Assembly: GCA_022828085.1 (NCBI GenBank)
Contig: JAJEIY010000046.1
Location: 556-64,555, forward strand
Direction of reading: 5' to 3'
Length of the DNA stretch: 64,000 nt
Origin: Acidobacteriota bacterium
GTDB taxonomy: Bacteria > Acidobacteriota > Vicinamibacteria > Marinacidobacterales > Marinacidobacteraceae
The position numbers and the translations under genes were made by a program. The notes beneath the pieces are model-generated. The model was not told the origin of the DNA. It worked only from the letters and a program-made list of their open reading frames with translations, and ran no database searches. Shown piece after piece: positions 1 to 64,000 of the stretch (its first letter is position 1; every line of letters begins with the position of its first letter).

Positions 1-1422
1 CACGTTCGAGGTCTGCGAGAGCCAGAAGAGGATGAGGTGGGCCGTCAGCAGCGGGACTCCGAGCCCGGTGAGCGCGGGCGCGGCGACCACCGCCACCACG
101 ATGTAGGCGGCGGTCACCGGAAGGCCCATTCCGAGCACCAGCGCGACCAGCGCGGACAACCCCAGGGCAGGGAGGAGGGCCCCCTGCGAAGCGCTGAGGA
201 GGAGTTCCGCGAACTGGAGCCCCACGCCCGTCTGTCCGATCACCCCGACGACGATCCCCGCCGCCGCGCAGGCGAGCGACACCGGCACCGCGGTCACGGC
301 GCCCTGCGCCAACCCGTGGAGCAGTTGCCGGAGCCCCACCCGCGTGCGGCGCCGGAGGGCGCCGGTCACGACGACGGCGAAGCACCCCGCGGCGCCCACC
401 AGCGGGGGCGAGTAGTTCATGAGGAGCAGCGCCACGACGACCGCGACGGCGGCCAGGAAGTGCGCCCCCTCGGCGAGCGTGGCGAGGATGCGCGGCCGCG
501 AGGGCATGGCCTCGATCCCGCGCCGGACCGCGAGCCCGTGGACGAAGAAGAGTGTTCCCGCGAAGAACAGGACCGCGGGGAGGAGCGAAACGAGGACGAT
601 CCGCGGATAGGGGGTGTTCGTGAGTTCCGCCATCAGGAACGCGCCCGCTCCCATGATCGGCGGCATCAACTGGCCTCCCGTGGAGGCGGCGGCTTCGATG
701 CCGCCGGCTTCCTCGCGCGAGAAGCCGAGCCGCTTCATCATCGGGATGGTGAGCGCCCCGGTCGTCACGGTGTTGGCGATCGCGGAGCCGGAAACCGAAC
801 CGAGCGCCGCCGAGGCCACCACCGCCGCCTTCGCCGGACCGCCCCGCGCCCGGCCGGCGGCGGCGAAGGCCAGGTTGATGAAGAACCGGCCGCCTCCCGT
901 GCACTCGAGCAGGGCTCCGAAGAGCACGAAGACGAACACCGTGCTGCTCGCCACGCCGATCGGGAGACCGAAGAGTCCCGCCCCGGTGAAGACCTCGAAA
1001 CGGACGATCCGCTCGAGTTCGAACCCGCGGTGCGCCAGGATGCCGGGGAGCGAGGCGCCGAAGGCGTTGTAGGCGAGGAACACGACGACCACCGAGGTCA
1101 TCACCGCGCCCACCCGCCGGCGGGTGGCTTCGAGCAGCAGTGCGATCAGGGCGGCGCCGGCGGCCAGGTCGGCGGCGTCCAGGCCGTAGAGGATGTGGTC
1201 GATCCCCTGCCGGTCGAAACGGATGACCATGACCCCGGCGGCCACCGAGAGCCCGGCCAGCAGAAGATCGGCGGCGCGCGCCCGGCGGGGACGGGCGACG
1301 GCGCTGGCCAGAAAACCGAGGGCGAGGATCCAGGTCAGGTGGATCGGCCGCATCCAGGTGGCCCCGAGGGTGCCGAAGACGGCCTGCCAGAGCTGAAAGA
1401 GGGAGAGGGCGGCTCCGGTCAA
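1..1422 (-). CDS. TRAP transporter fused large permease (TAXI-associated, DctM-like); C-terminal end runs off window, start approximate (TTG near 1422)
   Basis: Reverse-strand translation of 1-1420 is an uninterrupted multi-TM protein (..LGMGLPVTAAYIVVAVVAAPALTGLGVPLLTAHLILFWLSQT..) typical of TRAP large permeases. It lies directly downstream of the TAXI receptor gene. It is absent from the ORF track because it is truncated by the window edge. Confidence 0.6.
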   Translation of the reverse strand, partial: MTGAALSLFQLWQAVFGTLGATWMRPIHLTWILALGFLASAVARPRRARAADLLLAGLSVAAGVMVIRFDRQGIDHILYGLDAADLAAGAALIALLLEATRRRVGAVMTSVVVVFLAYNAFGASLPGILAHRGFELERIVRFEVFTGAGLFGLPIGVASSTVFVFVLFGALLECTGGGRFFINLAFAAAGRARGGPAKAAVVASAALGSVSGSAIANTVTTGALTIPMMKRLGFSREEAGGIEAAASTGGQLMPPIMGAGAFLMAELTNTPYPRIVLVSLLPAVLFFAGTLFFVHGLAVRRGIEAMPSRPRILATLAEGAHFLAAVAVVVALLLMNYSPPLVGAAGCFAVVVTGALRRRTRVGLRQLLHGLAQGAVTAVPVSLACAAAGIVVGVIGQTGVGLQFAELLLSASQGALLPALGLSALVALVLGMGLPVTAAYIVVAVVAAPALTGLGVPLLTAHLILFWLSQTSNV

Positions 1423-1496
1423 GAGCACCGGAAGCGCCAGCGCGGGCCGGGGTTCTTCCGGGAGCGCAACGGTCCCGGCGGAACCTCCGGGGCTCT

Positions 1497-2480
1497 TCAG
1501 GGGAGACTCCCCGGCGTTCCGCCACCCGGCGCCCGCGCTTCCTCGTAGAAGGCTCGCGCTCCCGGATGGAGCGGGAGGCTCCCGACGTCCCCGAGACTCT
1601 CGACCTGGATGAAGTCCGCGTTCCGGGTCACCGAACGGAACTCGTCGCGGCCCGCGAGGAGCGATGCGGTCAGCCGTTTCGCGAGATCCGCGGGCAGATC
1701 GCGATGCACGAAGAGGATGTTCCAGAGCGAGGGGGCCAGCGTCGGAACGTCCACGCCCCGGTAGACCCCGGGCGGGACCTCGATTCCCTGGTACGCGGCG
1801 TTGGCGCTCTCGACGGCGGCGATCTCCTCCGGGGTGAACGGCACCAGCACCAGGTCGCGGGTGAGCCCCAGTTCCACCACCGACGAGACCCCCAGGCCCG
1901 CCGCCAGGAACACCGCGTCCACGGTCCCGTCCTTGAGGCCGTTGATGCTCTGGTTGTAGTTCATCTGGCGCACCCGGAACTCGTCTTCGGCGATCCCCAC
2001 CGCGCGCAGCACGTTGCGGGCGGTCACCTCGTTCCCGGATCCGGGCGGCCCGAGCGACACCCGCTTCCCCCGCAGGTCGGGCACCGAATGGACGTCCCGG
2101 CCCTCGACGCTCAACAGGTGGACGATGTTCGGATAGATGCGGCCCAGGACCGCCAGCGGGAGCGGTTCCGGGAAGCGTCCCGTTCCCCGGAACGCGTCGG
2201 CGACCGCGTCGGACTGGCCGAAGCCGATGTCGCTTTCGCCGTTGGCTACCTGAATCAGGTTCGTCACCGAGCCGGCGCTGACCTCCGCCTTGACCACGAG
2301 GCCGGGGAGGTCGCGCGTCCAGCGGCTGGCCAGGGCGCCCCCGAGCGGGTAGTAGACGCCGGCGGTGGTCCCGGTCGCGAGCGCCAGGGGACGCGAACGC
2401 TCCCCGTCACAGCCCGCGAGGAGGACCACTCCCGCCGCGAAGGCGACGAGCGCCAGCGAACGGCGCCAGCTGGGGAACAC
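1497..2480 (-). CDS. TRAP transporter solute receptor, TAXI family
   Basis: 327-aa ORF with N-terminal lipoprotein-like signal (LLAGCDG) and a TAXI-like TGTTAGVYYPLGGALA motif, followed by the permease gene. Confidence 0.8.
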   Translation of the reverse strand: MFPSWRRSLALVAFAAGVVLLAGCDGERSRPLALATGTTAGVYYPLGGALASRWTRDLPGLVVKAEVSAGSVTNLIQVANGESDIGFGQSDAVADAFRGTGRFPEPLPLAVLGRIYPNIVHLLSVEGRDVHSVPDLRGKRVSLGPPGSGNEVTARNVLRAVGIAEDEFRVRQMNYNQSINGLKDGTVDAVFLAAGLGVSSVVELGLTRDLVLVPFTPEEIAAVESANAAYQGIEVPPGVYRGVDVPTLAPSLWNILFVHRDLPADLAKRLTASLLAGRDEFRSVTRNADFIQVESLGDVGSLPLHPGARAFYEEARAPGGGTPGSLP

Positions 2481-2530
2481 GGTGAACGAAGTCTATGGTC
2501 GGGATGCGGAGTCCGGACGCGGGCCTGCGC

Positions 2531-5170
2531 TCAGGACTCCCCGGAGGCCTCGCCCGGCTCGTCCTCGCCAACGCTCGCCGCCGGATCCAGCTGGCGCCGG
2601 AGCCGGTAGAGGAGATCGAGCGCCTCGCGGGGGGTGAGACTGTCCGGATCGCAGCTTCGAAGGGCTTCGGCCACCTGACTGTCGGCAGGTTCGAGCAGGG
2701 AGTACGGCCCGCCCGGTTCGGGCGCGGGCAGCCGCGCCCCCCGTCCGTCGAGCCCCCCGGTGAGGCCCTCGAGAACCTCGTGCGCCCGCTGGACCACCGA
2801 GCGCGGAACCCCGGCGAGGCGCGCCACCTGGATGCCGTAGCTGCGGTTCGTTCCGCCGGGCGCCACCCGGTGCAGGAAAACGATCTCGCTGCGATGTTCC
2901 CGCGCCTCGACGTGGAAGTTGACGACCCCGTCCTCGGCGCTCGCCAGTGCGGTCAGCTCGTGGTAGTGGGTCGCAAAGAGCGTCTTCATCCGCAGCCCGG
3001 CGTCGCGGGCGATGTGCTCGACGATGGCCCAGGCCAGCGAGAGGCCGTCGTAGGTCGCGGTGCCGCGGCCCACTTCGTCGAGCAGCACGAGGCTGCGGCT
3101 CGTGGCGTGGTGGAGGATGTGGGCCGTTTCCTCCATTTCCATGAGGAACGTGGACCGGCCGCGCGAGAGATCGTCGGATGCCCCGACGCGGGCGAACACC
3201 CGGTCCACCACGGGAAGGCGGGCAGAGTCCGCGGGAACGAACGAGCCCATCTGCGCCATCACCGCGTGGAGCGCCGTCTGACGCAGGAAGGTGGACTTCC
3301 CTCCCATGTTGGGCCCGGTCAGGATCATCAGGAACCGGTCCTCCCCGAGGTCGAGGTCGTTGGGGACGAACTCTTCGGCGGACAAGGCTTCGACGACCGG
3401 GTGTCTGCCGCCGCGCACCTCGATCTCGAACCCCTCGTGCACCTCGGGCTTCACGTAGCGATGGGTGACGGCGGTCTGCGCGAGACCCGCGGCGACATCG
3501 GCTTCCGCGAGGGCGCCCGCCGTGTCCAGGATTTCGCGGGCGGCGTCCCCGACCTCGTCCTCGAGGGCGCGGAAGAGCGATGCTTCGAGTTCGGCGATCT
3601 TCTCGTCGGCCTGCGCCACCCGCACTTCGAACTCCTTCAACTCCTCCGTGACGTAGCGTTCCGCGCCCACCAGCGTCTGCCGGCGCACGTAGTCGGCCGG
3701 GACCCGGCCGGCCTGCGCCTTGGGGACTTCGATCGTGTAGCCGAAGACCTGGTTGTGCCTGATTCGGAGGGAGGTGATCCCGGTACGCTGCTTCTCGCTG
3801 GTCTCCATGTTGCGGATGCACTCGCGGCCGTGGAACCGGAGCTGCCGCAGTTCGTCGAGTTCCGGAGAAAACCGCTCCCGGATCACGCCGCCGTCGCGCG
3901 CGAGGACCGGGGCTTCCGGTGAAACCGTCTCCTGGATCCGTTCGAGCAGAGCGGGCAGCTCGCGGATCCGGGCGCCGATATCGCGGACCGTCGGCGCCTC
4001 GGCGGCCTGGAGCGAGGTCCGCATCGCGCCAGCGGTCCGGAGCCCGTCGGCGATCCGGAGGTACTCCCGAGGGCCGGCGATCCGGAGCGCCACGCGGGAG
4101 GCGAGCCGCTCGAGGTCGGGGGCGCCCGCGAGTCCTCCGGCGACGTCCTGCCGCAGACTCCGGTCACGGGTAAACGCCTCCACCGCGAGGTGGCGTTCGC
4201 GGATGCGGTCCGGGTCGAGCAGCGGGTGGGCGAGGCGCCGCCGCAGCAGGCGCGCGCCCATCGCGGTGGCGGTACGATCGAGAGTCTCGACGAGGGTGGC
4301 GCCGGGCGGAGCCCCCGACTCGGCCGACAGCGGCCGGAAGAGTTCCAGGTTCCGCTGGGTCAGGTGGTCGATCTGCATGCGCCCGGAGGTGTCGAGACGC
4401 TTGAGGCTGCCGATGTGGTGAAGCTGACCGCGCTGCGTCTCGGCCAGATAGCTGATCGCGGCCCCCGCCGCGCAGACGGCCGCCGGCATCTCCTCGATAC
4501 CGAACGATTCGAGCGAGAGCGTCCCGAAGTGGCGTCGCAGCGTGTTGCGGGCGTGCTCGAACTCGAACCAGAGGTCGGACCGGGCGGTGAGCAGGGGAAG
4601 GTCTCCCAGAACCGGAAGGAGGTCCCGGGGCGGGTCGCTCTCCGCGACCAGCAGTTCGCGGGGGCGAAAGCCCGCCATCGCTTCGGCGCACTCGCGCTGG
4701 CGGTCGCCTCCGGAGAACTCCGTGGCGGTGAACTCCCCGGTGGAAAGATCGACCCAGGCCGCCCCCAGGCGGGGGCTGCCGCGGGATCCGGACTCGGCCA
4801 CCACCATCAGGTAGGCAGCTTCCGATCCCGCCAGATACGCCGGGTCGAGATAGGTCGAAGGGGTGGCGACGCGCACGATCTCCCGCCGGACGGGGCCCTT
4901 GGAGAGGCCGGGTGGTTCCACCTGTTCGCAGACGGCCACCCGGACGCCGGCCCGGACGAGGCGGGTGATGTATCCCTCGGCGGCGTGGTACGGAACCCCC
5001 GCCATGGGGATCGCCTTCCCCTCGGCGTCGTTCTGCCGGGACGTGACCGCGATCCCGAGGAGTTCGCCCGCCTGCCGGGCGTCCTCGAAGAACACCTCGT
5101 AGAAGTCGCCCATCCGGAAGAACAGCATCGCGTCTCCGGCTTCCCGCTTGAGGTCGCGGTACTGCCGCAT
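2531..5170 (-). CDS. mutS: DNA mismatch repair protein MutS
   Basis: N-terminus MRQYRDLKREAGDAMLFFRMGDFYEVFFEDA (mismatch-binding domain) and a Walker A GPNMGGKSTFLRQ. The tool ORF extends to 5686, but the conserved MutS start is the internal ATG at 5170. Confidence 0.85.
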   Translation of the reverse strand: MRQYRDLKREAGDAMLFFRMGDFYEVFFEDARQAGELLGIAVTSRQNDAEGKAIPMAGVPYHAAEGYITRLVRAGVRVAVCEQVEPPGLSKGPVRREIVRVATPSTYLDPAYLAGSEAAYLMVVAESGSRGSPRLGAAWVDLSTGEFTATEFSGGDRQRECAEAMAGFRPRELLVAESDPPRDLLPVLGDLPLLTARSDLWFEFEHARNTLRRHFGTLSLESFGIEEMPAAVCAAGAAISYLAETQRGQLHHIGSLKRLDTSGRMQIDHLTQRNLELFRPLSAESGAPPGATLVETLDRTATAMGARLLRRRLAHPLLDPDRIRERHLAVEAFTRDRSLRQDVAGGLAGAPDLERLASRVALRIAGPREYLRIADGLRTAGAMRTSLQAAEAPTVRDIGARIRELPALLERIQETVSPEAPVLARDGGVIRERFSPELDELRQLRFHGRECIRNMETSEKQRTGITSLRIRHNQVFGYTIEVPKAQAGRVPADYVRRQTLVGAERYVTEELKEFEVRVAQADEKIAELEASLFRALEDEVGDAAREILDTAGALAEADVAAGLAQTAVTHRYVKPEVHEGFEIEVRGGRHPVVEALSAEEFVPNDLDLGEDRFLMILTGPNMGGKSTFLRQTALHAVMAQMGSFVPADSARLPVVDRVFARVGASDDLSRGRSTFLMEMEETAHILHHATSRSLVLLDEVGRGTATYDGLSLAWAIVEHIARDAGLRMKTLFATHYHELTALASAEDGVVNFHVEAREHRSEIVFLHRVAPGGTNRSYGIQVARLAGVPRSVVQRAHEVLEGLTGGLDGRGARLPAPEPGGPYSLLEPADSQVAEALRSCDPDSLTPREALDLLYRLRRQLDPAASVGEDEPGEASGES

Positions 5171-5417
5171 CACGGGCGAGACGCCACGCGTCTTCGGCTT
5201 CGGGCGCCGCGCCGGGGCACCGGGATCGGCCGGCGGCGGCTGAACTTCCGGGAAGAGCCGCGGGGCCGTGGTCACGCCGCGATTGTGCCTTGGAGTCGGC
5301 CCTTCCGGAAAGGGGCAAGGAGCAGGGCGCCGGTTTCGCGCTCCCGGGCGATGCCGGCCGGAGGCGGGCGCTCCGCATAGGATTTCGGGCGCATTGCGAC
5401 AGTCGGACCCCGAGCCC

Positions 5418-6131
5418 GTGGCGGCCGCACCGATCTCCGGACCGGTGCTGGCCATCGATACGACGGGCACGCTGGGGAGCGTCGCCCTGGGTTTCGCCGG
5501 CCCGGAGGGCGCCCTGACCGGGGACGTCGTCGAGGGTTTCGAACCCTCGAACCTCCACTCACGGAATCTCCTGCCCGCGATCCGGCGCGTCATGGCGCAG
5601 GCAGGGCTCGAGACCTCGGACCTCGCCCTGCTGGTCGCGACCCGGGGGCCGGGTTCGTTTACCGGGCTCCGGATCGGTCTCGCCACCGCACAGGGGTTCG
5701 CGCTGGCGGCCGGAGTCCGGGCCGCCGGCGTTTCGAGCCTCGATGCGGCGGCCCTCGCGGATGCGGCCGCGAGCGGTTCCGGGCTGCGCCGCCTGGTTGT
5801 CGTGGACGCGCTCCGAGGTGAACTCTTCGCCGCCCTCTACGACGGAGCCGGTCCGGAGGCGCTCGTCCAGGGACCTTGCCGCCTGCTCCCGCAGGACGCT
5901 GCGGGGTGGGCCGGTCAGCACGGCGCCGCCCGGATCTGCGGACCCGCGGTGTTGCGTTATCGCGACGCGATCGGCCGGGGGCGCCCGGAGATCGAGATCG
6001 TGGAAGCCCGGCGGGCGCTGGCGCCCGCGGCTCTCCGTCTGGGAGTACAGGCGGCGCGGCGGCGGAAAACCACGCTGGAGCCGCTCTATCTGCGGGAGCC
6101 GGATATCCACGGTCGTTCCGTTACGCTATAG
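5418..6131 (+). CDS. tsaB: tRNA threonylcarbamoyladenosine biosynthesis protein TsaB (YeaZ)
   Basis: LAIDTTGTLGSVAL and SFTGLRIGLATAQGFA motifs. Likely GTG start at 5418, so the 5268 ATG gives an implausible extension. Confidence 0.7.
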   Translation: MAAAPISGPVLAIDTTGTLGSVALGFAGPEGALTGDVVEGFEPSNLHSRNLLPAIRRVMAQAGLETSDLALLVATRGPGSFTGLRIGLATAQGFALAAGVRAAGVSSLDAAALADAAASGSGLRRLVVVDALRGELFAALYDGAGPEALVQGPCRLLPQDAAGWAGQHGAARICGPAVLRYRDAIGRGRPEIEIVEARRALAPAALRLGVQAARRRKTTLEPLYLREPDIHGRSVTL

Positions 6132-6353
6132 ATAGAAACAACCTGTGGACAGAGTCACGCGGCCCTCATCGTTGCGTTTCGGTGGGAACGCAGTCCGGCC
6201 GGATTGGCCAGCCGGGGCTCGTTCCCCGAGTCCCACCCGCGCCGGGGAAACCGGCGTTCGCGGTGCTCGCGTCGCTTTCTCCACGGGCGACTGGGCGACG
6301 TTTGTCCGAAGCGGTTCCGGACCCACCGTCCGGATGGCTTTCTGGAGGCCTTC

Positions 6354-6599
6354 ATGAAACACGAAGATCAGATCGAGACGGAACCCCGCGCGTCGGGCGC
6401 CCCGGAACCGGCAGCCCCGGCTGCGGCGGCGCCCGATCTTGAGGAATTGGTCCGGCGGCACCGGGAACTCGACGAAAAGCTCGAGGAACTCACCAAGCAC
6501 GGCCATCTCTCACCCCTCCAGCAGCACGAAGCCGCGGTCATGAAGAAGCGCAAACTGGCCCTCAAGGACCGGATCGCCGCGCTCGCGGCCTCGTCGTGA
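6354..6599 (+). CDS. DUF465 (YdcH-like) small protein
   Basis: MKHEDQIETE...RHRELDEKLEELTKHGHLSPLQQHEAAVMKKRKLALKDRIAAL resembles YdcH/DUF465. A GGAGG RBS lies 4 nt upstream of the ATG at 6354. Confidence 0.6.
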   Translation: MKHEDQIETEPRASGAPEPAAPAAAAPDLEELVRRHRELDEKLEELTKHGHLSPLQQHEAAVMKKRKLALKDRIAALAASS

Positions 6600-6661
6600 C
6601 GGTCTGGAACGACCGGCTCGCCTGACCTGACGCACGACGCGGTCATCCGCCGCGCAGCCGA

Positions 6662-7303
6662 ATGAGACTGCCGATCGCCCCGGAAGGCCGGGTGTTCGTG
6701 GCGGTCCCGCTCGTCCTGGGGATTCTCGGGCTGGCCGCGGCCGGCGCCGGCGGTGAGGTCTTCGCCTGGATCGCCTGGCTGCTGCTCGCCGGCGCCGGGT
6801 TCTGCGCGTTCTTCTTCCGGGATCCGGAGAGGCGGTCGCCGGGCGATGCGGCGGCGCTCCTGGCTCCCGCCGACGGCCGGGTCACCGAGGCCGGACCGGC
6901 CGATGAAGGGGAGCCGGGCACCCAGCGGGTGAGCATTTTCCTCTCGATCTTCGACGTGCACATCAACCGGGCGCCGGCCGGGGGGGAAGTCCGGGCGGTG
7001 CGCTATCGTCAGGGAGCGTTCCGGGCGGCGTTCCGGAAAGACGCCGCCGAGCGGAACGAGCAGAGCGAGTTGGAGATGTCGACCGAGCGGGGCACGATCC
7101 GGATACGCCAGATCGCCGGAGCCGTCGCCCGGCGCATCGTCTGCCGGGTTCGAGCCGGGGACCGGCTCGCTTCGGGCGAGCGTTTCGGACTCATCCGTTT
7201 CGGGTCGAGGACCGATCTGCTCCTGCCGGCGGGCGTCACCCTTTCCGTACGTCGCGGAGATCGGGTGCGCGGCGGGCTGACCGTCATCGGGACCTGGGAA
7301 TGA
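6662..7303 (+). CDS. psd: phosphatidylserine decarboxylase proenzyme (short form)
   Basis: SIFLSIFDVHINRAPAGGEV, IRIRQIAGAVARRIV and GERFGLIRFGSRTDLLLP motifs. Overlaps pssA by 4 nt. Confidence 0.8.
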   Translation: MRLPIAPEGRVFVAVPLVLGILGLAAAGAGGEVFAWIAWLLLAGAGFCAFFFRDPERRSPGDAAALLAPADGRVTEAGPADEGEPGTQRVSIFLSIFDVHINRAPAGGEVRAVRYRQGAFRAAFRKDAAERNEQSELEMSTERGTIRIRQIAGAVARRIVCRVRAGDRLASGERFGLIRFGSRTDLLLPAGVTLSVRRGDRVRGGLTVIGTWE

Positions 7304-8115
7304 AACGCCAGCGACTCCGGACGCGCCGGGGAGTGTTCCTGCTTCCGGCCGTGTTCACCGTCGGCAACATCTTCCTGGGCTTCTTCTCCATCGTGCAGAG
7401 CTTCCGCGGGGAGTTCGGCAGTGCCGGACTCATCATCGGGTTCGCCATCCTCGCGGATGTGGTGGACGGCCGGGTGGCCCGGTTCGCCGGGGCCACCAGC
7501 GAGTTCGGCCGTGAGCTGGATTCGCTGGCGGACGTGGTTTCCTTCGGGGTTGCGCCCGCGGTGCTGGCGTACGCGTGGGTCCTGCATCGCTGGCCGCAGA
7601 CCGGATGGCTGGTGGCCGCACTGTTCACGATCTGCGCTGCCGTACGGCTCGCCCGGTTCAACGTGGGGCGGCTGAGCGCCGATCCCCGCTACTACACGGG
7701 GATGTCCTCGCCGGCCGCGGCGGCAGTGATCGGCGCGGTGGCCTACTGGCACCCGGCGCCGCCCGCGAGCTCACTGGCGGCGGCGGCCTGTCTCTTCGGG
7801 ACGCTCGGGCTCGCTCTGCTGATGAACAGTCCGGTGCGCTATCCGAGCTTCAAGAACCAGACCGGACGGAAACCCCAGTCCCACCGGATGCTCGTCGTGC
7901 TGGCGGTGTTCATCGTGGCCACGATTGCGGAACCGGTGGCGATGTTCCTCGTCCTCGCCTTCGGCTACGCGGCCTCGCCGCTGATCCGCGGGTTTCGCGG
8001 GTTGGGCGGGCGGTTCGTCCGTTCGTCCGCCGGCGGTTCCCGTGAACCCGACCAGGTCCTCGTGGGGCGCGCCGACTCCCGCGGGAGCGGCGATCGTCCG
8101 CCGGACCCTCGCTAG
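7300..8115 (+). CDS. pssA: CDP-diacylglycerol--serine O-phosphatidyltransferase
   Basis: CDP-alcohol phosphatidyltransferase motifs (DVVDGRVARF...GRELDSLADVVSFGVAP) in a multi-TM protein, coupled to psd. Confidence 0.8.
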   Translation: MKRQRLRTRRGVFLLPAVFTVGNIFLGFFSIVQSFRGEFGSAGLIIGFAILADVVDGRVARFAGATSEFGRELDSLADVVSFGVAPAVLAYAWVLHRWPQTGWLVAALFTICAAVRLARFNVGRLSADPRYYTGMSSPAAAAVIGAVAYWHPAPPASSLAAAACLFGTLGLALLMNSPVRYPSFKNQTGRKPQSHRMLVVLAVFIVATIAEPVAMFLVLAFGYAASPLIRGFRGLGGRFVRSSAGGSREPDQVLVGRADSRGSGDRPPDPR

Positions 8116-8157
8116 CCGGCCGGAAGGGCTCCGGACGTCCGCGGGCGCCGGCGCCGC

Positions 8158-8652
8158 TCACCGCGTCCACGCGGTGAACTCGCGAATCTGCCAGCGCGGG
8201 TGCGCACCGGGGGCCGGCCCGGCGGCGACCCGTTCAAGACCGATCCGAAAGGCTTCCACCACGTAGCGGTCGGTACCGGTGGCCATGCTGGTCCACTCGG
8301 GAACGAACAGAACGTAGCCGCCGTCCGCGGAGCGGCGAATGGAGGGCGGCCGCTCCTGGTAACCGATCGGCGTGCGGCTCCGGAAGAACCGTTCCAGCCC
8401 GCGCCGCAGCTCATCCCCGGAAGCACTGCGGCGGGTTTCCCCGCTGAGCGCCACGAGCGCCCAACCCGACGGATAGAGACCCTCTAGATGGCCGGCGTCG
8501 GCCTCGTCGAAGGCAAGCCGGAACCGCCCGAGAATCTCCTCGAGATCGTCCGGAGGGGGCTCAACCGGAGCACACATCGTGCACGCGACGATCGTTGCGG
8601 CGAGCAGCGGGACGATCCGGAGCGCGCGCGGCGATCCGTAGACGCCACTCAT
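8158..8652 (-). CDS. hypothetical secreted/lipoprotein (possible NTF2-like fold)
   Basis: Internal start MSGVYGSPRALRIVPLLAATIVACTMC gives a signal peptide. Overlaps the stop of the upstream histidine kinase by 4 nt (ATGA). The tool ORF start at 8892 lies inside the kinase gene. Confidence 0.45.
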   Translation of the reverse strand: MSGVYGSPRALRIVPLLAATIVACTMCAPVEPPPDDLEEILGRFRLAFDEADAGHLEGLYPSGWALVALSGETRRSASGDELRRGLERFFRSRTPIGYQERPPSIRRSADGGYVLFVPEWTSMATGTDRYVVEAFRIGLERVAAGPAPGAHPRWQIREFTAWTR

Positions 8653-11600
8653 GACACTTCCTTCTCGCGCGGTCCGTCCACCGGAAGCTCCACGACCAGC
8701 AGCAGGCCGGTCCGGCGGTCGGCGCGGGCGCGGGCGATGACTTTCCCGCCGTGCGCCTCGGTGAAGCGCCGGGCGTTCGCGAGCCCGAGCCCGGACCCCC
8801 GGGTCCTGGTGGAGAATGCCGCGTCGAAGATCCGCTCGCGGAGGCCTTTCGGGACGCCGGGGCCGTTGTCCTCCACTTCGATCCGGATCCATCGGCCGTG
8901 GCGAACGGGGAGCACCCGCACCGAGACCTCCGCCTCCTCCGGTGGAATCTCCGGGAAGTCGAGGGTCGCCTCGAGCGCGTTCTGCAGGAGGTTCTCGACG
9001 ATCCGCGCCACGATCTCGGGATCGACCCGCGCCACCGGGGTCGGTGCGCCCTGGAAGCGGACCCGGGGCCGTGCATGGGGTCGCCGATGCGGGCCGACGG
9101 TGTCCTCGACCAGCTTCGTCACGTCGGTTTCCTGGAGCCGAAGCGGGGCTCCGAGGGCGGAAAACTCCGACGAAATGCGCCGCAGGCGCTCGACCTGATC
9201 GAGGATTTCCGAGACCCCTTCGTCCACCGCCGCCTGCGGATCCCGGCCGCGGGGCTCCCGGAGCACCCGTCGGATGTAGTCCGCCGCGAGTCCGATCGGA
9301 GCGAGGGCGTTCTTGATGTCGTGGGCGACGCGTCTCGCCAGGTCGGCCGCGGCTTCCTCGCGCATCTGCCGGCGGACGTCGGGAATCCGCCGCACCAGCC
9401 GTTCCACGCTGGCCGCGAGCAGGCGTAGCTCGGTCAGCGTGCCGTGCACGGGAACCCGGGCCTGAAGATCGCCGTCGGCGATCCGGCCGGTCGCGCGCGC
9501 CAGGCCCCGGACCGGTGCAGCCAGGCGGCGCGCGACCAGCGCGGGCAGCACGATGGCGAAGATCAGCGCCAGCGACCCGCTACCCAGAATGAGAGTCCGC
9601 TGGATGGCCCGGACGCTCTCGAGGCGGGCGGCCTCGTCCGCCGGCAACGGAACCGCGAGAAGCAGGGGACCGTGCAGCCGGGCGGGGGTGTCCAGGTGGA
9701 TCCAGACGATCCGATACCGGAGCGAGCCGGCGTCCTGGATGCTCAGGAAGGGATCGGGGGAGGTGGAGGGCAGGATCGCCGCGGGTGGGGGGCGCGGCGG
9801 GAGGAGCCCCGTCTGCGCCAGTTCGGGACGGCTGACCGCGACCAGCTCCCCGCCGTTGTAGAGCGCGGCATCCGTATCGAGCTGGTCCGCCGCCTGGGCG
9901 AGCCGCAGGGCGAGTTCGTCCCGCGGAATCAGCGGATCGAGGGCCGCGAGTTCCTGCGCCACGCGCCGCACGGAGAACGATCGGGAGATGGCCGCCCGGT
10001 CGCTGGCGGACTCGAGCAGGACGCCCAGACGCTGCTGCGCGAAGATCGCGACGCCCAGAATGGCGATGAGGACGGCGGCGGCCAGCGCTTCCGTCAACTG
10101 CATCTGGAAACTCCGTCTCCGAAGACGGCCCTCCCGATGCGGGAAGAGGAGGCGGGCGCGCGCGGCGACGGCCACCAGCAAGGCGATCAGGGCGGCCAGG
10201 AAACCCCAGCCGAGCAGTGCGCCGGCGTGGTCGGCGAGTCCCGTCCGCCGCCAGGAGATCACGAACGGCTCGCCATGCACCAGGACGCCCACCTCCACCG
10301 GCCCTTCGTCACGTTCCACGGGAAGGGAGGCCCGGTGGCTGAGCCGGAGGCCTCTACCGCGAAACACGGCGGGGGCGGCGTCTCCGCGGAGCAGAAAGTG
10401 ATCTCCGATCCCCGCCGCCCGGGGCAGGAAGGGAATCTCCGACGTGCGGTCGGCAACCCGCAGGGTCACGCCTGCCCCGGAGGGGAATTGGCGTTCGGTT
10501 TCGAGAACCGCCTCGATGCCGGACGCCGCCGCGCACTCGGGAATGGGACTCCAGCGAGGGGGTGAGGGAGCGGAGGACGGTGGATCGGGCCGGCGCGGCA
10601 GACCCACGCCGAACCGGGAGCGCCCACCACCCGGTCCCCGGACCTCCAGGGCGCTCGCAACCGTCAAACGGGGGAGCCCGGTCGAAAGCCACAGCCGGTA
10701 GGCGCTGTCCGGACGAAGGCGCGCCAGGGAAGCGGCTTCACTGTCGAGCGTGCGCGTCGCCTCCTCCAGCGCGTGGCACACGGCGAAGCGATGCCGGAGC
10801 GCCTGGACCGGCGCCGCATCCAGTGCATAGCGCTGGCGGACGCTGTCCTCGTGCCATGCCATCGCCGGGTAGAGAAGGACCGGAGGCACCGCGAAGAGCA
10901 GGAAGGCCACGAGGAAAGAGAAACCCGGTTCATGGGCGAGCAGCGGTTGCCGGAGGTGCCGCAGGGACAGCCGTCCGCGGCGCCAGAAGGCCACTACCGC
11001 GCCGGCCAGCAGGGGAAGCCCGGCGAACAGGAGGGAACCTCCGGGCAGAAACGCGGCCGAAACGGCAACGACCGCGGCGGCGGCCACCAGCACCGGCACT
11101 TCCGGCCGGAGGAGGCTCTGGAGGACGAGGAGGAGTCCCGCGAGTACGAGAAGAAGGGCCGCCCAACCGAGGACTTCCGGCCAGCGGGTGTGGAGATCCC
11201 AGGTTGGGGTCAGCGGCGCGCCGCCCGAAAACCCGGCACTCTGGACGAGCGCGGCGGCCACGACCGCCGCCCCGCCGGCGCCGAGGCCGCGCAGCAGGGC
11301 GTGGATCGCTCCGGGCGTCCTGCTGCCGGAGCCGGGCCGGAGACGGATGGCGGCGATGCGCGCCGAAACCAGCACGGCCGCCGCGGTCACGACCGCCATG
11401 AGCGGTGAGTCGCCCAGCACCGGCAGGAGGGGCGTGTCCGCGAGGAAAGCCGGAAGCGCGGCGCCGGGACCCGACGGGAGGGTTCCGAGCAGCGCGGACA
11501 GAGCGAATCGCAGCGTCCAGATCGCCACCAGCGTGCCGAGGTCGCCGAAGCGCCGGAGATAGGGGAGAGCGACGAGGATTCCGAGCAGGAGAGTCAGGGT

Positions 11601-12593
11601 TGCGTAAAGAGCCGCTTCGGCTTCCCGTTCCGCGCGGCGTGCGGCGGCCGGGGCCACGGCGGTGCTGGCGGCGCCGAGCAACTGACCGTCGTATGCCCGG
11701 AGGGCGAAGTAGTAGCGCTGCGCATCGCCGGCGCCGTCCACGAAACGATCGCCGCGGCGCTCGAAGAGCTGCGCCAGAGCCTCCAGGTCCGCCGCGCCGT
11801 CCAGAAACTGCGTCTCGAGCCCCCGTCCGGCGGCGAGCTCGAGCGCCGAGCGCGGCGCGGCGCCCGAGGAGGGAGGTGATGCCTCCCGGACGGGAACCTC
11901 GACGGTGACCACCCCGAGCAGGTTCCGGGTACATTCGGCGGCGGCCAGGTAGTCGCGCCGGCCGCCCTCGCTGTACACGAAGAGCGGAAACGCCGGGTCG
12001 GGGCAGTGCTCTTCCCGGACCCCGTCGGGAAACACCCCGGAGAGGGCCTCTTCGAAGTCCGGATTGCCTCCCGACCACGCCAGCGGGCGCAACTGCCGGT
12101 CGTAGAGGGTCGCGCCGCCTTCGCCGATACCGGTGCCGGGAAGCGGCCACTCGGACAGGGCGCGGAAGGCGCGGGACTCCGTGCCGCCCGCATCCGAGCC
12201 TTCGAGCGCGGCGGCCACCGGCGCCGTCCGCGCGACCAGGTAGGCGGCATCCCCGACCTCCCGGGTCAGGTCGGCGAGAAAAGTGTCCACCCGATCCGCC
12301 GCCCGGGAAGCCGACTCCGGCCCCGCGGTGATCGTCCGGCCGAGCGGGATGCGGCAGGAGAGCGCCACCAGAGCCGCTGCGGCCAGAATCAGGGCGATCT
12401 GCCGGCTGCCGGAAGGCAGCAGGTCACGCCGGAACAGGACGAGGAGGAGCAGCAGCGCGGTGGCCGCCGTCAGCGCGGCGTGGACGGCGGCCGGGAAGAT
12501 GGCGAACCGGTTCGCGGCGTCGGCAAGTCCGGCCGCGAAGACGGCGAACGCGCCCCCGACCATGAGGAGGGGTGGCAGACGATCGCTCTTCAT
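8649..12593 (-). CDS. sensor histidine kinase with ~14 TM helices, several extracytoplasmic domains, HAMP, HisKA and HATPase_c
   Basis: C-terminus carries a HisKA H-box (VAHDIKNALAPI) and an ATPase (NGPGVPKGLRERIFDAAFSTRTRGSGLGLA). True start is MKSDRLPPLLMVGGAFAVFAAGLA (ATG at 12593). The 180-aa low-complexity extension in the tool ORF is antisense to the next gene. Confidence 0.75.
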   Translation of the reverse strand: MKSDRLPPLLMVGGAFAVFAAGLADAANRFAIFPAAVHAALTAATALLLLLVLFRRDLLPSGSRQIALILAAAALVALSCRIPLGRTITAGPESASRAADRVDTFLADLTREVGDAAYLVARTAPVAAALEGSDAGGTESRAFRALSEWPLPGTGIGEGGATLYDRQLRPLAWSGGNPDFEEALSGVFPDGVREEHCPDPAFPLFVYSEGGRRDYLAAAECTRNLLGVVTVEVPVREASPPSSGAAPRSALELAAGRGLETQFLDGAADLEALAQLFERRGDRFVDGAGDAQRYYFALRAYDGQLLGAASTAVAPAAARRAEREAEAALYATLTLLLGILVALPYLRRFGDLGTLVAIWTLRFALSALLGTLPSGPGAALPAFLADTPLLPVLGDSPLMAVVTAAAVLVSARIAAIRLRPGSGSRTPGAIHALLRGLGAGGAAVVAAALVQSAGFSGGAPLTPTWDLHTRWPEVLGWAALLLVLAGLLLVLQSLLRPEVPVLVAAAAVVAVSAAFLPGGSLLFAGLPLLAGAVVAFWRRGRLSLRHLRQPLLAHEPGFSFLVAFLLFAVPPVLLYPAMAWHEDSVRQRYALDAAPVQALRHRFAVCHALEEATRTLDSEAASLARLRPDSAYRLWLSTGLPRLTVASALEVRGPGGGRSRFGVGLPRRPDPPSSAPSPPRWSPIPECAAASGIEAVLETERQFPSGAGVTLRVADRTSEIPFLPRAAGIGDHFLLRGDAAPAVFRGRGLRLSHRASLPVERDEGPVEVGVLVHGEPFVISWRRTGLADHAGALLGWGFLAALIALLVAVAARARLLFPHREGRLRRRSFQMQLTEALAAAVLIAILGVAIFAQQRLGVLLESASDRAAISRSFSVRRVAQELAALDPLIPRDELALRLAQAADQLDTDAALYNGGELVAVSRPELAQTGLLPPRPPPAAILPSTSPDPFLSIQDAGSLRYRIVWIHLDTPARLHGPLLLAVPLPADEAARLESVRAIQRTLILGSGSLALIFAIVLPALVARRLAAPVRGLARATGRIADGDLQARVPVHGTLTELRLLAASVERLVRRIPDVRRQMREEAAADLARRVAHDIKNALAPIGLAADYIRRVLREPRGRDPQAAVDEGVSEILDQVERLRRISSEFSALGAPLRLQETDVTKLVEDTVGPHRRPHARPRVRFQGAPTPVARVDPEIVARIVENLLQNALEATLDFPEIPPEEAEVSVRVLPVRHGRWIRIEVEDNGPGVPKGLRERIFDAAFSTRTRGSGLGLANARRFTEAHGGKVIARARADRRTGLLLVVELPVDGPREKEVS

Positions 12594-12656
12594 GCCTCGG
12601 ATAGCCGGCTGTCGGCAGCCCGTGGATCGCCGCTCGCGGGGTTCACGGGGGTTTCG

Positions 12657-12670
12657 CCACAGGCTGCTAG
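12657..12670 (+). promoter_or_regulatory. conserved motif CCACAGGCTGCTAG, 11 nt upstream of the GTG start of the PQQ-propeller gene
   Basis: One of three identical 13-14-mers in the window (see 25987 and 45269). Confidence 0.5.
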
Positions 12671-12681
12671 GGTAAAGGTTC

Positions 12682-14199
12682 GTGCGGCCCTCAAGCGGGA
12701 AAACCGGGTTGGCGCGGCCCCTCGTCTGCACCGCGGCGTGTCTCGCGGCGTTGTCGCTTCCGGGCGCGGGCGCGGCGCTGACGCGAGAACCGCCTCCGGG
12801 GGTCCGCTCGGCCTCCACGGATCCTCGGCAACCCCCCGAGCAACCGCCACCACGGCCTCCTGAGGAACCGCCGGGCGAAGAAGACGCGCCGCAACCGCCG
12901 GACACGCCGGCAGGAGAGGTCTCCGCCGGGAATCCGGCCACGGACGAGGCCTCCGCCGGGGAGACCGGCGGTGAGGCGGGGGAAGGTGAACCCGGCGAGA
13001 CGGAGGGCGGGGAACCCGAGGACGAGGGAGAGGGGCCGGCGCGCCGGGCGCCGGAGGTCGTTACCGCGCCGGTGGGAATCCTTCCCGGCCGCCTGGTGGC
13101 CACCCCCGCTCCCGTTCCCGGAGGGTCGGTCATCGGGATGGTCCTGGCAGGCGACGGATTCCTCCTCCAGACGGCCGGCGGTGACGTCGTCGCCTACGAG
13201 CCGGACGGCGAACGGACCCGGTGGGGCGTGCCGGGGGCCGGCGCGGCTTTCGTCGCGGAGGACGCGGGTACCGTGATCCTGCTGGGCGAGAACGGCGACG
13301 TGGTGCTGCGGCAGCTCGCCGACGGGGCCCGGACGGGAGGATTCTCCACCGGCTTCGCGCCCGATCGGGGGGTCCTGGCCGGGACGGTGCGCCGTCCGGC
13401 GCCTGCCGCGCTGGCGGCCGGCGTCCTCTACTGGGTCTCGTCCGGAACGCTCCGGGGATACCGGATTCCGGGGGGGAGCCCGGTGCTCCAGACGACGCTC
13501 CCGGACGGAGAAGCGGCCAGCCTCGTCGCGGTGCCGGCTCCCGCGGATTCCGCCGCGGACGTTCCGCCGCTTCTCCTGGTCTCGCTCGGCAGCGGTGGCG
13601 TGGCCGCGGTGGCGGCGTCCCGGGGAACGACTTCCGGCACGGTCCGCTGGCAGGCGGCGGGAGCCGGTCCGGTGACCGGTCCGGTCCTGCCGTTTCCGGC
13701 GGAACGGCTGGCGTTCTTCGGAGACGAGGGCGGCGACCTCACCGCGGTCGATCTGGAATCCGGCCGGGAGCGTTGGCGGTGGGAGCTCGCGGAGGGATTC
13801 CACCACCAGCCGCTCCTGAGCCGGGGGCGGCTCTACGCGGCCACCAAGGCGAACAGCCTCTATTGCTTCGACGCCAAACGGGGGGGCGAGCGCTGGCGCG
13901 CGGCGCTTCCGGGCCGGCCGGCCGCGGCCCCGCTGCGCATCGCCGGCGCGATCCTGGTCGTCACCCGGGACGGACTGCTCGTGGAAGTGAACGCGGAGAC
14001 CGGCGCGCGGATCGGGCGGGCTCGCGATCTCGATGCCGAGGTTTCTGGAGTGGTGCGCCGGTTGGGCGACGGCGCCCGGGAGGAGGGATGGCGGGACCGC
14101 CGACTGTTCCTGGGGCTCCGCGACGGACGGCTGGCCGTCTTCGGCCCCCGGATCGGTGGCGAGGACCCGCGTCCGGAGCCGTCCGGCGAGGGCGGTTGA
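12682..14199 (+). CDS. PQQ-like beta-propeller repeat protein (BamB-like), secreted, with an acidic Pro/Glu-rich linker
   Basis: Signal peptide, then a PE-rich low-complexity region, then repeated WGVPGAG.., LYWVSSGTLRGY, WRWEL..., LYAATKANSLYCFDAKRGGERW motifs. GTG start. Confidence 0.7.
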   Translation: MRPSSGKTGLARPLVCTAACLAALSLPGAGAALTREPPPGVRSASTDPRQPPEQPPPRPPEEPPGEEDAPQPPDTPAGEVSAGNPATDEASAGETGGEAGEGEPGETEGGEPEDEGEGPARRAPEVVTAPVGILPGRLVATPAPVPGGSVIGMVLAGDGFLLQTAGGDVVAYEPDGERTRWGVPGAGAAFVAEDAGTVILLGENGDVVLRQLADGARTGGFSTGFAPDRGVLAGTVRRPAPAALAAGVLYWVSSGTLRGYRIPGGSPVLQTTLPDGEAASLVAVPAPADSAADVPPLLLVSLGSGGVAAVAASRGTTSGTVRWQAAGAGPVTGPVLPFPAERLAFFGDEGGDLTAVDLESGRERWRWELAEGFHHQPLLSRGRLYAATKANSLYCFDAKRGGERWRAALPGRPAAAPLRIAGAILVVTRDGLLVEVNAETGARIGRARDLDAEVSGVVRRLGDGAREEGWRDRRLFLGLRDGRLAVFGPRIGGEDPRPEPSGEGG

Positions 14200-14391
14200 C
14201 CTCTCGTCCGGGAGCCGGGGGCAGAGCGGCGGTGACCGCTCGCGCACCGTGGCGCCGCACCGGATTCGGCGCCGGAAGGCAGGTCCACGAGCGCGTCGCC
14301 GCGCTTACAATTCGGCTCGGATGGCGCGACCCGTTCTGCGACCCGGAGAAGGGTTGACAACCGCCCGCCCGGACCGGGGCGGCTGTCCCTG

Positions 14392-15933
14392 ATGGGCTCC
14401 GCGGAGTCTCTCCTCGTCCTTGATTTCGGCTCGCAGTACACGCAGCTGATCGCCCGGCGGCTCCGCGAGCTGGGGGTGTACTGCGAGATCCTGCCCTGCA
14501 CGACGCCCGACGGGGAGATCTGGGGACGCGATCCCATCGGCGTGGTTCTCTCCGGAGGGCCCGAAAGCGTCTATGGGGACGGCGCCCCGGCGGCTCCGGA
14601 CGGCGTGCTCGCGCCGCCGGTTCCGGTGCTCGGAGTCTGCTACGGAATGCAGCTCCTGGCGCGCGAGAGCGGTGGGGACGTGCGCCCGGCGCCGCGCCGC
14701 TCGTACGGTCCGGCGGACCTCGAACACAACGGGAACGGACGGCTCTTTTCCGGGGTGCCGGAGCGGTTTCGCGCCTGGGCGAGCCACGGAGATCTCGTCC
14801 ACGCCCTCCCCGAGGGATTCCGCCGCACCGCCCGGACCGGGCAGGCGCGGATCGCCGCGTTCGAGAACCCCGGCCGGCGGCTCTACGGGGTGCAGTTCCA
14901 TCCGGAGGTCGTGCACACCGAGCACGGCGCCGACATCCTGAGGAACTTCGCTTTCGAGGTCTGCGGAGCCCGGGGCGGCTGGACACCCCGCTCGCACGCG
15001 GAACGGACGATCGCCGCCATCCGGGCCCAGGTGGGCGAGGGGCAGGTGGTCTGCGGAGCCTCGGGCGGGGTGGACTCGACGGTCACCGCCATGCTGGTCC
15101 ACCGGGCGATCGGAGACCGCCTGCACTGCATCTTCGTGGACAACGGGGTGCTTCGGAAAGACGAGGCCCGCCGGGTCCGAGCCTCTTTCGAGGAGGGTCT
15201 GGGGATCCCGCTCCAGGTCGTGGACGCGACGGAGCGTTTTCTCACCCGGCTGAAGGGGGTGCGCAGTCCCGAACGGAAACGGAAGATCATCGGACGCGAG
15301 TTCATACGGGTCTTCGAGGAAGCGTCCCGGGACATCCCGGACGTGCGCTTCCTGGCGCAGGGAACGCTCTATCCCGACGTCATCGAGAGCGTCTCGGTGA
15401 AGGGGCCTTCGGCCGTGATCAAGAGCCACCACAACGTGGGCGGCTTGCCGAAGCGCATGCGGCTGAAGCTCATCGAACCGCTTCGCGAACTCTTCAAGGA
15501 CGAGGTCCGGGTCCTGGGACGGCAGCTGGGGGCGCCGGAAGGACTCGTGAACCGACATCCCTTCCCGGGTCCCGGACTGGCCGTCCGGATGCTGGGCGCC
15601 GTCGAGGAATCCGGCCTCGACGTCCTGCGCGAGGCGGACGCGATCCTCGAGGAGGAAATCCGGTCCGCCGGCTGTTACGACGACATCTGGCAGGCGTTCG
15701 TGGTGCTCCTGCCGCTGCGCACGGTGGGCGTCATGGGAGACGCCCGGACGTATGAGCGGGTGGCGGTCATCCGGGCGGTGGAGAGCCGCGACGGGATGAC
15801 CGCGGACTGGGCCTCCTTGCCCCACGAACTGCTGGCGCGGGTGTCGAACCGGATTACCGGGGAAGTGCGGGGGGTGAACCGGGTGGTTCTCGACATCACC
15901 TCCAAGCCCCCCGGCACGATCGAGTGGGAGTGA
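14392..15933 (+). CDS. guaA: GMP synthase (glutamine-hydrolyzing)
   Basis: GATase1 (LVLDFGSQYTQLIARRLRELGVYCEI, GVCYGMQL) plus ATP-PPase SGGVDSTV and a C-terminal dimerisation domain. Confidence 0.9.
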   Translation: MGSAESLLVLDFGSQYTQLIARRLRELGVYCEILPCTTPDGEIWGRDPIGVVLSGGPESVYGDGAPAAPDGVLAPPVPVLGVCYGMQLLARESGGDVRPAPRRSYGPADLEHNGNGRLFSGVPERFRAWASHGDLVHALPEGFRRTARTGQARIAAFENPGRRLYGVQFHPEVVHTEHGADILRNFAFEVCGARGGWTPRSHAERTIAAIRAQVGEGQVVCGASGGVDSTVTAMLVHRAIGDRLHCIFVDNGVLRKDEARRVRASFEEGLGIPLQVVDATERFLTRLKGVRSPERKRKIIGREFIRVFEEASRDIPDVRFLAQGTLYPDVIESVSVKGPSAVIKSHHNVGGLPKRMRLKLIEPLRELFKDEVRVLGRQLGAPEGLVNRHPFPGPGLAVRMLGAVEESGLDVLREADAILEEEIRSAGCYDDIWQAFVVLLPLRTVGVMGDARTYERVAVIRAVESRDGMTADWASLPHELLARVSNRITGEVRGVNRVVLDITSKPPGTIEWE

Positions 15934-15940
15934 GGCTCCC

Positions 15941-18900
15941 GTGAGCGGCGCCGCTTCCGGGGCCGGGGGAACCCGTCCCTTCGTGCATCTCCACACCCAC
16001 ACCGAGTACTCGCTGCTCGACGGCATGAGCCGGCTCTCCGACGTCGTCGGGCGGGCCGCGCGCGAGGGGATGCCGGCGGTGGCGATCACGGACCACGGAA
16101 ACCTCATCGGCGCCCTCAAGTTCCACGAGGCGGCCCGGGAGGTTGGCGTGAAGCCCATCCTGGGGTGCGAGGCGTACGTCGCGCCCGGAAGCCGGCGCGA
16201 GCAGAACCCCGACTCGGAAAACCAGCATCTGGTCCTGCTCGCGAAGAACCGCACCGGTTTCCGCAACCTCATGCGGCTCAGTTCGATCGCCTACACCGAG
16301 GGGTTCTACTTCAAACCCCGGATGGACCTGGAGCTCCTGGCGGAACATCACGACGGGCTCATCGCCCTTTCGGCATGTCCCAAGGGGATCGTGCCCCGCG
16401 AGGTGATCACCGGGGGCGATCCCGTCGAGTGGGCCGGCCGCTACCAGGAGGTCTTCGGCAAGGACAACTACTACCTCGAGATCATGGACCACACCCCGCC
16501 GGGCGGGGCCACTCCGGAAGGCGCCCGGCTTTCCGATCTGGAGCAGCGGATCGGCGCCGGAGTGGTCGAGGTCGCCCGGAAGACCGGGATTCCGCTCGTG
16601 GGAACGAACGACTCGCACTATGCCTCGGCCGAGGATGCGGACGCTCACGACCTGCGCTTGTGCATCAGCACCAACCGGCCGGTCCGCGATCCCCGACGGC
16701 TGAAGTTCCATTCCGACCAGTTCTTCTTCAAGACGTCCGAAGAGATGAGAGCCGTCTTCGACGACTGCCCCGACGCCTACCGGAACACGCTCGAGATCGC
16801 GGAGCAGGTCGACGATTTCGAACTGCTCGACAGACGCAACCTGCTCCCGGATTTCGAAGTGCCGGCGGGGACGACGCTGGACGCGCATTTCGAGGAAAGC
16901 GCCCGTGGCGGTCTGGCCCGGCGCCTGGAATCACCTGAAGTGCACGGCGATCGGCCACCGCGCCAGGACTACGAAGACCGCCTCGCCATGGAGCTGGACG
17001 TGATCCGGCGAACCGGCTATTCCGCCTACTTTCTCATCGTCCAGGACTTCGTGCGTTTCGCCCAGGACTGCCACATCCCGGTGGGCCCGGGCCGGGGTTC
17101 GGCGGCCGGCAGCCTCGTCGCCTACGCCCTCGGGATCACCGACATCGACCCGCTCGCCCACGGGCTGCTGTTCGAGCGGTTCCTCAATTCGGAACGGATC
17201 AGTCCGCCCGACATCGACGTGGATTTCTGCGAGGTCCGGCGCGAGGAAGTACTCGACTACGTGACGGAAAACTACGGCAACGACCGGGTGGCCCAGATCA
17301 TGACGCTCGGGACCATGCAGGCCAGGCTGGTGGTCCGCGACGTGGGCCGGATGCTGGAGCTGCCGCCGCCACAGGTGGATCGTCTCGCGAAGCTGATCCC
17401 TGACGGCATGAGCCTCCCGCAGGCGCTCGAGAGCGTCCCGGAGCTTCGGGAAGCGCGCCGGAACCCGGAGTTCGACCGCCTCTTCGAACTCGCCGGCAGG
17501 CTGGAGGGATTGCCGCGCAGCATCGGAACCCACGCGGCCGGGGTGGTCATCGCCCCGGGGCCGCTCGAGGAGATCCTGCCGCTCTACCGCGACGTGGAGA
17601 CAAGGCGGCCGGGTTCCGGCAGAGCCTCGAAGGGGTCCGGCCAGGCGGTGACCGTTCGGCGCCGCACCCAGTGGGACATGAACGACTGCGAGGCCGCGGG
17701 GCTCTTCAAGATGGATTTCCTCGGGCTCCGGAACCTCACCCAGATCGAGGACTGCGCCCGCCGGGTGCAGGAAGACCCGAACACCTCCCGCACCGCCGGG
17801 GAGGTGGAGGCGCTCGCCCTCATCCGCGCCGGGCACTTCGAGAAGGTGCCGCCGGACCCCGAGACCTTCCGGCTGTTCGCACGGGCGGATACCGACGGGA
17901 TCTTCCAGTTCGAGAGTCCCGGGATGCGCGATCTGCTGGCCCGGTACGAACCCGAGAACCTGGACGATCTGGCGGCGATGAACGCGCTCTACCGGCCCGG
18001 CCCGCTCGAGAGCGGGATGGCGGACGACTTCGTGGCGGCGAAGAAGAAGGGCCGGCTTTCCGAGAAGCTGGATCCGCGGGTGCGCGAGCTCGTCCCGGAG
18101 ACGCGCGGGCTGATCGTCTATCAGGAGCAGGTCATGCTCGTGGCGCAGCAGCTCGCCGGTTTCTCGCTGAACCGGGCGGACGTGCTGCGGAAGGCCATGG
18201 GGAAGAAGGATCCCGAGAGGATGGCCAGGGAGGAGGGGGGCTTTGTCGAGGGCGCCGTGGCGGGAGGCCTTTCCCGTCAGGTTGCGCAGGAGACGTTCCA
18301 GCAGATCGCGAAGTTCGCGGGGTACGGATTCAACCGCTCCCACGCGGTCGGCTATGCGCTCGTCGCCTACGTCGCCGGTTGGCTCAAAACCCACTTCCCG
18401 CTGCACTTCCTCGCGTCGCTGCTGACCGCACAACATCGTGCGGGCGACAAGGACGAGCGGATCGCGCGGATTCGGCACGGCGCCGAGGCCGCCGGGATCC
18501 CGGTGCTGCCCCCGGACGTCCAGCGCAGCGGGGCGGAGGCCGTGGTGGAGGGGAGGGGCGTCCGCTACGGGCTCGAGGCGGTCAAGCAGGTCGGCAGCCG
18601 GGCGGCGCGGGAAATCGAACGGGCGCGGCGCGAGAGCGGCCGGTTCGAGTCGCTTCGCCATTTCCTTGAGGCGGTGGAGCCGAAGTCGCTCAACCGCGGC
18701 GTCGTGGAGGCGCTCTGCTGTGCCGGAGCGCTGGACTTTCTCGACGTGCCCCGCTCACAGATCCTCCCGGCGATCCCGGGGGCTCTCGAAGCCGCGCACC
18801 GGGTCCGCGGCCGGAAGGAGGCCGGCGTCCAATCGCTCTTCGGGGGCGGGTCCGAACCTCCCGTGGACGTCTTTCCGGAGGCGCCCTCGTGGAGCGATGC

Positions 18901-19567
18901 GGAGCGGCTGCGGCGCGAACGCGAGGCGCTCGGCTTTTACTGGGAAGGACATCCGGCAACGGAGTACCGGGCGGCGCTGGAGCCGATCATCACGGGCCCG
19001 GTGAAGGCGGCGCTGGGCGCCAAGCCGAAGGCGGCGGCGACCGTCGTCGGCCTCGCGCGCGAATTGCGGAAGCGGACGACGAGGGGCGGCCGGCCGATGG
19101 GCCAGTTCACCCTCGAGGACGAGACCGGAGCGATCGGGGTGGTGGTCTTTCCCGACCTGTGGGAGACGTGTCCCTCTCTCGACGGCGAGCCGGTGGTGGT
19201 GGTTCAGGGAAACCTCCGGGGAGACGCAGCGGGGACCCCGGGCGGCGGCGGCCGCCGAGGCCAGCGGGGCGAACTGGCCGCTTCCGAGATCCGGCTCGCC
19301 GACGAAGCGCCCTACCAGCTCGCCCACCGCGTCGAGCTGCTGGTGACCGAACCGGAGCGACTGGGACACCGGTTGCAGGAACTGTTCGTCCGGCATCCCG
19401 GTACGCGGCCGTTGCTGCTTCGGGTACGGAATCGCGGAATCGAGGTCCTGCTCGAGACCGCGACGGAGGTCCATCCGAGCCGCGCCTTTGCCCGCGCCGC
19501 CTGGGAACTCCTGGGACCGGACACCGTGCGCCTCGACGGAGAGCTGCCTCCCTCGTTCGCGCAATAA
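15941..19567 (+). CDS. dnaE: DNA polymerase III subunit alpha
   Basis: PHP domain FVHLHTHTEYSLLDG, a polymerase core and an OB domain; 1208 aa. Confidence 0.9.
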   Translation: MSGAASGAGGTRPFVHLHTHTEYSLLDGMSRLSDVVGRAAREGMPAVAITDHGNLIGALKFHEAAREVGVKPILGCEAYVAPGSRREQNPDSENQHLVLLAKNRTGFRNLMRLSSIAYTEGFYFKPRMDLELLAEHHDGLIALSACPKGIVPREVITGGDPVEWAGRYQEVFGKDNYYLEIMDHTPPGGATPEGARLSDLEQRIGAGVVEVARKTGIPLVGTNDSHYASAEDADAHDLRLCISTNRPVRDPRRLKFHSDQFFFKTSEEMRAVFDDCPDAYRNTLEIAEQVDDFELLDRRNLLPDFEVPAGTTLDAHFEESARGGLARRLESPEVHGDRPPRQDYEDRLAMELDVIRRTGYSAYFLIVQDFVRFAQDCHIPVGPGRGSAAGSLVAYALGITDIDPLAHGLLFERFLNSERISPPDIDVDFCEVRREEVLDYVTENYGNDRVAQIMTLGTMQARLVVRDVGRMLELPPPQVDRLAKLIPDGMSLPQALESVPELREARRNPEFDRLFELAGRLEGLPRSIGTHAAGVVIAPGPLEEILPLYRDVETRRPGSGRASKGSGQAVTVRRRTQWDMNDCEAAGLFKMDFLGLRNLTQIEDCARRVQEDPNTSRTAGEVEALALIRAGHFEKVPPDPETFRLFARADTDGIFQFESPGMRDLLARYEPENLDDLAAMNALYRPGPLESGMADDFVAAKKKGRLSEKLDPRVRELVPETRGLIVYQEQVMLVAQQLAGFSLNRADVLRKAMGKKDPERMAREEGGFVEGAVAGGLSRQVAQETFQQIAKFAGYGFNRSHAVGYALVAYVAGWLKTHFPLHFLASLLTAQHRAGDKDERIARIRHGAEAAGIPVLPPDVQRSGAEAVVEGRGVRYGLEAVKQVGSRAAREIERARRESGRFESLRHFLEAVEPKSLNRGVVEALCCAGALDFLDVPRSQILPAIPGALEAAHRVRGRKEAGVQSLFGGGSEPPVDVFPEAPSWSDAERLRREREALGFYWEGHPATEYRAALEPIITGPVKAALGAKPKAAATVVGLARELRKRTTRGGRPMGQFTLEDETGAIGVVVFPDLWETCPSLDGEPVVVVQGNLRGDAAGTPGGGGRRGQRGELAASEIRLADEAPYQLAHRVELLVTEPERLGHRLQELFVRHPGTRPLLLRVRNRGIEVLLETATEVHPSRAFARAAWELLGPDTVRLDGELPPSFAQ

Positions 19568-19652
19568 TCGGCGCAGCTTCGGACCCTTACGTCCCGATTC
19601 CCGGTCTTCTGGTACGGGATTTGCCTGACGGCGTCTCGCTACACTTCACATC

Positions 19653-20708
19653 GTGCAGCGCGAGTTCCTCGACTTCGAGGCTGACATTCAGACGATTGTC
19701 CAGCGGATCGAAGCGCTTACCGGATACCCCGACAGCCACCGGGCGGAGATCGCCGGGCTGGAACGCGAACTCCTGCGCCGCCGCCAGCGCATCTATGCCG
19801 GCCTGACCCCGTGGCAGCGGGTTCTGGTGGCGCGCCACCCCGAGCGTCCCTATTCGCTGGACTACGTGGACCGCATCTTCACCGGCTTCACCGAGATCCA
19901 CGGGGACCGCCGCTACGCGGACGATCCGGCCGTCGTCGGCGGGCCGGCGTGGCTCGCGGGAAAGCCGGTCATGCTGATCGGACAGCAGAAGGGCCGGGAC
20001 ACCGCCGAGCGCATTCACCGGAACTACGGCATGCCCCGGCCGGAGGGCTACCGCAAGGCCCTCCGCCTCATGAAGATGGCGGAGAAGTTCGGCAGACCGG
20101 TCATCGCGCTCGTCGACACTCCGGGAGCGTTCCCCGGTATCGAAGCCGAGGAGCGCGGCCAGGCCGAGGCCATCGCCCGCAATCTTCGGGAGATGGCCCG
20201 GCTCGACGTCCCCGTGGTGGTTGCCATCATCGGCGAGGGAGGCAGTGGCGGGGCGCTCGGTATCGCCGTGGGCGATCGGATTCTGATGATGGAGAACGCC
20301 ATCTACTCGGTGATTTCTCCCGAAGGGTGCGCCGCGATCCTCTGGAAGGACCCGGAGCGCGCCTATGCGGCGACCGAAGAAGCGGCGGCGCGGATGCGCG
20401 TCACCGCCCCGGAACATCTCCGGAACGGCCTGATCGACGAGATCGTTCCGGAACCGCCGGGAGGGGCCCACGCGGACCACGATGCCGCGGCGGGGCTCCT
20501 CGGGGAGCGGTTGCGCCTCGCCCTCCGCGATGTCGCGGAACGTCCTCCGGCGGACCGCCGGGAGGCGCGGTATCGGAAGTTCCGGAGCATGGGGAACTTC
20601 GGACTGGAGGAGGCCCCGTCCCGGACAACCCGCGATCCGTCCGCTCCGCAGGACAAGGGGGCTGCGGGGAGCGGGGCCGCGGGCTACCGGCCGGCGGGCA
20701 CGGGCTGA
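19653..20708 (+). CDS. accA: acetyl-CoA carboxylase carboxyltransferase subunit alpha
   Basis: GRPVIALVDTPGAFPGIEAEERGQAEAIARNL in the classic dnaE-accA arrangement; GTG start. Confidence 0.85.
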   Translation: MQREFLDFEADIQTIVQRIEALTGYPDSHRAEIAGLERELLRRRQRIYAGLTPWQRVLVARHPERPYSLDYVDRIFTGFTEIHGDRRYADDPAVVGGPAWLAGKPVMLIGQQKGRDTAERIHRNYGMPRPEGYRKALRLMKMAEKFGRPVIALVDTPGAFPGIEAEERGQAEAIARNLREMARLDVPVVVAIIGEGGSGGALGIAVGDRILMMENAIYSVISPEGCAAILWKDPERAYAATEEAAARMRVTAPEHLRNGLIDEIVPEPPGGAHADHDAAAGLLGERLRLALRDVAERPPADRREARYRKFRSMGNFGLEEAPSRTTRDPSAPQDKGAAGSGAAGYRPAGTG

Positions 20709-20712
20709 TTCG

Positions 20713-22849
20713 CGTGTTGACTCGCGCCCGTTCCCGCGGGCACCGTCGAGGCGCCCCGGTCTTCTCGAAATGGATCGGCCCGGCGATCGCCCTGCTGCTG
20801 TTCGCGGGCTTTACCGTCTTCCTGGTCCAGCGGCTTCAGGAGGGTTTCGAGAGACGGGCGGGGGAATGGTTCGGATCGGCCGACGAGGTCCCCGTCGAGC
20901 CGGAGGAGGTGGTCTCGACCGAGGTCGAGTTCACGCGCTTCGATGAACACGGCCGCCTGGTCCTCGAGGGCCGGGCGGAGCAGGCTCTCGGCCGGAGCGA
21001 CGGACAGCAGCGCTTTCTCGAGGTCGAGGTTCGCCTGATCGAGGTCCTTGGCGACGGAGATGCAGTGGTGGCCGCCGACGAACTCCTGCTCGATCCCCAG
21101 ACCGAGGCGGTGGAGTTCATCGGCAATGCCCTGGTGAGCGTCGAGGGTCTTGAGCTCTCGGGACCTCACCTGCACTTCCGGACCGCGCCGGACCGTCTCT
21201 GGTCACGCGATCCGGTGCAGTTCCGGAGCGACGATTTCGTCGGAATCGCCGCCGGGATGCAGTTCGAGGTCGCTGCCGGCGACGTGTCCCTGCAGGGTGT
21301 GGTGGCGGCGCCGGCAGCCGAGGACGGTTTCGCGGTCGTCGCGGAGCGGGTGCGCTTCGACGGCGACACGGCCGACACGTCGCTCTTCGGGGACGTCGAA
21401 ATCACCTCGGATGCGCTCAGCCTCTCTTCGAGGGAATCGGTGGTCGCCCGTCGCGATCGGGAGCGAGGCCGGATGCGTTCCATCGAAGCCGGGTTCGGAA
21501 CGGAGCTCACCTTTCTGGATCCGTCCGGCGCGGCGGGCGACCTCGCACTGGAGGAGGCGACTGCGGACCGACTCGTACTGCGCGGAGACAGACTCGAGAT
21601 CCGTCTGGAGAACGGAAGGATTCCGCGCCGCGTCTGGGTGCCGGAGAACCCTTCGCTGCACCGGGGTGCGGGAATCGAGCTGCGCGGCGAGGAGGGCACG
21701 TTCGAGCTCGACTCCGCCGGGACACCCGAGCGGCTGAGGATGACCGGCGATGTGAGGTCGCGTCTTCCGGGCGGTCCGGGAGCGAGGTATCTCATTTCGG
21801 TCAGGTCCTCGGACCTCGAGGTCGACTTCGATCCGGAGGGGGAGATCGTGGGGGCCGCGTTCCGCGGGGGGGTCGATGCCCGCCACGGCCGGGCGGCCGC
21901 CACCGCGGAGAGCGCCCGTTGGGACGGCGTGGACACGCTCGTGCTCGAAGGCAATCCGCGGCTGGTGGATTCGTCGCTGCTGGAACTGGAGAGCGGCGAT
22001 CTGCGGCTGGTGATCGCGGAGCCAAGCCGCGTCGAGGCGGCGGATGCGGTAACCGCCCGGTTCCTTCCGGCCCGTCTGGATTGGCTCCCGGGCCGGTTCG
22101 AGGGAGTGGTGCTCACCGGAGATTCCGCGGTGATGGAGACGGGCAGCGGAGAAGGCGTCTTCACGGGAGGGGTGCGGCTGCTGTTCGGCAAGAACCGCCT
22201 GCAGTCGGACAGGGTCAGCGTGGATGCGGAAGCCAGAACGCTCGAGGCATCGGGTGAGGTCGTCACGTCGCTCGAACTCGAAACGCCCTCTCCGGGTGCC
22301 GGAGAGGCGGAACAGCCGGTTCGCGATGCCGATCTCCCGGCGGGAGAGAGCACGCCGGCGGTCCGGACGGCGGTGGCGGGCGGGGCCGCTTCCGCGGACG
22401 GCGAGCCGTCCGGGGCGTCGCCGTTCGTTTTCAGTGCCCGGGCCGAGCGGTTCCGCTACGAAGCGGAGAGCTCGCGACTGTCCTATGGAGGGGCGCCCCA
22501 GCTGGAACGCGTGGGACCTTCGGGAGAGGTCAGCCGGCTCGTCGCCGGGGGGATCGAGGCTGACCTGACGGCGGAGGGCTCGCTCGGAGCCCTGCGCGGG
22601 GTCCGGGGAGCCCGGTTCGAGCGGGGTGGCAATCTGGTGCGTGGAACCCGGATCCGCTACGAGCCCGGCGGCGATTTCCTGCTGGCCTGGGGTTCGCCGG
22701 CTGTCGTAACGGTGGATGGAAGGACCTCGGAGGGCGGTCTCCTGGAACTTGGTCTGGGAGACAATCGAACGGAGATTCACCCGACCCGGGTGAGGCGGGC
22801 GGTCACCCGCGCCCTCATCACCAGGAGGGAAGGGCCTTCCCGCTGGTGA
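20713..22849 (+). CDS. LptC/LptA (OstA)-like periplasmic LPS-transport protein, N-terminal TM anchor plus repeated OstA-like beta-jellyroll segments
   Basis: N-terminal TM ([19 protein letters not shown]) like LptC. Repeated [16 protein letters not shown] and VLTGDSAV segments lie immediately upstream of lptB-rpoN. Start taken after the accA stop (GTG 20713); the tool start at 19811 overlaps accA. Confidence 0.5.
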
Positions 22850-22856
22850 ACGGGTC

Positions 22857-23696
22857 GTGACCGAATCTGCACCCGGGCTGCCCGCCGCGCAGGATGCGGC
22901 TGACGGATCGCCACGGGTTGCGGCGCGCGGCGGCGAACTGCCGGCGGCGGGTCCGGAAGCCGGCGCGGCGCACGTTCTCGCCTGTCACGATCTGGTCAAG
23001 ACCTACGGCATGCGCCGGGTCGTGGATGAGGTGACCGTCCGTGTGGAAAGCGGCGAGGTGGTGGGACTCCTCGGACCGAACGGAGCCGGCAAGACCACCA
23101 CGTTTCGCATGATCGTCGGATTGATCCAGCCGGATCGCGGCACCGTCTCGCTGGATGAGCGCAACCTCACCGGACTCGCCATGCACCGCCGGGCACGGTC
23201 GGGGATCGGTTACCTCCCGCAGGAGCCATCCATCTTCCGGGGTCTCACGGTCGAAGAAAACGTGCTGGCGATCCTCGAAGCGGTGCCCCGGATGGGACGG
23301 CGGGAGCGGCGCGAGCGGGCCGGGGCGCTGCTCGCGGAGTTCGGCCTGACGGAGCGCCGGCGCAACCTGGGACATTCCCTCTCCGGCGGCGAGCGCCGGC
23401 GGGCGGAGATCGCCCGGGCGCTCGCGCCGGATCCCCGGTTCCTGTTGCTGGACGAACCCTTCGCTGCCATCGATCCGATCGCGGTCTCCGAGTTGCAGAG
23501 GATCGTCGGCAGCCTGCGCGACCGGGGACTCGGCGTGCTCGTCACCGACCACAGCGTTCGCGAGACCCTCCGGGTCACCGACCGCGCGTACATCATCGAG
23601 GAAGGCCGGATCCTGTTCGAGGGTACGCCCGGGGAGCTCGTGCGCAGCCCGGAGGTGCGCCGGGCCTATCTCGGCGAGGACTTCGATTGGCAGTGA
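22857..23696 (+). CDS. lptB: LPS export ABC transporter ATP-binding protein LptB (start uncertain)
   Basis: Walker [12 protein letters not shown], signature LSGGERRR and Walker B FLLLDEP, immediately upstream of rpoN. N-terminal ~40 aa may be an over-extension. Confidence 0.8.
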
Positions 23697-25177
23697 GCAC
23701 CAGGTCCGGAACCCGCACGGAGTTGCGGGTCGGCGCCCGCCAGCAGCAGCGGCTCACGTTGACGCCGCAGGTGAGGCAGACCATCGAGATGCTCGTGCTG
23801 CCGCTCACCGAACTCCGGGTTCGGGTGCAGCAGGAACTGCTCCAGAACCCGGCGCTCGAGGAGGTCGCCGAAGAGGAGGAAGAGGAGTCCGAGTCCGAAG
23901 AAGTGGACGCGGAGCAGGCGGAGGGCGAAGCGGACGACAGCGCGCCGGACGGCGACCCCGACCCGATGGCGGAGATCGAGGCCGAGGACTTCTTCCAGGA
24001 GAACCAGGAGAACACCGCGGGACTCGCCCTGGGCGAGGAACCGCCCGCGCTCGAGCGGACGCTGGCTGCCGGCCGCACGCTCGCCCAGCACCTGATCGAG
24101 CAGCTCGGTCCGTCCGTCGAAACCGAAGTCGAGCGGAGCATCGGCCTGGAGATCATCGGCAACCTCGACGAGCGCGGATACCTCGATGCCTCCGTTGCCG
24201 AGATCGCCGCCGCGGTGGGGGTGCCGGAAGATCAGGTCGAGGCGATGCGAAGGCGGATCCTGCATTTTGATCCGACCGGCGTTGCCGCCCTGGATCTGGC
24301 GGAGTGCCTGCTGGCGCAGCTCGAGGCGGCCGGCCAGTCCGGTGGCCCGCTCGGCAGGATCGTGCGTGAACACCTGGACCTCGTCATCCGGGAACGGTTT
24401 CGCGAACTCGGCCGCGTCATGGGCGCCGAGGTTACCGTCGTGATGCGTTGGGTCCGCCGGATCGGGGAGCTGGACTTTCGTCCCGGCAGCCAGTTCGCTC
24501 CGGGTCCGGAGCAGGTCGTGGTGCCGGATGCGCGGGTCTACCTGTTCAACGGCGAGTGGCGGGTCGAAATGAGCGACGGGATTCCGAAGCTCCGCACCAG
24601 TCCCGCCTACCGGCTGGTGCTGAAGAGTCCCGACCGGCACACGCCGCAGGAGCAGGCCTTTGCGCGCGAGGCCTGGGTCCGCGCGAAGGGATTCCAGCGA
24701 TCGGTGCAGCAGCGCCAGGAGACGGTTCGCCTGGTCGCCGAGGACATCGTGCGCAAGCAGACCGAGTTCCTCAATCGGGGAATCGCCCACATCCGGCCGC
24801 TCGTCCTGAACGACGTTGCGCAGGACATCGGGCGCGCGGAGTCCACGGTTTCGCGAGTGGTGAGCAACAAGTTCCTGGAGACCCCCCGCGGAGTCATCCC
24901 CTTCCGGCGTTTCTTCCACAGTGCCCTTTCACTGCGCGACGGGCGCCAGGTGTCATCGGAAGCGGTCCGGGACCGAGTCCGGCGGATCGTCGAACGCGAG
25001 GATCCCGAGCATCCACTGGCTGATGACCAGATCGTGCAACTCCTCGATCGCGAGGGGGTCATGATTGCGCGGCGCACGGTGGCCAAGTACCGCAAGTCCC
25101 TGAGGATCCCGTCTTCCAACGAGCGGCGCGCCCGCTATCGGAACCGCGCCCCCGAACGGGGACCCGCGAGGAGTTGA
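23687..25177 (+). CDS. rpoN: RNA polymerase sigma-54 factor
   Basis: N-terminal [35 protein letters not shown], a C-terminal HTH and an RpoN box ARRTVAKYR. Confidence 0.85.
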
Positions 25178-25210
25178 CCGGCAGCGGCGGCTTCCGGATA
25201 CTGCCCGGCG

Positions 25211-25702
25211 ATGATCGGAATCGTGGTGGTTACCCACGGACAACTGGCGAGAGAACTCGTGGCTGCCGCGGAAATGATCACCGGGGAGGACATCCCCAAC
25301 GCCACCAGCGTTTCCATCGGCTGGCACGACGCACCGGACGATGCCCAGCGCGCCATCGTGACGGCGGTGGAACGCGTGTCCGGAACGGAGGGGGCGGTCA
25401 TCCTCACGGACATGTTCGGGGGAACGCCGTCCAATCTGGCGCTCAGCCTCCTCAACGAGAACCAGGTCGAAGTCGTGACGGGAGTGAACCTCCCCATGCT
25501 CATCCGCCTGGTCTCGATCCGGGAGGAAGAGCAGGTTGGCCCGGCGGAAGCGGCGCGGGCAGCGCTCTTCCAGGGCAAGGAGAACATCTATCTCGCATCC
25601 GAGCTGCTGGGAGGCGGGGTCGGCGTTGCGCCAGCGGGCGACGAGTCCGAGGAGGCGGCCGGAACCGTTGCGGAGGACCCGGCCGGGCCGGACCCGGGCT
25701 AA
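25211..25702 (+). CDS. PTS EIIA component, mannose/fructose family
   Basis: MIGIVVVTHGQLARELVAAAEMI and ILTDMFGGTPSN are typical of EIIA-Man. Sits in the rpoN-linked position usually held by ptsN. Confidence 0.75.
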   Translation: MIGIVVVTHGQLARELVAAAEMITGEDIPNATSVSIGWHDAPDDAQRAIVTAVERVSGTEGAVILTDMFGGTPSNLALSLLNENQVEVVTGVNLPMLIRLVSIREEEQVGPAEAARAALFQGKENIYLASELLGGGVGVAPAGDESEEAAGTVAEDPAGPDPG

Positions 25703-26000
25703 GCAGCCTGTGATGAAACTCGCGCGGCATTCCCGAGCTACGAACTATGCGGGCCGGCTCTCGCCGTCCCGCATGGTCCGTGCTCAAGGGGTCTACGCGG
25801 GGCTCGACTCTCGCCCCGCTCCGGAAGCAACACCCGCTGCATCCCCGCTGAACCGCTCGCCTTTGGCTCGCTCATCGTTGCGCTTCGGTCGGAATACATT
25901 CGGTATTCCTCCCTCGCGCGCCTTGTCAGCGAGGCGCAGCGGGCACCAGTTCTCCCGGTGGGGGGCCGGTGCTCACGCCAGTTCCACCACAGGCTGCTAA
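25702..26000. repeat. ~299-bp intergenic element bounded by 11-bp inverted repeats (AGCAGCCTGTG ... CACAGGCTGCT); locally lower GC; holds a 33-nt block conserved with 6166-6198
   Basis: Inverted termini read from the sequence. The internal block CTCATCGTTGCGCTTCGGTCGGAATACATTCGG (25871-25903) matches 28/34 with CTCATCGTTGCGTTTCGGTGGGAACGCAGTCCGG at 6166-6199. A CCTGTGG half-site also lies at 6142-6148. Confidence 0.5.
25987..26000 (+). promoter_or_regulatory. conserved motif CCACAGGCTGCTAA, 29 nt upstream of the ptsH GTG; right end of an element flanked by inverted repeats
   Basis: Identical over 13 nt with the copies at 12657 and 45269. Its reverse complement AGCAGCCTGTG occurs at 25702-25712. 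Confidence 0.5.
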
Positions 26001-26029
26001 CTCCGGACACACGTCGGCAGGGAGGGAGC

Positions 26030-26338
26030 GTGCCGGAACGGGTCGTCCTCGTCACGAACCAGTTGGGGATGCACGCCCGGGCGGCGGCGCGCTTCGTGAA
26101 GACGGCGGCGCGTTACGAAGCCGTGGTGACCGTGACTCGCGGCGAGACCACGATCGACGGCAAGAGCATTCTGGGACTCCTGTTTCTCGCCGCTGCCAAG
26201 GGCAGCCGGCTTCGGATCCACACCTCGGGGCGGGAGGCGGCGCCGGCGCTCGAAGCCCTCACCAGGCTGGTCCAGCAGGGAATCGGAGATCCGCCGGAGT
26301 CGGGGGCCGACGGCGTCCACGCGGGTGAGCCGCCATGA
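26030..26338 (+). CDS. ptsH: phosphocarrier protein HPr
   Basis: VPERVVLVTNQLGMHARAAARFV (active His in GMHAR). GTG start with a GGAGGGAG RBS. 4-nt overlap with ptsI. Confidence 0.7.
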   Translation: MPERVVLVTNQLGMHARAAARFVKTAARYEAVVTVTRGETTIDGKSILGLLFLAAAKGSRLRIHTSGREAAPALEALTRLVQQGIGDPPESGADGVHAGEPP

Positions 26339-28107
26339 TGGTGCCTACGCCCCGTAGTGATTCCGGGCGGTCCCGTCCCGGAGAGACCGTCCTGCGCGGG
26401 GAACCGGCGGCGCCGGGCATCTGCGTGGCGCCCACGATCGTTTTCGAACGGCGCGCCGTCCCGGTGTTCCGGGTGGAAGTCAGGAGGCGGGAGATCGGGC
26501 GTGAGATCCGCCGCTTCACCGAAGCCCGGGACCGGGCGGCGGAGCAACTCCGCGAGATCCGGGAGTCCACCCGGCGCGCGCTGGGCCAGGACCGGGCGTA
26601 TCTGTTCGAGGCGCAGCGGCTCATGCTCGCCGATCCGCTCCTGGTCGATCGTGTGCAGGAAGTGATCCGGTCCGAGCGCGTCAACGCGGAGTGGGCGGTG
26701 CGGACGGTTCTCAGGGAACTCGAGGCTGTTTTCGACGGGCTCGCGGACGAGTACCTGCGGCAACGGAAGGGCGACATCGCGGACGTCGGTGGCCGACTGC
26801 TCCAGAACCTGGGTGGCGCCGCCCGACCCTCCCTCGAGCGGTGGGAACGCCGGCATGTGGTGGCCGCGGACGACCTGCGCCCGTCGGACACCGCCGAACT
26901 CGACTGGACCAAGATCCAGGGAGTGATCATGGAGGCGGGCGGGCCGACGTACCACACCGCCATCCTGGCCCGGACGCACGACGTGCCCTGCGTGACCGGG
27001 ATTCCCGCTCTGCTCGACCACATTCACACCGACCTGCCGGTTGTGGTGGACGGTTCCGAGGGAATCGTGGTGGTGAATCCGGCGCGGAAGACCGTGGCGG
27101 AGTACCGCCGGAAGCGCGAGCGCGAACGGGAACGCCGCCGCCGCCTGCTGGCCGCCACGTCGTCGCAGGCCTCCACCGCGAACGGCGAGCGGGTCGTGCT
27201 GATGGCCAACATGGACGAACCGGGCGAGATCGATCTCGTCCGTCGCCATGGCGCCGAGGGGGTCGGCCTTTTCCGTACCGAACGAATTGCCGTCCAGGAG
27301 ATCCCCTCCGAGGAGGAACAGTTCCGGATCTACCGGGATCTGGCCCAGGCCCTGGAACCGCACCCGCTGGTGATTCGGGCGTTCGATCTCACCGCGACGG
27401 ATATCGGCCGCGCGCCGGAGCTGAACCCCGCGCTCGGGTTGCGCGGCGCCCGGCTGCTGGTCATGGCGTCAGGGATCTTCGAGACCCAGATCCGGGCGGT
27501 GCTCCGCGCCGCGGTGCACGGCAGGGTCCAGCTGATGTTTCCGATGGTGGGCGGGCTCGAGGAGTTCCGGGCGGCGCGGACCCATGTCCGGGCGGCGGTC
27601 CGGGCGCTTCGCTACCGGGACGTGCCGTTTCGGGAAGTGCCGGTCGGCGCCATGCTGGAGGTGCCCTCGGCGGCGGCGACCGCCGATCTGCTGGGGCAGG
27701 AGGCGGAGTTCCTCAGCATCGGAACGAACGATCTGATGCAGTACCTCTTCGGAGTGGACCGGGCGAACGAGCGGGTCGCGCACTTCAGCGATCCGCTCCA
27801 TCCCGCGCTCCTGCGCACCCTCCGGTTCGTGGCCCGCGTCTGCCGCCGTACCGGCCTCCCGCTGGCGGTATGCGGCGAGGTGGCGGCAGAACCGCTCATG
27901 ATTCCACTGCTGCTGGGCTTTGGGGTGCGAACGTTCTCGATGAGTCCGAACGCCATACCCGAGATGAAACGCCTGATTGCCGTTCAGGACACCCGCCGGG
28001 CCGAGGAAATCGCCCAGCAGAGCGTTCGGCTGACGACGTCACGGCGGGTCCGCGCCCGGGTCCTGCGGTTCGTGCGGGAGCGGGGTTCCGCAGCGGAGTC
28101 GGGGTAG
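26335..28107 (+). CDS. ptsI: phosphoenolpyruvate-protein phosphotransferase (Enzyme I)
   Basis: PEP-utilizer domain (GGPTYHTAILARTHDVPCVTG) and a C-terminal PEP-binding TIM barrel; 590 aa. Confidence 0.85.
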   Translation: MMVPTPRSDSGRSRPGETVLRGEPAAPGICVAPTIVFERRAVPVFRVEVRRREIGREIRRFTEARDRAAEQLREIRESTRRALGQDRAYLFEAQRLMLADPLLVDRVQEVIRSERVNAEWAVRTVLRELEAVFDGLADEYLRQRKGDIADVGGRLLQNLGGAARPSLERWERRHVVAADDLRPSDTAELDWTKIQGVIMEAGGPTYHTAILARTHDVPCVTGIPALLDHIHTDLPVVVDGSEGIVVVNPARKTVAEYRRKRERERERRRRLLAATSSQASTANGERVVLMANMDEPGEIDLVRRHGAEGVGLFRTERIAVQEIPSEEEQFRIYRDLAQALEPHPLVIRAFDLTATDIGRAPELNPALGLRGARLLVMASGIFETQIRAVLRAAVHGRVQLMFPMVGGLEEFRAARTHVRAAVRALRYRDVPFREVPVGAMLEVPSAAATADLLGQEAEFLSIGTNDLMQYLFGVDRANERVAHFSDPLHPALLRTLRFVARVCRRTGLPLAVCGEVAAEPLMIPLLLGFGVRTFSMSPNAIPEMKRLIAVQDTRRAEEIAQQSVRLTTSRRVRARVLRFVRERGSAAESG

Positions 28108-28183
28108 CCGACCAGCGTTCCCAGCCGTTTCGATCGTCTGCACCCGGTAGATGGCGCTGCGAAAACACGCAGGAAAAACAGAT

Positions 28184-28208
28184 GGAAGCGAACCTTTGGT
28201 TCGCTTCC
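28184..28208. terminator. perfect 11-bp stem/3-nt loop hairpin (GGAAGCGAACC-TTT-GGTTCGCTTCC) in the convergent ptsI/dnaE2 intergenic region
   Basis: Palindrome read directly from the sequence; lies between convergent gene ends. No strong U-tract. Confidence 0.4.
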
Positions 28209-28226
28209 GGCGATTTCGGGGGAAAG

Positions 28227-28265
28227 TGTGAAAGGGGGTTACCCCGGGGGTTACCCCCTTTCACA
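28227..28265. terminator. GC-rich imperfect hairpin built on a doubled GGGGGTTACCCC unit, flanked by TGTGAAA / TTTCACA arms
   Basis: tgtgaaa-gggggttacccc-gggggttacccc-ctttcaca: the outer arms are complementary and the inner unit is directly repeated. Candidate bidirectional terminator. Confidence 0.35.
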
Positions 28266-28433
28266 AGAAGAAAACGACAAATCGGAACTCGCCGAAGCGC
28301 GCGCCAGCGCGCGAGGGAGTTTCGATTTGCGGCGCGGAGCGCCGGGCGGTTCCCGGATGGGCCCCCACTTTCCATGAGCGATGGGATCCACCTTGGGCCC
28401 CGATCGTGGCCCATCCTGGGACCGCTCGACGGC

Positions 28434-31637
<3,204 letters not shown>

Positions 31638-31640
31638 AAG

Positions 31641-33290
31641 CTACTCGACACGGCCTTCGAGGAACCACGAGCGACGTTCCCGATCGAAGAAAACCCAGCA
31701 GACGTCGCCGCGTTTCAGGCGGACAAAGAAGTAGTCGCGAGAGACCGGCCGTCCCGAAAGCAGACGCCACCAGCCTCCGGAGACGCGAAAGGGACCGGTA
31801 TAACTCTGAACGGGACCGTGGCCTGGTCCCCGGAGCAGCCAGCCATCGGGTTCGCCCGAACCCCGATGGGGAAGGATGAGCGGCTGGTCGTAGATGCGGC
31901 GAATCAGGCGGGGAGTCCGGGTCTCGAAAAAATCCTGCGGGGGGCTCTTGCCCGGAAGATTCCGGAGGGTGGCCTCTTCCGGAGAAATCGGCCGGCACCG
32001 GTAGCGTCCCCGCGGAAGGTGCGCATCCCGGATTTCCAGCCGGACCAGGGAGTCTTCACCGAATTCGGCCTGAATCCGGGCCAGCGCTTCCGAAGCCCTT
32101 TTCGGACCGGTGGAAAGCGCTTCCCCGGGGCGCTGGTACAGACCGGGTTGTTCCGCGACGTAGCTGCCGCCGAGAGCCCGGAGAACGAGGCCGAGAATCC
32201 TTCTCCCCGGTTCCTCTTCCGGGCTTCGGGAGGGCCTCCGAAGCACTCGCCGCCCGGCGGTGGTTCGGTTCTCCGGCGAGATGGTCCCGAACCGCAGGCG
32301 GAGCAGGGAAAGGAGTTCCACGCCGTCTTCGGTGGGAAGGGCGGGGCGGATCGAACCGGAAACTGGCGGAGCGTCTTCGCATTCCACTTCGTAGGCGAGT
32401 TCGACGACCGCGAGGCCCTGTTTCCCGAGGTCGGCGAGGATCTGGTCGAGCAGGCGCTTCGCGTGGAAGATGAGCCGCTCGATGTCGGTTTCGGGCGGTT
32501 CGAAGGCGATCCGGTGTTCTGCCGGCGTCTCCTGGCGGAAGGTTTCGGAAACCGGCGTGGAACTCGCTCCGGAGCCAAGGCGGTGGAGTTCCAGGACCTC
32601 CTTCCCGAAGCGGTTCGCCAGTCCCCTTCCGGACCGTCCTTCCCCGGCCAGGCGCAGCAGATCCCGAAGCGATGAGATACCGAGCTTTTCCAGGCCGGCG
32701 AGGGTCTTCTCCGGCAGTCCGAAGCGGACGAGCGGGGCCCGGAGAGCAGCGGTTCTTTCCTCGGCGGGACTTTCGAAGATCTGGAGTCCGAAATTGGCCC
32801 GCGCCGCCGCAAAGGAGTTGAACCGGGTAAAGCCCACCGCGATCGAGACGCGGAACCCGTCGCTCCGGAGATCTTTCGAGAGTGCGTCGATCCAGTCCGA
32901 AAGCGGACCGAACAGCCCGGTCAGGCCGGATGCCCGAAGCCAGAAGGTTCCGGCAGCGCCGCACCCGGACAGTTGGGGAGCGAGGGATGAAGCCGATTCG
33001 ACCTGGGGACTCCAGCGGTGGAGCCGCTCAGCCAGCCGGCGGACTTCCCGCTCTGCTTCCGAAGCGCGGACATGGTCGATCCGGAGCGCGGGGCAGCAGG
33101 CGACTGCGGCGGCCTGCCGCATTCCCGGGCGCACCCCGAGAGTGACCGCCCGGCGGTTCGCCCAGGAAATCCGTGCCCGCACCTTGTCCTCGGTGACCAC
33201 CGCCACCGGTTCCTGCCGCCATTCGGGATGTCGCCGCAGCAGGATCTGGAGCGGTAGCGCCGGAACGTCAACACATGCCAGCCGGCTCAC
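31641..33290 (-). CDS. imuB: Y-family polymerase-like protein ImuB
   Basis: MSRLACVDVPALPLQILL... UmuC-like N-terminus, sited between imuA and dnaE2. Confidence 0.75.
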   Translation of the reverse strand: MSRLACVDVPALPLQILLRRHPEWRQEPVAVVTEDKVRARISWANRRAVTLGVRPGMRQAAAVACCPALRIDHVRASEAEREVRRLAERLHRWSPQVESASSLAPQLSGCGAAGTFWLRASGLTGLFGPLSDWIDALSKDLRSDGFRVSIAVGFTRFNSFAAARANFGLQIFESPAEERTAALRAPLVRFGLPEKTLAGLEKLGISSLRDLLRLAGEGRSGRGLANRFGKEVLELHRLGSGASSTPVSETFRQETPAEHRIAFEPPETDIERLIFHAKRLLDQILADLGKQGLAVVELAYEVECEDAPPVSGSIRPALPTEDGVELLSLLRLRFGTISPENRTTAGRRVLRRPSRSPEEEPGRRILGLVLRALGGSYVAEQPGLYQRPGEALSTGPKRASEALARIQAEFGEDSLVRLEIRDAHLPRGRYRCRPISPEEATLRNLPGKSPPQDFFETRTPRLIRRIYDQPLILPHRGSGEPDGWLLRGPGHGPVQSYTGPFRVSGGWWRLLSGRPVSRDYFFVRLKRGDVCWVFFDRERRSWFLEGRVE

Positions 33291-34206
33291 GGCATTTCCT
33301 TTCGAACCGGACTCCGGGGAGCAGGCGGTCCCGGCCCCGGAGCGGCGGCAGCCCCGGAGAGGAGGGAATTCCGTTCCCCTTGTCCTTGAGAACGGTGACG
33401 ACGATGCCGTTTCCCCTGCGGCTCGCGTCGAAGCGCTTGCTGACCCGAGGGTCGAGTGATGGGGCGGCCGGCGGTTTGTCGGTCAGCAGGGCGACCGCGG
33501 TTCGATATTTGTGCGCGAGTCCGGCAAGCCGCGACAGATGAGGGAGCCCTGGAGGAGTGCTGAAACGGGACATGGGAGTCCTCCCGGATGCCGCGGCGGA
33601 GTCCGGCCCCGATTCCCGAACCGATTGAGGACCGGAACGCTCCGGCGGGAGCGAATCGGCGAGGTCCACGACCACCAGTCCGAAAGCTCCCGAATGGACA
33701 ACCCGGGTGGCGGCGCGAATCTGCGCTCCCGATGTTTCCAGCCGCAGCAGGACCAACCGGTCCAGTGCAATCCCCGATTCCACCGCATCCGGGGGAAAGA
33801 AGAGACTGCGGGTCGTCGCTATCCAGGCGATCAGGGCGGGGTTTGGGGCGGAGTCGGGGTGCGCCCCCGGACCCGGCCCGGGATTCGGAGCGGAATGCCG
33901 GCGGTAGCGGAGTTTTTCGTGCCGGAACTGATGATGCTGGGCCTCGGCAACCAGCGCCAGCGCCGAAGACAGGACGCCGGAATCAGCCGTCCCGGAAATT
34001 TCCACGAGGCTGCCGGCAAGCCGGGCAAGCCCCCACTTCGCGATTTCCTGGTCAGGAGACGGTTCCTGGATCCGGGATGGGTGGATTCGGCGGAGTCCGG
34101 GGTGTCTGGAAAGGACATCGGAGCGGCCACCGGACGGAACCGGGGATCGAACGGGAGCGAGGGTTTGCTGCATCACGGTTTTTCTCTCGGCGGACATCGG
34201 GTTCAA
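33268..34206 (-). CDS. imuA: translesion-synthesis-associated protein ImuA (RecA/SulA-like)
   Basis: SGAFGLVVVDL RecA-fold segment; sited between lexA and imuB; start uncertain. Confidence 0.55.
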   Translation of the reverse strand: MNPMSAERKTVMQQTLAPVRSPVPSGGRSDVLSRHPGLRRIHPSRIQEPSPDQEIAKWGLARLAGSLVEISGTADSGVLSSALALVAEAQHHQFRHEKLRYRRHSAPNPGPGPGAHPDSAPNPALIAWIATTRSLFFPPDAVESGIALDRLVLLRLETSGAQIRAATRVVHSGAFGLVVVDLADSLPPERSGPQSVRESGPDSAAASGRTPMSRFSTPPGLPHLSRLAGLAHKYRTAVALLTDKPPAAPSLDPRVSKRFDASRRGNGIVVTVLKDKGNGIPSSPGLPPLRGRDRLLPGVRFERKCREPAGMC

Positions 34207-34227
34207 CAGGCAGATCTCATGGGGGAT

Positions 34228-34863
34228 TCAGCGGAGTTGACGTCGCAATTCCACGACCCTCCCGAGGATCCGGCAGGATCCGGGAGATGGACGGAGCGTG
34301 TCGAAATCGGGGTTTTCCGGACGTAGCTCCATCCCGTCCTGTCCCAGGTGAAGCCGCTTCACCGTGGCTTCTTCTTCAAGGAGCGCCACCACGATCTGAC
34401 CGGAAACGGGCGTTCCCCGCCGTTCGACGATGACGGTGTCTCCGGGCAGGATGCCGGCGCCGGACATGCTCTCCCCTCGAACCCGGAGGGCGAAATAGTC
34501 CGAGAGATCCCGGGAATCGGGGATTTCTACCGGGAGATTCCCCTCCGGGTTCTCGATGGCCTCTTCGAAACCGCCGGCGGCGACTTCACCCAGGAGGGGG
34601 ACTGGCTGAAGGCGGCCCGTGGGCCAGTCCGGCGCCGGGGAAGAGAACCGTTTGGGCAGGCGGTAGCCACGGGCCCGGCCCGGCTCCTTGACCAGGCGTC
34701 CCTCTTCGACAAGAGCGGTGAGATGGGCCCGGACGGTCTCGACGGCCCGGAAACCGAAGTGCCGCTGCACTTCGCGAAGGGAAGGGGAGTCTCCCCGCAG
34801 AAGACAGTCGCGCACGAAGCGGAAAACTCGATTCCGGGTCTGTCCCGGAGGGGTTTTGGGCAT
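34228..34863 (-). CDS. lexA: LexA repressor
   Basis: wHTH N-domain, Ala-Gly cleavage site (VAAGGF) and S24 peptidase Ser/Lys (GESMSGAGILPGD...VKRL). Confidence 0.85.
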   Translation of the reverse strand: MPKTPPGQTRNRVFRFVRDCLLRGDSPSLREVQRHFGFRAVETVRAHLTALVEEGRLVKEPGRARGYRLPKRFSSPAPDWPTGRLQPVPLLGEVAAGGFEEAIENPEGNLPVEIPDSRDLSDYFALRVRGESMSGAGILPGDTVIVERRGTPVSGQIVVALLEEEATVKRLHLGQDGMELRPENPDFDTLRPSPGSCRILGRVVELRRQLR

Positions 34864-34876
34864 GCGCACAGCATAA

Positions 34877-34900
34877 CAGACATTTGTCTGGTATGCCAGA
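34877..34900. promoter_or_regulatory. two overlapping perfect palindromes, CAGACA-TT-TGTCTG and TCTGG-TATG-CCAGA, 14-37 nt upstream of the lexA start: candidate SOS (LexA) operator
   Basis: Read directly from the sequence. Position matches an autoregulated lexA-imuA-imuB-dnaE2 operon. Confidence 0.4.
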
Positions 34901-34994
34901 GCAAGGAGACAACCAGGGATTGGCGGGTGGGGAGGTGCTTCGCCTCCCTACGGTCGGCGATGCCGGCCGGAGGCCGGCGCTCCGACGCCTGTCG

Positions 34995-35798
34995 TCAGAA
35001 CGGCACGTCGTCGACGTCGTCGCTCGTATTCACTCCGCTGGATCCCCAGGCGTCCGGCTGCTTCCGCTCCCCGCGCGACCCGGAGTCCGTTCCGGATCTC
35101 TGGCCGGAAGCCCGGCCCGCGGACCCGTAGCCGCCGCGTCCCGAGCTGCCGCTGCCCAGGACCGAGTGGGCCCGGGTCTCGGTGACCCGCCGTTCCCGCC
35201 CGCTGCGATCGTTGTACTTGCGGGTCTGCAGCATGCCCTCGGCGAGGATTCGCTGTCCTTTCTCGAGCTGGCCCTCGAGCCGCTGTGCGGGTTCTCCGAA
35301 CACCGCGACCTGGTGCCACTCGGTCTCCTCGTTCGTCTCCCCGTTCCGCCGGGTCCAGCTCTCGCTGGTGGCGATCCGCAAATTCATCACCATGAAGTTG
35401 TCGAACTTCCGGAGTTCCGGGGTCTGGCCGAGGTTGCCCAGCACGATGGAGCGGTTGACGCCCGGTTCGGCGCTCTCGGAGGCGCGCACGATGTCGGCCC
35501 GGACATCCGTGGCATACACGTCCTCACCTTCCTGGTTCCGGTACTTGCGGGTCCGCAGCTGCCCCTCGACGTACACCGGGCTGTCGGGCGCGAGGCCTTC
35601 GGCGACTTCCGCGTTCCGCTCCCCGCGAACCGCGACCCGGTGCCAGGCGGGCCGTTCCCGCATCGCGCCGGTCTCGTCGTTTTCGATGGTCACCGTCTTC
35701 ACGTTCAGGGTGACCAGTTTCCGTCCGTCGTCGAAGACACGCGTTCGCGGGGCATCGGAAACCACCCCGCGCAGCACGATCTTGTTCACATCTCGCAT
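34995..35798 (-). CDS. ssb: single-stranded DNA-binding protein with two tandem OB folds per polypeptide
   Basis: Two SSB-like OB domains (MRDVNKIVLRGVV... and NRSIVLGNLGQTPELRKF...EWHQVAVFG), a Gly-rich linker and an acidic tail DDVDDVPF. Confidence 0.8.
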   Translation of the reverse strand: MRDVNKIVLRGVVSDAPRTRVFDDGRKLVTLNVKTVTIENDETGAMRERPAWHRVAVRGERNAEVAEGLAPDSPVYVEGQLRTRKYRNQEGEDVYATDVRADIVRASESAEPGVNRSIVLGNLGQTPELRKFDNFMVMNLRIATSESWTRRNGETNEETEWHQVAVFGEPAQRLEGQLEKGQRILAEGMLQTRKYNDRSGRERRVTETRAHSVLGSGSSGRGGYGSAGRASGQRSGTDSGSRGERKQPDAWGSSGVNTSDDVDDVPF

Positions 35799-35836
35799 CT
35801 CATCCACTCCTTCCGGCCGCATCGAGCGACCGGTTC

Positions 35837-36769
35837 TCACACGCCGGGATCCCTCGGGGGCAGGGCGTCCAGCTCTCTTTGCGCCAGACGCGCCGCCGTG
35901 GTGCCGGCAAAAACATCCAATATGTCTTCAAAGATCTCCCGTGCGTCGGACTCATGGCCCATCCGCCCGAGAATGAGGCCTCGCTTGTACCAGGCCTCGC
36001 CAATTTTGCTGCTCTCCGGGAAGTCATCGATGACTTTCACAAAGTGCTCGAGAGCGTCGTCCAGCCGGTCCTGGGCCAGCCGGCATTCCCCCATGAAATA
36101 GCGGGCGTTGTCCGCGAGTTCGCCGCCCAGGTCGACGACCCGCTCGAAACCCGTGAACGCAAGGTCATAGCGCCCCTGGAGATAGTCGGAGTCGGCCTGC
36201 AGATAGATTTCGGAAACGCTTGGTTCGTCCAGAACCGTCGCCTCTTGTTCGCCGCCTTCCTCGCCGGAGCCCTCGTCCCGGGTTGATTCGTCCCCGACCG
36301 CGGCTTCCGGCGCCTCGGCCTCTTCACCGTCCGGAGGCGCCGTGTCGTCACCCTCCCCGGAACCGCCGTCCAGGAGCGCGGCGCGGCGCTGCGCCTCCCG
36401 CACCGACTCGACTTCCACCATGAGGGCCGACAGGCGTTCATTCGTGTCCCGGAAGGCCTCGCTCAGCGTCGCGACGCTCCGTTCCATGCGTTCGAGCGAA
36501 TTCATCGTTTCGGCGCGGCTCTGGCGATCGGCGGTGATCGCTTCCTCCCGCTCGGCGAGGAGGGCTTCCACGGCCTGGGAGAGGGCGGTCTGCGCTTCGA
36601 CGAGTGTCGCGAGCTGCACCTGGATCTGCCGGATCTCGGACACGATGCGGTTCTGATCCCGTTGGGCGCCGGCCGGTGCCGCGCCAAGGAGCGTGGTCGC
36701 GGACAGGGAACCGAGGAGGATCGCGGCGATGAACGCCGCTCTGGGGGACGCGGTTCGGAAGGACTTCAC
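35837..36769 (-). CDS. cpoB: Tol-Pal system protein YbgF/CpoB (coiled coil plus TPR)
   Basis: Signal peptide, a coiled-coil region and C-terminal TPR-like repeats (AWYKRGLILGRMG); immediately downstream of pal. Confidence 0.7.
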   Translation of the reverse strand: MKSFRTASPRAAFIAAILLGSLSATTLLGAAPAGAQRDQNRIVSEIRQIQVQLATLVEAQTALSQAVEALLAEREEAITADRQSRAETMNSLERMERSVATLSEAFRDTNERLSALMVEVESVREAQRRAALLDGGSGEGDDTAPPDGEEAEAPEAAVGDESTRDEGSGEEGGEQEATVLDEPSVSEIYLQADSDYLQGRYDLAFTGFERVVDLGGELADNARYFMGECRLAQDRLDDALEHFVKVIDDFPESSKIGEAWYKRGLILGRMGHESDAREIFEDILDVFAGTTAARLAQRELDALPPRDPGV

Positions 36770-37395
36770 TTGGCGACGATCTCCAGATGGGCGCGGCGGT
36801 TTCGCCGCCAGGCGGCCTCGTTATGGCCCGGATCGAGAGGGAATTCCTTGCCGTAACTGATGATCCGCATCCGCCCGGAACCGACGCCGAGGTCCCGCAG
36901 GTAGTCGCGGACGGCCCGCGCGCGTTCTTCCCCGAGCGCCAGGTTGTACTCCACGGTGCCGCGTTCGTCGCAGTGGCCTTCGACGAGGATGCTGACCGAG
37001 GGGTAGCGGGACAACCACGCGGCGTTCTCCTCGAGGGTGGCCCGCATTGCGGCGCTCAGTTGGGCGCTGTCGTACTCGAACTGCACGTCCTTGAGGTGCC
37101 CTTCGGTGTTCAACTCCTCGAGGCTCTTCGCTCCGATGTCCAGCAGGTCGGTTTCGCTTCCCACCTCGGGCGGGATGGCCAGGATTTCGTCCTCGGTCAA
37201 CCCGCTGGAATTCGAGGGCTCCGGGTCGGATGCGGGTTCGCTGGCGGCCTCCGAAGCTTCCGGCGCCATCGGGCCGGCTGTCGGGTCACTCCCGGTTGCC
37301 GGAGTGCGGTTGACGGAAGAGCACGCGAAGCCCGCCAGCAGGAGGACGGCCGGGAGCGCGAGGCGGGTCGAAAGGAGTCTCGAATCTAGTTTCAT
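36766..37395 (-). CDS. pal: peptidoglycan-associated lipoprotein Pal (OmpA family)
   Basis: Lipobox LLLAGFACSS and an OmpA C-terminal domain (VEGHCDERGTVEYNLALGEERA). Confidence 0.8.
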   Translation of the reverse strand: MKLDSRLLSTRLALPAVLLLAGFACSSVNRTPATGSDPTAGPMAPEASEAASEPASDPEPSNSSGLTEDEILAIPPEVGSETDLLDIGAKSLEELNTEGHLKDVQFEYDSAQLSAAMRATLEENAAWLSRYPSVSILVEGHCDERGTVEYNLALGEERARAVRDYLRDLGVGSGRMRIISYGKEFPLDPGHNEAAWRRNRRAHLEIVAK

Positions 37396-37405
37396 GGGGG
37401 CGATT

Positions 37406-38920
37406 TCAGCGCGGGTTCCCGGGAGGATTGCCCCAGCGCGGGGTGGTGTTGCTCCCTTCGCGGGTGAGCTGCTTCAGATTGGAGCCGTCCCGATGCATCG
37501 TGAACACCTGGTCGTCGCCGGCCCGGTTGGATGCGAACGCGATGTGCAGGCCGTTGGGAGCCCAGGAGGGACTCTCGTTGCTGCCGCGGCCGGTGGTGAG
37601 CTGGCGGGTCTGCCGGGTCTCGAAATCATGGACGACGATGTCGAAGGGACGGCGTTCGATCCGGGAGGCGTAGGCGATCTCGCTGTGCTGGCGTGACGGG
37701 GACCAGGCGGGGGAATCGTTCCACGATCCCTCGAAGGAGACCCGCCGCAGATTCAGGCCGTCCCGGTCCATGGTGTAGATCTGCGGAGCGCCGGTCCGAT
37801 CCGAGGTGAAGGCGATCGTGCGTCCGTTCGGGGACCAGGCGGGGGCGACGTCGATGGCGCGGTTGTCCGTGAGCCGCCGCAGTTCGGCGCCGTCCACCGC
37901 GGCCAGATAGATCTCCGACTGGCCGTCCCGATTCGAAGTGAAGGCGATCCACCTTCCATCCGGGGACCAGGCGGGGGTGAAGGACTGGAAGTCCCCGACG
38001 AGTTTCTCGCCCCGGCCCTGATAAAGGAAGGCGAGGTAGAGGGCGGGAGCGCCTTCGCGGTAGGAGATATAGCTGAGCGCCCGCCCGTCCGGCGACCAGC
38101 TCGGGGTGATGTTCAGGGAGCCGTTGGCGGTCACCGGGCGTTGCCCGTAACCGTCGTAGTCCATCAGGTAGATCTCCTTGCTGCGCGGTCCCGAGCGGCT
38201 GGTGGAGAAGGCGATCCGGGTGCGGGCGACTCCCTGGTAGTTCCCGGCGTGTTGCAGGATGTCGTCCGCGATCCGGTGGGCGAGCGTCCGCGCGGCGCCG
38301 CGGGCCGCCGTGTAGCGGCGGCCGAAGACGTTCTCCTGGGCCCGCACGGCGTGCATCCGCACCTCGGCAACCAGCATCTCGCCCTCGATCCGGAGAGTTC
38401 CGCTGACCAGGATGTCGGCGCCGATCGACTCCCACTGGTAGTAGTCGAGAACGCCGTCCGGCGATCCGGCTTCCGCGATCCGGTAGAAGCGCTTCGGAAG
38501 CATCCGGTAGACGCCGGCGTACTCGATGTCGCTCCACAGGACGGCGCTGGCCACCGAAGCCGATTCGGCCGCTTCTTCGGCCGGCGTGAATCCCGCGTCG
38601 TCAAGCGGCTCCGGCGAGGCGGTGTCCGTTTCCCCGGCCCGGATCCCGCTCTCGGCGGCTTCGGGCGGCGCCAACCGGAAGTCCGGGATGGCCATCCTCA
38701 CCGGAGCTCCCGGACGGGTGATGTCGAGGTACCAGTCGCCGGCGTCCTGGCGGGCGTTTTCGGCCGCGGACGCCCCGAGACTCGTGACTTCCACCGCTCG
38801 AGAGGCGCTTCCGGCGAACCCGGCAATCCCGGTCACCGGGACGAAACCCGCGGCGACGCCGGTGGCGAGCGCGGCGCCGAGGAGTCCGAGGGCGAGACGA
38901 GGCAGGCGAGGAGGCTTCAT
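37406..38920 (-). CDS. tolB: Tol-Pal system beta-propeller protein TolB
   Basis: Repeated PAWSPDGR.IAF.S.RDG..(E/Q)IY blades; 504 aa. Confidence 0.85.
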   Translation of the reverse strand: MKPPRLPRLALGLLGAALATGVAAGFVPVTGIAGFAGSASRAVEVTSLGASAAENARQDAGDWYLDITRPGAPVRMAIPDFRLAPPEAAESGIRAGETDTASPEPLDDAGFTPAEEAAESASVASAVLWSDIEYAGVYRMLPKRFYRIAEAGSPDGVLDYYQWESIGADILVSGTLRIEGEMLVAEVRMHAVRAQENVFGRRYTAARGAARTLAHRIADDILQHAGNYQGVARTRIAFSTSRSGPRSKEIYLMDYDGYGQRPVTANGSLNITPSWSPDGRALSYISYREGAPALYLAFLYQGRGEKLVGDFQSFTPAWSPDGRWIAFTSNRDGQSEIYLAAVDGAELRRLTDNRAIDVAPAWSPNGRTIAFTSDRTGAPQIYTMDRDGLNLRRVSFEGSWNDSPAWSPSRQHSEIAYASRIERRPFDIVVHDFETRQTRQLTTGRGSNESPSWAPNGLHIAFASNRAGDDQVFTMHRDGSNLKQLTREGSNTTPRWGNPPGNPR

Positions 38921-39870
38921 GGAACCTCGGGCGCCGGTCCGTCCGGGCTTCCGGCCGCTTCCTGCTCGTAGGTGAAGAGCAGATGGACGCCGACGCGGTC
39001 TCTCGGATAACTGTCGGGAAGCCGGGGGAGGGGTTCGGCCAGCACGACCGCCCGGAGCGCCGCCCGGTCGAGGAGCGACTGGCCGCTCGAGGTTTCCACC
39101 TCCGCGTCGCTGATGGCCCCGTCGCGGAAGATCGTGAAACGGATGACGACGGTGGCCCGGCCCCGAACCGGAATCTGCTGCCAGTTGGCCTGAATCCGGG
39201 CGATCATCTGGCGCTGGTAGAAGGCGTACTCGAAGTCCTGGTCGAAGCGCGTGCCTCCCGGCGTTCCTCCGAGGCCGATCCCGGTGTTGCCGGACGCCTG
39301 CCGGTCGGCCGCGCCCGTGTTGGAGGGCCTCCGGGTGGGCCGGGAGCTGGTATCGACGGGACGGCGGGTCTCGAGCCGCGCGGAATCAGCCCACGCGGCA
39401 TCGCGGCCCCGCAGACCGGATTCGGGCCGCTCGGGGCGCGCCGCCCGGCGTCGGGCCCGGGCGTCGGGCACGGGCATGCGGTCGCGGTTCTCCACCGTCG
39501 GGCGCGCCACTTCCGGACGCGACGCCGGAGGTTCCGGGACGGGTTCGGGTTCCGGCGCCGGAGGCTCGGGAGCGGGCGGCTCCGGTTCGGGTTCCGGGAC
39601 CGGCTCCGGGGCAGGGGGCGGCGCCGTGGCGCGCCCCAGACTGGGGGTTGGACTCGGGCCCGACATCCCGAGTTCGATGAAGGCCGCGGAAGGAGGCGCC
39701 AGATCGCGGCCCGATTCCAGCTCGAGGCCCACGGCGGCGCCCCCGAGCAGCACGACGTGAGCGATCGCGGACCAGATCAGGTGGCGCCGGAACGGTTCGT
39801 CCGCCCGGCCCGGTCGCGAGGCTGCCGCCGGTCCTCGCCGGGTGGGCGAAGTCCGGGGTGGATCCGGCAC
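38917..39870 (-). CDS. tolA: TolA / TonB-family energy transducer (TM anchor, PE-rich linker, TonB-like C-terminal domain)
   Basis: TM HLIWSAIAHVVLLGG, an (EP)n linker and a C-terminal TonB-like fold, sited between tolR and tolB. Confidence 0.6.
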   Translation of the reverse strand: MPDPPRTSPTRRGPAAASRPGRADEPFRRHLIWSAIAHVVLLGGAAVGLELESGRDLAPPSAAFIELGMSGPSPTPSLGRATAPPPAPEPVPEPEPEPPAPEPPAPEPEPVPEPPASRPEVARPTVENRDRMPVPDARARRRAARPERPESGLRGRDAAWADSARLETRRPVDTSSRPTRRPSNTGAADRQASGNTGIGLGGTPGGTRFDQDFEYAFYQRQMIARIQANWQQIPVRGRATVVIRFTIFRDGAISDAEVETSSGQSLLDRAALRAVVLAEPLPRLPDSYPRDRVGVHLLFTYEQEAAGSPDGPAPEVP

Positions 39871-39876
39871 GAACAG

Positions 39877-40368
39877 CTACCTTTGCCGTTGTTCGCCGGG
39901 GTAGGCGTACACGAGACCCACACGGTCGAAACCCGCACGTTTCATCGTGTCTATTACCTCGATGACCTGTCCGTATTCTAGCGAGACATCCCCCTGCAGA
40001 TAGCCTTCGCGAGCCCCTTCCAGATCGACGATTTCGCGAAGCCGCTCCTCGAGCAGCAACGGGTTTACCGCCCGCTCGCCGACAAAGGTGCGGCCCTCGG
40101 CGTCCACGGTGACGATGACGCGCTCGGTGGCCTCGGCGGACCGCATCCGGGCGGTCGGCAGGTTCACCTCGAGGGAGCGGACGAGAAGTGGAGCGGTCAC
40201 CATGAAGATGATCAGCAATACCAGTACCACGTCCACGAAAGGGGTGACGTTGATCTCGGAAAGCGCGCTTCCCGCTCCCGCTCGCCGGCGGGCGCCGAGC
40301 TCGGCGAGGGCGGAACCGGAACCCGTTCTCGAACCTCCAGCGGCGCCGCCGGCGGTTCCCATCCCCAT
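39877..40368 (-). CDS. tolR: TolR/ExbD biopolymer transport protein
   Basis: EINVTPFVDVVLVLLIIFMV motif; start uncertain. Confidence 0.75.
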   Translation of the reverse strand: MGMGTAGGAAGGSRTGSGSALAELGARRRAGAGSALSEINVTPFVDVVLVLLIIFMVTAPLLVRSLEVNLPTARMRSAEATERVIVTVDAEGRTFVGERAVNPLLLEERLREIVDLEGAREGYLQGDVSLEYGQVIEVIDTMKRAGFDRVGLVYAYPGEQRQR

Positions 40369-40372
40369 GCCG

Positions 40373-41254
40373 TCAGCGGGCCAGGTGCCGTTCCAGCATG
40401 GCCACGTACTCCATGGAAAAATCGTCCATCGTGGTGGTGATCCGGCGGATCTGCGCCAGGAACGCGTTGTAGGCGATGACGGCCGGGATCGCCGCCCCGA
40501 GTCCGGCGGCGGTCGCGATCAGGGCTTCCGATACGCCGGGGGCGACCACGCTGATGTTCGCCGACTGGGTGAGCGCGATGTCCCGGAAGGAGTTCATGAT
40601 GCCCCAGACGGTCCCGAACAGTCCAATGAACGGGGTGGCGCCGCCGGTCGTCGCCAGAAACATCATCCGATGCTCCAGCGCCGCCGTCTCGGTGGACGAA
40701 GCCCGGAGCAGCGATCGCGCCACGGCTTCCATGTTCGAGACCCGCAGGCGGACCGGTTCCTCGTCTTCCTGGTCCTGCCGGGACTGATAGCGGACCTCCT
40801 GGTAGCCGGCGTGGAACAGCCTCGCCAGCGGGCTGTCGGGATGTTTCCGGGCCCAGGCGACGACGTCCGCGAACCGCTTGGCGGACCGGAAGTGGTTCAG
40901 GAAGGCGGCCGAGCTCCGCTCCAGCCGGCCGAGCCGCCGTGACTTGTGCAGGATGATGGCCCAGGAGACGAGGCTGAAGAAGAGCAACGTGGCGAGCACG
41001 AACCAGGCGACCGGCCCCGCCTCCACCACGAGCGCCAGGAAACCGCCCTCATCGAGGAATCCGGTGGAGGAATCGAGTTCGACGGCGGTCACCGCTTCGT
41101 CGATGGTCTCGGCAGCCTGGGGTTCGGGCGGCACCTGCCCCGCCAACACGGCGCTGGGCAACAGCAGCGAGACTCCGGCCCGGAAGAGAGCGTGAAGCAA
41201 AGCCGTGAACCGGGCGAACACGTAGGAGCGGCGGGAAACCCGAATACCCAACAT
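40373..41254 (-). CDS. tolQ: TolQ/ExbB proton-channel protein
   Basis: MotA/TolQ/ExbB C-terminal motif (LATTGGATPFIGLFGTVWGIMNSF). Internal ATG at 41254; the tool ORF start at 41764 is an over-extension. Confidence 0.8.
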   Translation of the reverse strand: MLGIRVSRRSYVFARFTALLHALFRAGVSLLLPSAVLAGQVPPEPQAAETIDEAVTAVELDSSTGFLDEGGFLALVVEAGPVAWFVLATLLFFSLVSWAIILHKSRRLGRLERSSAAFLNHFRSAKRFADVVAWARKHPDSPLARLFHAGYQEVRYQSRQDQEDEEPVRLRVSNMEAVARSLLRASSTETAALEHRMMFLATTGGATPFIGLFGTVWGIMNSFRDIALTQSANISVVAPGVSEALIATAAGLGAAIPAVIAYNAFLAQIRRITTTMDDFSMEYVAMLERHLAR

Positions 41255-41414
41255 ATAGTAGCCTAACCCATGCTTGACCACTACCCATTGGGGTTCTTGC
41301 TGTTTTCGGCGGTGATCCGCCGCGGGGAGAGTTCCGGGGCAGGCCCGGGGACCGCGGCCCGCGCCGTCCTGTACTAACGCAGAATTCGGCTTTCCGTTCC
41401 AACTGCCGGCCGCG

Positions 41415-43202
41415 ATGCTCCACTGGCTCCGGGCGCAAAACGTCGCCCTCCTCAGAGATGTCTCTCTCGAGTTCGAAGCGGGCCTGAACGTGGTCACCGG
41501 CGAGACCGGGGTGGGAAAGAGCGTTCTGCTGGAGGCGCTCGGGCTGATTCTCGGCGGGCGCGGACGCTCGCAGCTCGTGGGCCCCCTGGGGGATCGGGCG
41601 GTCGTCGAGGCGGGTTTCACGTCGCCCGGCGGCGAAACGCCGGACGGGGAGCGATTCGTGGCCCTCGCCGGGGAAGCGGGATTCCCCGCCGAAGACGGCG
41701 ATCTCGTGATCCGCCGGGAGCTGCGGCTGGCGCCGGGACGGCGCTCGATCTCCAATCGGATCACCGTGAACGGGACTGCGGTGCCGGTTGCCGTGCTTCG
41801 CGCGCTGGGGGTGATCCTCGCCGAGATCTACAGCCAGGGGGAGTACCTGGCTCTCCTGGAGCCCGGGGCCGCCCGGGAAACGGTGGACGGGGCGGGCGGT
41901 CACGCGCCCTTGCGTCGCGAGGTGGCGGTCGCTTTCCGCGCCCTGCGCACTCGAGAAGCGGAACGCGACGCTCTTCAGGAACGGTTGACCGCCGCGGCGG
42001 CGCGGCGCGCCGAAATGGAACGGGCCCTCGAAGAGATCGAACGGGCAGCGCCGCAGCCGGGCGAGATCGGGGGCCTGCTCGAAGAGCGCCGGACGCTTGG
42101 CCACGCGGAACAACTCGCCGGCCGCCTCGAGAGCGCATACCAGGCGCTCTACGGGTCGGACTCCGCGGCCGGCGCGCAGTTGGCGGTCGCGCTTCGCGCC
42201 CTTGACGAGGCGGGCGCCATAGATCCCCGGACCGCCGGCCTGCTCGATGGACGTCCGGATCTGCTCGTCGAGTTGGAGGATCTGGCGGCCGCGGTGCGGG
42301 ACCGGCGCGACAGCGTCCGGGCGGCGCCGGAGCGGCTCGCGGAAATCGAGGACCGTCTCGTCGTGCTGCGCGGCCTCGAACGCCGCTACGCAGGAGGAGC
42401 GGGCGGCGCGGACGCCCTGCTCGAGCGGGCCACGGAGATTCGCGACGAGCTCGCCGAACTCACGGATCAGGCCGAGGAACGCCGCCGCGGGGTGGCGGCG
42501 GCCGCGGCGGCCGCCGCCCGCTATCGGGAGCGGGCGGCCTCGCTCCGCGCCGCGCGCAAGGCGGCCGCGGAAGCGCTCGCCAGGGGAGTGCAGGGGGAAC
42601 TCGTCGGCCTCGGCATTCCTCGCGCCCGCTTTTCCATCGCGATGGAACCGCTCGCGGAAGGATCCGGACCCGGGGAGGCCGCAGGCACCAGGCACTTCAC
42701 GGAACACGGCCTCGACCGCGTGGAGTTCCTGTTCAGCGCCAGTGCCGAGATGGCGCCGGCGCCGATCGGAGAGGTCGCCTCGGGAGGAGAGTCATCGCGG
42801 TTCTTCCTCGCGCTGAAGGCAGCCGGGGCGGGGACGGGGGGCGCGGCAACCCTGGTCTTCGACGAGGCGGACACGGGGACCTCCGGCCGTATTGCGGATG
42901 CCGTCGGGCGGCGTCTCAGGCGCCTGGCCGCTTCGCGCCAGGTCGTTTCCGTCACGCATCTGCCTCAGGTCGCCGCGCTCGGGCGGACCCACCTCGTGGT
43001 CGAGAAACTAGAATCCGGCGATGCGGTTCGGGTCTCGACCCTTGACGAGGACACCCGGATCGAGGAAATCGCCCGTATGCTCGCCGGCCCCGAGGTCACC
43101 GACAGCGCTCGAAAACACGCGTCCCAGTTGCTCGCCGGTGCGGATGCCGGCGCCCCCGGCGGCGAAACCGGAGGGTTCGCGCCGGAGCCGGCGGGGCGCT
43201 GA
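41415..43202 (+). CDS. recN: DNA repair protein RecN
   Basis: Walker A VVTGETGVGKSVLLEALGL, a coiled-coil middle and a C-terminal SMC-like ATPase half (ASGGESSRFFLALK, LVFDEADTG). Confidence 0.85.
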   Translation: MLHWLRAQNVALLRDVSLEFEAGLNVVTGETGVGKSVLLEALGLILGGRGRSQLVGPLGDRAVVEAGFTSPGGETPDGERFVALAGEAGFPAEDGDLVIRRELRLAPGRRSISNRITVNGTAVPVAVLRALGVILAEIYSQGEYLALLEPGAARETVDGAGGHAPLRREVAVAFRALRTREAERDALQERLTAAAARRAEMERALEEIERAAPQPGEIGGLLEERRTLGHAEQLAGRLESAYQALYGSDSAAGAQLAVALRALDEAGAIDPRTAGLLDGRPDLLVELEDLAAAVRDRRDSVRAAPERLAEIEDRLVVLRGLERRYAGGAGGADALLERATEIRDELAELTDQAEERRRGVAAAAAAAARYRERAASLRAARKAAAEALARGVQGELVGLGIPRARFSIAMEPLAEGSGPGEAAGTRHFTEHGLDRVEFLFSASAEMAPAPIGEVASGGESSRFFLALKAAGAGTGGAATLVFDEADTGTSGRIADAVGRRLRRLAASRQVVSVTHLPQVAALGRTHLVVEKLESGDAVRVSTLDEDTRIEEIARMLAGPEVTDSARKHASQLLAGADAGAPGGETGGFAPEPAGR

Positions 43203-44732
43203 ATGACGCTCCGCGCATCAGGCCCGCCCCCGCCGTTGCAGACCGGCCCGGTCGCCGGGTATCCCGCCGGCTCCGCAGTCCCCGGGCGTTCCCTCCGGTT
43301 TCGGATCGAAACCTGGGGTTGCCAGATGAACGTCCACGACTCGGAGAAGATGGCGGCGGCGCTGGGGTCGCTCGGTTGCCGGCCGGCGGAGACGGAGTCC
43401 GCGGAAGTCGTGGTGCTGAACACCTGTTCCGTTCGCGAGAAAGCGCAGGAAAAGGTCTTCGCCCGGGTGGAACAGCTCGTCGGCCGGGGCGGCGAACGCC
43501 CACGGCTGATCGGGGTGGCGGGATGCGTGGCGCAGCAGGAAGGGGAGGCCATCTTCGGCCGGGCGCCGGCGGTGGATTTCGTCCTCGGCACCCAGAGCCT
43601 GGTGTGCCTCCCCGACATCGTGCGCCGGCTCCTCGATGGAGAGACCCGCATCGTCGAGACCGGGCGCCATCCGGACAACCTCGACATCCCCCCGGAGCAG
43701 ATCGATCGGATTCCCGGGGTCAAGGCGTACATCACGATCATGGAGGGGTGCGACAACTTCTGCTCGTTCTGCGTGGTGCCGTTCACCCGCGGGCGCGAGA
43801 GGTGCCGGAGCGTGTCTTCCATCGTGCGGGAAGCGGAGTCGCTCACGGCCTCGGGTTTCCGGGAGATCCAGCTTCTGGGCCAGAACGTGAACTCCTACCG
43901 GGACCCCGATGACGGAAGGGACTTCGCCGAACTGACCGACGCGGTGGGAGCCGTGCCGGGCATTCGCCGGATCCGCTTTACGAGCCCTCATCCCAAGGAC
44001 TTCAGCGACGCGCTCATGGACCGTTTCGCGGCCGGGGGACCCCTGATGCCGCACATGCACCTCCCCGCGCAATCCGGTTCGACGACCGTGCTGGAACGCA
44101 TGCGTCGCGGATACAGCCGGGGAGAATTCCTGGATCTCGTGGGACGCGCGCGGGACAAGGCTCCCGAACTCGCCCTTTCCACGGACCTGATCGTCGGCTT
44201 CTGCGGCGAGACGCGGCGCGAGTTCGAGGACACCCTGACGCTTCTCGACGAGGTGCGGTTTTCGTCGGTCTATTCGTTCAAGTACTCCGAGCGCCCGCAC
44301 ACGCTCGCCTCGAAGCGGTTGCCGGACGACGTTCCGGACCCGGAGAAGACGCAGCGTCTCGTCGAACTCCAGGCCCGGCAGCGGGCGATCCAGCTCGCCC
44401 TGCACCGCGACCTGGTCGGGCGCGAGGTGGAGGTGCTCATCGAAGGGCCCAGCCGCAAGGGCGGTCAGCTTGCGGGACGGGGGCCCGACAACCGCATCGT
44501 CAATTTCGACGGCCCGGTCGAGGCTGCCGGCAGCTTCGGCGAGGTGAGGATCACGGGGTTCGGCCCGAACAGCCTGCTGGGGGAGCCGGTGAGTTCATTG
44601 ACGCCGCGCCGGCTCCCCGGCAGCGCGCCTGGCCTCACCTCCGACCGGGATGGATGGGGCGGTGAAATCCCCCTTCCCGTCGTCCCGGCGGCCACGGGAA
44701 ACGGCGCCTGCGAGGCCATGCCCGCCGGATGA
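43203..44732 (+). CDS. miaB: tRNA-2-methylthio-N6-dimethylallyladenosine synthase MiaB (N-terminal ~30 aa possibly over-extended)
   Basis: ETWGCQMNVHDSE (MTTase N-domain), radical-SAM CDNFCSFCVVP and a TRAM domain. Confidence 0.85.
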   Translation: MTLRASGPPPPLQTGPVAGYPAGSAVPGRSLRFRIETWGCQMNVHDSEKMAAALGSLGCRPAETESAEVVVLNTCSVREKAQEKVFARVEQLVGRGGERPRLIGVAGCVAQQEGEAIFGRAPAVDFVLGTQSLVCLPDIVRRLLDGETRIVETGRHPDNLDIPPEQIDRIPGVKAYITIMEGCDNFCSFCVVPFTRGRERCRSVSSIVREAESLTASGFREIQLLGQNVNSYRDPDDGRDFAELTDAVGAVPGIRRIRFTSPHPKDFSDALMDRFAAGGPLMPHMHLPAQSGSTTVLERMRRGYSRGEFLDLVGRARDKAPELALSTDLIVGFCGETRREFEDTLTLLDEVRFSSVYSFKYSERPHTLASKRLPDDVPDPEKTQRLVELQARQRAIQLALHRDLVGREVEVLIEGPSRKGGQLAGRGPDNRIVNFDGPVEAAGSFGEVRITGFGPNSLLGEPVSSLTPRRLPGSAPGLTSDRDGWGGEIPLPVVPAATGNGACEAMPAG

Positions 44733-44754
44733 GCGCGGCAACGAGGAGCTGACC

Positions 44755-45255
44755 GTGGAGATCGAGGTAAGCATCAAGGCGATCCTGATGGTGCCGCGGA
44801 CCAGCGCGGCGGTCGTGATGCTCAAGGAGGAGTCCGGGGATCGGGAAGTCCCCATCTGGGTCGGCCCCATGGAGGTCCGCGCGATCGGCCTGCAGATCGA
44901 GAACTACGAGCCGCCCCGGCCGTTCACGCACGACCTGATCCGGGAACTGCTCCGGGAACTGGATGCCCGGGTCACCAAGGTGGTGATCCACGATGTGCAG
45001 GACAACACCTTCTACGCGCACGTCCATCTCCAGCGCAAGCGCCAGCGGTTGGCGGTGGACGCCCGGCCAAGCGACGCGATCGCCCTCGCGCTGAGGACGA
45101 GGGCGCCCATCTTCGTCCATTCCCGCGTCATCGAACGCGGCGCGCGGCGCGCGGAGGAACTCATGGCGGAGGACGTCGAACCTCCGGAGGACAGCGAGGC
45201 GCTCGGCGACTGGCTGGAAGCTCTGGACGAGGACGACCTCGGTGATACGCACTAG
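44755..45255 (+). CDS. bifunctional nuclease family protein (BFN/DUF151)
   Basis: AVVMLKEESGDREVPIWVGPMEVRAIGLQI...RPFTHDL and an acidic C-terminus. Probable GTG start at 44755; the tool start at 44650 lies inside miaB. Confidence 0.6.
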   Translation: MEIEVSIKAILMVPRTSAAVVMLKEESGDREVPIWVGPMEVRAIGLQIENYEPPRPFTHDLIRELLRELDARVTKVVIHDVQDNTFYAHVHLQRKRQRLAVDARPSDAIALALRTRAPIFVHSRVIERGARRAEELMAEDVEPPEDSEALGDWLEALDEDDLGDTH

Positions 45256-45268
45256 AGCGTGACCTTGT

Positions 45269-45282
45269 CCACAGGCTGCTAG
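45269..45282 (+). promoter_or_regulatory. conserved motif CCACAGGCTGCTAG, 10 nt upstream of the parA ATG
   Basis: Third copy of the motif; same orientation and spacing as the copy at 12657. Confidence 0.5.
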
Positions 45283-45292
45283 ACGTCGCCCG

Positions 45293-46069
45293 ATGCCAGC
45301 CACCATCACCGTCGCGAACCAGAAGGGCGGGGTCGCCAAGACCACGACCGCCGTCAACCTGGCGGCGGCGTTCGCCGGCGCCGGACACCGGACGCTGCTT
45401 GTGGATGTCGACCCCCAGGCGAACGCCTCGGTGAGTGTCATCGATCCGGATCCATCCCGCCCCTCGATGTTGGAGGCGCTCACCGGCGAGGTCCGCTTCG
45501 CGAAAATCATCAGCCCCACGTCGGTGGAAGGCCTTTCGGTAGCCGAGGCGCGCATTTCGCTCGCGAAGCTGGAACGCCAGCTCATGGGCGACATCGACGC
45601 CCACTACCGCCTTCGGGATCGTCTCCAGTACGTTCGGGAGGAGTTCGACTACATCGTGATCGACACTCCTCCGACGCTGGGGCTCATCACGGTGAACGCG
45701 ATGGTGGCGAGCGACTTCCTGCTGCTGCCGCTGCCGCCGACGTACTACGCGCTCGAGGGCGCCGACGACCTCCTCGACACCCTGGAGCAGGTCCGCCGCC
45801 GTCCCAATCCCGATCTCTCGCTCCTCGGAGTGGTGATCACCATGGCGGATCAGCGCACCCGGATCGCGCGGGACGCGATACGCAAGATCCGTGGGCATTT
45901 CGGAAACGCGGTCTTTCGGACGCTGATCAGCCGGAACGTTCGACTCGAAGAGAGTCCCGCCTACAAGGAGTCCATCTTCGCGTTCGCCCCCAACTCCCGG
46001 GGAGCCGAGGACTACGGACTCCTGGCTCAGGAGGTGCTTGCCCGTGTCCAAGCGAACCGGTCTTCCTGA
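45293..46069 (+). CDS. parA: ParA-family partition ATPase
   Basis: Deviant Walker A ANQKGGVAKTTTAVNLAAA, followed by an overlapping parB. Confidence 0.8.
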   Translation: MPATITVANQKGGVAKTTTAVNLAAAFAGAGHRTLLVDVDPQANASVSVIDPDPSRPSMLEALTGEVRFAKIISPTSVEGLSVAEARISLAKLERQLMGDIDAHYRLRDRLQYVREEFDYIVIDTPPTLGLITVNAMVASDFLLLPLPPTYYALEGADDLLDTLEQVRRRPNPDLSLLGVVITMADQRTRIARDAIRKIRGHFGNAVFRTLISRNVRLEESPAYKESIFAFAPNSRGAEDYGLLAQEVLARVQANRSS

Positions 46070-46913
46070 AAAGGTCGCCTTGAAGCCCCGCGACAGCCAC
46101 TACGTGGCGGGGCTGACGCCCGACGAGCCGGGGCTGCGCCACCGGATGATCCCCACGGCCCAGATCCATCCGAATCCCGACCAGCCGCGCCAGCGCATCG
46201 GGGCTCTGGAGCCGCTCGCGACCTCGATCCGCGACCAGGGCATCCTGCAGCCGATCCTGGTCCGCCGCCTGGGTCCCAAGGACTTCCAGATCATCGCTGG
46301 CGAGCGGCGCTACCGCGCCGCGGTACTTGCCGGGCTGCGCGAGGTGCCGTGCGTTGAGCGCGAGGCCGGGGCAGGCGACGCGCTCGAACTCGCGCTGGTG
46401 GAGAACCTCCTGCGGGACGACCTCACCGCCTTCGAAGAGGCCGCCGCGTACGAGGGACTCATCCGGGAGCATGGGCACACCCACGACTCGCTTGCGCGCC
46501 GGGTCGGCAAGGGACGCACTTCCATCACCGAGACCCTCGCCCTCCTGAACATCCCCGAGGAGATCCGGGAGCTCTGTCAGGCCTCCGGGATCGTCTCGCG
46601 CCGCCAGTTGCTGCGGGTGGCCCGCGAGCCGAACGCGGAGGCGATGCTGGCCTGCGTCCAACGGCTCGCCCAGGGGATCGAGGATCCCGCACCCAAACGC
46701 TCGAAGGGCAGGGGCGAGCGGCCGCGGCCCTTCGTGTTCCGCTATGCCCCCCGAGGCGGTCCGTTCCGGCTCCAGTTGACCTTTCGCCGCAGCGAAGTGG
46801 AAGAGGCGGAAGTGCTGGAAGCGCTCAGGACGCTTCTCCGGCAGCTCGAAGAGCAAAGCGCTGATGTCGGCGCGCCGACATCCGACGCAAGCGACAGCGA
46901 ATCAACGGGTTAG
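46038..46913 (+). CDS. parB: ParB/Spo0J-family partition protein
   Basis: ParB box IIAGERRYRAAVLAGL and an HTH. Confidence 0.75.
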   Translation: MPVSKRTGLPEKVALKPRDSHYVAGLTPDEPGLRHRMIPTAQIHPNPDQPRQRIGALEPLATSIRDQGILQPILVRRLGPKDFQIIAGERRYRAAVLAGLREVPCVEREAGAGDALELALVENLLRDDLTAFEEAAAYEGLIREHGHTHDSLARRVGKGRTSITETLALLNIPEEIRELCQASGIVSRRQLLRVAREPNAEAMLACVQRLAQGIEDPAPKRSKGRGERPRPFVFRYAPRGGPFRLQLTFRRSEVEEAEVLEALRTLLRQLEEQSADVGAPTSDASDSESTG

Positions 46914-47004
46914 GGAGGACACCGGCGGGGTTCGAGACGCCGGCGATCCCCGGAGACCTCCGGCGCTCGCGAATGCCGGGCGATTTCCGGGACGCCAGAC
47001 TAGA

Positions 47005-47583
47005 ATGCCGCGCATGTCTCGATTCTCAGCTTCCACGCTCCTGGTAGCCGGTCTGGCCACCGGTCTCGGCGCCACCGGGTCTGCGCAGGACACCGACACG
47101 CCCACCGTGAACGTTGGTGACCCGGCGCCCGATTTCGAGCTCAAGGACGCCCACGGCGCTTCCTACCGTCTTTCCGAACTGCTGGAGCGCGGCCCGGTCG
47201 TCCTGGAGTTCTTCCGCAGCGGGGGTTGGTGACCATTCTGCATTGCGCAACTCGGCGAGTTGCAAGGATCCCTGGCTGAGTTCGAGGCGGCGAACACGAC
47301 CGTGCTCGGCATTTCCAAGTACGGGACAGGGGACACCCTGATGTGGCTTTCGAAGAACGACTGGTCCTTCCCGATTCTGGTGGATGGAGGCCCGGTCATT
47401 CGTGAGTACGGCATCCCGAACCCGGATCACGACGGGACGGACCGGGAGGGCATTCCCCACCCCGCGACCATCATCGTGGACACGGACGGTGTCGTCCGTT
47501 TCGTCAACGTCTGGGTGAACTACCGCGACCGCACGCCGCCCAACGAGATCCTCGCCGAGATCTCCCGTCTCGGGGGGTCCTGA
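47005..47583 (+). CDS. secreted thioredoxin-fold redoxin (AhpC/TSA / Prx-like thiol:disulfide oxidoreductase) with an in-frame TGA (47230-47232) at the first redox-motif position: candidate selenoprotein (W-U-P-F-C)
   Basis: Tool ORFs 46864..47232 and 47260..47583 share one frame and are separated only by TGA. Joined they read ..GPVVLEFFRSGGW[U]PFCIAQLGEL..VLGIS.., a canonical redoxin active site. The signal peptide starts at the ATG at 47005. Confidence 0.55.
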
Positions 47584-47614
47584 TGACCGCCCATCACCAA
47601 AGGAGTTTCGCCCC

Positions 47615-48151
47615 ATGAAACGCCGTCTCATTCTGTCCGCCCTGCTGTTGGCCGTGTCCGGCGGCCTCGCCGCCGGCCAGGCGCCGATGATTCCCGACTG
47701 GGAGAACGCGGCGAAGTTTGAACTGGTGGCTTCGCAGTCACCGGTCCGGCCCGGCGATCAACTCGAAGTGGCGGTGGTCGCGGAGCTTGACGAGGGTTAC
47801 CACCTCTACGGGCCCGAAGAGGCCTTTCCGACCGCCACCGTGGTGGAACTCGTCGAGGGAGGGGCGTTCAAGAGCGGCGAGCCTGCCTATCCGCCCCCGA
47901 TCCGGCGCGATCTCTCGGGACTCGGGGAATACGACCTCTACGAGGGGACGGTCGCCATCCGGATCCCGGTAACTTCCGTTCTCGAGCGGGGCCGGTCCGC
48001 CGATGCCGAGGTGCTGGTCCGCTACCAGCTCTGTACGGACAACGCCTGCAGTGCCCCCACCAGCACCACCCTGGAGCTGTCCCTGCCGACCGCGCGGGCC
48101 GGAGCTCCGGTGAAGGAACTGCATTCCGAGATCTTCAGACAATCGCGATGA
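47615..48151 (+). CDS. DsbD N-terminal (DsbC/DsbD alpha) domain protein, secreted
   Basis: Signal peptide plus immunoglobulin-like DsbD-N features (YHLYGPEE..., QLCTDNAC). Confidence 0.55.
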   Translation: MKRRLILSALLLAVSGGLAAGQAPMIPDWENAAKFELVASQSPVRPGDQLEVAVVAELDEGYHLYGPEEAFPTATVVELVEGGAFKSGEPAYPPPIRRDLSGLGEYDLYEGTVAIRIPVTSVLERGRSADAEVLVRYQLCTDNACSAPTSTTLELSLPTARAGAPVKELHSEIFRQSR

Positions 48152-48648
48152 GCCCCAACCCGAAGAAGAAGGTCGTCCACACCTGCCACGCCCGGGTCTT
48201 CAAGCAGGCCGGCCCGGTCCGGCAGGCGTTCCTGGAAGACTTCGAGGAGCCCGTCCGTTTCGGCGTCCACAGCGGGATCGCCGCGTTCTATGGAGTGACC
48301 CCGGCGGAGGAACTGCCGGCGACCCTCGACTATGTGGTGGCCGCCACCGGCGGTTGAATGGTGGGGACGTTCGGGCGGGCGCTCGAAGTACGCGGCATTC
48401 CGAGCCAGCCGGATCGGCTTTCGGCCGACATCGAGGGCGACATCGTGGATGAGGACGGGGTCATGGCGCTGCGTGCCGTGCGGATTCGGTACCGGATAGC
48501 GTTGCCGGCCGGGAAACGCGCGGAAGCCGAACGCGCGCTCCGCTTCCACGAACGCGGCTGCCCGCTCGCCAACACCCTGAAGGGCAGCGTGGACATCACC
48601 TATACGGCTGACTTCGAGGAAACGCGCGACGAGCGCCCGGCTGAATGA
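48148..48648 (+). CDS. OsmC/Ohr-family peroxiredoxin-like protein with an in-frame TGA (48355-48357) at the peroxidatic Cys position: candidate selenoprotein
   Basis: ORFs 48148..48357 and 48358..48648 are contiguous and in frame: ..YVVAATGG[U]MVGTFGRAL... aligns to the OsmC AA..SCF..TF peroxidatic-Cys motif. The resolving-Cys motif HERGCPLANTLKG is intact. Confidence 0.55.
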
Positions 48649-49163
48649 GCGACCCGGGTTCGGCGATCCGCGGTCTCATGCGCCGCGCGCCGCAACTGGT
48701 GACCGTGGTGACCGCCAGCGGCCCGGAAGGCCCGAGAGGCATCACCGTCAGTTCCTTCATCCCGGTGAGCCTCGACCCGCCGCTGGTGCTGGTCTCGATC
48801 ATGAACTCGGCGCGGGCGCATGCCGCGATTGCCGCGGGCGCTTTCCGGGTGCACCTGCTCGCCTCCGATCAAGCTGCGGTTTCCGGGCACTTCGCGAAGC
48901 CCGGACTGGACTCGCGGACCCAGTTTGCGGCCCCGTTTTCCGACGCGGTGAGGGCGGATGGCGCCGCTGATCCACCGCGATTGGCCGGCTGCATCGGCTG
49001 GCTCGAATGCGCCACCGTCGGCAACTACGCGGAGGGCGATCACACCCTGTTCATCGGGCGAGTGACCGAGGGCAGGGTAGAGCGCGCGGAGGCAGCTCCC
49101 CTCCTCTACTACGACCGGGGGTATCGCGAGGTGGGAGCCGCCCGGAGTGACTCGTCGGGGTAA
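48645..49163 (+). CDS. flavin reductase family protein (NADH:flavin oxidoreductase, HpaC-like)
   Basis: VTVVTASGPEGPRGITVSSFIPVSLDPPLVLVSI is typical of flavin-reductase-like domains; 4-nt overlap with the OsmC gene. Confidence 0.65.
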   Translation: MSDPGSAIRGLMRRAPQLVTVVTASGPEGPRGITVSSFIPVSLDPPLVLVSIMNSARAHAAIAAGAFRVHLLASDQAAVSGHFAKPGLDSRTQFAAPFSDAVRADGAADPPRLAGCIGWLECATVGNYAEGDHTLFIGRVTEGRVERAEAAPLLYYDRGYREVGAARSDSSG

Positions 49164-49167
49164 GTCG

Positions 49168-50049
49168 ATGCGCACCGGGGGGACCGTGGTCCTGCTCCTG
49201 CTGGGCCTCGGGACGCTCGCAGGTTGCGGTGGCGGCGAGGAAGCTCCCGCGCCCGTCGAAGAACCGGAGCCGGTCGAGGAGGCCCCTCCCGCCCCGGCGC
49301 CGGAACCGGCCCGCCCCGCCCCGCCGCCGGCTCCGCCGCCGCCGACCACGGGCGCTCTCCAGGTGGAGGGAACCGAAGGGGCCAGCGTGTCGCTCGGCGG
49401 CCGGGTGCTCGGGACCGTGCCGGGCGCCTGGGAGGAGCTGGAGGCGGGGGAGTATCCGATTCGAGTCGAGAAGGAGGGTTTCCATCCCCTGGAGGTCAAC
49501 ATCACCATCCGGGGAGGCCGGACGCGATCGCTGGCCGCGGATCTCATCGAAATGCTGGGATCCATCACCGTGGAAAGCGACGTGGCTGGGGCGAACGTCT
49601 TCCTGAACAGGAACTTCAAGGGAAACACGCCGGTGACCATCGTGGATCTGCAACCCGGCGAGTACAACCTGACGGTGTCGGTGGAGGGACACGACGTGGT
49701 CTCCCGGAAGGTCGCTGTGGGCCGGCGAGTCGTTCCGGTCCGGGTGGAGTTCGGCGACCTGGAGGCCACGCTGGACGTGCGGGTCGCTGTCGTCCACAAG
49801 CACCGCTTCGGATCGTGTGAGGGGACGCTCGTCGCCACGACGGAAGGGTTCGACTACCGGACGGATCACAAGGACGCCTTCCAACTGTCGTTCGGAGAGA
49901 CGGAACGTTTCGAGATCGACTATCTCGAGAACAATCTGCGACTCAAGGTGCGCGGGGGGCGTACCTACAACTTCGAGTCGCCTTCCGAGGATCTGGACTC
50001 GCTGTTCGTGTTTCACCGGGACGTCACCGCGTTTCGGGAGCAGCGGTAG
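49168..50049 (+). CDS. PEGA-domain lipoprotein
   Basis: Lipobox LLGLGTLAGCGG, a Pro/Ala-rich linker and three PEGA-like repeats (GEYPIRVEKEG, GEYNLTVSVEGHD). Confidence 0.6.
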   Translation: MRTGGTVVLLLLGLGTLAGCGGGEEAPAPVEEPEPVEEAPPAPAPEPARPAPPPAPPPPTTGALQVEGTEGASVSLGGRVLGTVPGAWEELEAGEYPIRVEKEGFHPLEVNITIRGGRTRSLAADLIEMLGSITVESDVAGANVFLNRNFKGNTPVTIVDLQPGEYNLTVSVEGHDVVSRKVAVGRRVVPVRVEFGDLEATLDVRVAVVHKHRFGSCEGTLVATTEGFDYRTDHKDAFQLSFGETERFEIDYLENNLRLKVRGGRTYNFESPSEDLDSLFVFHRDVTAFREQR

Positions 50050-50221
50050 GCGGCGCCGGTTTCTTGGTTCAGATCGGCTCTCGGACTGGTTCTTTACATA
50101 ATCATCCTTATCGGAAGCTCGCTCCGCACCTGCCGACGCCCGCGCGCGAAAGGACGCCCGGGCGCGGAATAGACGCGCACAGCGCTGGGCGGAGTCCCGC
50201 AGCACCCTGGTCATCACGGCA

Positions 50222-51553
50222 GTGATCCAGGACGAGGCGCGGCTCTCCCGCTGGGCCCAACTCGAATTCCCCGACGGAACGCCGGCGGAAGAGGCGCGTG
50301 CGCTCGTAGCCCTGATCCGGCGCGACGGCTGGCGCGTCCACAGGGGGGACGGCACCCGCCTGGTCATATCCGAGGTCCCCGCCAGCGACGATCCTCCCGC
50401 CGCACTGATGAAGGCGCTAAACGCCCCCGTGAATCCGGCGGGCCTCTCGGCCCTCGCGGAGGTGGTCGAGCAGGTTCGCGCCTGGGATTCGGGCTGGCAG
50501 GCGCGTTTCCCCGCCCGCCTGGAACGCTGGAACTTCAGCAAGGAGCAGCCTCCAGAATCGAGGTTGCTCGCCTTCCCCGGCCCCCAGGAGCCCGCCCCGG
50601 ACGAATTCCGGCCGGGCTACTTGCCGTTCAACGACGCGCCGACGCATCCGGAGGCGCCACCACTGCCTCCCGCACTTGCGGCGTTCGACTTCCTCGGTGG
50701 ACAGTCCATGCGCAGCGGACGCGGCGTGACCCACGAGGCCCGGCTCGTCGTTCACGTGCTCGGCAACCTGAGCCCGGCCGCACGCAAGAGCGGCGTCCTG
50801 ACTCCGCAGTACTTCTCCGCGGCCGAGATGGCGGCGGAATTGTGGGAGGAGATCCCCCGAGGGGGCCGGGCGATCCGGATGCTGCGCCGGGCGCTGGACC
50901 GCATGACGCGCCTCGAGGCCGGCCCCATCACACTTCCCGATGGATCCCTTGCCGCCCTGCGGCCCCTGATGATCGGCGCCATGCCTTACGGGCTCGACGG
51001 CTCGGTAGAGATCTTCGTCCGGCTCCCGCCAGACCCCGACGGGCGGGGCTTCCGGTACGACCGGCTGCGAGCCCGGCACTGGGCGCGGCGGGCGGCGCCG
51101 CACTGGCGGCTCTATTTCGCCGCCTGCTTCCTGCGCGACCGTTTCGCCATCGATGGACGGGGAATCGAGCTGACGATTCCCGAAGTGCAGCGCGGCCGCG
51201 GAGGGGTCATTCTCGACGCCGCCGGCAACCCCGTGTTCAGCAAAGGGCAGCCGGTCCTGGAGTGGCATCACCCGAAAGCGATCGCCACGGGGACGCGGCT
51301 CCCCAACCCCGCCGCTAGCCGCCTTCAGATCTATTCCCTCGCCGACCTTACCCGGGTTGCGTGCGGCCCTCCTCCGGACCATTTGAGCAAGGAGGGGCGC
51401 TACAAGCGCCGTGTGCGAACCGAGCAGGCGCTCACGGATCTCCAGGACGCGGGCGACCTGGAATTCGAACTCGCGGACGACCCGTGTGGCCGACGCCGCT
51501 TCCGGATCGCGGCCGTGGATCCTCGGCGCAGGCACCGCCGACTCATCGAGTAG
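50222..51553 (+). CDS. hypothetical protein; candidate iteron-binding replication initiator (assigned by position only)
   Basis: 443-aa ORF with coding-like GC3 and no family recognised by eye; ends 30 nt before six tandem iterons. Confidence 0.4.
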   Translation: MIQDEARLSRWAQLEFPDGTPAEEARALVALIRRDGWRVHRGDGTRLVISEVPASDDPPAALMKALNAPVNPAGLSALAEVVEQVRAWDSGWQARFPARLERWNFSKEQPPESRLLAFPGPQEPAPDEFRPGYLPFNDAPTHPEAPPLPPALAAFDFLGGQSMRSGRGVTHEARLVVHVLGNLSPAARKSGVLTPQYFSAAEMAAELWEEIPRGGRAIRMLRRALDRMTRLEAGPITLPDGSLAALRPLMIGAMPYGLDGSVEIFVRLPPDPDGRGFRYDRLRARHWARRAAPHWRLYFAACFLRDRFAIDGRGIELTIPEVQRGRGGVILDAAGNPVFSKGQPVLEWHHPKAIATGTRLPNPAASRLQIYSLADLTRVACGPPPDHLSKEGRYKRRVRTEQALTDLQDAGDLEFELADDPCGRRRFRIAAVDPRRRHRRLIE

Positions 51554-51585
51554 CCGAGTAGCCAACCCATCCCCGCAAGGGTTGT

Positions 51586-51709
51586 GTGTGTTTCCAGGGC
51601 GACCGGTGTGTTTCCAGGGCGACCGGTGTGTTTCCAGGGTCACCTGGTGTGTTTCCAGGGTCACCTGGTGTGTTTCCAGGGTCACCTGGTGTGTTTCCAG
51701 GGTCACCGG
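51586..51709. repeat. six tandem iterons: 2 x GTGTGTTTCCAGGGCGACCG (20 bp) + 4 x GTGTGTTTCCAGGGTCACC(T)G (21 bp)
   Basis: Direct tandem repeats read from the sequence (unit starts 51586, 51606, 51626, 51647, 51668, 51689). Confidence 0.85.
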
Positions 51710-51748
51710 CGTCTCGAAAACGCATGGCACTCTTGGCCTCGCGGATTT

Positions 51749-51808
51749 ACCCCAATTCTTCCCCAATTCCTTCCCAATTCCTCCCATATGGGGGAAGGGA
51801 ATTGGGGA
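51749..51808. repeat. three CCCAATTC direct repeats merging into an imperfect palindrome centred on CATATG (cccaattcctccCATATGggggaagggaattggg): origin/operator-like block
   Basis: Read from the sequence; locally AT-richer; adjacent to the iterons. Confidence 0.6.
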
Positions 51809-52081
51809 AGTGGACGTGCGACGAATTTCCACGCCACCAACACACGGAGCGACGGAGCCGACTTAGCGCGACTTCGTCGCGCGCCTCCGGTCGGGCTCCG
51901 CTTCGCGGCCCCTCCCTCTCCCGCCGCTCGCGCGGCGGGTCAACTACGAACGCGAAAACCGTTGCTGGACCGGCCCTGGGATGCCAGGAACATCACCAGA
52001 GCAGACCGGCGAATTCGCGCCGACGGCCCGGAGTGTGATAGATAACCGGCTCCGAACCCGAACCGGCTCCAAACCCGTGGC

Positions 52082-52109
52082 CACACACACACACACACAC
52101 ACACACACA
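52082..52109. repeat. (CA)14 dinucleotide microsatellite
   Basis: 28 nt of perfect CA repeats, 130 nt upstream of the primase-like gene. Confidence 0.9.
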
Positions 52110-52239
52110 GCAAGACCCGGACCAGGCCACGGCGTATATCCGGGCGCTTTATCCCGCTCCATCTGAACATCTCGCGCTAGTCGCGATCGACCGGGTCAAG
52201 GACCGCCACCCGGAACAGCGAATCCGACAGGCGCGAGCC

Positions 52240-52974
52240 GTGACCGCGCCGAAGTTCCAGGCGTGGCTTCGGGCTCTGAACGCCCAGGGCTACGACATCT
52301 TCGTGTCGATGAATCCCATCAACCCGGAGCGGCGACGCCGCGAGAAGCAGGACGTGGCGAAGGTGCGCCGGCTCCAGCTCGACCTGGACCGCAACGGCCC
52401 CGAGTCCCTGCATCGCGTGCTCGCCGACGTGCATGCGGGTTCCCTGCCCCGCCCCGCGGCTGTGGTCCGGAGCTCACGCCACAACTACCAGGTCATCTGG
52501 CACGCGGATCCGGACGTCTGGACCGCTCCGGAGGCCGAGGACACCATGCGCCGCCTGGCGGCCCGCTACGGGGGCGACTCCTCGGTCGCCGACGTCGCCC
52601 GCGTCATGCGTGTGCCGGGCTTCCGCAACAAGAAACCGGAGCGCGACGACGCGCCCGTGCAGTGGACCGACCACGCTGGCCGGCCGACGCGCCCGGATGC
52701 GTTCGCGCATCTCCCGAAGGTGGAGCATTCCCTGCAGCGCTCCCCCGGCACGGGACGTCAGATCGAGGGCCGCGACACCAGCCAGTCCGCCCGGGACTGG
52801 GCCTATGCCAAGGACCAGCTCCGCAAGGGCGTCCCCCAGGAGAAGGTCATCGCCGCGCTTGAGAAGCGCCGCGCCGGCGAGAAGCACGACCCCCGCTACT
52901 ACGCCGAGCGGACCACCCGCAAGGCATTCCTCGACATCCAGCGTCCGCGCGCGCGGGCGCTGCCATCCCGCTGA
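52240..52974 (+). CDS. RepB'-type DNA primase-like protein (plasmid primase family)
   Basis: Motifs LQLDLD (DxD), SSRHNYQVIWH and GGD..VADVARVMRVPGFRNKK resemble RSF1010 RepB'-like primase hallmarks. Confidence 0.5.
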   Translation: MTAPKFQAWLRALNAQGYDIFVSMNPINPERRRREKQDVAKVRRLQLDLDRNGPESLHRVLADVHAGSLPRPAAVVRSSRHNYQVIWHADPDVWTAPEAEDTMRRLAARYGGDSSVADVARVMRVPGFRNKKPERDDAPVQWTDHAGRPTRPDAFAHLPKVEHSLQRSPGTGRQIEGRDTSQSARDWAYAKDQLRKGVPQEKVIAALEKRRAGEKHDPRYYAERTTRKAFLDIQRPRARALPSR

Positions 52975-52995
52975 AACGCGAAAGGAGCAGCACAC

Positions 52996-53214
52996 ATGGG
53001 AATCAGAGAAATCGAGATCGAGGGCAAACCCGCCCTCAGCGTCGACACCGAGGAGGAGTTCGCTCAGGTCTTCGACCGCGGGCTGCCCATCGAGGCCCCG
53101 CGAGAGGTCGTCGACGCCTTCGGCATCCCCGGCGCCGACGAGAACGGCGACCCCCTCGACACCGACGAGCCTTCGGCTGAGTTTGACGACCTGGCTCTGG
53201 AGGACCAGCCCTAA
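52996..53214 (+). CDS. small highly acidic protein (72 aa; candidate DNA-mimic / anti-restriction protein)
   Basis: Strong RBS AAAGGAG 9 nt upstream. About 35% Asp+Glu (..DTEEEFAQVFD..DENGDPLDTDEPSAEFDDLALEDQP). Confidence 0.5.
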   Translation: MGIREIEIEGKPALSVDTEEEFAQVFDRGLPIEAPREVVDAFGIPGADENGDPLDTDEPSAEFDDLALEDQP

Positions 53215-53248
53215 CCGCGCGGAACCCCGCGCCGCATGAGTAACCAAC

Positions 53249-54334
53249 ATGGCCGAAGCCAAAGCCAACACTCGCGGCCGGGACCGCATCACCGAGTACC
53301 ACCAGCAGTTTGCCGCCGCGATCATCAAGCAGATCGAGGCCGGCACCGCCCCCTGGCAGCGCCCCTGGAAACCCGGCGAGCAGCTCCTTCCCCGTAACCC
53401 CTTCACGGGCAACCGATACACCGGCGGCAACGCCCTCGGCCTCGCGCTCGAGGGCGCGCAACGCGGCTTCGCCGACCATCGCTGGGCCACCTACCGCCAG
53501 ATCAAGGAAGCCGGCGGCCACGTCCGCAAGGGCGAACGCGGCGCACAGATCCTCTACTTCCAGAACCGGAAGCTGCTTGCCAAGAAGGACGACCAGGGCC
53601 GTCAAATGGTCGACTCCGACGGCCGCACCGTCTACGAACGCCCCGACAAACCGCGGCTCCTCGTCCGCGTCTACACCGTCTTCAACGCCGAGCAAGCCGA
53701 AGGACTCGACCTGCCCCCGCGCGACGCGACCGCGCCCGAGTGGCAACGCCACCAGGCGGCCGAAGCCGTGATCGAAACCTCCAACGTCCCGATCAAACAC
53801 GCACCCGGCAATCGCGCCTACTACAGCTCAAGAGCCGACCAGATCGTCCTCCCCGAGCGCCGCCAGTTCCCGTCCGCCGAGCACTACTACGCGACGGCTC
53901 TCCACGAGCTTTCACACGCGTCCGGACACAAGAGCCGGATGGACCGCGAGACCTTCCACAACGCCGTCAAATACCCCACGGGCGGCTTCGGCAGCGCGCC
54001 CTACGCCCGCGAAGAGCTCCGGGCGGAAATCGCCGCCATGATGACCGGCGAGCGCATCGGCATTGGCCACCACCCGCAGGACGGCCACTGCGGCAACAGC
54101 GCGGCGTACGTCGAGAGCTGGATCAAAGCCCTCAAAGACGACCCACGCGAGATCTACCGCGCGGCCGCCGAGGCCACCCGCATCTCCGACTTCCTCGTGA
54201 AGCCGGCCCGCGAGCGGATCCAGGAGATCGGCCGGGACGAGCCGTCCTCACCGGACGCCGCCGAGATGCGCGTTCCCGCGCTCACGCATCCGTCTCCCGC
54301 GCGGCAGCAGCCGGCCATGACGCCCCGACGATGA
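53249..54334 (+). CDS. ardC: ArdC-like antirestriction protein (N-terminal ssDNA-binding DUF1738 domain plus C-terminal zincin-like metalloprotease domain with an intact HExxH)
   Basis: ArdC-N motifs AGTAPWQRPW and RYTGGNALGLAL; C-domain YYATALHELSHASGH. Confidence 0.7.
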   Translation: MAEAKANTRGRDRITEYHQQFAAAIIKQIEAGTAPWQRPWKPGEQLLPRNPFTGNRYTGGNALGLALEGAQRGFADHRWATYRQIKEAGGHVRKGERGAQILYFQNRKLLAKKDDQGRQMVDSDGRTVYERPDKPRLLVRVYTVFNAEQAEGLDLPPRDATAPEWQRHQAAEAVIETSNVPIKHAPGNRAYYSSRADQIVLPERRQFPSAEHYYATALHELSHASGHKSRMDRETFHNAVKYPTGGFGSAPYAREELRAEIAAMMTGERIGIGHHPQDGHCGNSAAYVESWIKALKDDPREIYRAAAEATRISDFLVKPARERIQEIGRDEPSSPDAAEMRVPALTHPSPARQQPAMTPRR

Positions 54335-54395
54335 GCCTCCCATCTCATGCCCAGCCTCCGCGCGATCCCGAAACCCCCCACCAGGAGTAAGAATC

Positions 54396-55532
54396 ATGGC
54401 TGAAGCCACTCCTGCGTGGCGAAGGTTCCTGAGGAACCTGCGCTGGGGCAACCCTGGGAAAAACCGGGCCTGGGACGAGGGGGGAGTCAAGGTCGCCGGG
54501 CCCCCGGCAAGACCACCGACCAAAAAAAACGCCGCCCGCCCGCACCGCCTGGCCGGTAGAAGCCGAGAGTCCCACCTCCACGGCCCGCTGGGCGATTACT
54601 ACCGGATGTTTGCCGAGACCGCCATCCGGCAGATGGAGGAAGGCACCGCGCTCTGGCACTGCCCGTCAGAGGACGGGGAGCGGGTTCTGCCCCGGAACGC
54701 CGTCACTCACCGCGCCTACACCGCCGGCAACGCCATCTACCTGGCCGTCCGCGGCCAGGACCGCGGCTTCCGCGACAACCGCTGGATGACCCTGCAGCAG
54801 ATCAAGGAGGCCGGCGCCCTGCCGCCGGACGGACCCGGCGAACGGATCCTCGTCCGCCACGACCGCAAGGGCCAGAAGCCCGTCTGCCGCACCTCCACCG
54901 TCTACAACGTCGAGCAGGTCCGCGGCCTCAACCTCGAGCGGCGCATGCCGCGTCCGGCGGACTGGCTCGCGGAACGCGGCGCCGACGCTGTCATCGCCGC
55001 TTCCGCCGTCGAGATCAAGCACACCGACGAGCCCTATAGCTGGCCCTACTACCGCGGGAACCGCAACCAGATCGTCCTGCCCAACTGGAAGAAAACCGCG
55101 AGCAGCAACCACTACTACAGCACCGCGCTTCGGAACATAGCCTGCGCATCCACACACGAAGATCGAACGGACCGCTGGCCACCTCCCCGCGAGCTGCTGC
55201 GCGCGGACATCGCCACCATCACGGTCTGCGACCGGTTGGGGCTCGGCTACCAGCCGCTTGCCGAGAATCCGCAGGATATTCGCGACCCGACCGGGGCTCC
55301 CGACTACACGGAGGCCTGGATCAAGGCCCTCAAGGAGGACCCGCGCGAGATGCACCGCGCGGCATCCGAGGGCCACCGCATCGCGGAGCACCTCATCCAG
55401 CCGGCCCGCGCGCAGTTACGGAACATCGTCCGCAAGGCACACGCCGCGCTCGATGCGGAGATGCTCGAAGGCACATCCCCCGCCCGTCCGTCTCCCGTGC
55501 GCCCGCAGCCGGCCATGACGCCCGGACGATGA
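54396..55532 (+). CDS. ArdC-like paralog 2 (HExxH replaced by RNIAC; N-terminus divergent, possible frameshift near an A8 run at 54524-54531)
   Basis: Core FAETAIRQMEEGTALW...YTAGNAIYLAV is homologous to copy 1. The C-domain reads YYSTALRNIACASTHEDR and the C-terminus ..PQPAMTPGR parallels copy 1. Confidence 0.6.
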   Translation: MAEATPAWRRFLRNLRWGNPGKNRAWDEGGVKVAGPPARPPTKKNAARPHRLAGRSRESHLHGPLGDYYRMFAETAIRQMEEGTALWHCPSEDGERVLPRNAVTHRAYTAGNAIYLAVRGQDRGFRDNRWMTLQQIKEAGALPPDGPGERILVRHDRKGQKPVCRTSTVYNVEQVRGLNLERRMPRPADWLAERGADAVIAASAVEIKHTDEPYSWPYYRGNRNQIVLPNWKKTASSNHYYSTALRNIACASTHEDRTDRWPPPRELLRADIATITVCDRLGLGYQPLAENPQDIRDPTGAPDYTEAWIKALKEDPREMHRAASEGHRIAEHLIQPARAQLRNIVRKAHAALDAEMLEGTSPARPSPVRPQPAMTPGR

Positions 55533-55593
55533 GCCTCTCATCCCGTGCGCGGACCCCGCGCGATCCCGAAACCCCCAACCGGGAGTAACCAAC

Positions 55594-56586
55594 ATGGCCG
55601 AAGCCAAAACCTCTCCCTCGAAGCCCGCGATCGACTCGCCCAGCCGCTACTACGGGAAGTTCGCCGAGACCGCCATCCGGCAGATGGAGGAAGGCACCGC
55701 GCCTTGGCAGCGCGCCGCGAAGGCCGGCGAGCGGGTCCTGCCCCGAAACGCCATCACCCACCGCGCCTACACCGGCGGCAACGCCGTCTACCTGCCCGTC
55801 CGCGGCCAGGACCGCGGCTTCACCGACAACCGCTGGATCACCATGCAGCAGATCAAGGAGGCCGGCGCCCAGCCGCCGAAGGGGCCCGGCGAACGCATCC
55901 TCGTCCGCCAGGAACGCGACGGGCAGAAGCCCGTCTGGCGCACCTCCATCGTCTACAACGTCGAGCAGGTCCGCGGCCTCAAGCTCGACCGGCGCCCGCC
56001 GCGGCCGGAATGGCAGGCGCACCGCGGCGCCGACGCCGTCATCGCCGCCTCCGCCGTCGAGATCAAGCACACCGCCGGCGAACACAACTACTACAACAAG
56101 GAGCACGACCAGGTCGTCCTCCCCGAGCGGAAGCAGTTCCGGAGTCCGGAGCACTACTACAGCACCGCGCTGCGGAACATGGCCCACGCCTCCGGACACG
56201 AGAGCCGGATGGACCGCGAGACCTTCAAGCAGACCCACAGCGAGGGTCTGGACGGCGCGGCGCACGGCCGCGAGAAGCTCCGTGTCGAGATCGCCACCAT
56301 GACGGCGGGCGACCGGCTCGGCGTCGGCTACCAGCCGCAGCACGATCCCAGCTACAAGGAGCTCTGGATCAAGGCCCTCAAGGAGGACCCGCGCGAGATG
56401 CACCGCGCAGCCTCCGAGGGCCACCGCATCGCGCGGAACCTCATCAAGCCCGCCCGCGAACAGCTGCGGGGCATCGCCCGCGAAGCGCGCGCCGCGCGCG
56501 ATGCGGAGACGCCCGAACGCGCTCCCCAGGCCCCTCCGAAAGCCATGCCCCAGCGCCAGGTGCCGGCGATGTCCCCCGCGCGCTGA
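55594..56586 (+). CDS. ArdC-like paralog 3 (HExxH replaced by RNMAH)
   Basis: MAEAK.. start and a -35 to -1 upstream region conserved with copies 1 and 2; YYSTALRNMAHASGHESRMDRETF. Confidence 0.65.
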   Translation: MAEAKTSPSKPAIDSPSRYYGKFAETAIRQMEEGTAPWQRAAKAGERVLPRNAITHRAYTGGNAVYLPVRGQDRGFTDNRWITMQQIKEAGAQPPKGPGERILVRQERDGQKPVWRTSIVYNVEQVRGLKLDRRPPRPEWQAHRGADAVIAASAVEIKHTAGEHNYYNKEHDQVVLPERKQFRSPEHYYSTALRNMAHASGHESRMDRETFKQTHSEGLDGAAHGREKLRVEIATMTAGDRLGVGYQPQHDPSYKELWIKALKEDPREMHRAASEGHRIARNLIKPAREQLRGIAREARAARDAETPERAPQAPPKAMPQRQVPAMSPAR

Positions 56587-56595
56587 CCCCCGCCC

Positions 56596-57498
56596 ATGAG
56601 TCGCCGTCCGGAGCCCCGCCATCCCACCAGGCCGGCCGCCCCCCGCGGCCGCGAGCCTTGGCGCACCGGACACCGCCGGGAACACGGTTCCCGGGACGGC
56701 GCTCCCCGCGGCCGGGACCGGCGCGAAGGCGCGCTCGTGGACATCAGCGCCCATCGAGTCGCCGCCTACCAGGACATCGCGGCCGTCCACTTCGACGGCC
56801 ACCCCTACGCCGCGCGCGCCGGCATCAACCGCCTCAAGCGCGAGGGCCTCGTGACCGAGCATCAGGCGGACGGGCCGAACGGCGGCTCCTTCACTGTCCT
56901 GGCGGCGACCAGGAAGGGAGCCGCGGAGGCGCAGGCCGCCGCGGAGAGCCGCGGCGGCGCCGACGGACAGCACTTCTGGAGCGGGATCGGACGCCGCGAG
57001 GACCTCGCCCACGACGTCGCCGTCTACCGCGCCGTGCTTGCCGCCCGGGAAGAGCTCGCCGCCAAGGGAGTCGAGGCGCTCCGGGTCCGGCTCGACGCGG
57101 AGCTGCGCCGCATCGTGGTCCGGCGGAGCGAGCGGGCCCGGGCCCGGGCGGGGCGGAAGGCGGCCGACGCCGAACGGCGGCGCGCGGCCGCCGAGCTCGG
57201 ACTTCCCCACTCCCCGGAGGGGGCGGTGTCGTTCCCGGACGCGCAGCTCGAATACACCCTCGAGGAGGATGCCGGGGGACAGACGTTCGGCCGGGTGAAC
57301 ATCGAGGTCACCACCGAGCACTACCGCGAAGGCGCGATCGCGGCGAAGGCCGCGGCGGGCTTCGCGCTCCACGGCTCGAACGGCAAGGCCGGCCGCCTCA
57401 TCGCGAGAACCATCGCGAAAGCCTTTCGGGAGGCGGCAAGACCACAGCGCAGCGGCGGGGGGAGGGACCCGACACCGCGGGAGCTGATGGAGATCTGA
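56596..57498 (+). CDS. hypothetical protein (Arg/Ala-rich; start uncertain)
   Basis: ORF with coding-like bias between the ArdC triplet and the T4SS genes; no family recognised. Confidence 0.35.
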   Translation: MSRRPEPRHPTRPAAPRGREPWRTGHRREHGSRDGAPRGRDRREGALVDISAHRVAAYQDIAAVHFDGHPYAARAGINRLKREGLVTEHQADGPNGGSFTVLAATRKGAAEAQAAAESRGGADGQHFWSGIGRREDLAHDVAVYRAVLAAREELAAKGVEALRVRLDAELRRIVVRRSERARARAGRKAADAERRRAAAELGLPHSPEGAVSFPDAQLEYTLEEDAGGQTFGRVNIEVTTEHYREGAIAAKAAAGFALHGSNGKAGRLIARTIAKAFREAARPQRSGGGRDPTPRELMEI

Positions 57499-57499
57499 G

Positions 57500-57817
57500 A
57501 TGCATCCCTGGAAAGTGAGCGTCGGCGTCACCGTCGCGGTCACGGCGCTGGCCGTCTTCTTCGGGGCCTCCCACTTCGACTACCTCGCACCCTACCGCCG
57601 GGTCATCGTCACCGAGTACTGGTGGCCGATCACCCTCTACGCGGGCGCGGCCTTCCTCACCGTCGTCATTGCCGTCGCCGGGATCCTGCGGAGCCTGGGG
57701 CTCTACGACATCGGCCGGAAGGTCGACCTCGCGGAGCGCTCGGTTCGCCGCGGCGACGGCGATCCCGACCTTGCCCGCCGCCTTGCCGAACAGGAGCAGG
57801 GCGACTTCACCGACTAA
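57500..57817 (+). CDS. small two-TM membrane protein, hypothetical
   Basis: Two hydrophobic helices (VGVTVAVTALAVFF.., ITLYAGAAFLTVVIAVAGIL); immediately upstream of trbC. Confidence 0.4.
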   Translation: MHPWKVSVGVTVAVTALAVFFGASHFDYLAPYRRVIVTEYWWPITLYAGAAFLTVVIAVAGILRSLGLYDIGRKVDLAERSVRRGDGDPDLARRLAEQEQGDFTD

Positions 57818-57838
57818 CCCAACCCAGGAGGCTCTTCC

Positions 57839-58135
57839 ATGAAGCGCACCACATCCCATATCCGTGCGGCCATCATCCTGGCTGCCGCCGCTGTGCTCGT
57901 GCCGAGCGCCGCGTTCGCCACGATGGCAGGCACCAGCCCCTGGCTGAACGCCGTCTCGGTCCTCGAGACCGCCTTCACCGGCCCGATCGCCCGCGGCCTG
58001 TCCCTGATCGCCATCGTCATCGGCGGGCTGATGTTCGCCTTCGGCGAGGGCGGCTCCAAGAAGGCCCTGGCCGGGATCATCTTCGGCCTCGGCATGGCGA
58101 TGGGCGCCGTGAACTTCCTCGGCTGGCTCTTCTGA
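57839..58135 (+). CDS. trbC: TrbC/VirB2-family conjugative pilin
   Basis: Signal peptide plus two hydrophobic segments and a Gly-rich C-terminus (IAIVIGGLMFAFGEGG...IIFGLGMAMGAVNFLGWLF); RBS GGAGG. Confidence 0.7.
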   Translation: MKRTTSHIRAAIILAAAAVLVPSAAFATMAGTSPWLNAVSVLETAFTGPIARGLSLIAIVIGGLMFAFGEGGSKKALAGIIFGLGMAMGAVNFLGWLF

Positions 58136-58203
58136 CCCGTCCATACGGTATTGATCGTATGACGCCATACGGTATTGACCGTGCATACGGTCGGGCTTGA
58201 ATC

Positions 58204-58494
58204 GTGACCGGCAAGCGCGCCTGGCACGGCCACCCCGCCCTGAGCCGGCCGCTCACCATCATGGGGGTCGAGAGACGGTGGTTCCTGCTGTCTCTCACCC
58301 TCGGCCTGGCGATGTGGAACGCCATCAACTCGCTCGTCACGGGCGGCCTGATCTTCGGCACCCTCTACGCCGCCGGCTGGCTCGCCTGGCGCCAGGACCC
58401 GAACATGCTGTCCATCGTCGCGGCGAGCGCCACGAGCCGCGTCCGCTACGACGCCGGCAAGCCGAGCCTGTGGCACGTCGACCTCCTCGAATGA
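58204..58494 (+). CDS. VirB3/TrbD-family T4SS protein
   Basis: ~96 aa, two TM segments, overlapping the virB4 start (ATGA) in the typical virB3-virB4 arrangement. Confidence 0.6.
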   Translation: MTGKRAWHGHPALSRPLTIMGVERRWFLLSLTLGLAMWNAINSLVTGGLIFGTLYAAGWLAWRQDPNMLSIVAASATSRVRYDAGKPSLWHVDLLE

Positions 58495-60926
58495 ACCTCC
58501 AGGCCGAGCAGCAGGACTTTGCCGCGGCGGGCGCGCTCGCCGACGAGCTGCCCTACTGGGGCTGGCTGAAGGAACATCCCTTCTGCCTCACCCGCGCCGG
58601 CGAGTTCCTGGCGGCCGCCGAACTGGAGCCGGCCGTCCTGGACGGCCGCACTCCCGAGCAGCTGGACCAGGTGCTGAACCGCTGGCAGCGCCTGCTCTCC
58701 TCCCTCGACACCAGCACCCGGCTCTACTTCTACCTGCTCCGTCGCCCCGGCGTCCTGGGCGAGGTCACCGGCCTCGACGGCGTCGCCGCCCTCTCCCAGC
58801 GGAACCGGCGCGACTTCCTCCTGTCCCGGATCCACGACCTCCGGACGTTCGTCGTCTGGAGCCACAACCCCGGCCTCGAGCGGGCGGGTCGCTCCGGCCC
58901 CCGGGGCAACCACTGGCTGGTCGAGTACGCGCGCAACTGGCTCCGGGCGCGCCGTAACCCCCACGAGTCCGTCTTTCTCCTCGCCGAGGTGCGCCAGGCC
59001 GCCACCCGCTTCCGCCAGCTCGTCGAGGCCTCCGCCGCCCTCGCCAACGAGGTCACCCCGATCCGCCTCCTGCCGGCGGACGAGGCGACTCCCTTCCTGA
59101 GCGAACTCGTCAACCGTCCCGGCCTCGAGTGGCACGGCGACGCCGCGGCCAGCGCCCTCAACTGGCGGCTGCCGCTCTCCGAACTCGAAGCCGAGCGCCA
59201 ACACCTCCGGCTCGACGGCGAGCCCGTCATCCTCTACTCCCTCCTCTCGCCGCCGGCCACCGCCCGCGCCAACCTCCTCTACGAACTCGCCCGCATGGAG
59301 GCGCGGTTCACCCTGTCTCTCGAGTGGCGTCCCTACGCCCTCGAGGCCGCCCGGCGCAAGATCCGGAGCGCGCAGCGCCACTACTTCTCGAAGCGCTACT
59401 CCATGGCGGCGCACGTGCAGGACACCGAGGGCACGGCTTCGGCCATGGTCGATGCCGCCGCCGACGCCGAGGCCGACCGCCTCGGCGGCGCCCTCGTCGA
59501 GCTCGAGGCCGACGGCGTCGGCTACGGCGACGTATCGCTAACGATCGCGCTGCACGGTCCGCTCGCGGAAACGGAGCGCCAGGACGCTGAACTGCGCCGG
59601 ATCTTCTCCGGCTGCGACGCCAAGCTCATCCGCGAGGGCTACGGCCAGCTCGCCAGCTGGTTCGCGCGCATGCCGGCCATGCCGCGCAAGCGGCAGATCC
59701 GTTCCGTCTTCGCGAGCGCGGGCGTCGCCTCCTGCCTGGCGCCACTCTTCGGGCCCCCGCGCGGCCACCGGGTCAGCAAGCACCTCTCCCGGCCGGCTTT
59801 GGCCACGTTCGAGACTCCCTGGAAGACCTCGTATCACTACGACCTCTTCGCGGGGGCCGATGTCGGGCACACGCTCATCCTCGGCGCCACCGGCGCGGGC
59901 AAGAGCTTCACGCTCAACTTCCTGCTCGTCCAGGCCCTCCAGTACCAGCCGCGGGTCCTCATCCTGGACCTCGGCGGCTCCTACCGGTGGCTCACCCAGT
60001 TCCTGGGCGGCGGCTACCTCCAACTCGCCCCCGAGCGCGCCGACGGCGCGCTCGCCCTCAAGCCCTTCTCCCTGCCCTCCGGCGAGCGGACCTTCCAGTT
60101 CCTCACCGGCTGGATCACCCGCCTTCTCCGCATCGGCGGCTACGAACTCACCGGACGGGATCCGTCCGAGATCCGGAGCCGCGTCGAGGACCTCTACGCC
60201 TTCTCCGAGGCCCAGCGCTCCCTGTCCGCGTTCGTCTCCTCCCTGCCGAAGGGGATGTGGCCGGCCATGAGCCGCTGGCACGGCAACGGCGCCTGGGCCG
60301 CTTACTTCGACAACCCGGGCGCCGACGAACTGCAGCTCCAGGACTGGCAGGTCATCGACCTCGCCGGCGCCGCAGAGCACGAGGACCTCTGCGAGGCCGC
60401 GCTGTTCTACCTCCTCGAGCGCATGCGCCTCGCCCTCGAGAACCCGGACGAGGCGGCCCGCGTCAAGCTGATGGTCGTCGACGAGGCCTGGCGGTACCTC
60501 CGGGACCCCGCCATCCTCGCCTACCTCGCGGAGGCGGCGAAGACCTGGCGGAAGCGCAACGCCGCCCTCGTCCTCGCCACCCAGTCCGCGATCGACGTCA
60601 CCGCCAGCCCGGCGGCGAAGGGGCTCCTCGAGTCCCTCCCGACGAAGCTCTTCCTGGCCAACCCCGACCTCCCCGACCAGGTCGGCGAGATCTTCCGCCT
60701 CAACGAGACGGAGATGGCCACCATCCGCCAGCTCGTCCCCAAGCAGGAGCTCTACCTGCGCCGGTCCCAGTCCGCCGGCGTCCTCCGCCTCCACGTCGAC
60801 CCCGAGAGCTACTGGCTCTACACGTCCTCTCCCATCGACTCCGAGCGGCGCGCCGAGGCGGTCGCGGCGCACGGCCTCACCGGCGGCCTCGCCGCCCTCG
60901 CCAGACAAACGGAGCTCTCCACATGA
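58491..60926 (+). CDS. VirB4/TrbE T4SS ATPase
   Basis: Walker A GATGAGKSF, Walker B LMVVDEAW and CagE/TrbE-like domains. Internal ATG at 58491; the tool ORF start at 58197 is over-extended. Confidence 0.85.
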   Translation: MNLQAEQQDFAAAGALADELPYWGWLKEHPFCLTRAGEFLAAAELEPAVLDGRTPEQLDQVLNRWQRLLSSLDTSTRLYFYLLRRPGVLGEVTGLDGVAALSQRNRRDFLLSRIHDLRTFVVWSHNPGLERAGRSGPRGNHWLVEYARNWLRARRNPHESVFLLAEVRQAATRFRQLVEASAALANEVTPIRLLPADEATPFLSELVNRPGLEWHGDAAASALNWRLPLSELEAERQHLRLDGEPVILYSLLSPPATARANLLYELARMEARFTLSLEWRPYALEAARRKIRSAQRHYFSKRYSMAAHVQDTEGTASAMVDAAADAEADRLGGALVELEADGVGYGDVSLTIALHGPLAETERQDAELRRIFSGCDAKLIREGYGQLASWFARMPAMPRKRQIRSVFASAGVASCLAPLFGPPRGHRVSKHLSRPALATFETPWKTSYHYDLFAGADVGHTLILGATGAGKSFTLNFLLVQALQYQPRVLILDLGGSYRWLTQFLGGGYLQLAPERADGALALKPFSLPSGERTFQFLTGWITRLLRIGGYELTGRDPSEIRSRVEDLYAFSEAQRSLSAFVSSLPKGMWPAMSRWHGNGAWAAYFDNPGADELQLQDWQVIDLAGAAEHEDLCEAALFYLLERMRLALENPDEAARVKLMVVDEAWRYLRDPAILAYLAEAAKTWRKRNAALVLATQSAIDVTASPAAKGLLESLPTKLFLANPDLPDQVGEIFRLNETEMATIRQLVPKQELYLRRSQSAGVLRLHVDPESYWLYTSSPIDSERRAEAVAAHGLTGGLAALARQTELST

Positions 60927-61813
60927 TCCCCGGCTTCCCCGCGATCCCGCCCCGTCTCCTCCTCTTCCTGCTCGTGTTCCTCCTCTGCCAGGGGCTCGCA
61001 CCGCTCGCGGCGCCCCAGGACGGGCACATCCTCCGGCTCGACGACACCCCCGAGGACACCGTCTGGCGGCTCCAGACCCGCACCCGCCACACCACCGTCA
61101 TCACCCTCCCGCCGCACGAGACCATCCTGGACTTCGTCGTCGGCGACGCCGAGTACTGGCACCTCTCCGGCAGCGCCAACGTCGCCTTCCTCAAGCCGAT
61201 CGCGGACGATGCCGCGACCAACATCGCGCTGGTCTGCGAGTCCGGACGGATCTACACCTTCCTCGTCGCCGAGTCCGCAGAAGAGGAGCCCCACCTCGTC
61301 GTCCGCTTCCCGGCCGCCGGGCCGGACGACGGCACCACCGACGTCCCCGCGCCGACGGCCCGCGGCGCCCACGAGCCGGCATTCGTCGCCCGCTCCCGGG
61401 TCCAGTCCTACCAAGCCATGGCCACCCAGGCGCGCGCCGAGGTGCAGGCCGCCCGGGCCGACGCCGAAGAGCAGATCGACGCGGCCCGCCAGGCCGCCGC
61501 GGACGAGATCGACGCCTACCGCGCGGCGTATCCGCTCCGGATCGAGTTCCCCTACACGCTCGACAAGAAAGCCCGCGAGTGGCCCTTCCTGGTCGAGGCC
61601 ATGTGGCACGACGGCCAGTTCACCTACCTCCGGAGCCGCGCCCAGGAGTCCCCCGCGCTCTACGAGCGCAAGGACGGCGAGCCCTCCCTCGTCCCCTACG
61701 ACCTCACCGAGACCGGCCTCTACGTCGTGCGCCGCATCATCGGCGAAGGCTGGCTTCAACTCGGCAGGGAACGCGCCCGCTGGCGCTTCACGCCCCCGGA
61801 CCCCCTGCCGTGA
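60923..61813 (+). CDS. secreted VirB9/TrbG-like N-domain protein with an alpha-helical C-terminal half
   Basis: Signal peptide, then FVVGDAEYWHLSGSANVAFLKPIADDAATNIALVCESGRIYTFLV, which resembles the VirB9 N-domain signature (GD..W....N.F.KP.....TNL.V.T..R.Y.F.L). Overlaps the virB4 stop (ATGA). Confidence 0.45.
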   Translation: MIPGFPAIPPRLLLFLLVFLLCQGLAPLAAPQDGHILRLDDTPEDTVWRLQTRTRHTTVITLPPHETILDFVVGDAEYWHLSGSANVAFLKPIADDAATNIALVCESGRIYTFLVAESAEEEPHLVVRFPAAGPDDGTTDVPAPTARGAHEPAFVARSRVQSYQAMATQARAEVQAARADAEEQIDAARQAAADEIDAYRAAYPLRIEFPYTLDKKAREWPFLVEAMWHDGQFTYLRSRAQESPALYERKDGEPSLVPYDLTETGLYVVRRIIGEGWLQLGRERARWRFTPPDPLP

Positions 61814-62109
61814 ACATCGCTCACCGCTCCCCGCGCCGCTCGGGAACCCCCCTCGCGGAGACGGCCGGTCCTCCAGACCGTCCGGAGAGCGCCAGCCTTT
61901 CGCCCGGATGCCGGCGGCCACGGTGCGCAAACGCGCCTGAGACGCCTCCTGAGCGCACGGCCGGCCGGACGGCCCGCGTGCCGCGTACACCCCGGAAACG
62001 GCGAGAGACGCCCGTTTTCGGGCCTTCCCGGGCCATTTCCGACCGAAGCCGTGCGTCCGGAAGCCTCCGGAGCCCGCCTTTCGCGCCCGCGCCTGTCTGA
62101 CATCCCCCC

Positions 62110-63534
62110 ATGACCATTTGGAAACGCATCGCCGCCAGCCCCGCCGGCGCACCCCGCCGGCTCTCCCCGCTCGCCCTCGGCGCGATCCTCCTGGCAGAGG
62201 GCTACGCCTCGCTGGGGGCCGAGATCCTGGCGCTGCGGCGCATCGCCCCCTGGGCCGGGACCTCGGTGGACGTCACCACCGTGCTCCTCGCCGCCTACCT
62301 GGCCGCCCTCGCCGGCGGCTACCGCCGCGGCGGGCGCCTCGCCCGTGACGGCGACCCCCGCCCGCGGCTCGCGTTCCGCCTGACGCTCGCCGCGGCCCTC
62401 GCCGCCTTCTGGCTGTCCGAGCCCGGCATCCTGCTGGCCTTCGGCCTGCCGCTCCCCCCGCTGGTCCAGGCGGCCTTCTACGCGGTCGTGGGCATCGCTC
62501 CCGTCGGCTGGCTCCTCGCGGAGTGCGTTCTGCTGGCCCACGCCTGCGCGCCCACCGGCGAACGCTCGGCGACCGCCGGCCGCGTCTTCGCCCTCTCCAC
62601 CGTCGGGAACGTCGCGGGGGCGCTCGCCACGACGTTCCTGCTGTTGCGCTTTCTCGGTACCGCCGCCGCCGCACTCGTCCTCTGCGCAGGCCTGCTGGGC
62701 GCGGCCCTGCTGGCCTTCCGGCGCAGCGTCCCGCTGGCCGCCTGCGCGGCCGTTGCCGTCTTCCTCGCCGTCGACCTCTGGACCGAGGCGTCCGTCTACG
62801 TCGAGCGCAACGCCTACGCCGACTATCGCATTGCGGAGCGCGACGGCGGGCGGGTCCTCGAACTCAACCAGCAATGGGCCTCCCGCCATGACGCCGCCGG
62901 CAAGGGTTGGCCCTATGTCGAGCTCCTCGAGGCGACCCTGTGCGAGGCCGGCGAGACGCGTGTGCTGGTGCTCGGCGCCGGCGGGATGACCATCGGCCAG
63001 GGCGCCCCCTGCGCGCTCGAGCCGGTCTTCCTCGACCTCGACCCGGACCTGGAGCGCATCGCCTCCGACTTCCTGGACGTCCCCGAAGGCGCCGCGGGGA
63101 CCTTCCATGCCCGCGACGCGCGCGCCTTCCTCCGGGACGACCCCGGAGGCTGGGACGCGATCGTCGCCGATGCCTTCACCAACTGGCGCTCCGTTCCCCG
63201 CCACCTTCTCACCGTCGAGTTCTACGGCCTGGCCCGCTCCCGCCTCCGTCCCGGCGGCTCGCTCTACGTCAACCACGTCGCCCACGGCGATCCGGCCGGC
63301 GAGCGGCTGTTCCTCACCCGCGTCGAACGCACCCTCCGCAGCGTGTTCGCCGGCTGCGCCATGCGCGAGACCGGTCTGCCGCCCGGCACCGGCTGGCACG
63401 CCGCCGCCACCATCCCCCGCGGCCTCCTCTTCCGCTGCCTCCGGTCGGATCTCGACGGGGACCGCGCCGTCTACTCCGACGCTTTGCCGCGGGCTGACCT
63501 CGACCGCGGCCTCCGGCTGGGAGCCCCCGACTGA
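62110..63534 (+). CDS. polytopic membrane protein fused to a spermidine-synthase-like (class I SAM-MTase fold) domain
   Basis: ~7 N-terminal TM helices, then VLVLGAGGMTIGQG..DLDPD..F..WDAIVADAF..YGLARSRLRPGGSLYVNHV, typical of the SpeE-like fold. Confidence 0.6.
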   Translation: MTIWKRIAASPAGAPRRLSPLALGAILLAEGYASLGAEILALRRIAPWAGTSVDVTTVLLAAYLAALAGGYRRGGRLARDGDPRPRLAFRLTLAAALAAFWLSEPGILLAFGLPLPPLVQAAFYAVVGIAPVGWLLAECVLLAHACAPTGERSATAGRVFALSTVGNVAGALATTFLLLRFLGTAAAALVLCAGLLGAALLAFRRSVPLAACAAVAVFLAVDLWTEASVYVERNAYADYRIAERDGGRVLELNQQWASRHDAAGKGWPYVELLEATLCEAGETRVLVLGAGGMTIGQGAPCALEPVFLDLDPDLERIASDFLDVPEGAAGTFHARDARAFLRDDPGGWDAIVADAFTNWRSVPRHLLTVEFYGLARSRLRPGGSLYVNHVAHGDPAGERLFLTRVERTLRSVFAGCAMRETGLPPGTGWHAAATIPRGLLFRCLRSDLDGDRAVYSDALPRADLDRGLRLGAPD

Positions 63535-63540
63535 TGCCCG

Positions 63541-64000
63541 ACTGGAAGCAGATCGCCAGCAAGCCCGCCGGGGCGCTACCCGCCAACCTCGTCACCAAGG
63601 TCGGCGTCCTCCTCATCACCGTCCTCCTGCTCGCCCTCATCCTCAGCGCCTCGCTCTCCTCCGACGACCCCGAGGACGTCACCGGCGCCGCCCCCGGCGA
63701 AGCCGACGAGCCGGTCGTCGCTCCCGGCATGGCACGCGGCCTCCGGTCCCAGATCGAGCAACAGGAGCGCCAACAGGAATACCAGCAGCTGATCGAGGAA
63801 CGCGACGCGGAACGACAGCGGATCCGCGACGCGCTCGGCATCACCGGGGGCCGCCCGTCAACCGGGTCCGACGCGGCGCCTGCCGAGCTTCCCGCGGTCG
63901 ACCCCGATACCGGGGAGGAGCTCACCCCCGAGGAATACGAACTGCGGCAGGCCATCCGGCTCGAAGAGCTCGAACGCCAGCTCCGCTCGCTCCGGACCCA
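63541..64000 (+). CDS. TrbI/VirB10-like protein, N-terminal part (TM anchor plus Pro/Glu-rich and coiled region); truncated by window end
   Basis: TM VGVLLITVLLLALIL, then an acidic/Pro-rich linker and a coiled coil, in the position expected for trbI. Confidence 0.4.

Follow-up and report, generated by a model that had tools for sequence, protein, structure and literature searches.

The T4SS operon and the gene within it

The window analysed here, the whole 64,000-nucleotide stretch of acidobacterial DNA, ends inside a T4SS operon of an integrative conjugative element (ICE). The genes in this part of the operon are all encoded on the forward strand, and a gene for a 474-aa membrane enzyme lies immediately upstream of trbI:

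57839-58135, + strand: TrbC/VirB2 pilin (profile match)
58204-58494, + strand: VirB3 (profile match)
58491-60926, + strand: VirB4 (profile match)
60923..61813, + strand: VirB9/CagX, the upstream neighbour (PF03524, 8e-25; TIGR02781, 5.8e-18)
61814..62109, + strand: 296-bp non-coding spacer upstream of the gene (alignment to the related element L004)
62110..63534, + strand: gene for a 474-aa two-domain inner-membrane enzyme, 'fused MFS/spermidine synthase' (NF037959; open reading frame, HMM match, homologues, dN/dS)
63534..64000, + strand: 5' part of trbI/virB10, running past the window end (the full-length homologue in the related element L006 matches PF03743 at 7e-36)

The order trbC-virB3-virB4-(VirB9-like)-gene-trbI, as given in the initial annotation, is borne out by these coordinates and profile matches. 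The stop codon of the gene overlaps the start of trbI (TGATG, with trbI from 63534). L004 positions 1-5685 align with window positions 56509-62158 at 87% identity, and judging from this alignment the spacer at 61814..62109 is the ordinary virB9-trbI spacer of the element family, not a segment imported with the gene. Rfam, promoter and terminator scans of the spacer and the gene returned no match.

The open reading frame at 62110-63534 has a GC3 of 0.92, as expected of coding sequence in DNA of ~70% GC, and a dN/dS of 0.16-0.30 against homologues (0.16-0.19 among translocated copies, 0.23-0.30 against other copies); by these measures it is a real gene under purifying selection. Searches with the 474-aa protein recovered 225 close homologues and, at a threshold of E<=1e-3, 5118 cluster representatives, with homologues of 445-490 aa and the same architecture in Betaproteobacteria and Gammaproteobacteria. 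The whole protein matches NCBIfam NF037959 ('fused MFS/spermidine synthase') with 102.9 bits (E 1.8e-29; curated cutoff 40), and a score of 60.7 bits for the C-terminal part on its own shows that the membrane and Rossmann parts both contribute. By this match it is a full-length member of NF037959, a widespread and annotated family that we take to be the same as COG4262 ('predicted spermidine synthase with an N-terminal membrane domain'). Pfam gave no match at E<=10 to the whole protein or to either half, and PHROGs gave none to the protein. PADLOC returned a weak match to mad2, the MADS N6-adenine DNA methyltransferase (27.5 bits over the SAM-binding segment), which we judged to be generic Rossmann similarity and no evidence of a defence role. 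A search of the accessible literature found no characterised member of NF037959 and nothing relevant that ties a spermidine synthase to conjugation.

Membrane domain and relation to VirB6/TrbL

The AlphaFold2 model of the protein (pLDDT 91.2, pTM 0.78) divides into a helical part, residues 20-235, made up of seven long helices and a short one, and an alpha/beta domain after it. The first of these parts is:

62167..62814, + strand: membrane domain, residues 20-235, with six helices resembling about one MFS half and then helix 7 (AlphaFold2, Foldseek, loop charges)

When the N-terminal domain is modelled alone (pLDDT 90.2) and compared with the PDB by Foldseek, 46 of the 50 best matches are MFS transporters; they extend over ~190-250 columns, about one six-helix half, with weak E-values (0.08-0.4) and probabilities of 0.9-1.0. 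A motif-A-like basic loop (YRRGGRLARDGDPRPR) connects helices 2 and 3. Going by the model, the N-terminal domain is half-MFS-like and not TrbL-like.

The initial annotation had placed the gene in the slot usually occupied by the polytopic VirB6/TrbL and had suggested that it might replace VirB6 as an inner-membrane channel subunit. The protein does resemble VirB6/TrbL (PF04610) in being polytopic, located in the inner membrane and encoded in a T4SS operon, and the window itself shows no trbL. The window, however, ends before trbL. L006, which matches window positions 52131-64000 at 98.2% identity, continues past the window end with TrbI, a 305-aa gene, TrbL (PF04610, E 5.7e-10; 13795-14793 of L006, downstream of trbI), VirB8, VirD4/TraG and VirB11, and the close relatives L007 and L008 also have TrbL. 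The downstream gene content is taken from these three relatives (95-98% identical) and not from the window contig itself. In them a canonical trbL lies elsewhere in the operon, which is the first half of what the initial annotation had named as evidence against its own proposal. VirB6/TrbL and the 474-aa protein are also without sequence, profile or fold similarity: PF04610 is not hit, hhalign against TrbL of the same element family gives a probability of 0.06% (E 0.76), and the fold search brings up MFS transporters but not VirB6, so that the profile comparison and structure prediction suggested as a check came out against the proposal. With trbL and virB8 both downstream in near-identical relatives, replacement of VirB6/TrbL is so improbable that we set it aside. 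A T4SS that had traded VirB6 for an enzyme would have been striking; that original framing is wrong. The sequence comparisons are best explained by an accessory gene, carried by an acidobacterial (Bryobacterales-type) ICE, that does not substitute structurally for VirB6/TrbL.

Translocation into the start of trbI

The 5' end of the gene differs in origin from the remainder:

62110..62154, + strand: chimeric 5' end, first ~15 codons (MTIWKRIAASPAGAP), a diverged copy of the trbI start (N-terminal comparison, L006 and L004 alignment blocks, junction alignment)

This segment meets the original body of the gene near 62153-62160, inside a 13-bp C/G-rich repeat at 62139-62170 detected by Tandem Repeats Finder. 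In sister elements the gene sits after virB8, and the order of blastn blocks between L006 and L004, L003 and L009 indicates that it has moved. From these comparisons, the cassette demonstrably moved into the trbI start in the window lineage, capturing the first ~15 codons of trbI, and purifying selection, as measured by dN/dS, is maintained since this move. Because these codons and the upstream spacer have been taken over, and because the stop codon overlaps the trbI start, the gene is expressed from within the T4SS operon. The clean transfer of a cassette to the trbI start provides an example of operon remodelling by microhomology.

Catalytic domain

The C-terminal half of the protein is a transferase domain of the SpeE fold, with the following features:

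62815..63531, + strand: SpeE-fold (class I Rossmann) transferase domain, residues 236-474 (Foldseek, profile versus PDB, hhalign to NHMT)
62965..62997, + strand: nucleotide-binding glycine loop LVLGAGGMTIG (alignment to B. subtilis SpeE 1iy9 and Thermus 1uir)
63034..63048, + strand: DLDPD motif, residues 309-313, with D309 and D311 corresponding to SpeE 'DID' (alignment, column counts)
63151..63177, + strand: WDAIVADAF, residues 348-356, with D354 equivalent to the SpeE catalytic Asp (alignment, column counts)
63355..63438, + strand: cysteine pair C416 (63355-63357) and C443 (63436-63438), a candidate disulfide (model, column counts)

The best 50 Foldseek matches of the whole model in the PDB are all spermidine synthases or other aminopropyltransferases, and the fold is matched to SpeE of Thermus (1uir/3anx), B. 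subtilis (1iy9) and T. maritima (1inl), including the N-terminal beta-hairpin sub-domain. In the profile comparison with the PDB, Thermus SpeE 1uir is matched at E 4e-16. The three motifs picked out in the initial annotation are present at residues 288-296 (GAGGMTIG, as LGAGGMTIG), 309-313 (DLDPD) and 348-356 (WDAIVADAF). Its description of about seven TM helices followed by a complete SpeE-like fold agrees with the AlphaFold2 model and Foldseek as to helices and fold, but not as to completeness, since the protein has neither the GxG(D/E)G loop acid nor the second acid of the active site.

Conservation of the catalytic residues and cysteines was counted over 60 family sequences. The catalytic Asp (D354) is invariant (60/60), Tyr269 is kept in 57/60, and D309 and D311 are present in 58/60 and 54/60, respectively; the 474-aa protein retains counterparts of the catalytic Asp and Tyr of SpeE, and also of its DID and D-G motifs. 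Whether the catalytic Asp residues of SpeE are conserved, a question put by the initial annotation, is answered differently for the two acids, since the second acid of the D-x-x-(D/E)-P motif is replaced by Thr357 here and by Ser/Thr in the family. Gly292 occupies the site of the dcSAM-binding Asp/Glu of true SpeE and is Gly in 58/60 members. The published criterion for dcSAM binding is an acidic residue, Asp or Glu, at the (D/E) position of GxG(D/E)G (PMC10349129). The two cysteines lie in strands E415-421 (C416) and E437-444 (C443) of the AlphaFold2 model and are gained or lost together, with both in 55/60 members, neither in 5/60 and a single one in 0/60. We know of no such pair in canonical SpeE.

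These features bear on whether the protein could be a membrane-bound polyamine aminopropyltransferase, whose cytoplasmic catalytic domain would make spermidine or another polyamine like it from dcSAM for export by the MFS-like domain, the gene being host-fitness cargo. The SpeE fold, the conserved Asp354 and Tyr269 and the family name all agree with such a role, as do weak hits to the NCBIfam SpeE equivalogs PRK03612 (40.8 bits) and PRK00811 (18.1 bits). Both scores, however, fall far short of their curated cutoffs (472 and 260), and PF01564 is not matched at E<=10. Unlike SpeE, the protein has a membrane domain, carries Gly in place of the loop acid to which the aminopropyl amine of dcSAM binds, and lacks the second, substrate-binding acid; no S-adenosylmethionine decarboxylase gene occurs in the neighbourhoods listed, and the cysteine pair and loop charges suggest an extracytoplasmic catalytic domain. 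We regard an aminopropyltransferase as decidedly unlikely. Since the acidic residue that holds dcSAM is missing, a SAM-dependent methyltransferase is the more likely of the two activities.

Comparison with SpeE-fold methyltransferases

[quoted passage not shown] The N-termini that NHMT targets are created by signal-peptide removal (PMC10349129), and we infer that it acts on secreted proteins once the signal peptide has been cleaved. In the comparisons below, NHMT is represented by a sequence reconstructed from a machine-read supplement, in which 13 blocks were repaired.

Both proteins comprise a seven-helix N-terminal membrane domain (~215-235 residues) followed by a SpeE-fold domain, and both lack the acid of the GxG(D/E)G loop (Ile322 in NHMT, Gly292 here). 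Their catalytic domains are homologous (hhalign probability 99.1-99.5%, E 1e-18 to 1e-21), the catalytic domain of the 474-aa protein being about equally near to Thermus SpeE (62 bits) and NHMT (57 bits). The cysteine pair is common to both families, as C416 and C443 align with C445 and C467 of NHMT, and both cysteines are present in 31/31 fungal homologues. The two proteins differ in the VFTGGA segment of NHMT, which is D-A-F-T-N-W in the 474-aa protein, and in setting, NHMT belonging to the fungal ER and the 474-aa protein to a bacterial mobile element. Their membrane domains differ as well: that of the 474-aa protein is half-MFS-like, whereas the NHMT authors found no MFS-like fold for theirs (PMC10349129). 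Homology between the two TM domains was considered and rejected, hmmsearch being not significant and the profile-profile (hhalign) probability 0.2%. The shared architecture may therefore be convergent, and for the same reason the 474-aa protein is treated as the closest working analogue of NHMT, not as a member of that family.

A second, distant relative is the C-terminal domain of METTL13 (PDB 5wcj), which has the SpeE fold, carries out SAM-dependent methylation of the N-terminal amine of eEF1A and gives a weak but significant profile match to the 474-aa protein (4.9e-4). METTL13 is soluble, cytosolic and eukaryotic, and has no membrane domain. Together, METTL13 and fungal NHMT are precedents among SpeE-fold N-terminal methyltransferases for assigning methyltransferase activity to the 474-aa protein.

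Topology

Basic residues are distributed unequally among the loops of the membrane domain, with a mean K+R count of 3.5, 1.9 and 2.0 in loops 2, 4 and 6 versus 0.5 and 0 in loops 3 and 5. Helix 7 spans residues 206-235, of which the first 13 are wholly apolar, and helix 7a is essentially uncharged. Three features, namely the loop charges, the apolar helix 7 and the strictly co-varying cysteine pair that recurs in NHMT, speak for a topology in which the N-terminus would be inside, the chain would cross the membrane seven times and the catalytic domain would be periplasmic; the action of NHMT on secreted proteins fits this orientation. The membrane domain would serve to anchor the enzyme and possibly also to supply its cofactor. 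In the alternative topology, helix 7 of the model may not cross the membrane and the catalytic domain may be cytoplasmic. The bacterial periplasm is not known to host any working SAM-dependent enzyme or to contain available SAM, which counts against a periplasmic catalytic domain.

Distribution on mobile elements

Homologues at 43-99% identity lie in mobile-element DNA in all 18 places examined, with conjugation genes (T-type or F-type) nearby in 14/18 and no T4SS genes within 10 kb in 4/18. At the loci of the 66-99% homologues, TraG and VirB11 are found within 10 kb in 13/13 and ArdC in 10/13. The 50-54% homologues occur among topoisomerase, SLT, DarT-NADAR, DNA methyltransferase and transposase genes, and a 46% homologue adjoins a RepB primase gene in an F-type T4SS locus. 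In PLSDB, 12 plasmids carry a homologue, 7 of them conjugative, and the gene adjoins ssb-recT-exo in 3/6 inspected. Vibrio tubiashii p123 and Marinobacter pMAQU02 carry the gene in hosts available in culture. Remote homologues are found next to ssb-recT-exo on gammaproteobacterial MOBH plasmids or in ordinary chromosomal contexts. The sub-clade at >=43% identity to the 474-aa protein (at least 43%) has WLLAECVLLAH where the chromosomal clade has WLLGQTVPILTNL.

Among related elements the gene occupies at least four different places, and we know of no counterpart in the standard VirB and Trb gene sets. This variable placement fits a cargo or accessory gene. Of the options raised in the initial annotation, cargo is thus the one that fits best (variable position, translocation, chromosomal homologues); recruitment of an enzymatic activity to the secretion system agrees with the operonic, coupled arrangement and with the recurrence of the gene on conjugative elements that differ in mating-pair-formation type, but nothing ties the gene specifically to the channel.

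Membrane-bound enzymes that modify pilins are known in conjugation, TraX acetylating F-pilin and TraF cyclising RP4 pilin. A T4SS-dedicated enzyme of this kind might modify the pilin or another periplasmic T4SS component, for instance by N-terminal methylation after signal-peptide cleavage, and be needed for efficient transfer. Two arrangements, that of the window and the ancestral one after virB8, place the gene in an operon with T4SS genes and couple its translation to theirs, homologues co-occur with T-type, F-type and G-type conjugation systems, and the N-termini on which NHMT acts likewise arise by signal-peptide removal (PMC10349129). Nevertheless, the position of the gene relative to the mating-pair-formation genes is not fixed, many elements carrying it in the primase, ssb or ArdC region; the places lacking a T4SS gene within 10 kb and the remote homologues in chromosomes without a T4SS also speak against dedication. 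The predicted mature pilin N-terminus is not His, and the small ORFs that overlap the gene start or follow the gene include no conserved partner or substrate, being unrelated between arrangements and without NCBIfam match. On balance, an enzyme dedicated to the T4SS is unlikely.

The neighbours of the gene in several elements (SSB, ArdC and RepB-primase genes, and ssb-recT-exo on MOBH plasmids) would instead suit a gene of the early-transferred region that serves establishment or anti-defence and works alongside ArdC, SSB and primase in the new host. In L018 the gene is surrounded by those for DarT-NADAR, DNA methyltransferases and dCTP deaminase. Anti-restriction factors, however, are not known to include polytopic membrane enzymes, the mad2 match is weak and generic, and the gene of the window sits in the middle of a T4SS operon, all of which makes such a role highly improbable.

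Proposed function and implications

We read the 474-aa protein as an accessory enzyme and, probably, as a methyltransferase whose catalytic domain faces the periplasm. The enzyme would bind an adenosyl cofactor, and Asp354 together with Tyr269 would activate an amine-type nucleophile, as in SpeE-fold enzymes; the substrate would be an exported protein or envelope component in the periplasm. The gain to the element may lie in modification of the pilus or T4SS, in surface exclusion or in establishment. The explanation that we consider best, and rather probable, is that of an accessory gene of an acidobacterial ICE, not a structural VirB6/TrbL substitute, encoding an enzyme that is more likely a methyltransferase than a polyamine synthase.

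A more specific version, which we put forward tentatively and think unlikely as a whole, makes the protein the bacterial counterpart of NHMT, a periplasm-facing SAM-dependent methyltransferase whose half-MFS domain brings SAM across the inner membrane. Conjugative elements from several phyla, and with several mating-pair-formation types, would carry the gene so that an exported protein or a component of the envelope is methylated. The half-MFS domain might homodimerise into a full 12-helix MFS-like unit and pass SAM through the inner membrane to the active site, and candidate targets of methylation would include a pilin, a T4SS part or a surface receptor. If true, no SAM-dependent enzyme working outside the bacterial cytoplasm would, to our knowledge, have been described before, and conjugation would gain a new class of accessory function.

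The large family annotated 'spermidine synthase' is probably misnamed, and one branch of it travels with conjugative elements in Acidobacteriota and marine Gammaproteobacteria. If the periplasmic orientation holds, the means by which SAM reaches the periplasm becomes a question, and such an orientation would also hint that conjugation is tied to a modification, post-translational or of the envelope, that has so far gone unrecognised.

The SpeE-like gene and its neighbours

The ORF of the initial annotation at 62110-63534 (+) encodes a 474-residue spermidine synthase-like (SpeE-like) protein, with the quoted motifs at residues 288-296, 309-313 and 348-356 and with the neighbour order as described. 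It is a real gene, with a GC3 (0.92) like that of other genes of the ~70% GC window, 225 close homologues, matches (E<=1e-3) to 5118 representatives in a library of 50%-identity clusters, and dN/dS of 0.16-0.30 against homologues.

Features of the window around the SpeE-like gene
53249-54334, 54396-55532, 55594-56586: three tandem ArdC-type genes (ArdcN + zincin-like metallopeptidase)
57839-58135: TrbC pilin
58204-58494: VirB3
58491-60926: VirB4
60923-61813: VirB9/CagX
61814-62109: non-coding spacer, 296 bp
62110-63534 (+): SpeE-like gene
63534 onward: trbI, its start overlapping the SpeE-like stop (TGATG); the window ends 467 bases into it

Upstream of the T4SS genes lie the ArdC genes, a RepB-type primase gene, a Replic_Relax-like gene and a gene for a 105-aa membrane protein. 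In the related locus L006, two of the ArdC proteins are 46% and 63% identical to the third, and the related locus L008 has two copies instead of three. The Replic_Relax-like protein (300 aa, borderline at 25.2 bits vs a cutoff of 25.3) and the membrane protein, encoded at 56596-57817 5' of trbC, are kept in all T-type relatives; no canonical relaxase was identified within the stretches examined. Directly 5' of the RepB-primase gene (52240-52974), a tandem-repeat cluster at 51586-51707, 51750-51785 and 52044-52109 (21 bp x5.9 with 97% match, 11 bp x3.3, 17 bp x2, and (CA)14) could represent either an iteron-like region or the element's left boundary; genes further 5' (MiaB-like, ParA, ParB, flavin reductase, PEGA protein) look chromosomal.

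The SpeE-like gene adds a member to a known, uncharacterised family. The protein has no Pfam match even at E<=10, and matches NCBIfam NF037959 ('fused MFS/spermidine synthase') with 102.9 bits (cutoff 40); the C-terminal half by itself scores 60.7 bits, so the membrane half contributes too. AlphaFold2, given 45 homologues, yields a high-confidence full-length model (pLDDT 91.2, pTM 0.78), in which seven long helices (20-49, 53-77, 83-101, 117-145, 152-182, 184-206, 209-235) and a short helix (104-111) precede an alpha/beta domain. This model's best 50 Foldseek matches in the PDB are all spermidine synthases or other aminopropyltransferases. A separate N-terminal model (residues 1-236; pLDDT 90.2, pTM 0.86) matches MFS transporters in 46 of the top 50 ranks, with alignments spanning about one six-helix half at weak E values (0.08-0.4) and probabilities of 0.9-1.0. 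Helices 2 and 3 are joined by a basic loop, YRRGGRLARDGDPRPR, in which we see a likeness to MFS motif A.

Relationship to VirB6/TrbL

The initial annotation placed the gene in the slot of VirB6/TrbL, the polytopic T4SS channel protein, and considered that it might replace it. The premise is weak: to our knowledge, neither VirB nor Trb gene order normally has VirB6/TrbL between VirB9 and VirB10. Across the T4SS and SpeE-like genes, three loci (L006, L007 and L008) match the window collinearly at 95-98% DNA identity, and L006 continues beyond the window end with TrbI (PF03743), a 305-aa protein, a canonical TrbL (PF04610, E 5.7e-10), VirB8 (PF04335), three small or unknown genes, VirD4/TraG and VirB11. 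The element thus encodes a VirB6 itself, as seen in near-identical relatives and not in the window's own contig, and replacement is refuted. Profile-profile comparison of the N-terminal domain with these TrbL proteins gave a probability of 0.06%, and VirB6 is absent from the top 50 Foldseek matches of the N-terminal model. The earlier observation is confirmed in part, for the gene and its surroundings.

Translocation into the trbI start

In the sister elements L003, L004 and L009 the SpeE-like protein is 77-80% identical, and the gene order is VirB9, TrbI, ~306 aa, TrbL, VirB8, 92-97 aa, the SpeE-like gene and, further on, TraG and VirB11. Aligning L006 with L004 by blastn, block by block, reveals that the SpeE-like gene was cleanly translocated.

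Matching blocks of L006 and L004
L006 4379-10041, L004 1-5675: all through the first ~13 trbI codons
L006 10062-11414, L004 10029-11384: SpeE-like gene
L006 11422-12794, L004 5632-6950: trbI
L006 14353-15563, L004 8595-9810: virB8 and small ORF
L006 15856-21419, L004 11396-16931: downstream genes

The window SpeE-like protein starts with MTIWKRIAASPAGAP, which is similar to the beginning of TrbI (L004, MSTWKRLVSKPAGALP; window, MPDWKQIASKPAGALP) and unlike the starts in L003 (MTRPPALRPF...) and L004 (MTRLPPLRPL...). The junction between trbI-derived codons and the original gene body, near 62153-62160, falls inside a 13-bp C/G-rich direct repeat (62139-62170, CCCCGCCGGCGCA x2.5), which suggests translocation by recombination through microhomology. 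The chimeric gene is intact in at least four assemblies (dN/dS 0.16-0.19). The preceding spacer (61814-62109) is the ordinary virB9-trbI spacer, with ~87% identity in sister elements and no Rfam, sigma-70-like promoter or intrinsic terminator match; at ~300 bp, it is unusually long inside a T4SS operon.

Association with mobile elements

TraG/VirD4 and VirB11 are encoded within 10 kb at every one of the 13 longer loci whose homologues are 66-99% identical; ArdC accompanies them at 10 of these loci. The SpeE-like gene occurs in at least four arrangements (after virB8, in the virB9-trbI gap, after RepB primase, and after SSB), and several Bryobacterales genomes have two or three copies per contig. 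Between elements that share only 46-54% identity in VirB4, TraG and VirB11 (L002-L014 vs the window), the SpeE-like protein retains 66-81% identity; the gene is either a cassette exchanged between elements or unusually constrained. In the closest elements it is less conserved (77-80%) than VirB4 (94-95%), which suggests cassette exchange.

More distant homologues and their surroundings
P0121 (54%), L015: RadC, TnpB, topoisomerase, SLT
P0296 (52%), L019 and L020: topoisomerase, transposases, DNA methyltransferase-HNH gene
P0284 (50%), L018: SLT, DarT-NADAR/YAcAr giant protein, DNA methyltransferases, dCTP deaminase
P0307 (46%), L016: after RepB primase; F-type locus (TraC_F_IV, TraU, TraG_N)

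The L018 neighbourhood (1476-9971 and 12511-13685) is a dense nucleic-acid-modification or anti-defence region, encoding a 1082-aa NADAR-DarT1/YAcAr/DUF4326 protein, split N6/N4 DNA methyltransferase genes, a PAPS-reductase-like gene, the dCTP deaminase and two 2OG-Fe(II) oxygenases.

In PLSDB, a 30-34% homologue is present on 12 plasmids (7 of them conjugative), six of which were inspected. It adjoins ssb-recT-exo (lambda-exonuclease) on Vibrio tubiashii p123 and Microbulbifer pTHAF38_a. A CFI-box-CTERM protein (NF041770) follows it on Marinobacter pMAQU02, pTHAF38_a and Marinobacter SBY-1 and is absent on p123; a PD-(D/E)XK nuclease follows on pMAQU02 (Cas4-like in this sole copy scanned), pTHAF38_a and p123, and the gene in this position on SBY-1 is annotated only as hypothetical. 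The trio of homologue, CFI-box-CTERM protein and nuclease is conserved on gammaproteobacterial MOBH conjugative plasmids (L025 8293-10645, pMAQU02; L026 7296-9652, pTHAF38_a; L028 7650-10053; L023 8296-10652, p123).

Homologues of 31-33% identity in Ferribacterium and a related metagenomic betaproteobacterium have syntenic, ordinary chromosomal contexts, and the neighbours of a Legionella homologue, on a 365-kb replicon, are genes of housekeeping type. Together with the recurrence on mobile elements, this marks the SpeE-like gene as an accessory gene that recurs on conjugative elements and derives from a wider, chromosomal family, rather than a constant component of the secretion apparatus; among the options of the initial annotation, accessory or cargo gene fits best.

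Predicted chemistry

The SpeE enzymes of Thermus and B. subtilis give the best alignments to the family profile; active-site features were mapped from these alignments and counted over 60 diverse family members.

SpeE active-site features in the family
Y269: 'YHE' Tyr, 57/60
G292: GxG(D/E)G Asp/Glu position, Gly in 58/60
D309/D311: 'DID' motif, 58/60 and 54/60
D336: 'DG' Asp, 57/60
D354: catalytic Asp, 60/60
T357: second active-site acid position, Ser/Thr in 47/60

Of the SpeE active-site acids, D354 is retained but the second is replaced by T357. SpeE also needs the loop acid to bind decarboxylated SAM, whereas the SpeE-like protein has Gly (G292) instead. AN4663 of Aspergillus nidulans, annotated as a spermidine synthase, was shown to be a methyltransferase via its missing loop acid (PMC10349129), and METTL13, a human SpeE-fold N-terminal methyltransferase, is a weak profile match (4.9e-4). 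No SAM decarboxylase gene is present in any neighbourhood listed. These points favour methyl transfer: by sequence and analogy, SAM-dependent methylation of an amine-type nucleophile appears more likely than polyamine synthesis, and the spermidine-synthase annotation is a probable misannotation.

Comparison with fungal NHMT

[quoted passage not shown] A seven-helix membrane domain (1-215) precedes its SpeE-fold domain. The ER-resident enzyme uses the N-terminal histidine of secreted LPMOs as its methylation target and depends on the membrane domain for this activity (PMC10349129). Its sequence (558 aa) was rebuilt from Supplementary Note 3 by repairing 13 machine-reading indels; I322, E340 and VFTGEA at 389-394 agree with the paper (PMC10349129), and it retrieves a 95% identical Aspergillus protein. 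In profile-profile comparison using 30 fungal NHMT homologues, the catalytic domains match with a probability of 99.1-99.5% (E 1e-18 to 1e-21), whereas similarity of the membrane domains is not detectable (0.2%). C416 and C443 of the SpeE-like protein align with NHMT C445 and C467, invariant in 31/31 fungal sequences. In the bacterial family both are present in 55/60 members, both absent in 5/60, and never found singly (0/60); with their placement in model strands E415-421 and E437-444, this is the pattern of a candidate disulfide.

Predicted topology

Mean K+R of loops between membrane helices (60 family members)
Loop 2 (72-87): 3.5
Loop 3 (103-118): 0.5
Loop 4 (146-158): 1.9
Loop 5 (181-184): 0
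Loop 6 (204-208): 2.0

These counts place the end of helix 6 in the cytoplasm. A very short turn leads into helix 7, whose initial 13 residues are essentially uncharged on every face; the helix runs on as an amphipathic stretch into the first beta-strand. Its uniformly apolar start would be buried in the bilayer, not lying on the bilayer surface. The simplest reading of sequence and model, which we hold to be fairly probable, is a cytoplasmic N-terminus, seven crossings and a periplasmic catalytic domain. This orientation agrees with the candidate C416-C443 disulfide, and with NHMT, since the N-terminus that NHMT modifies should not be formed until the signal peptide is cleaved. The obvious objection is SAM availability, as we know of no SAM available in the periplasm. 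Given its half-MFS fold and the conserved polar residues within its helices (E30, S34, E38, R43, T56, Y71, S163, T164), the membrane domain might, speculatively, supply SAM, perhaps as a dimer. The most far-reaching reading, a periplasmic SAM-dependent methyltransferase carried by conjugative elements, seems to us rather unlikely.

Possible functions for the element

A T4SS-related enzymatic role of the SpeE-like protein is possible. For the element, it may modify the pilin or a different exported component of the T4SS, alter the cell surface so as to provide exclusion or phage avoidance, or act in establishment. In our reading, the predicted mature pilin N-terminus is Thr, not His, and the neighbouring ORFs compared include no conserved partner or obvious substrate. 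The recurrence of the gene on conjugative elements, its likely misannotation and its NHMT-like features are worth noting, though no major surprise.
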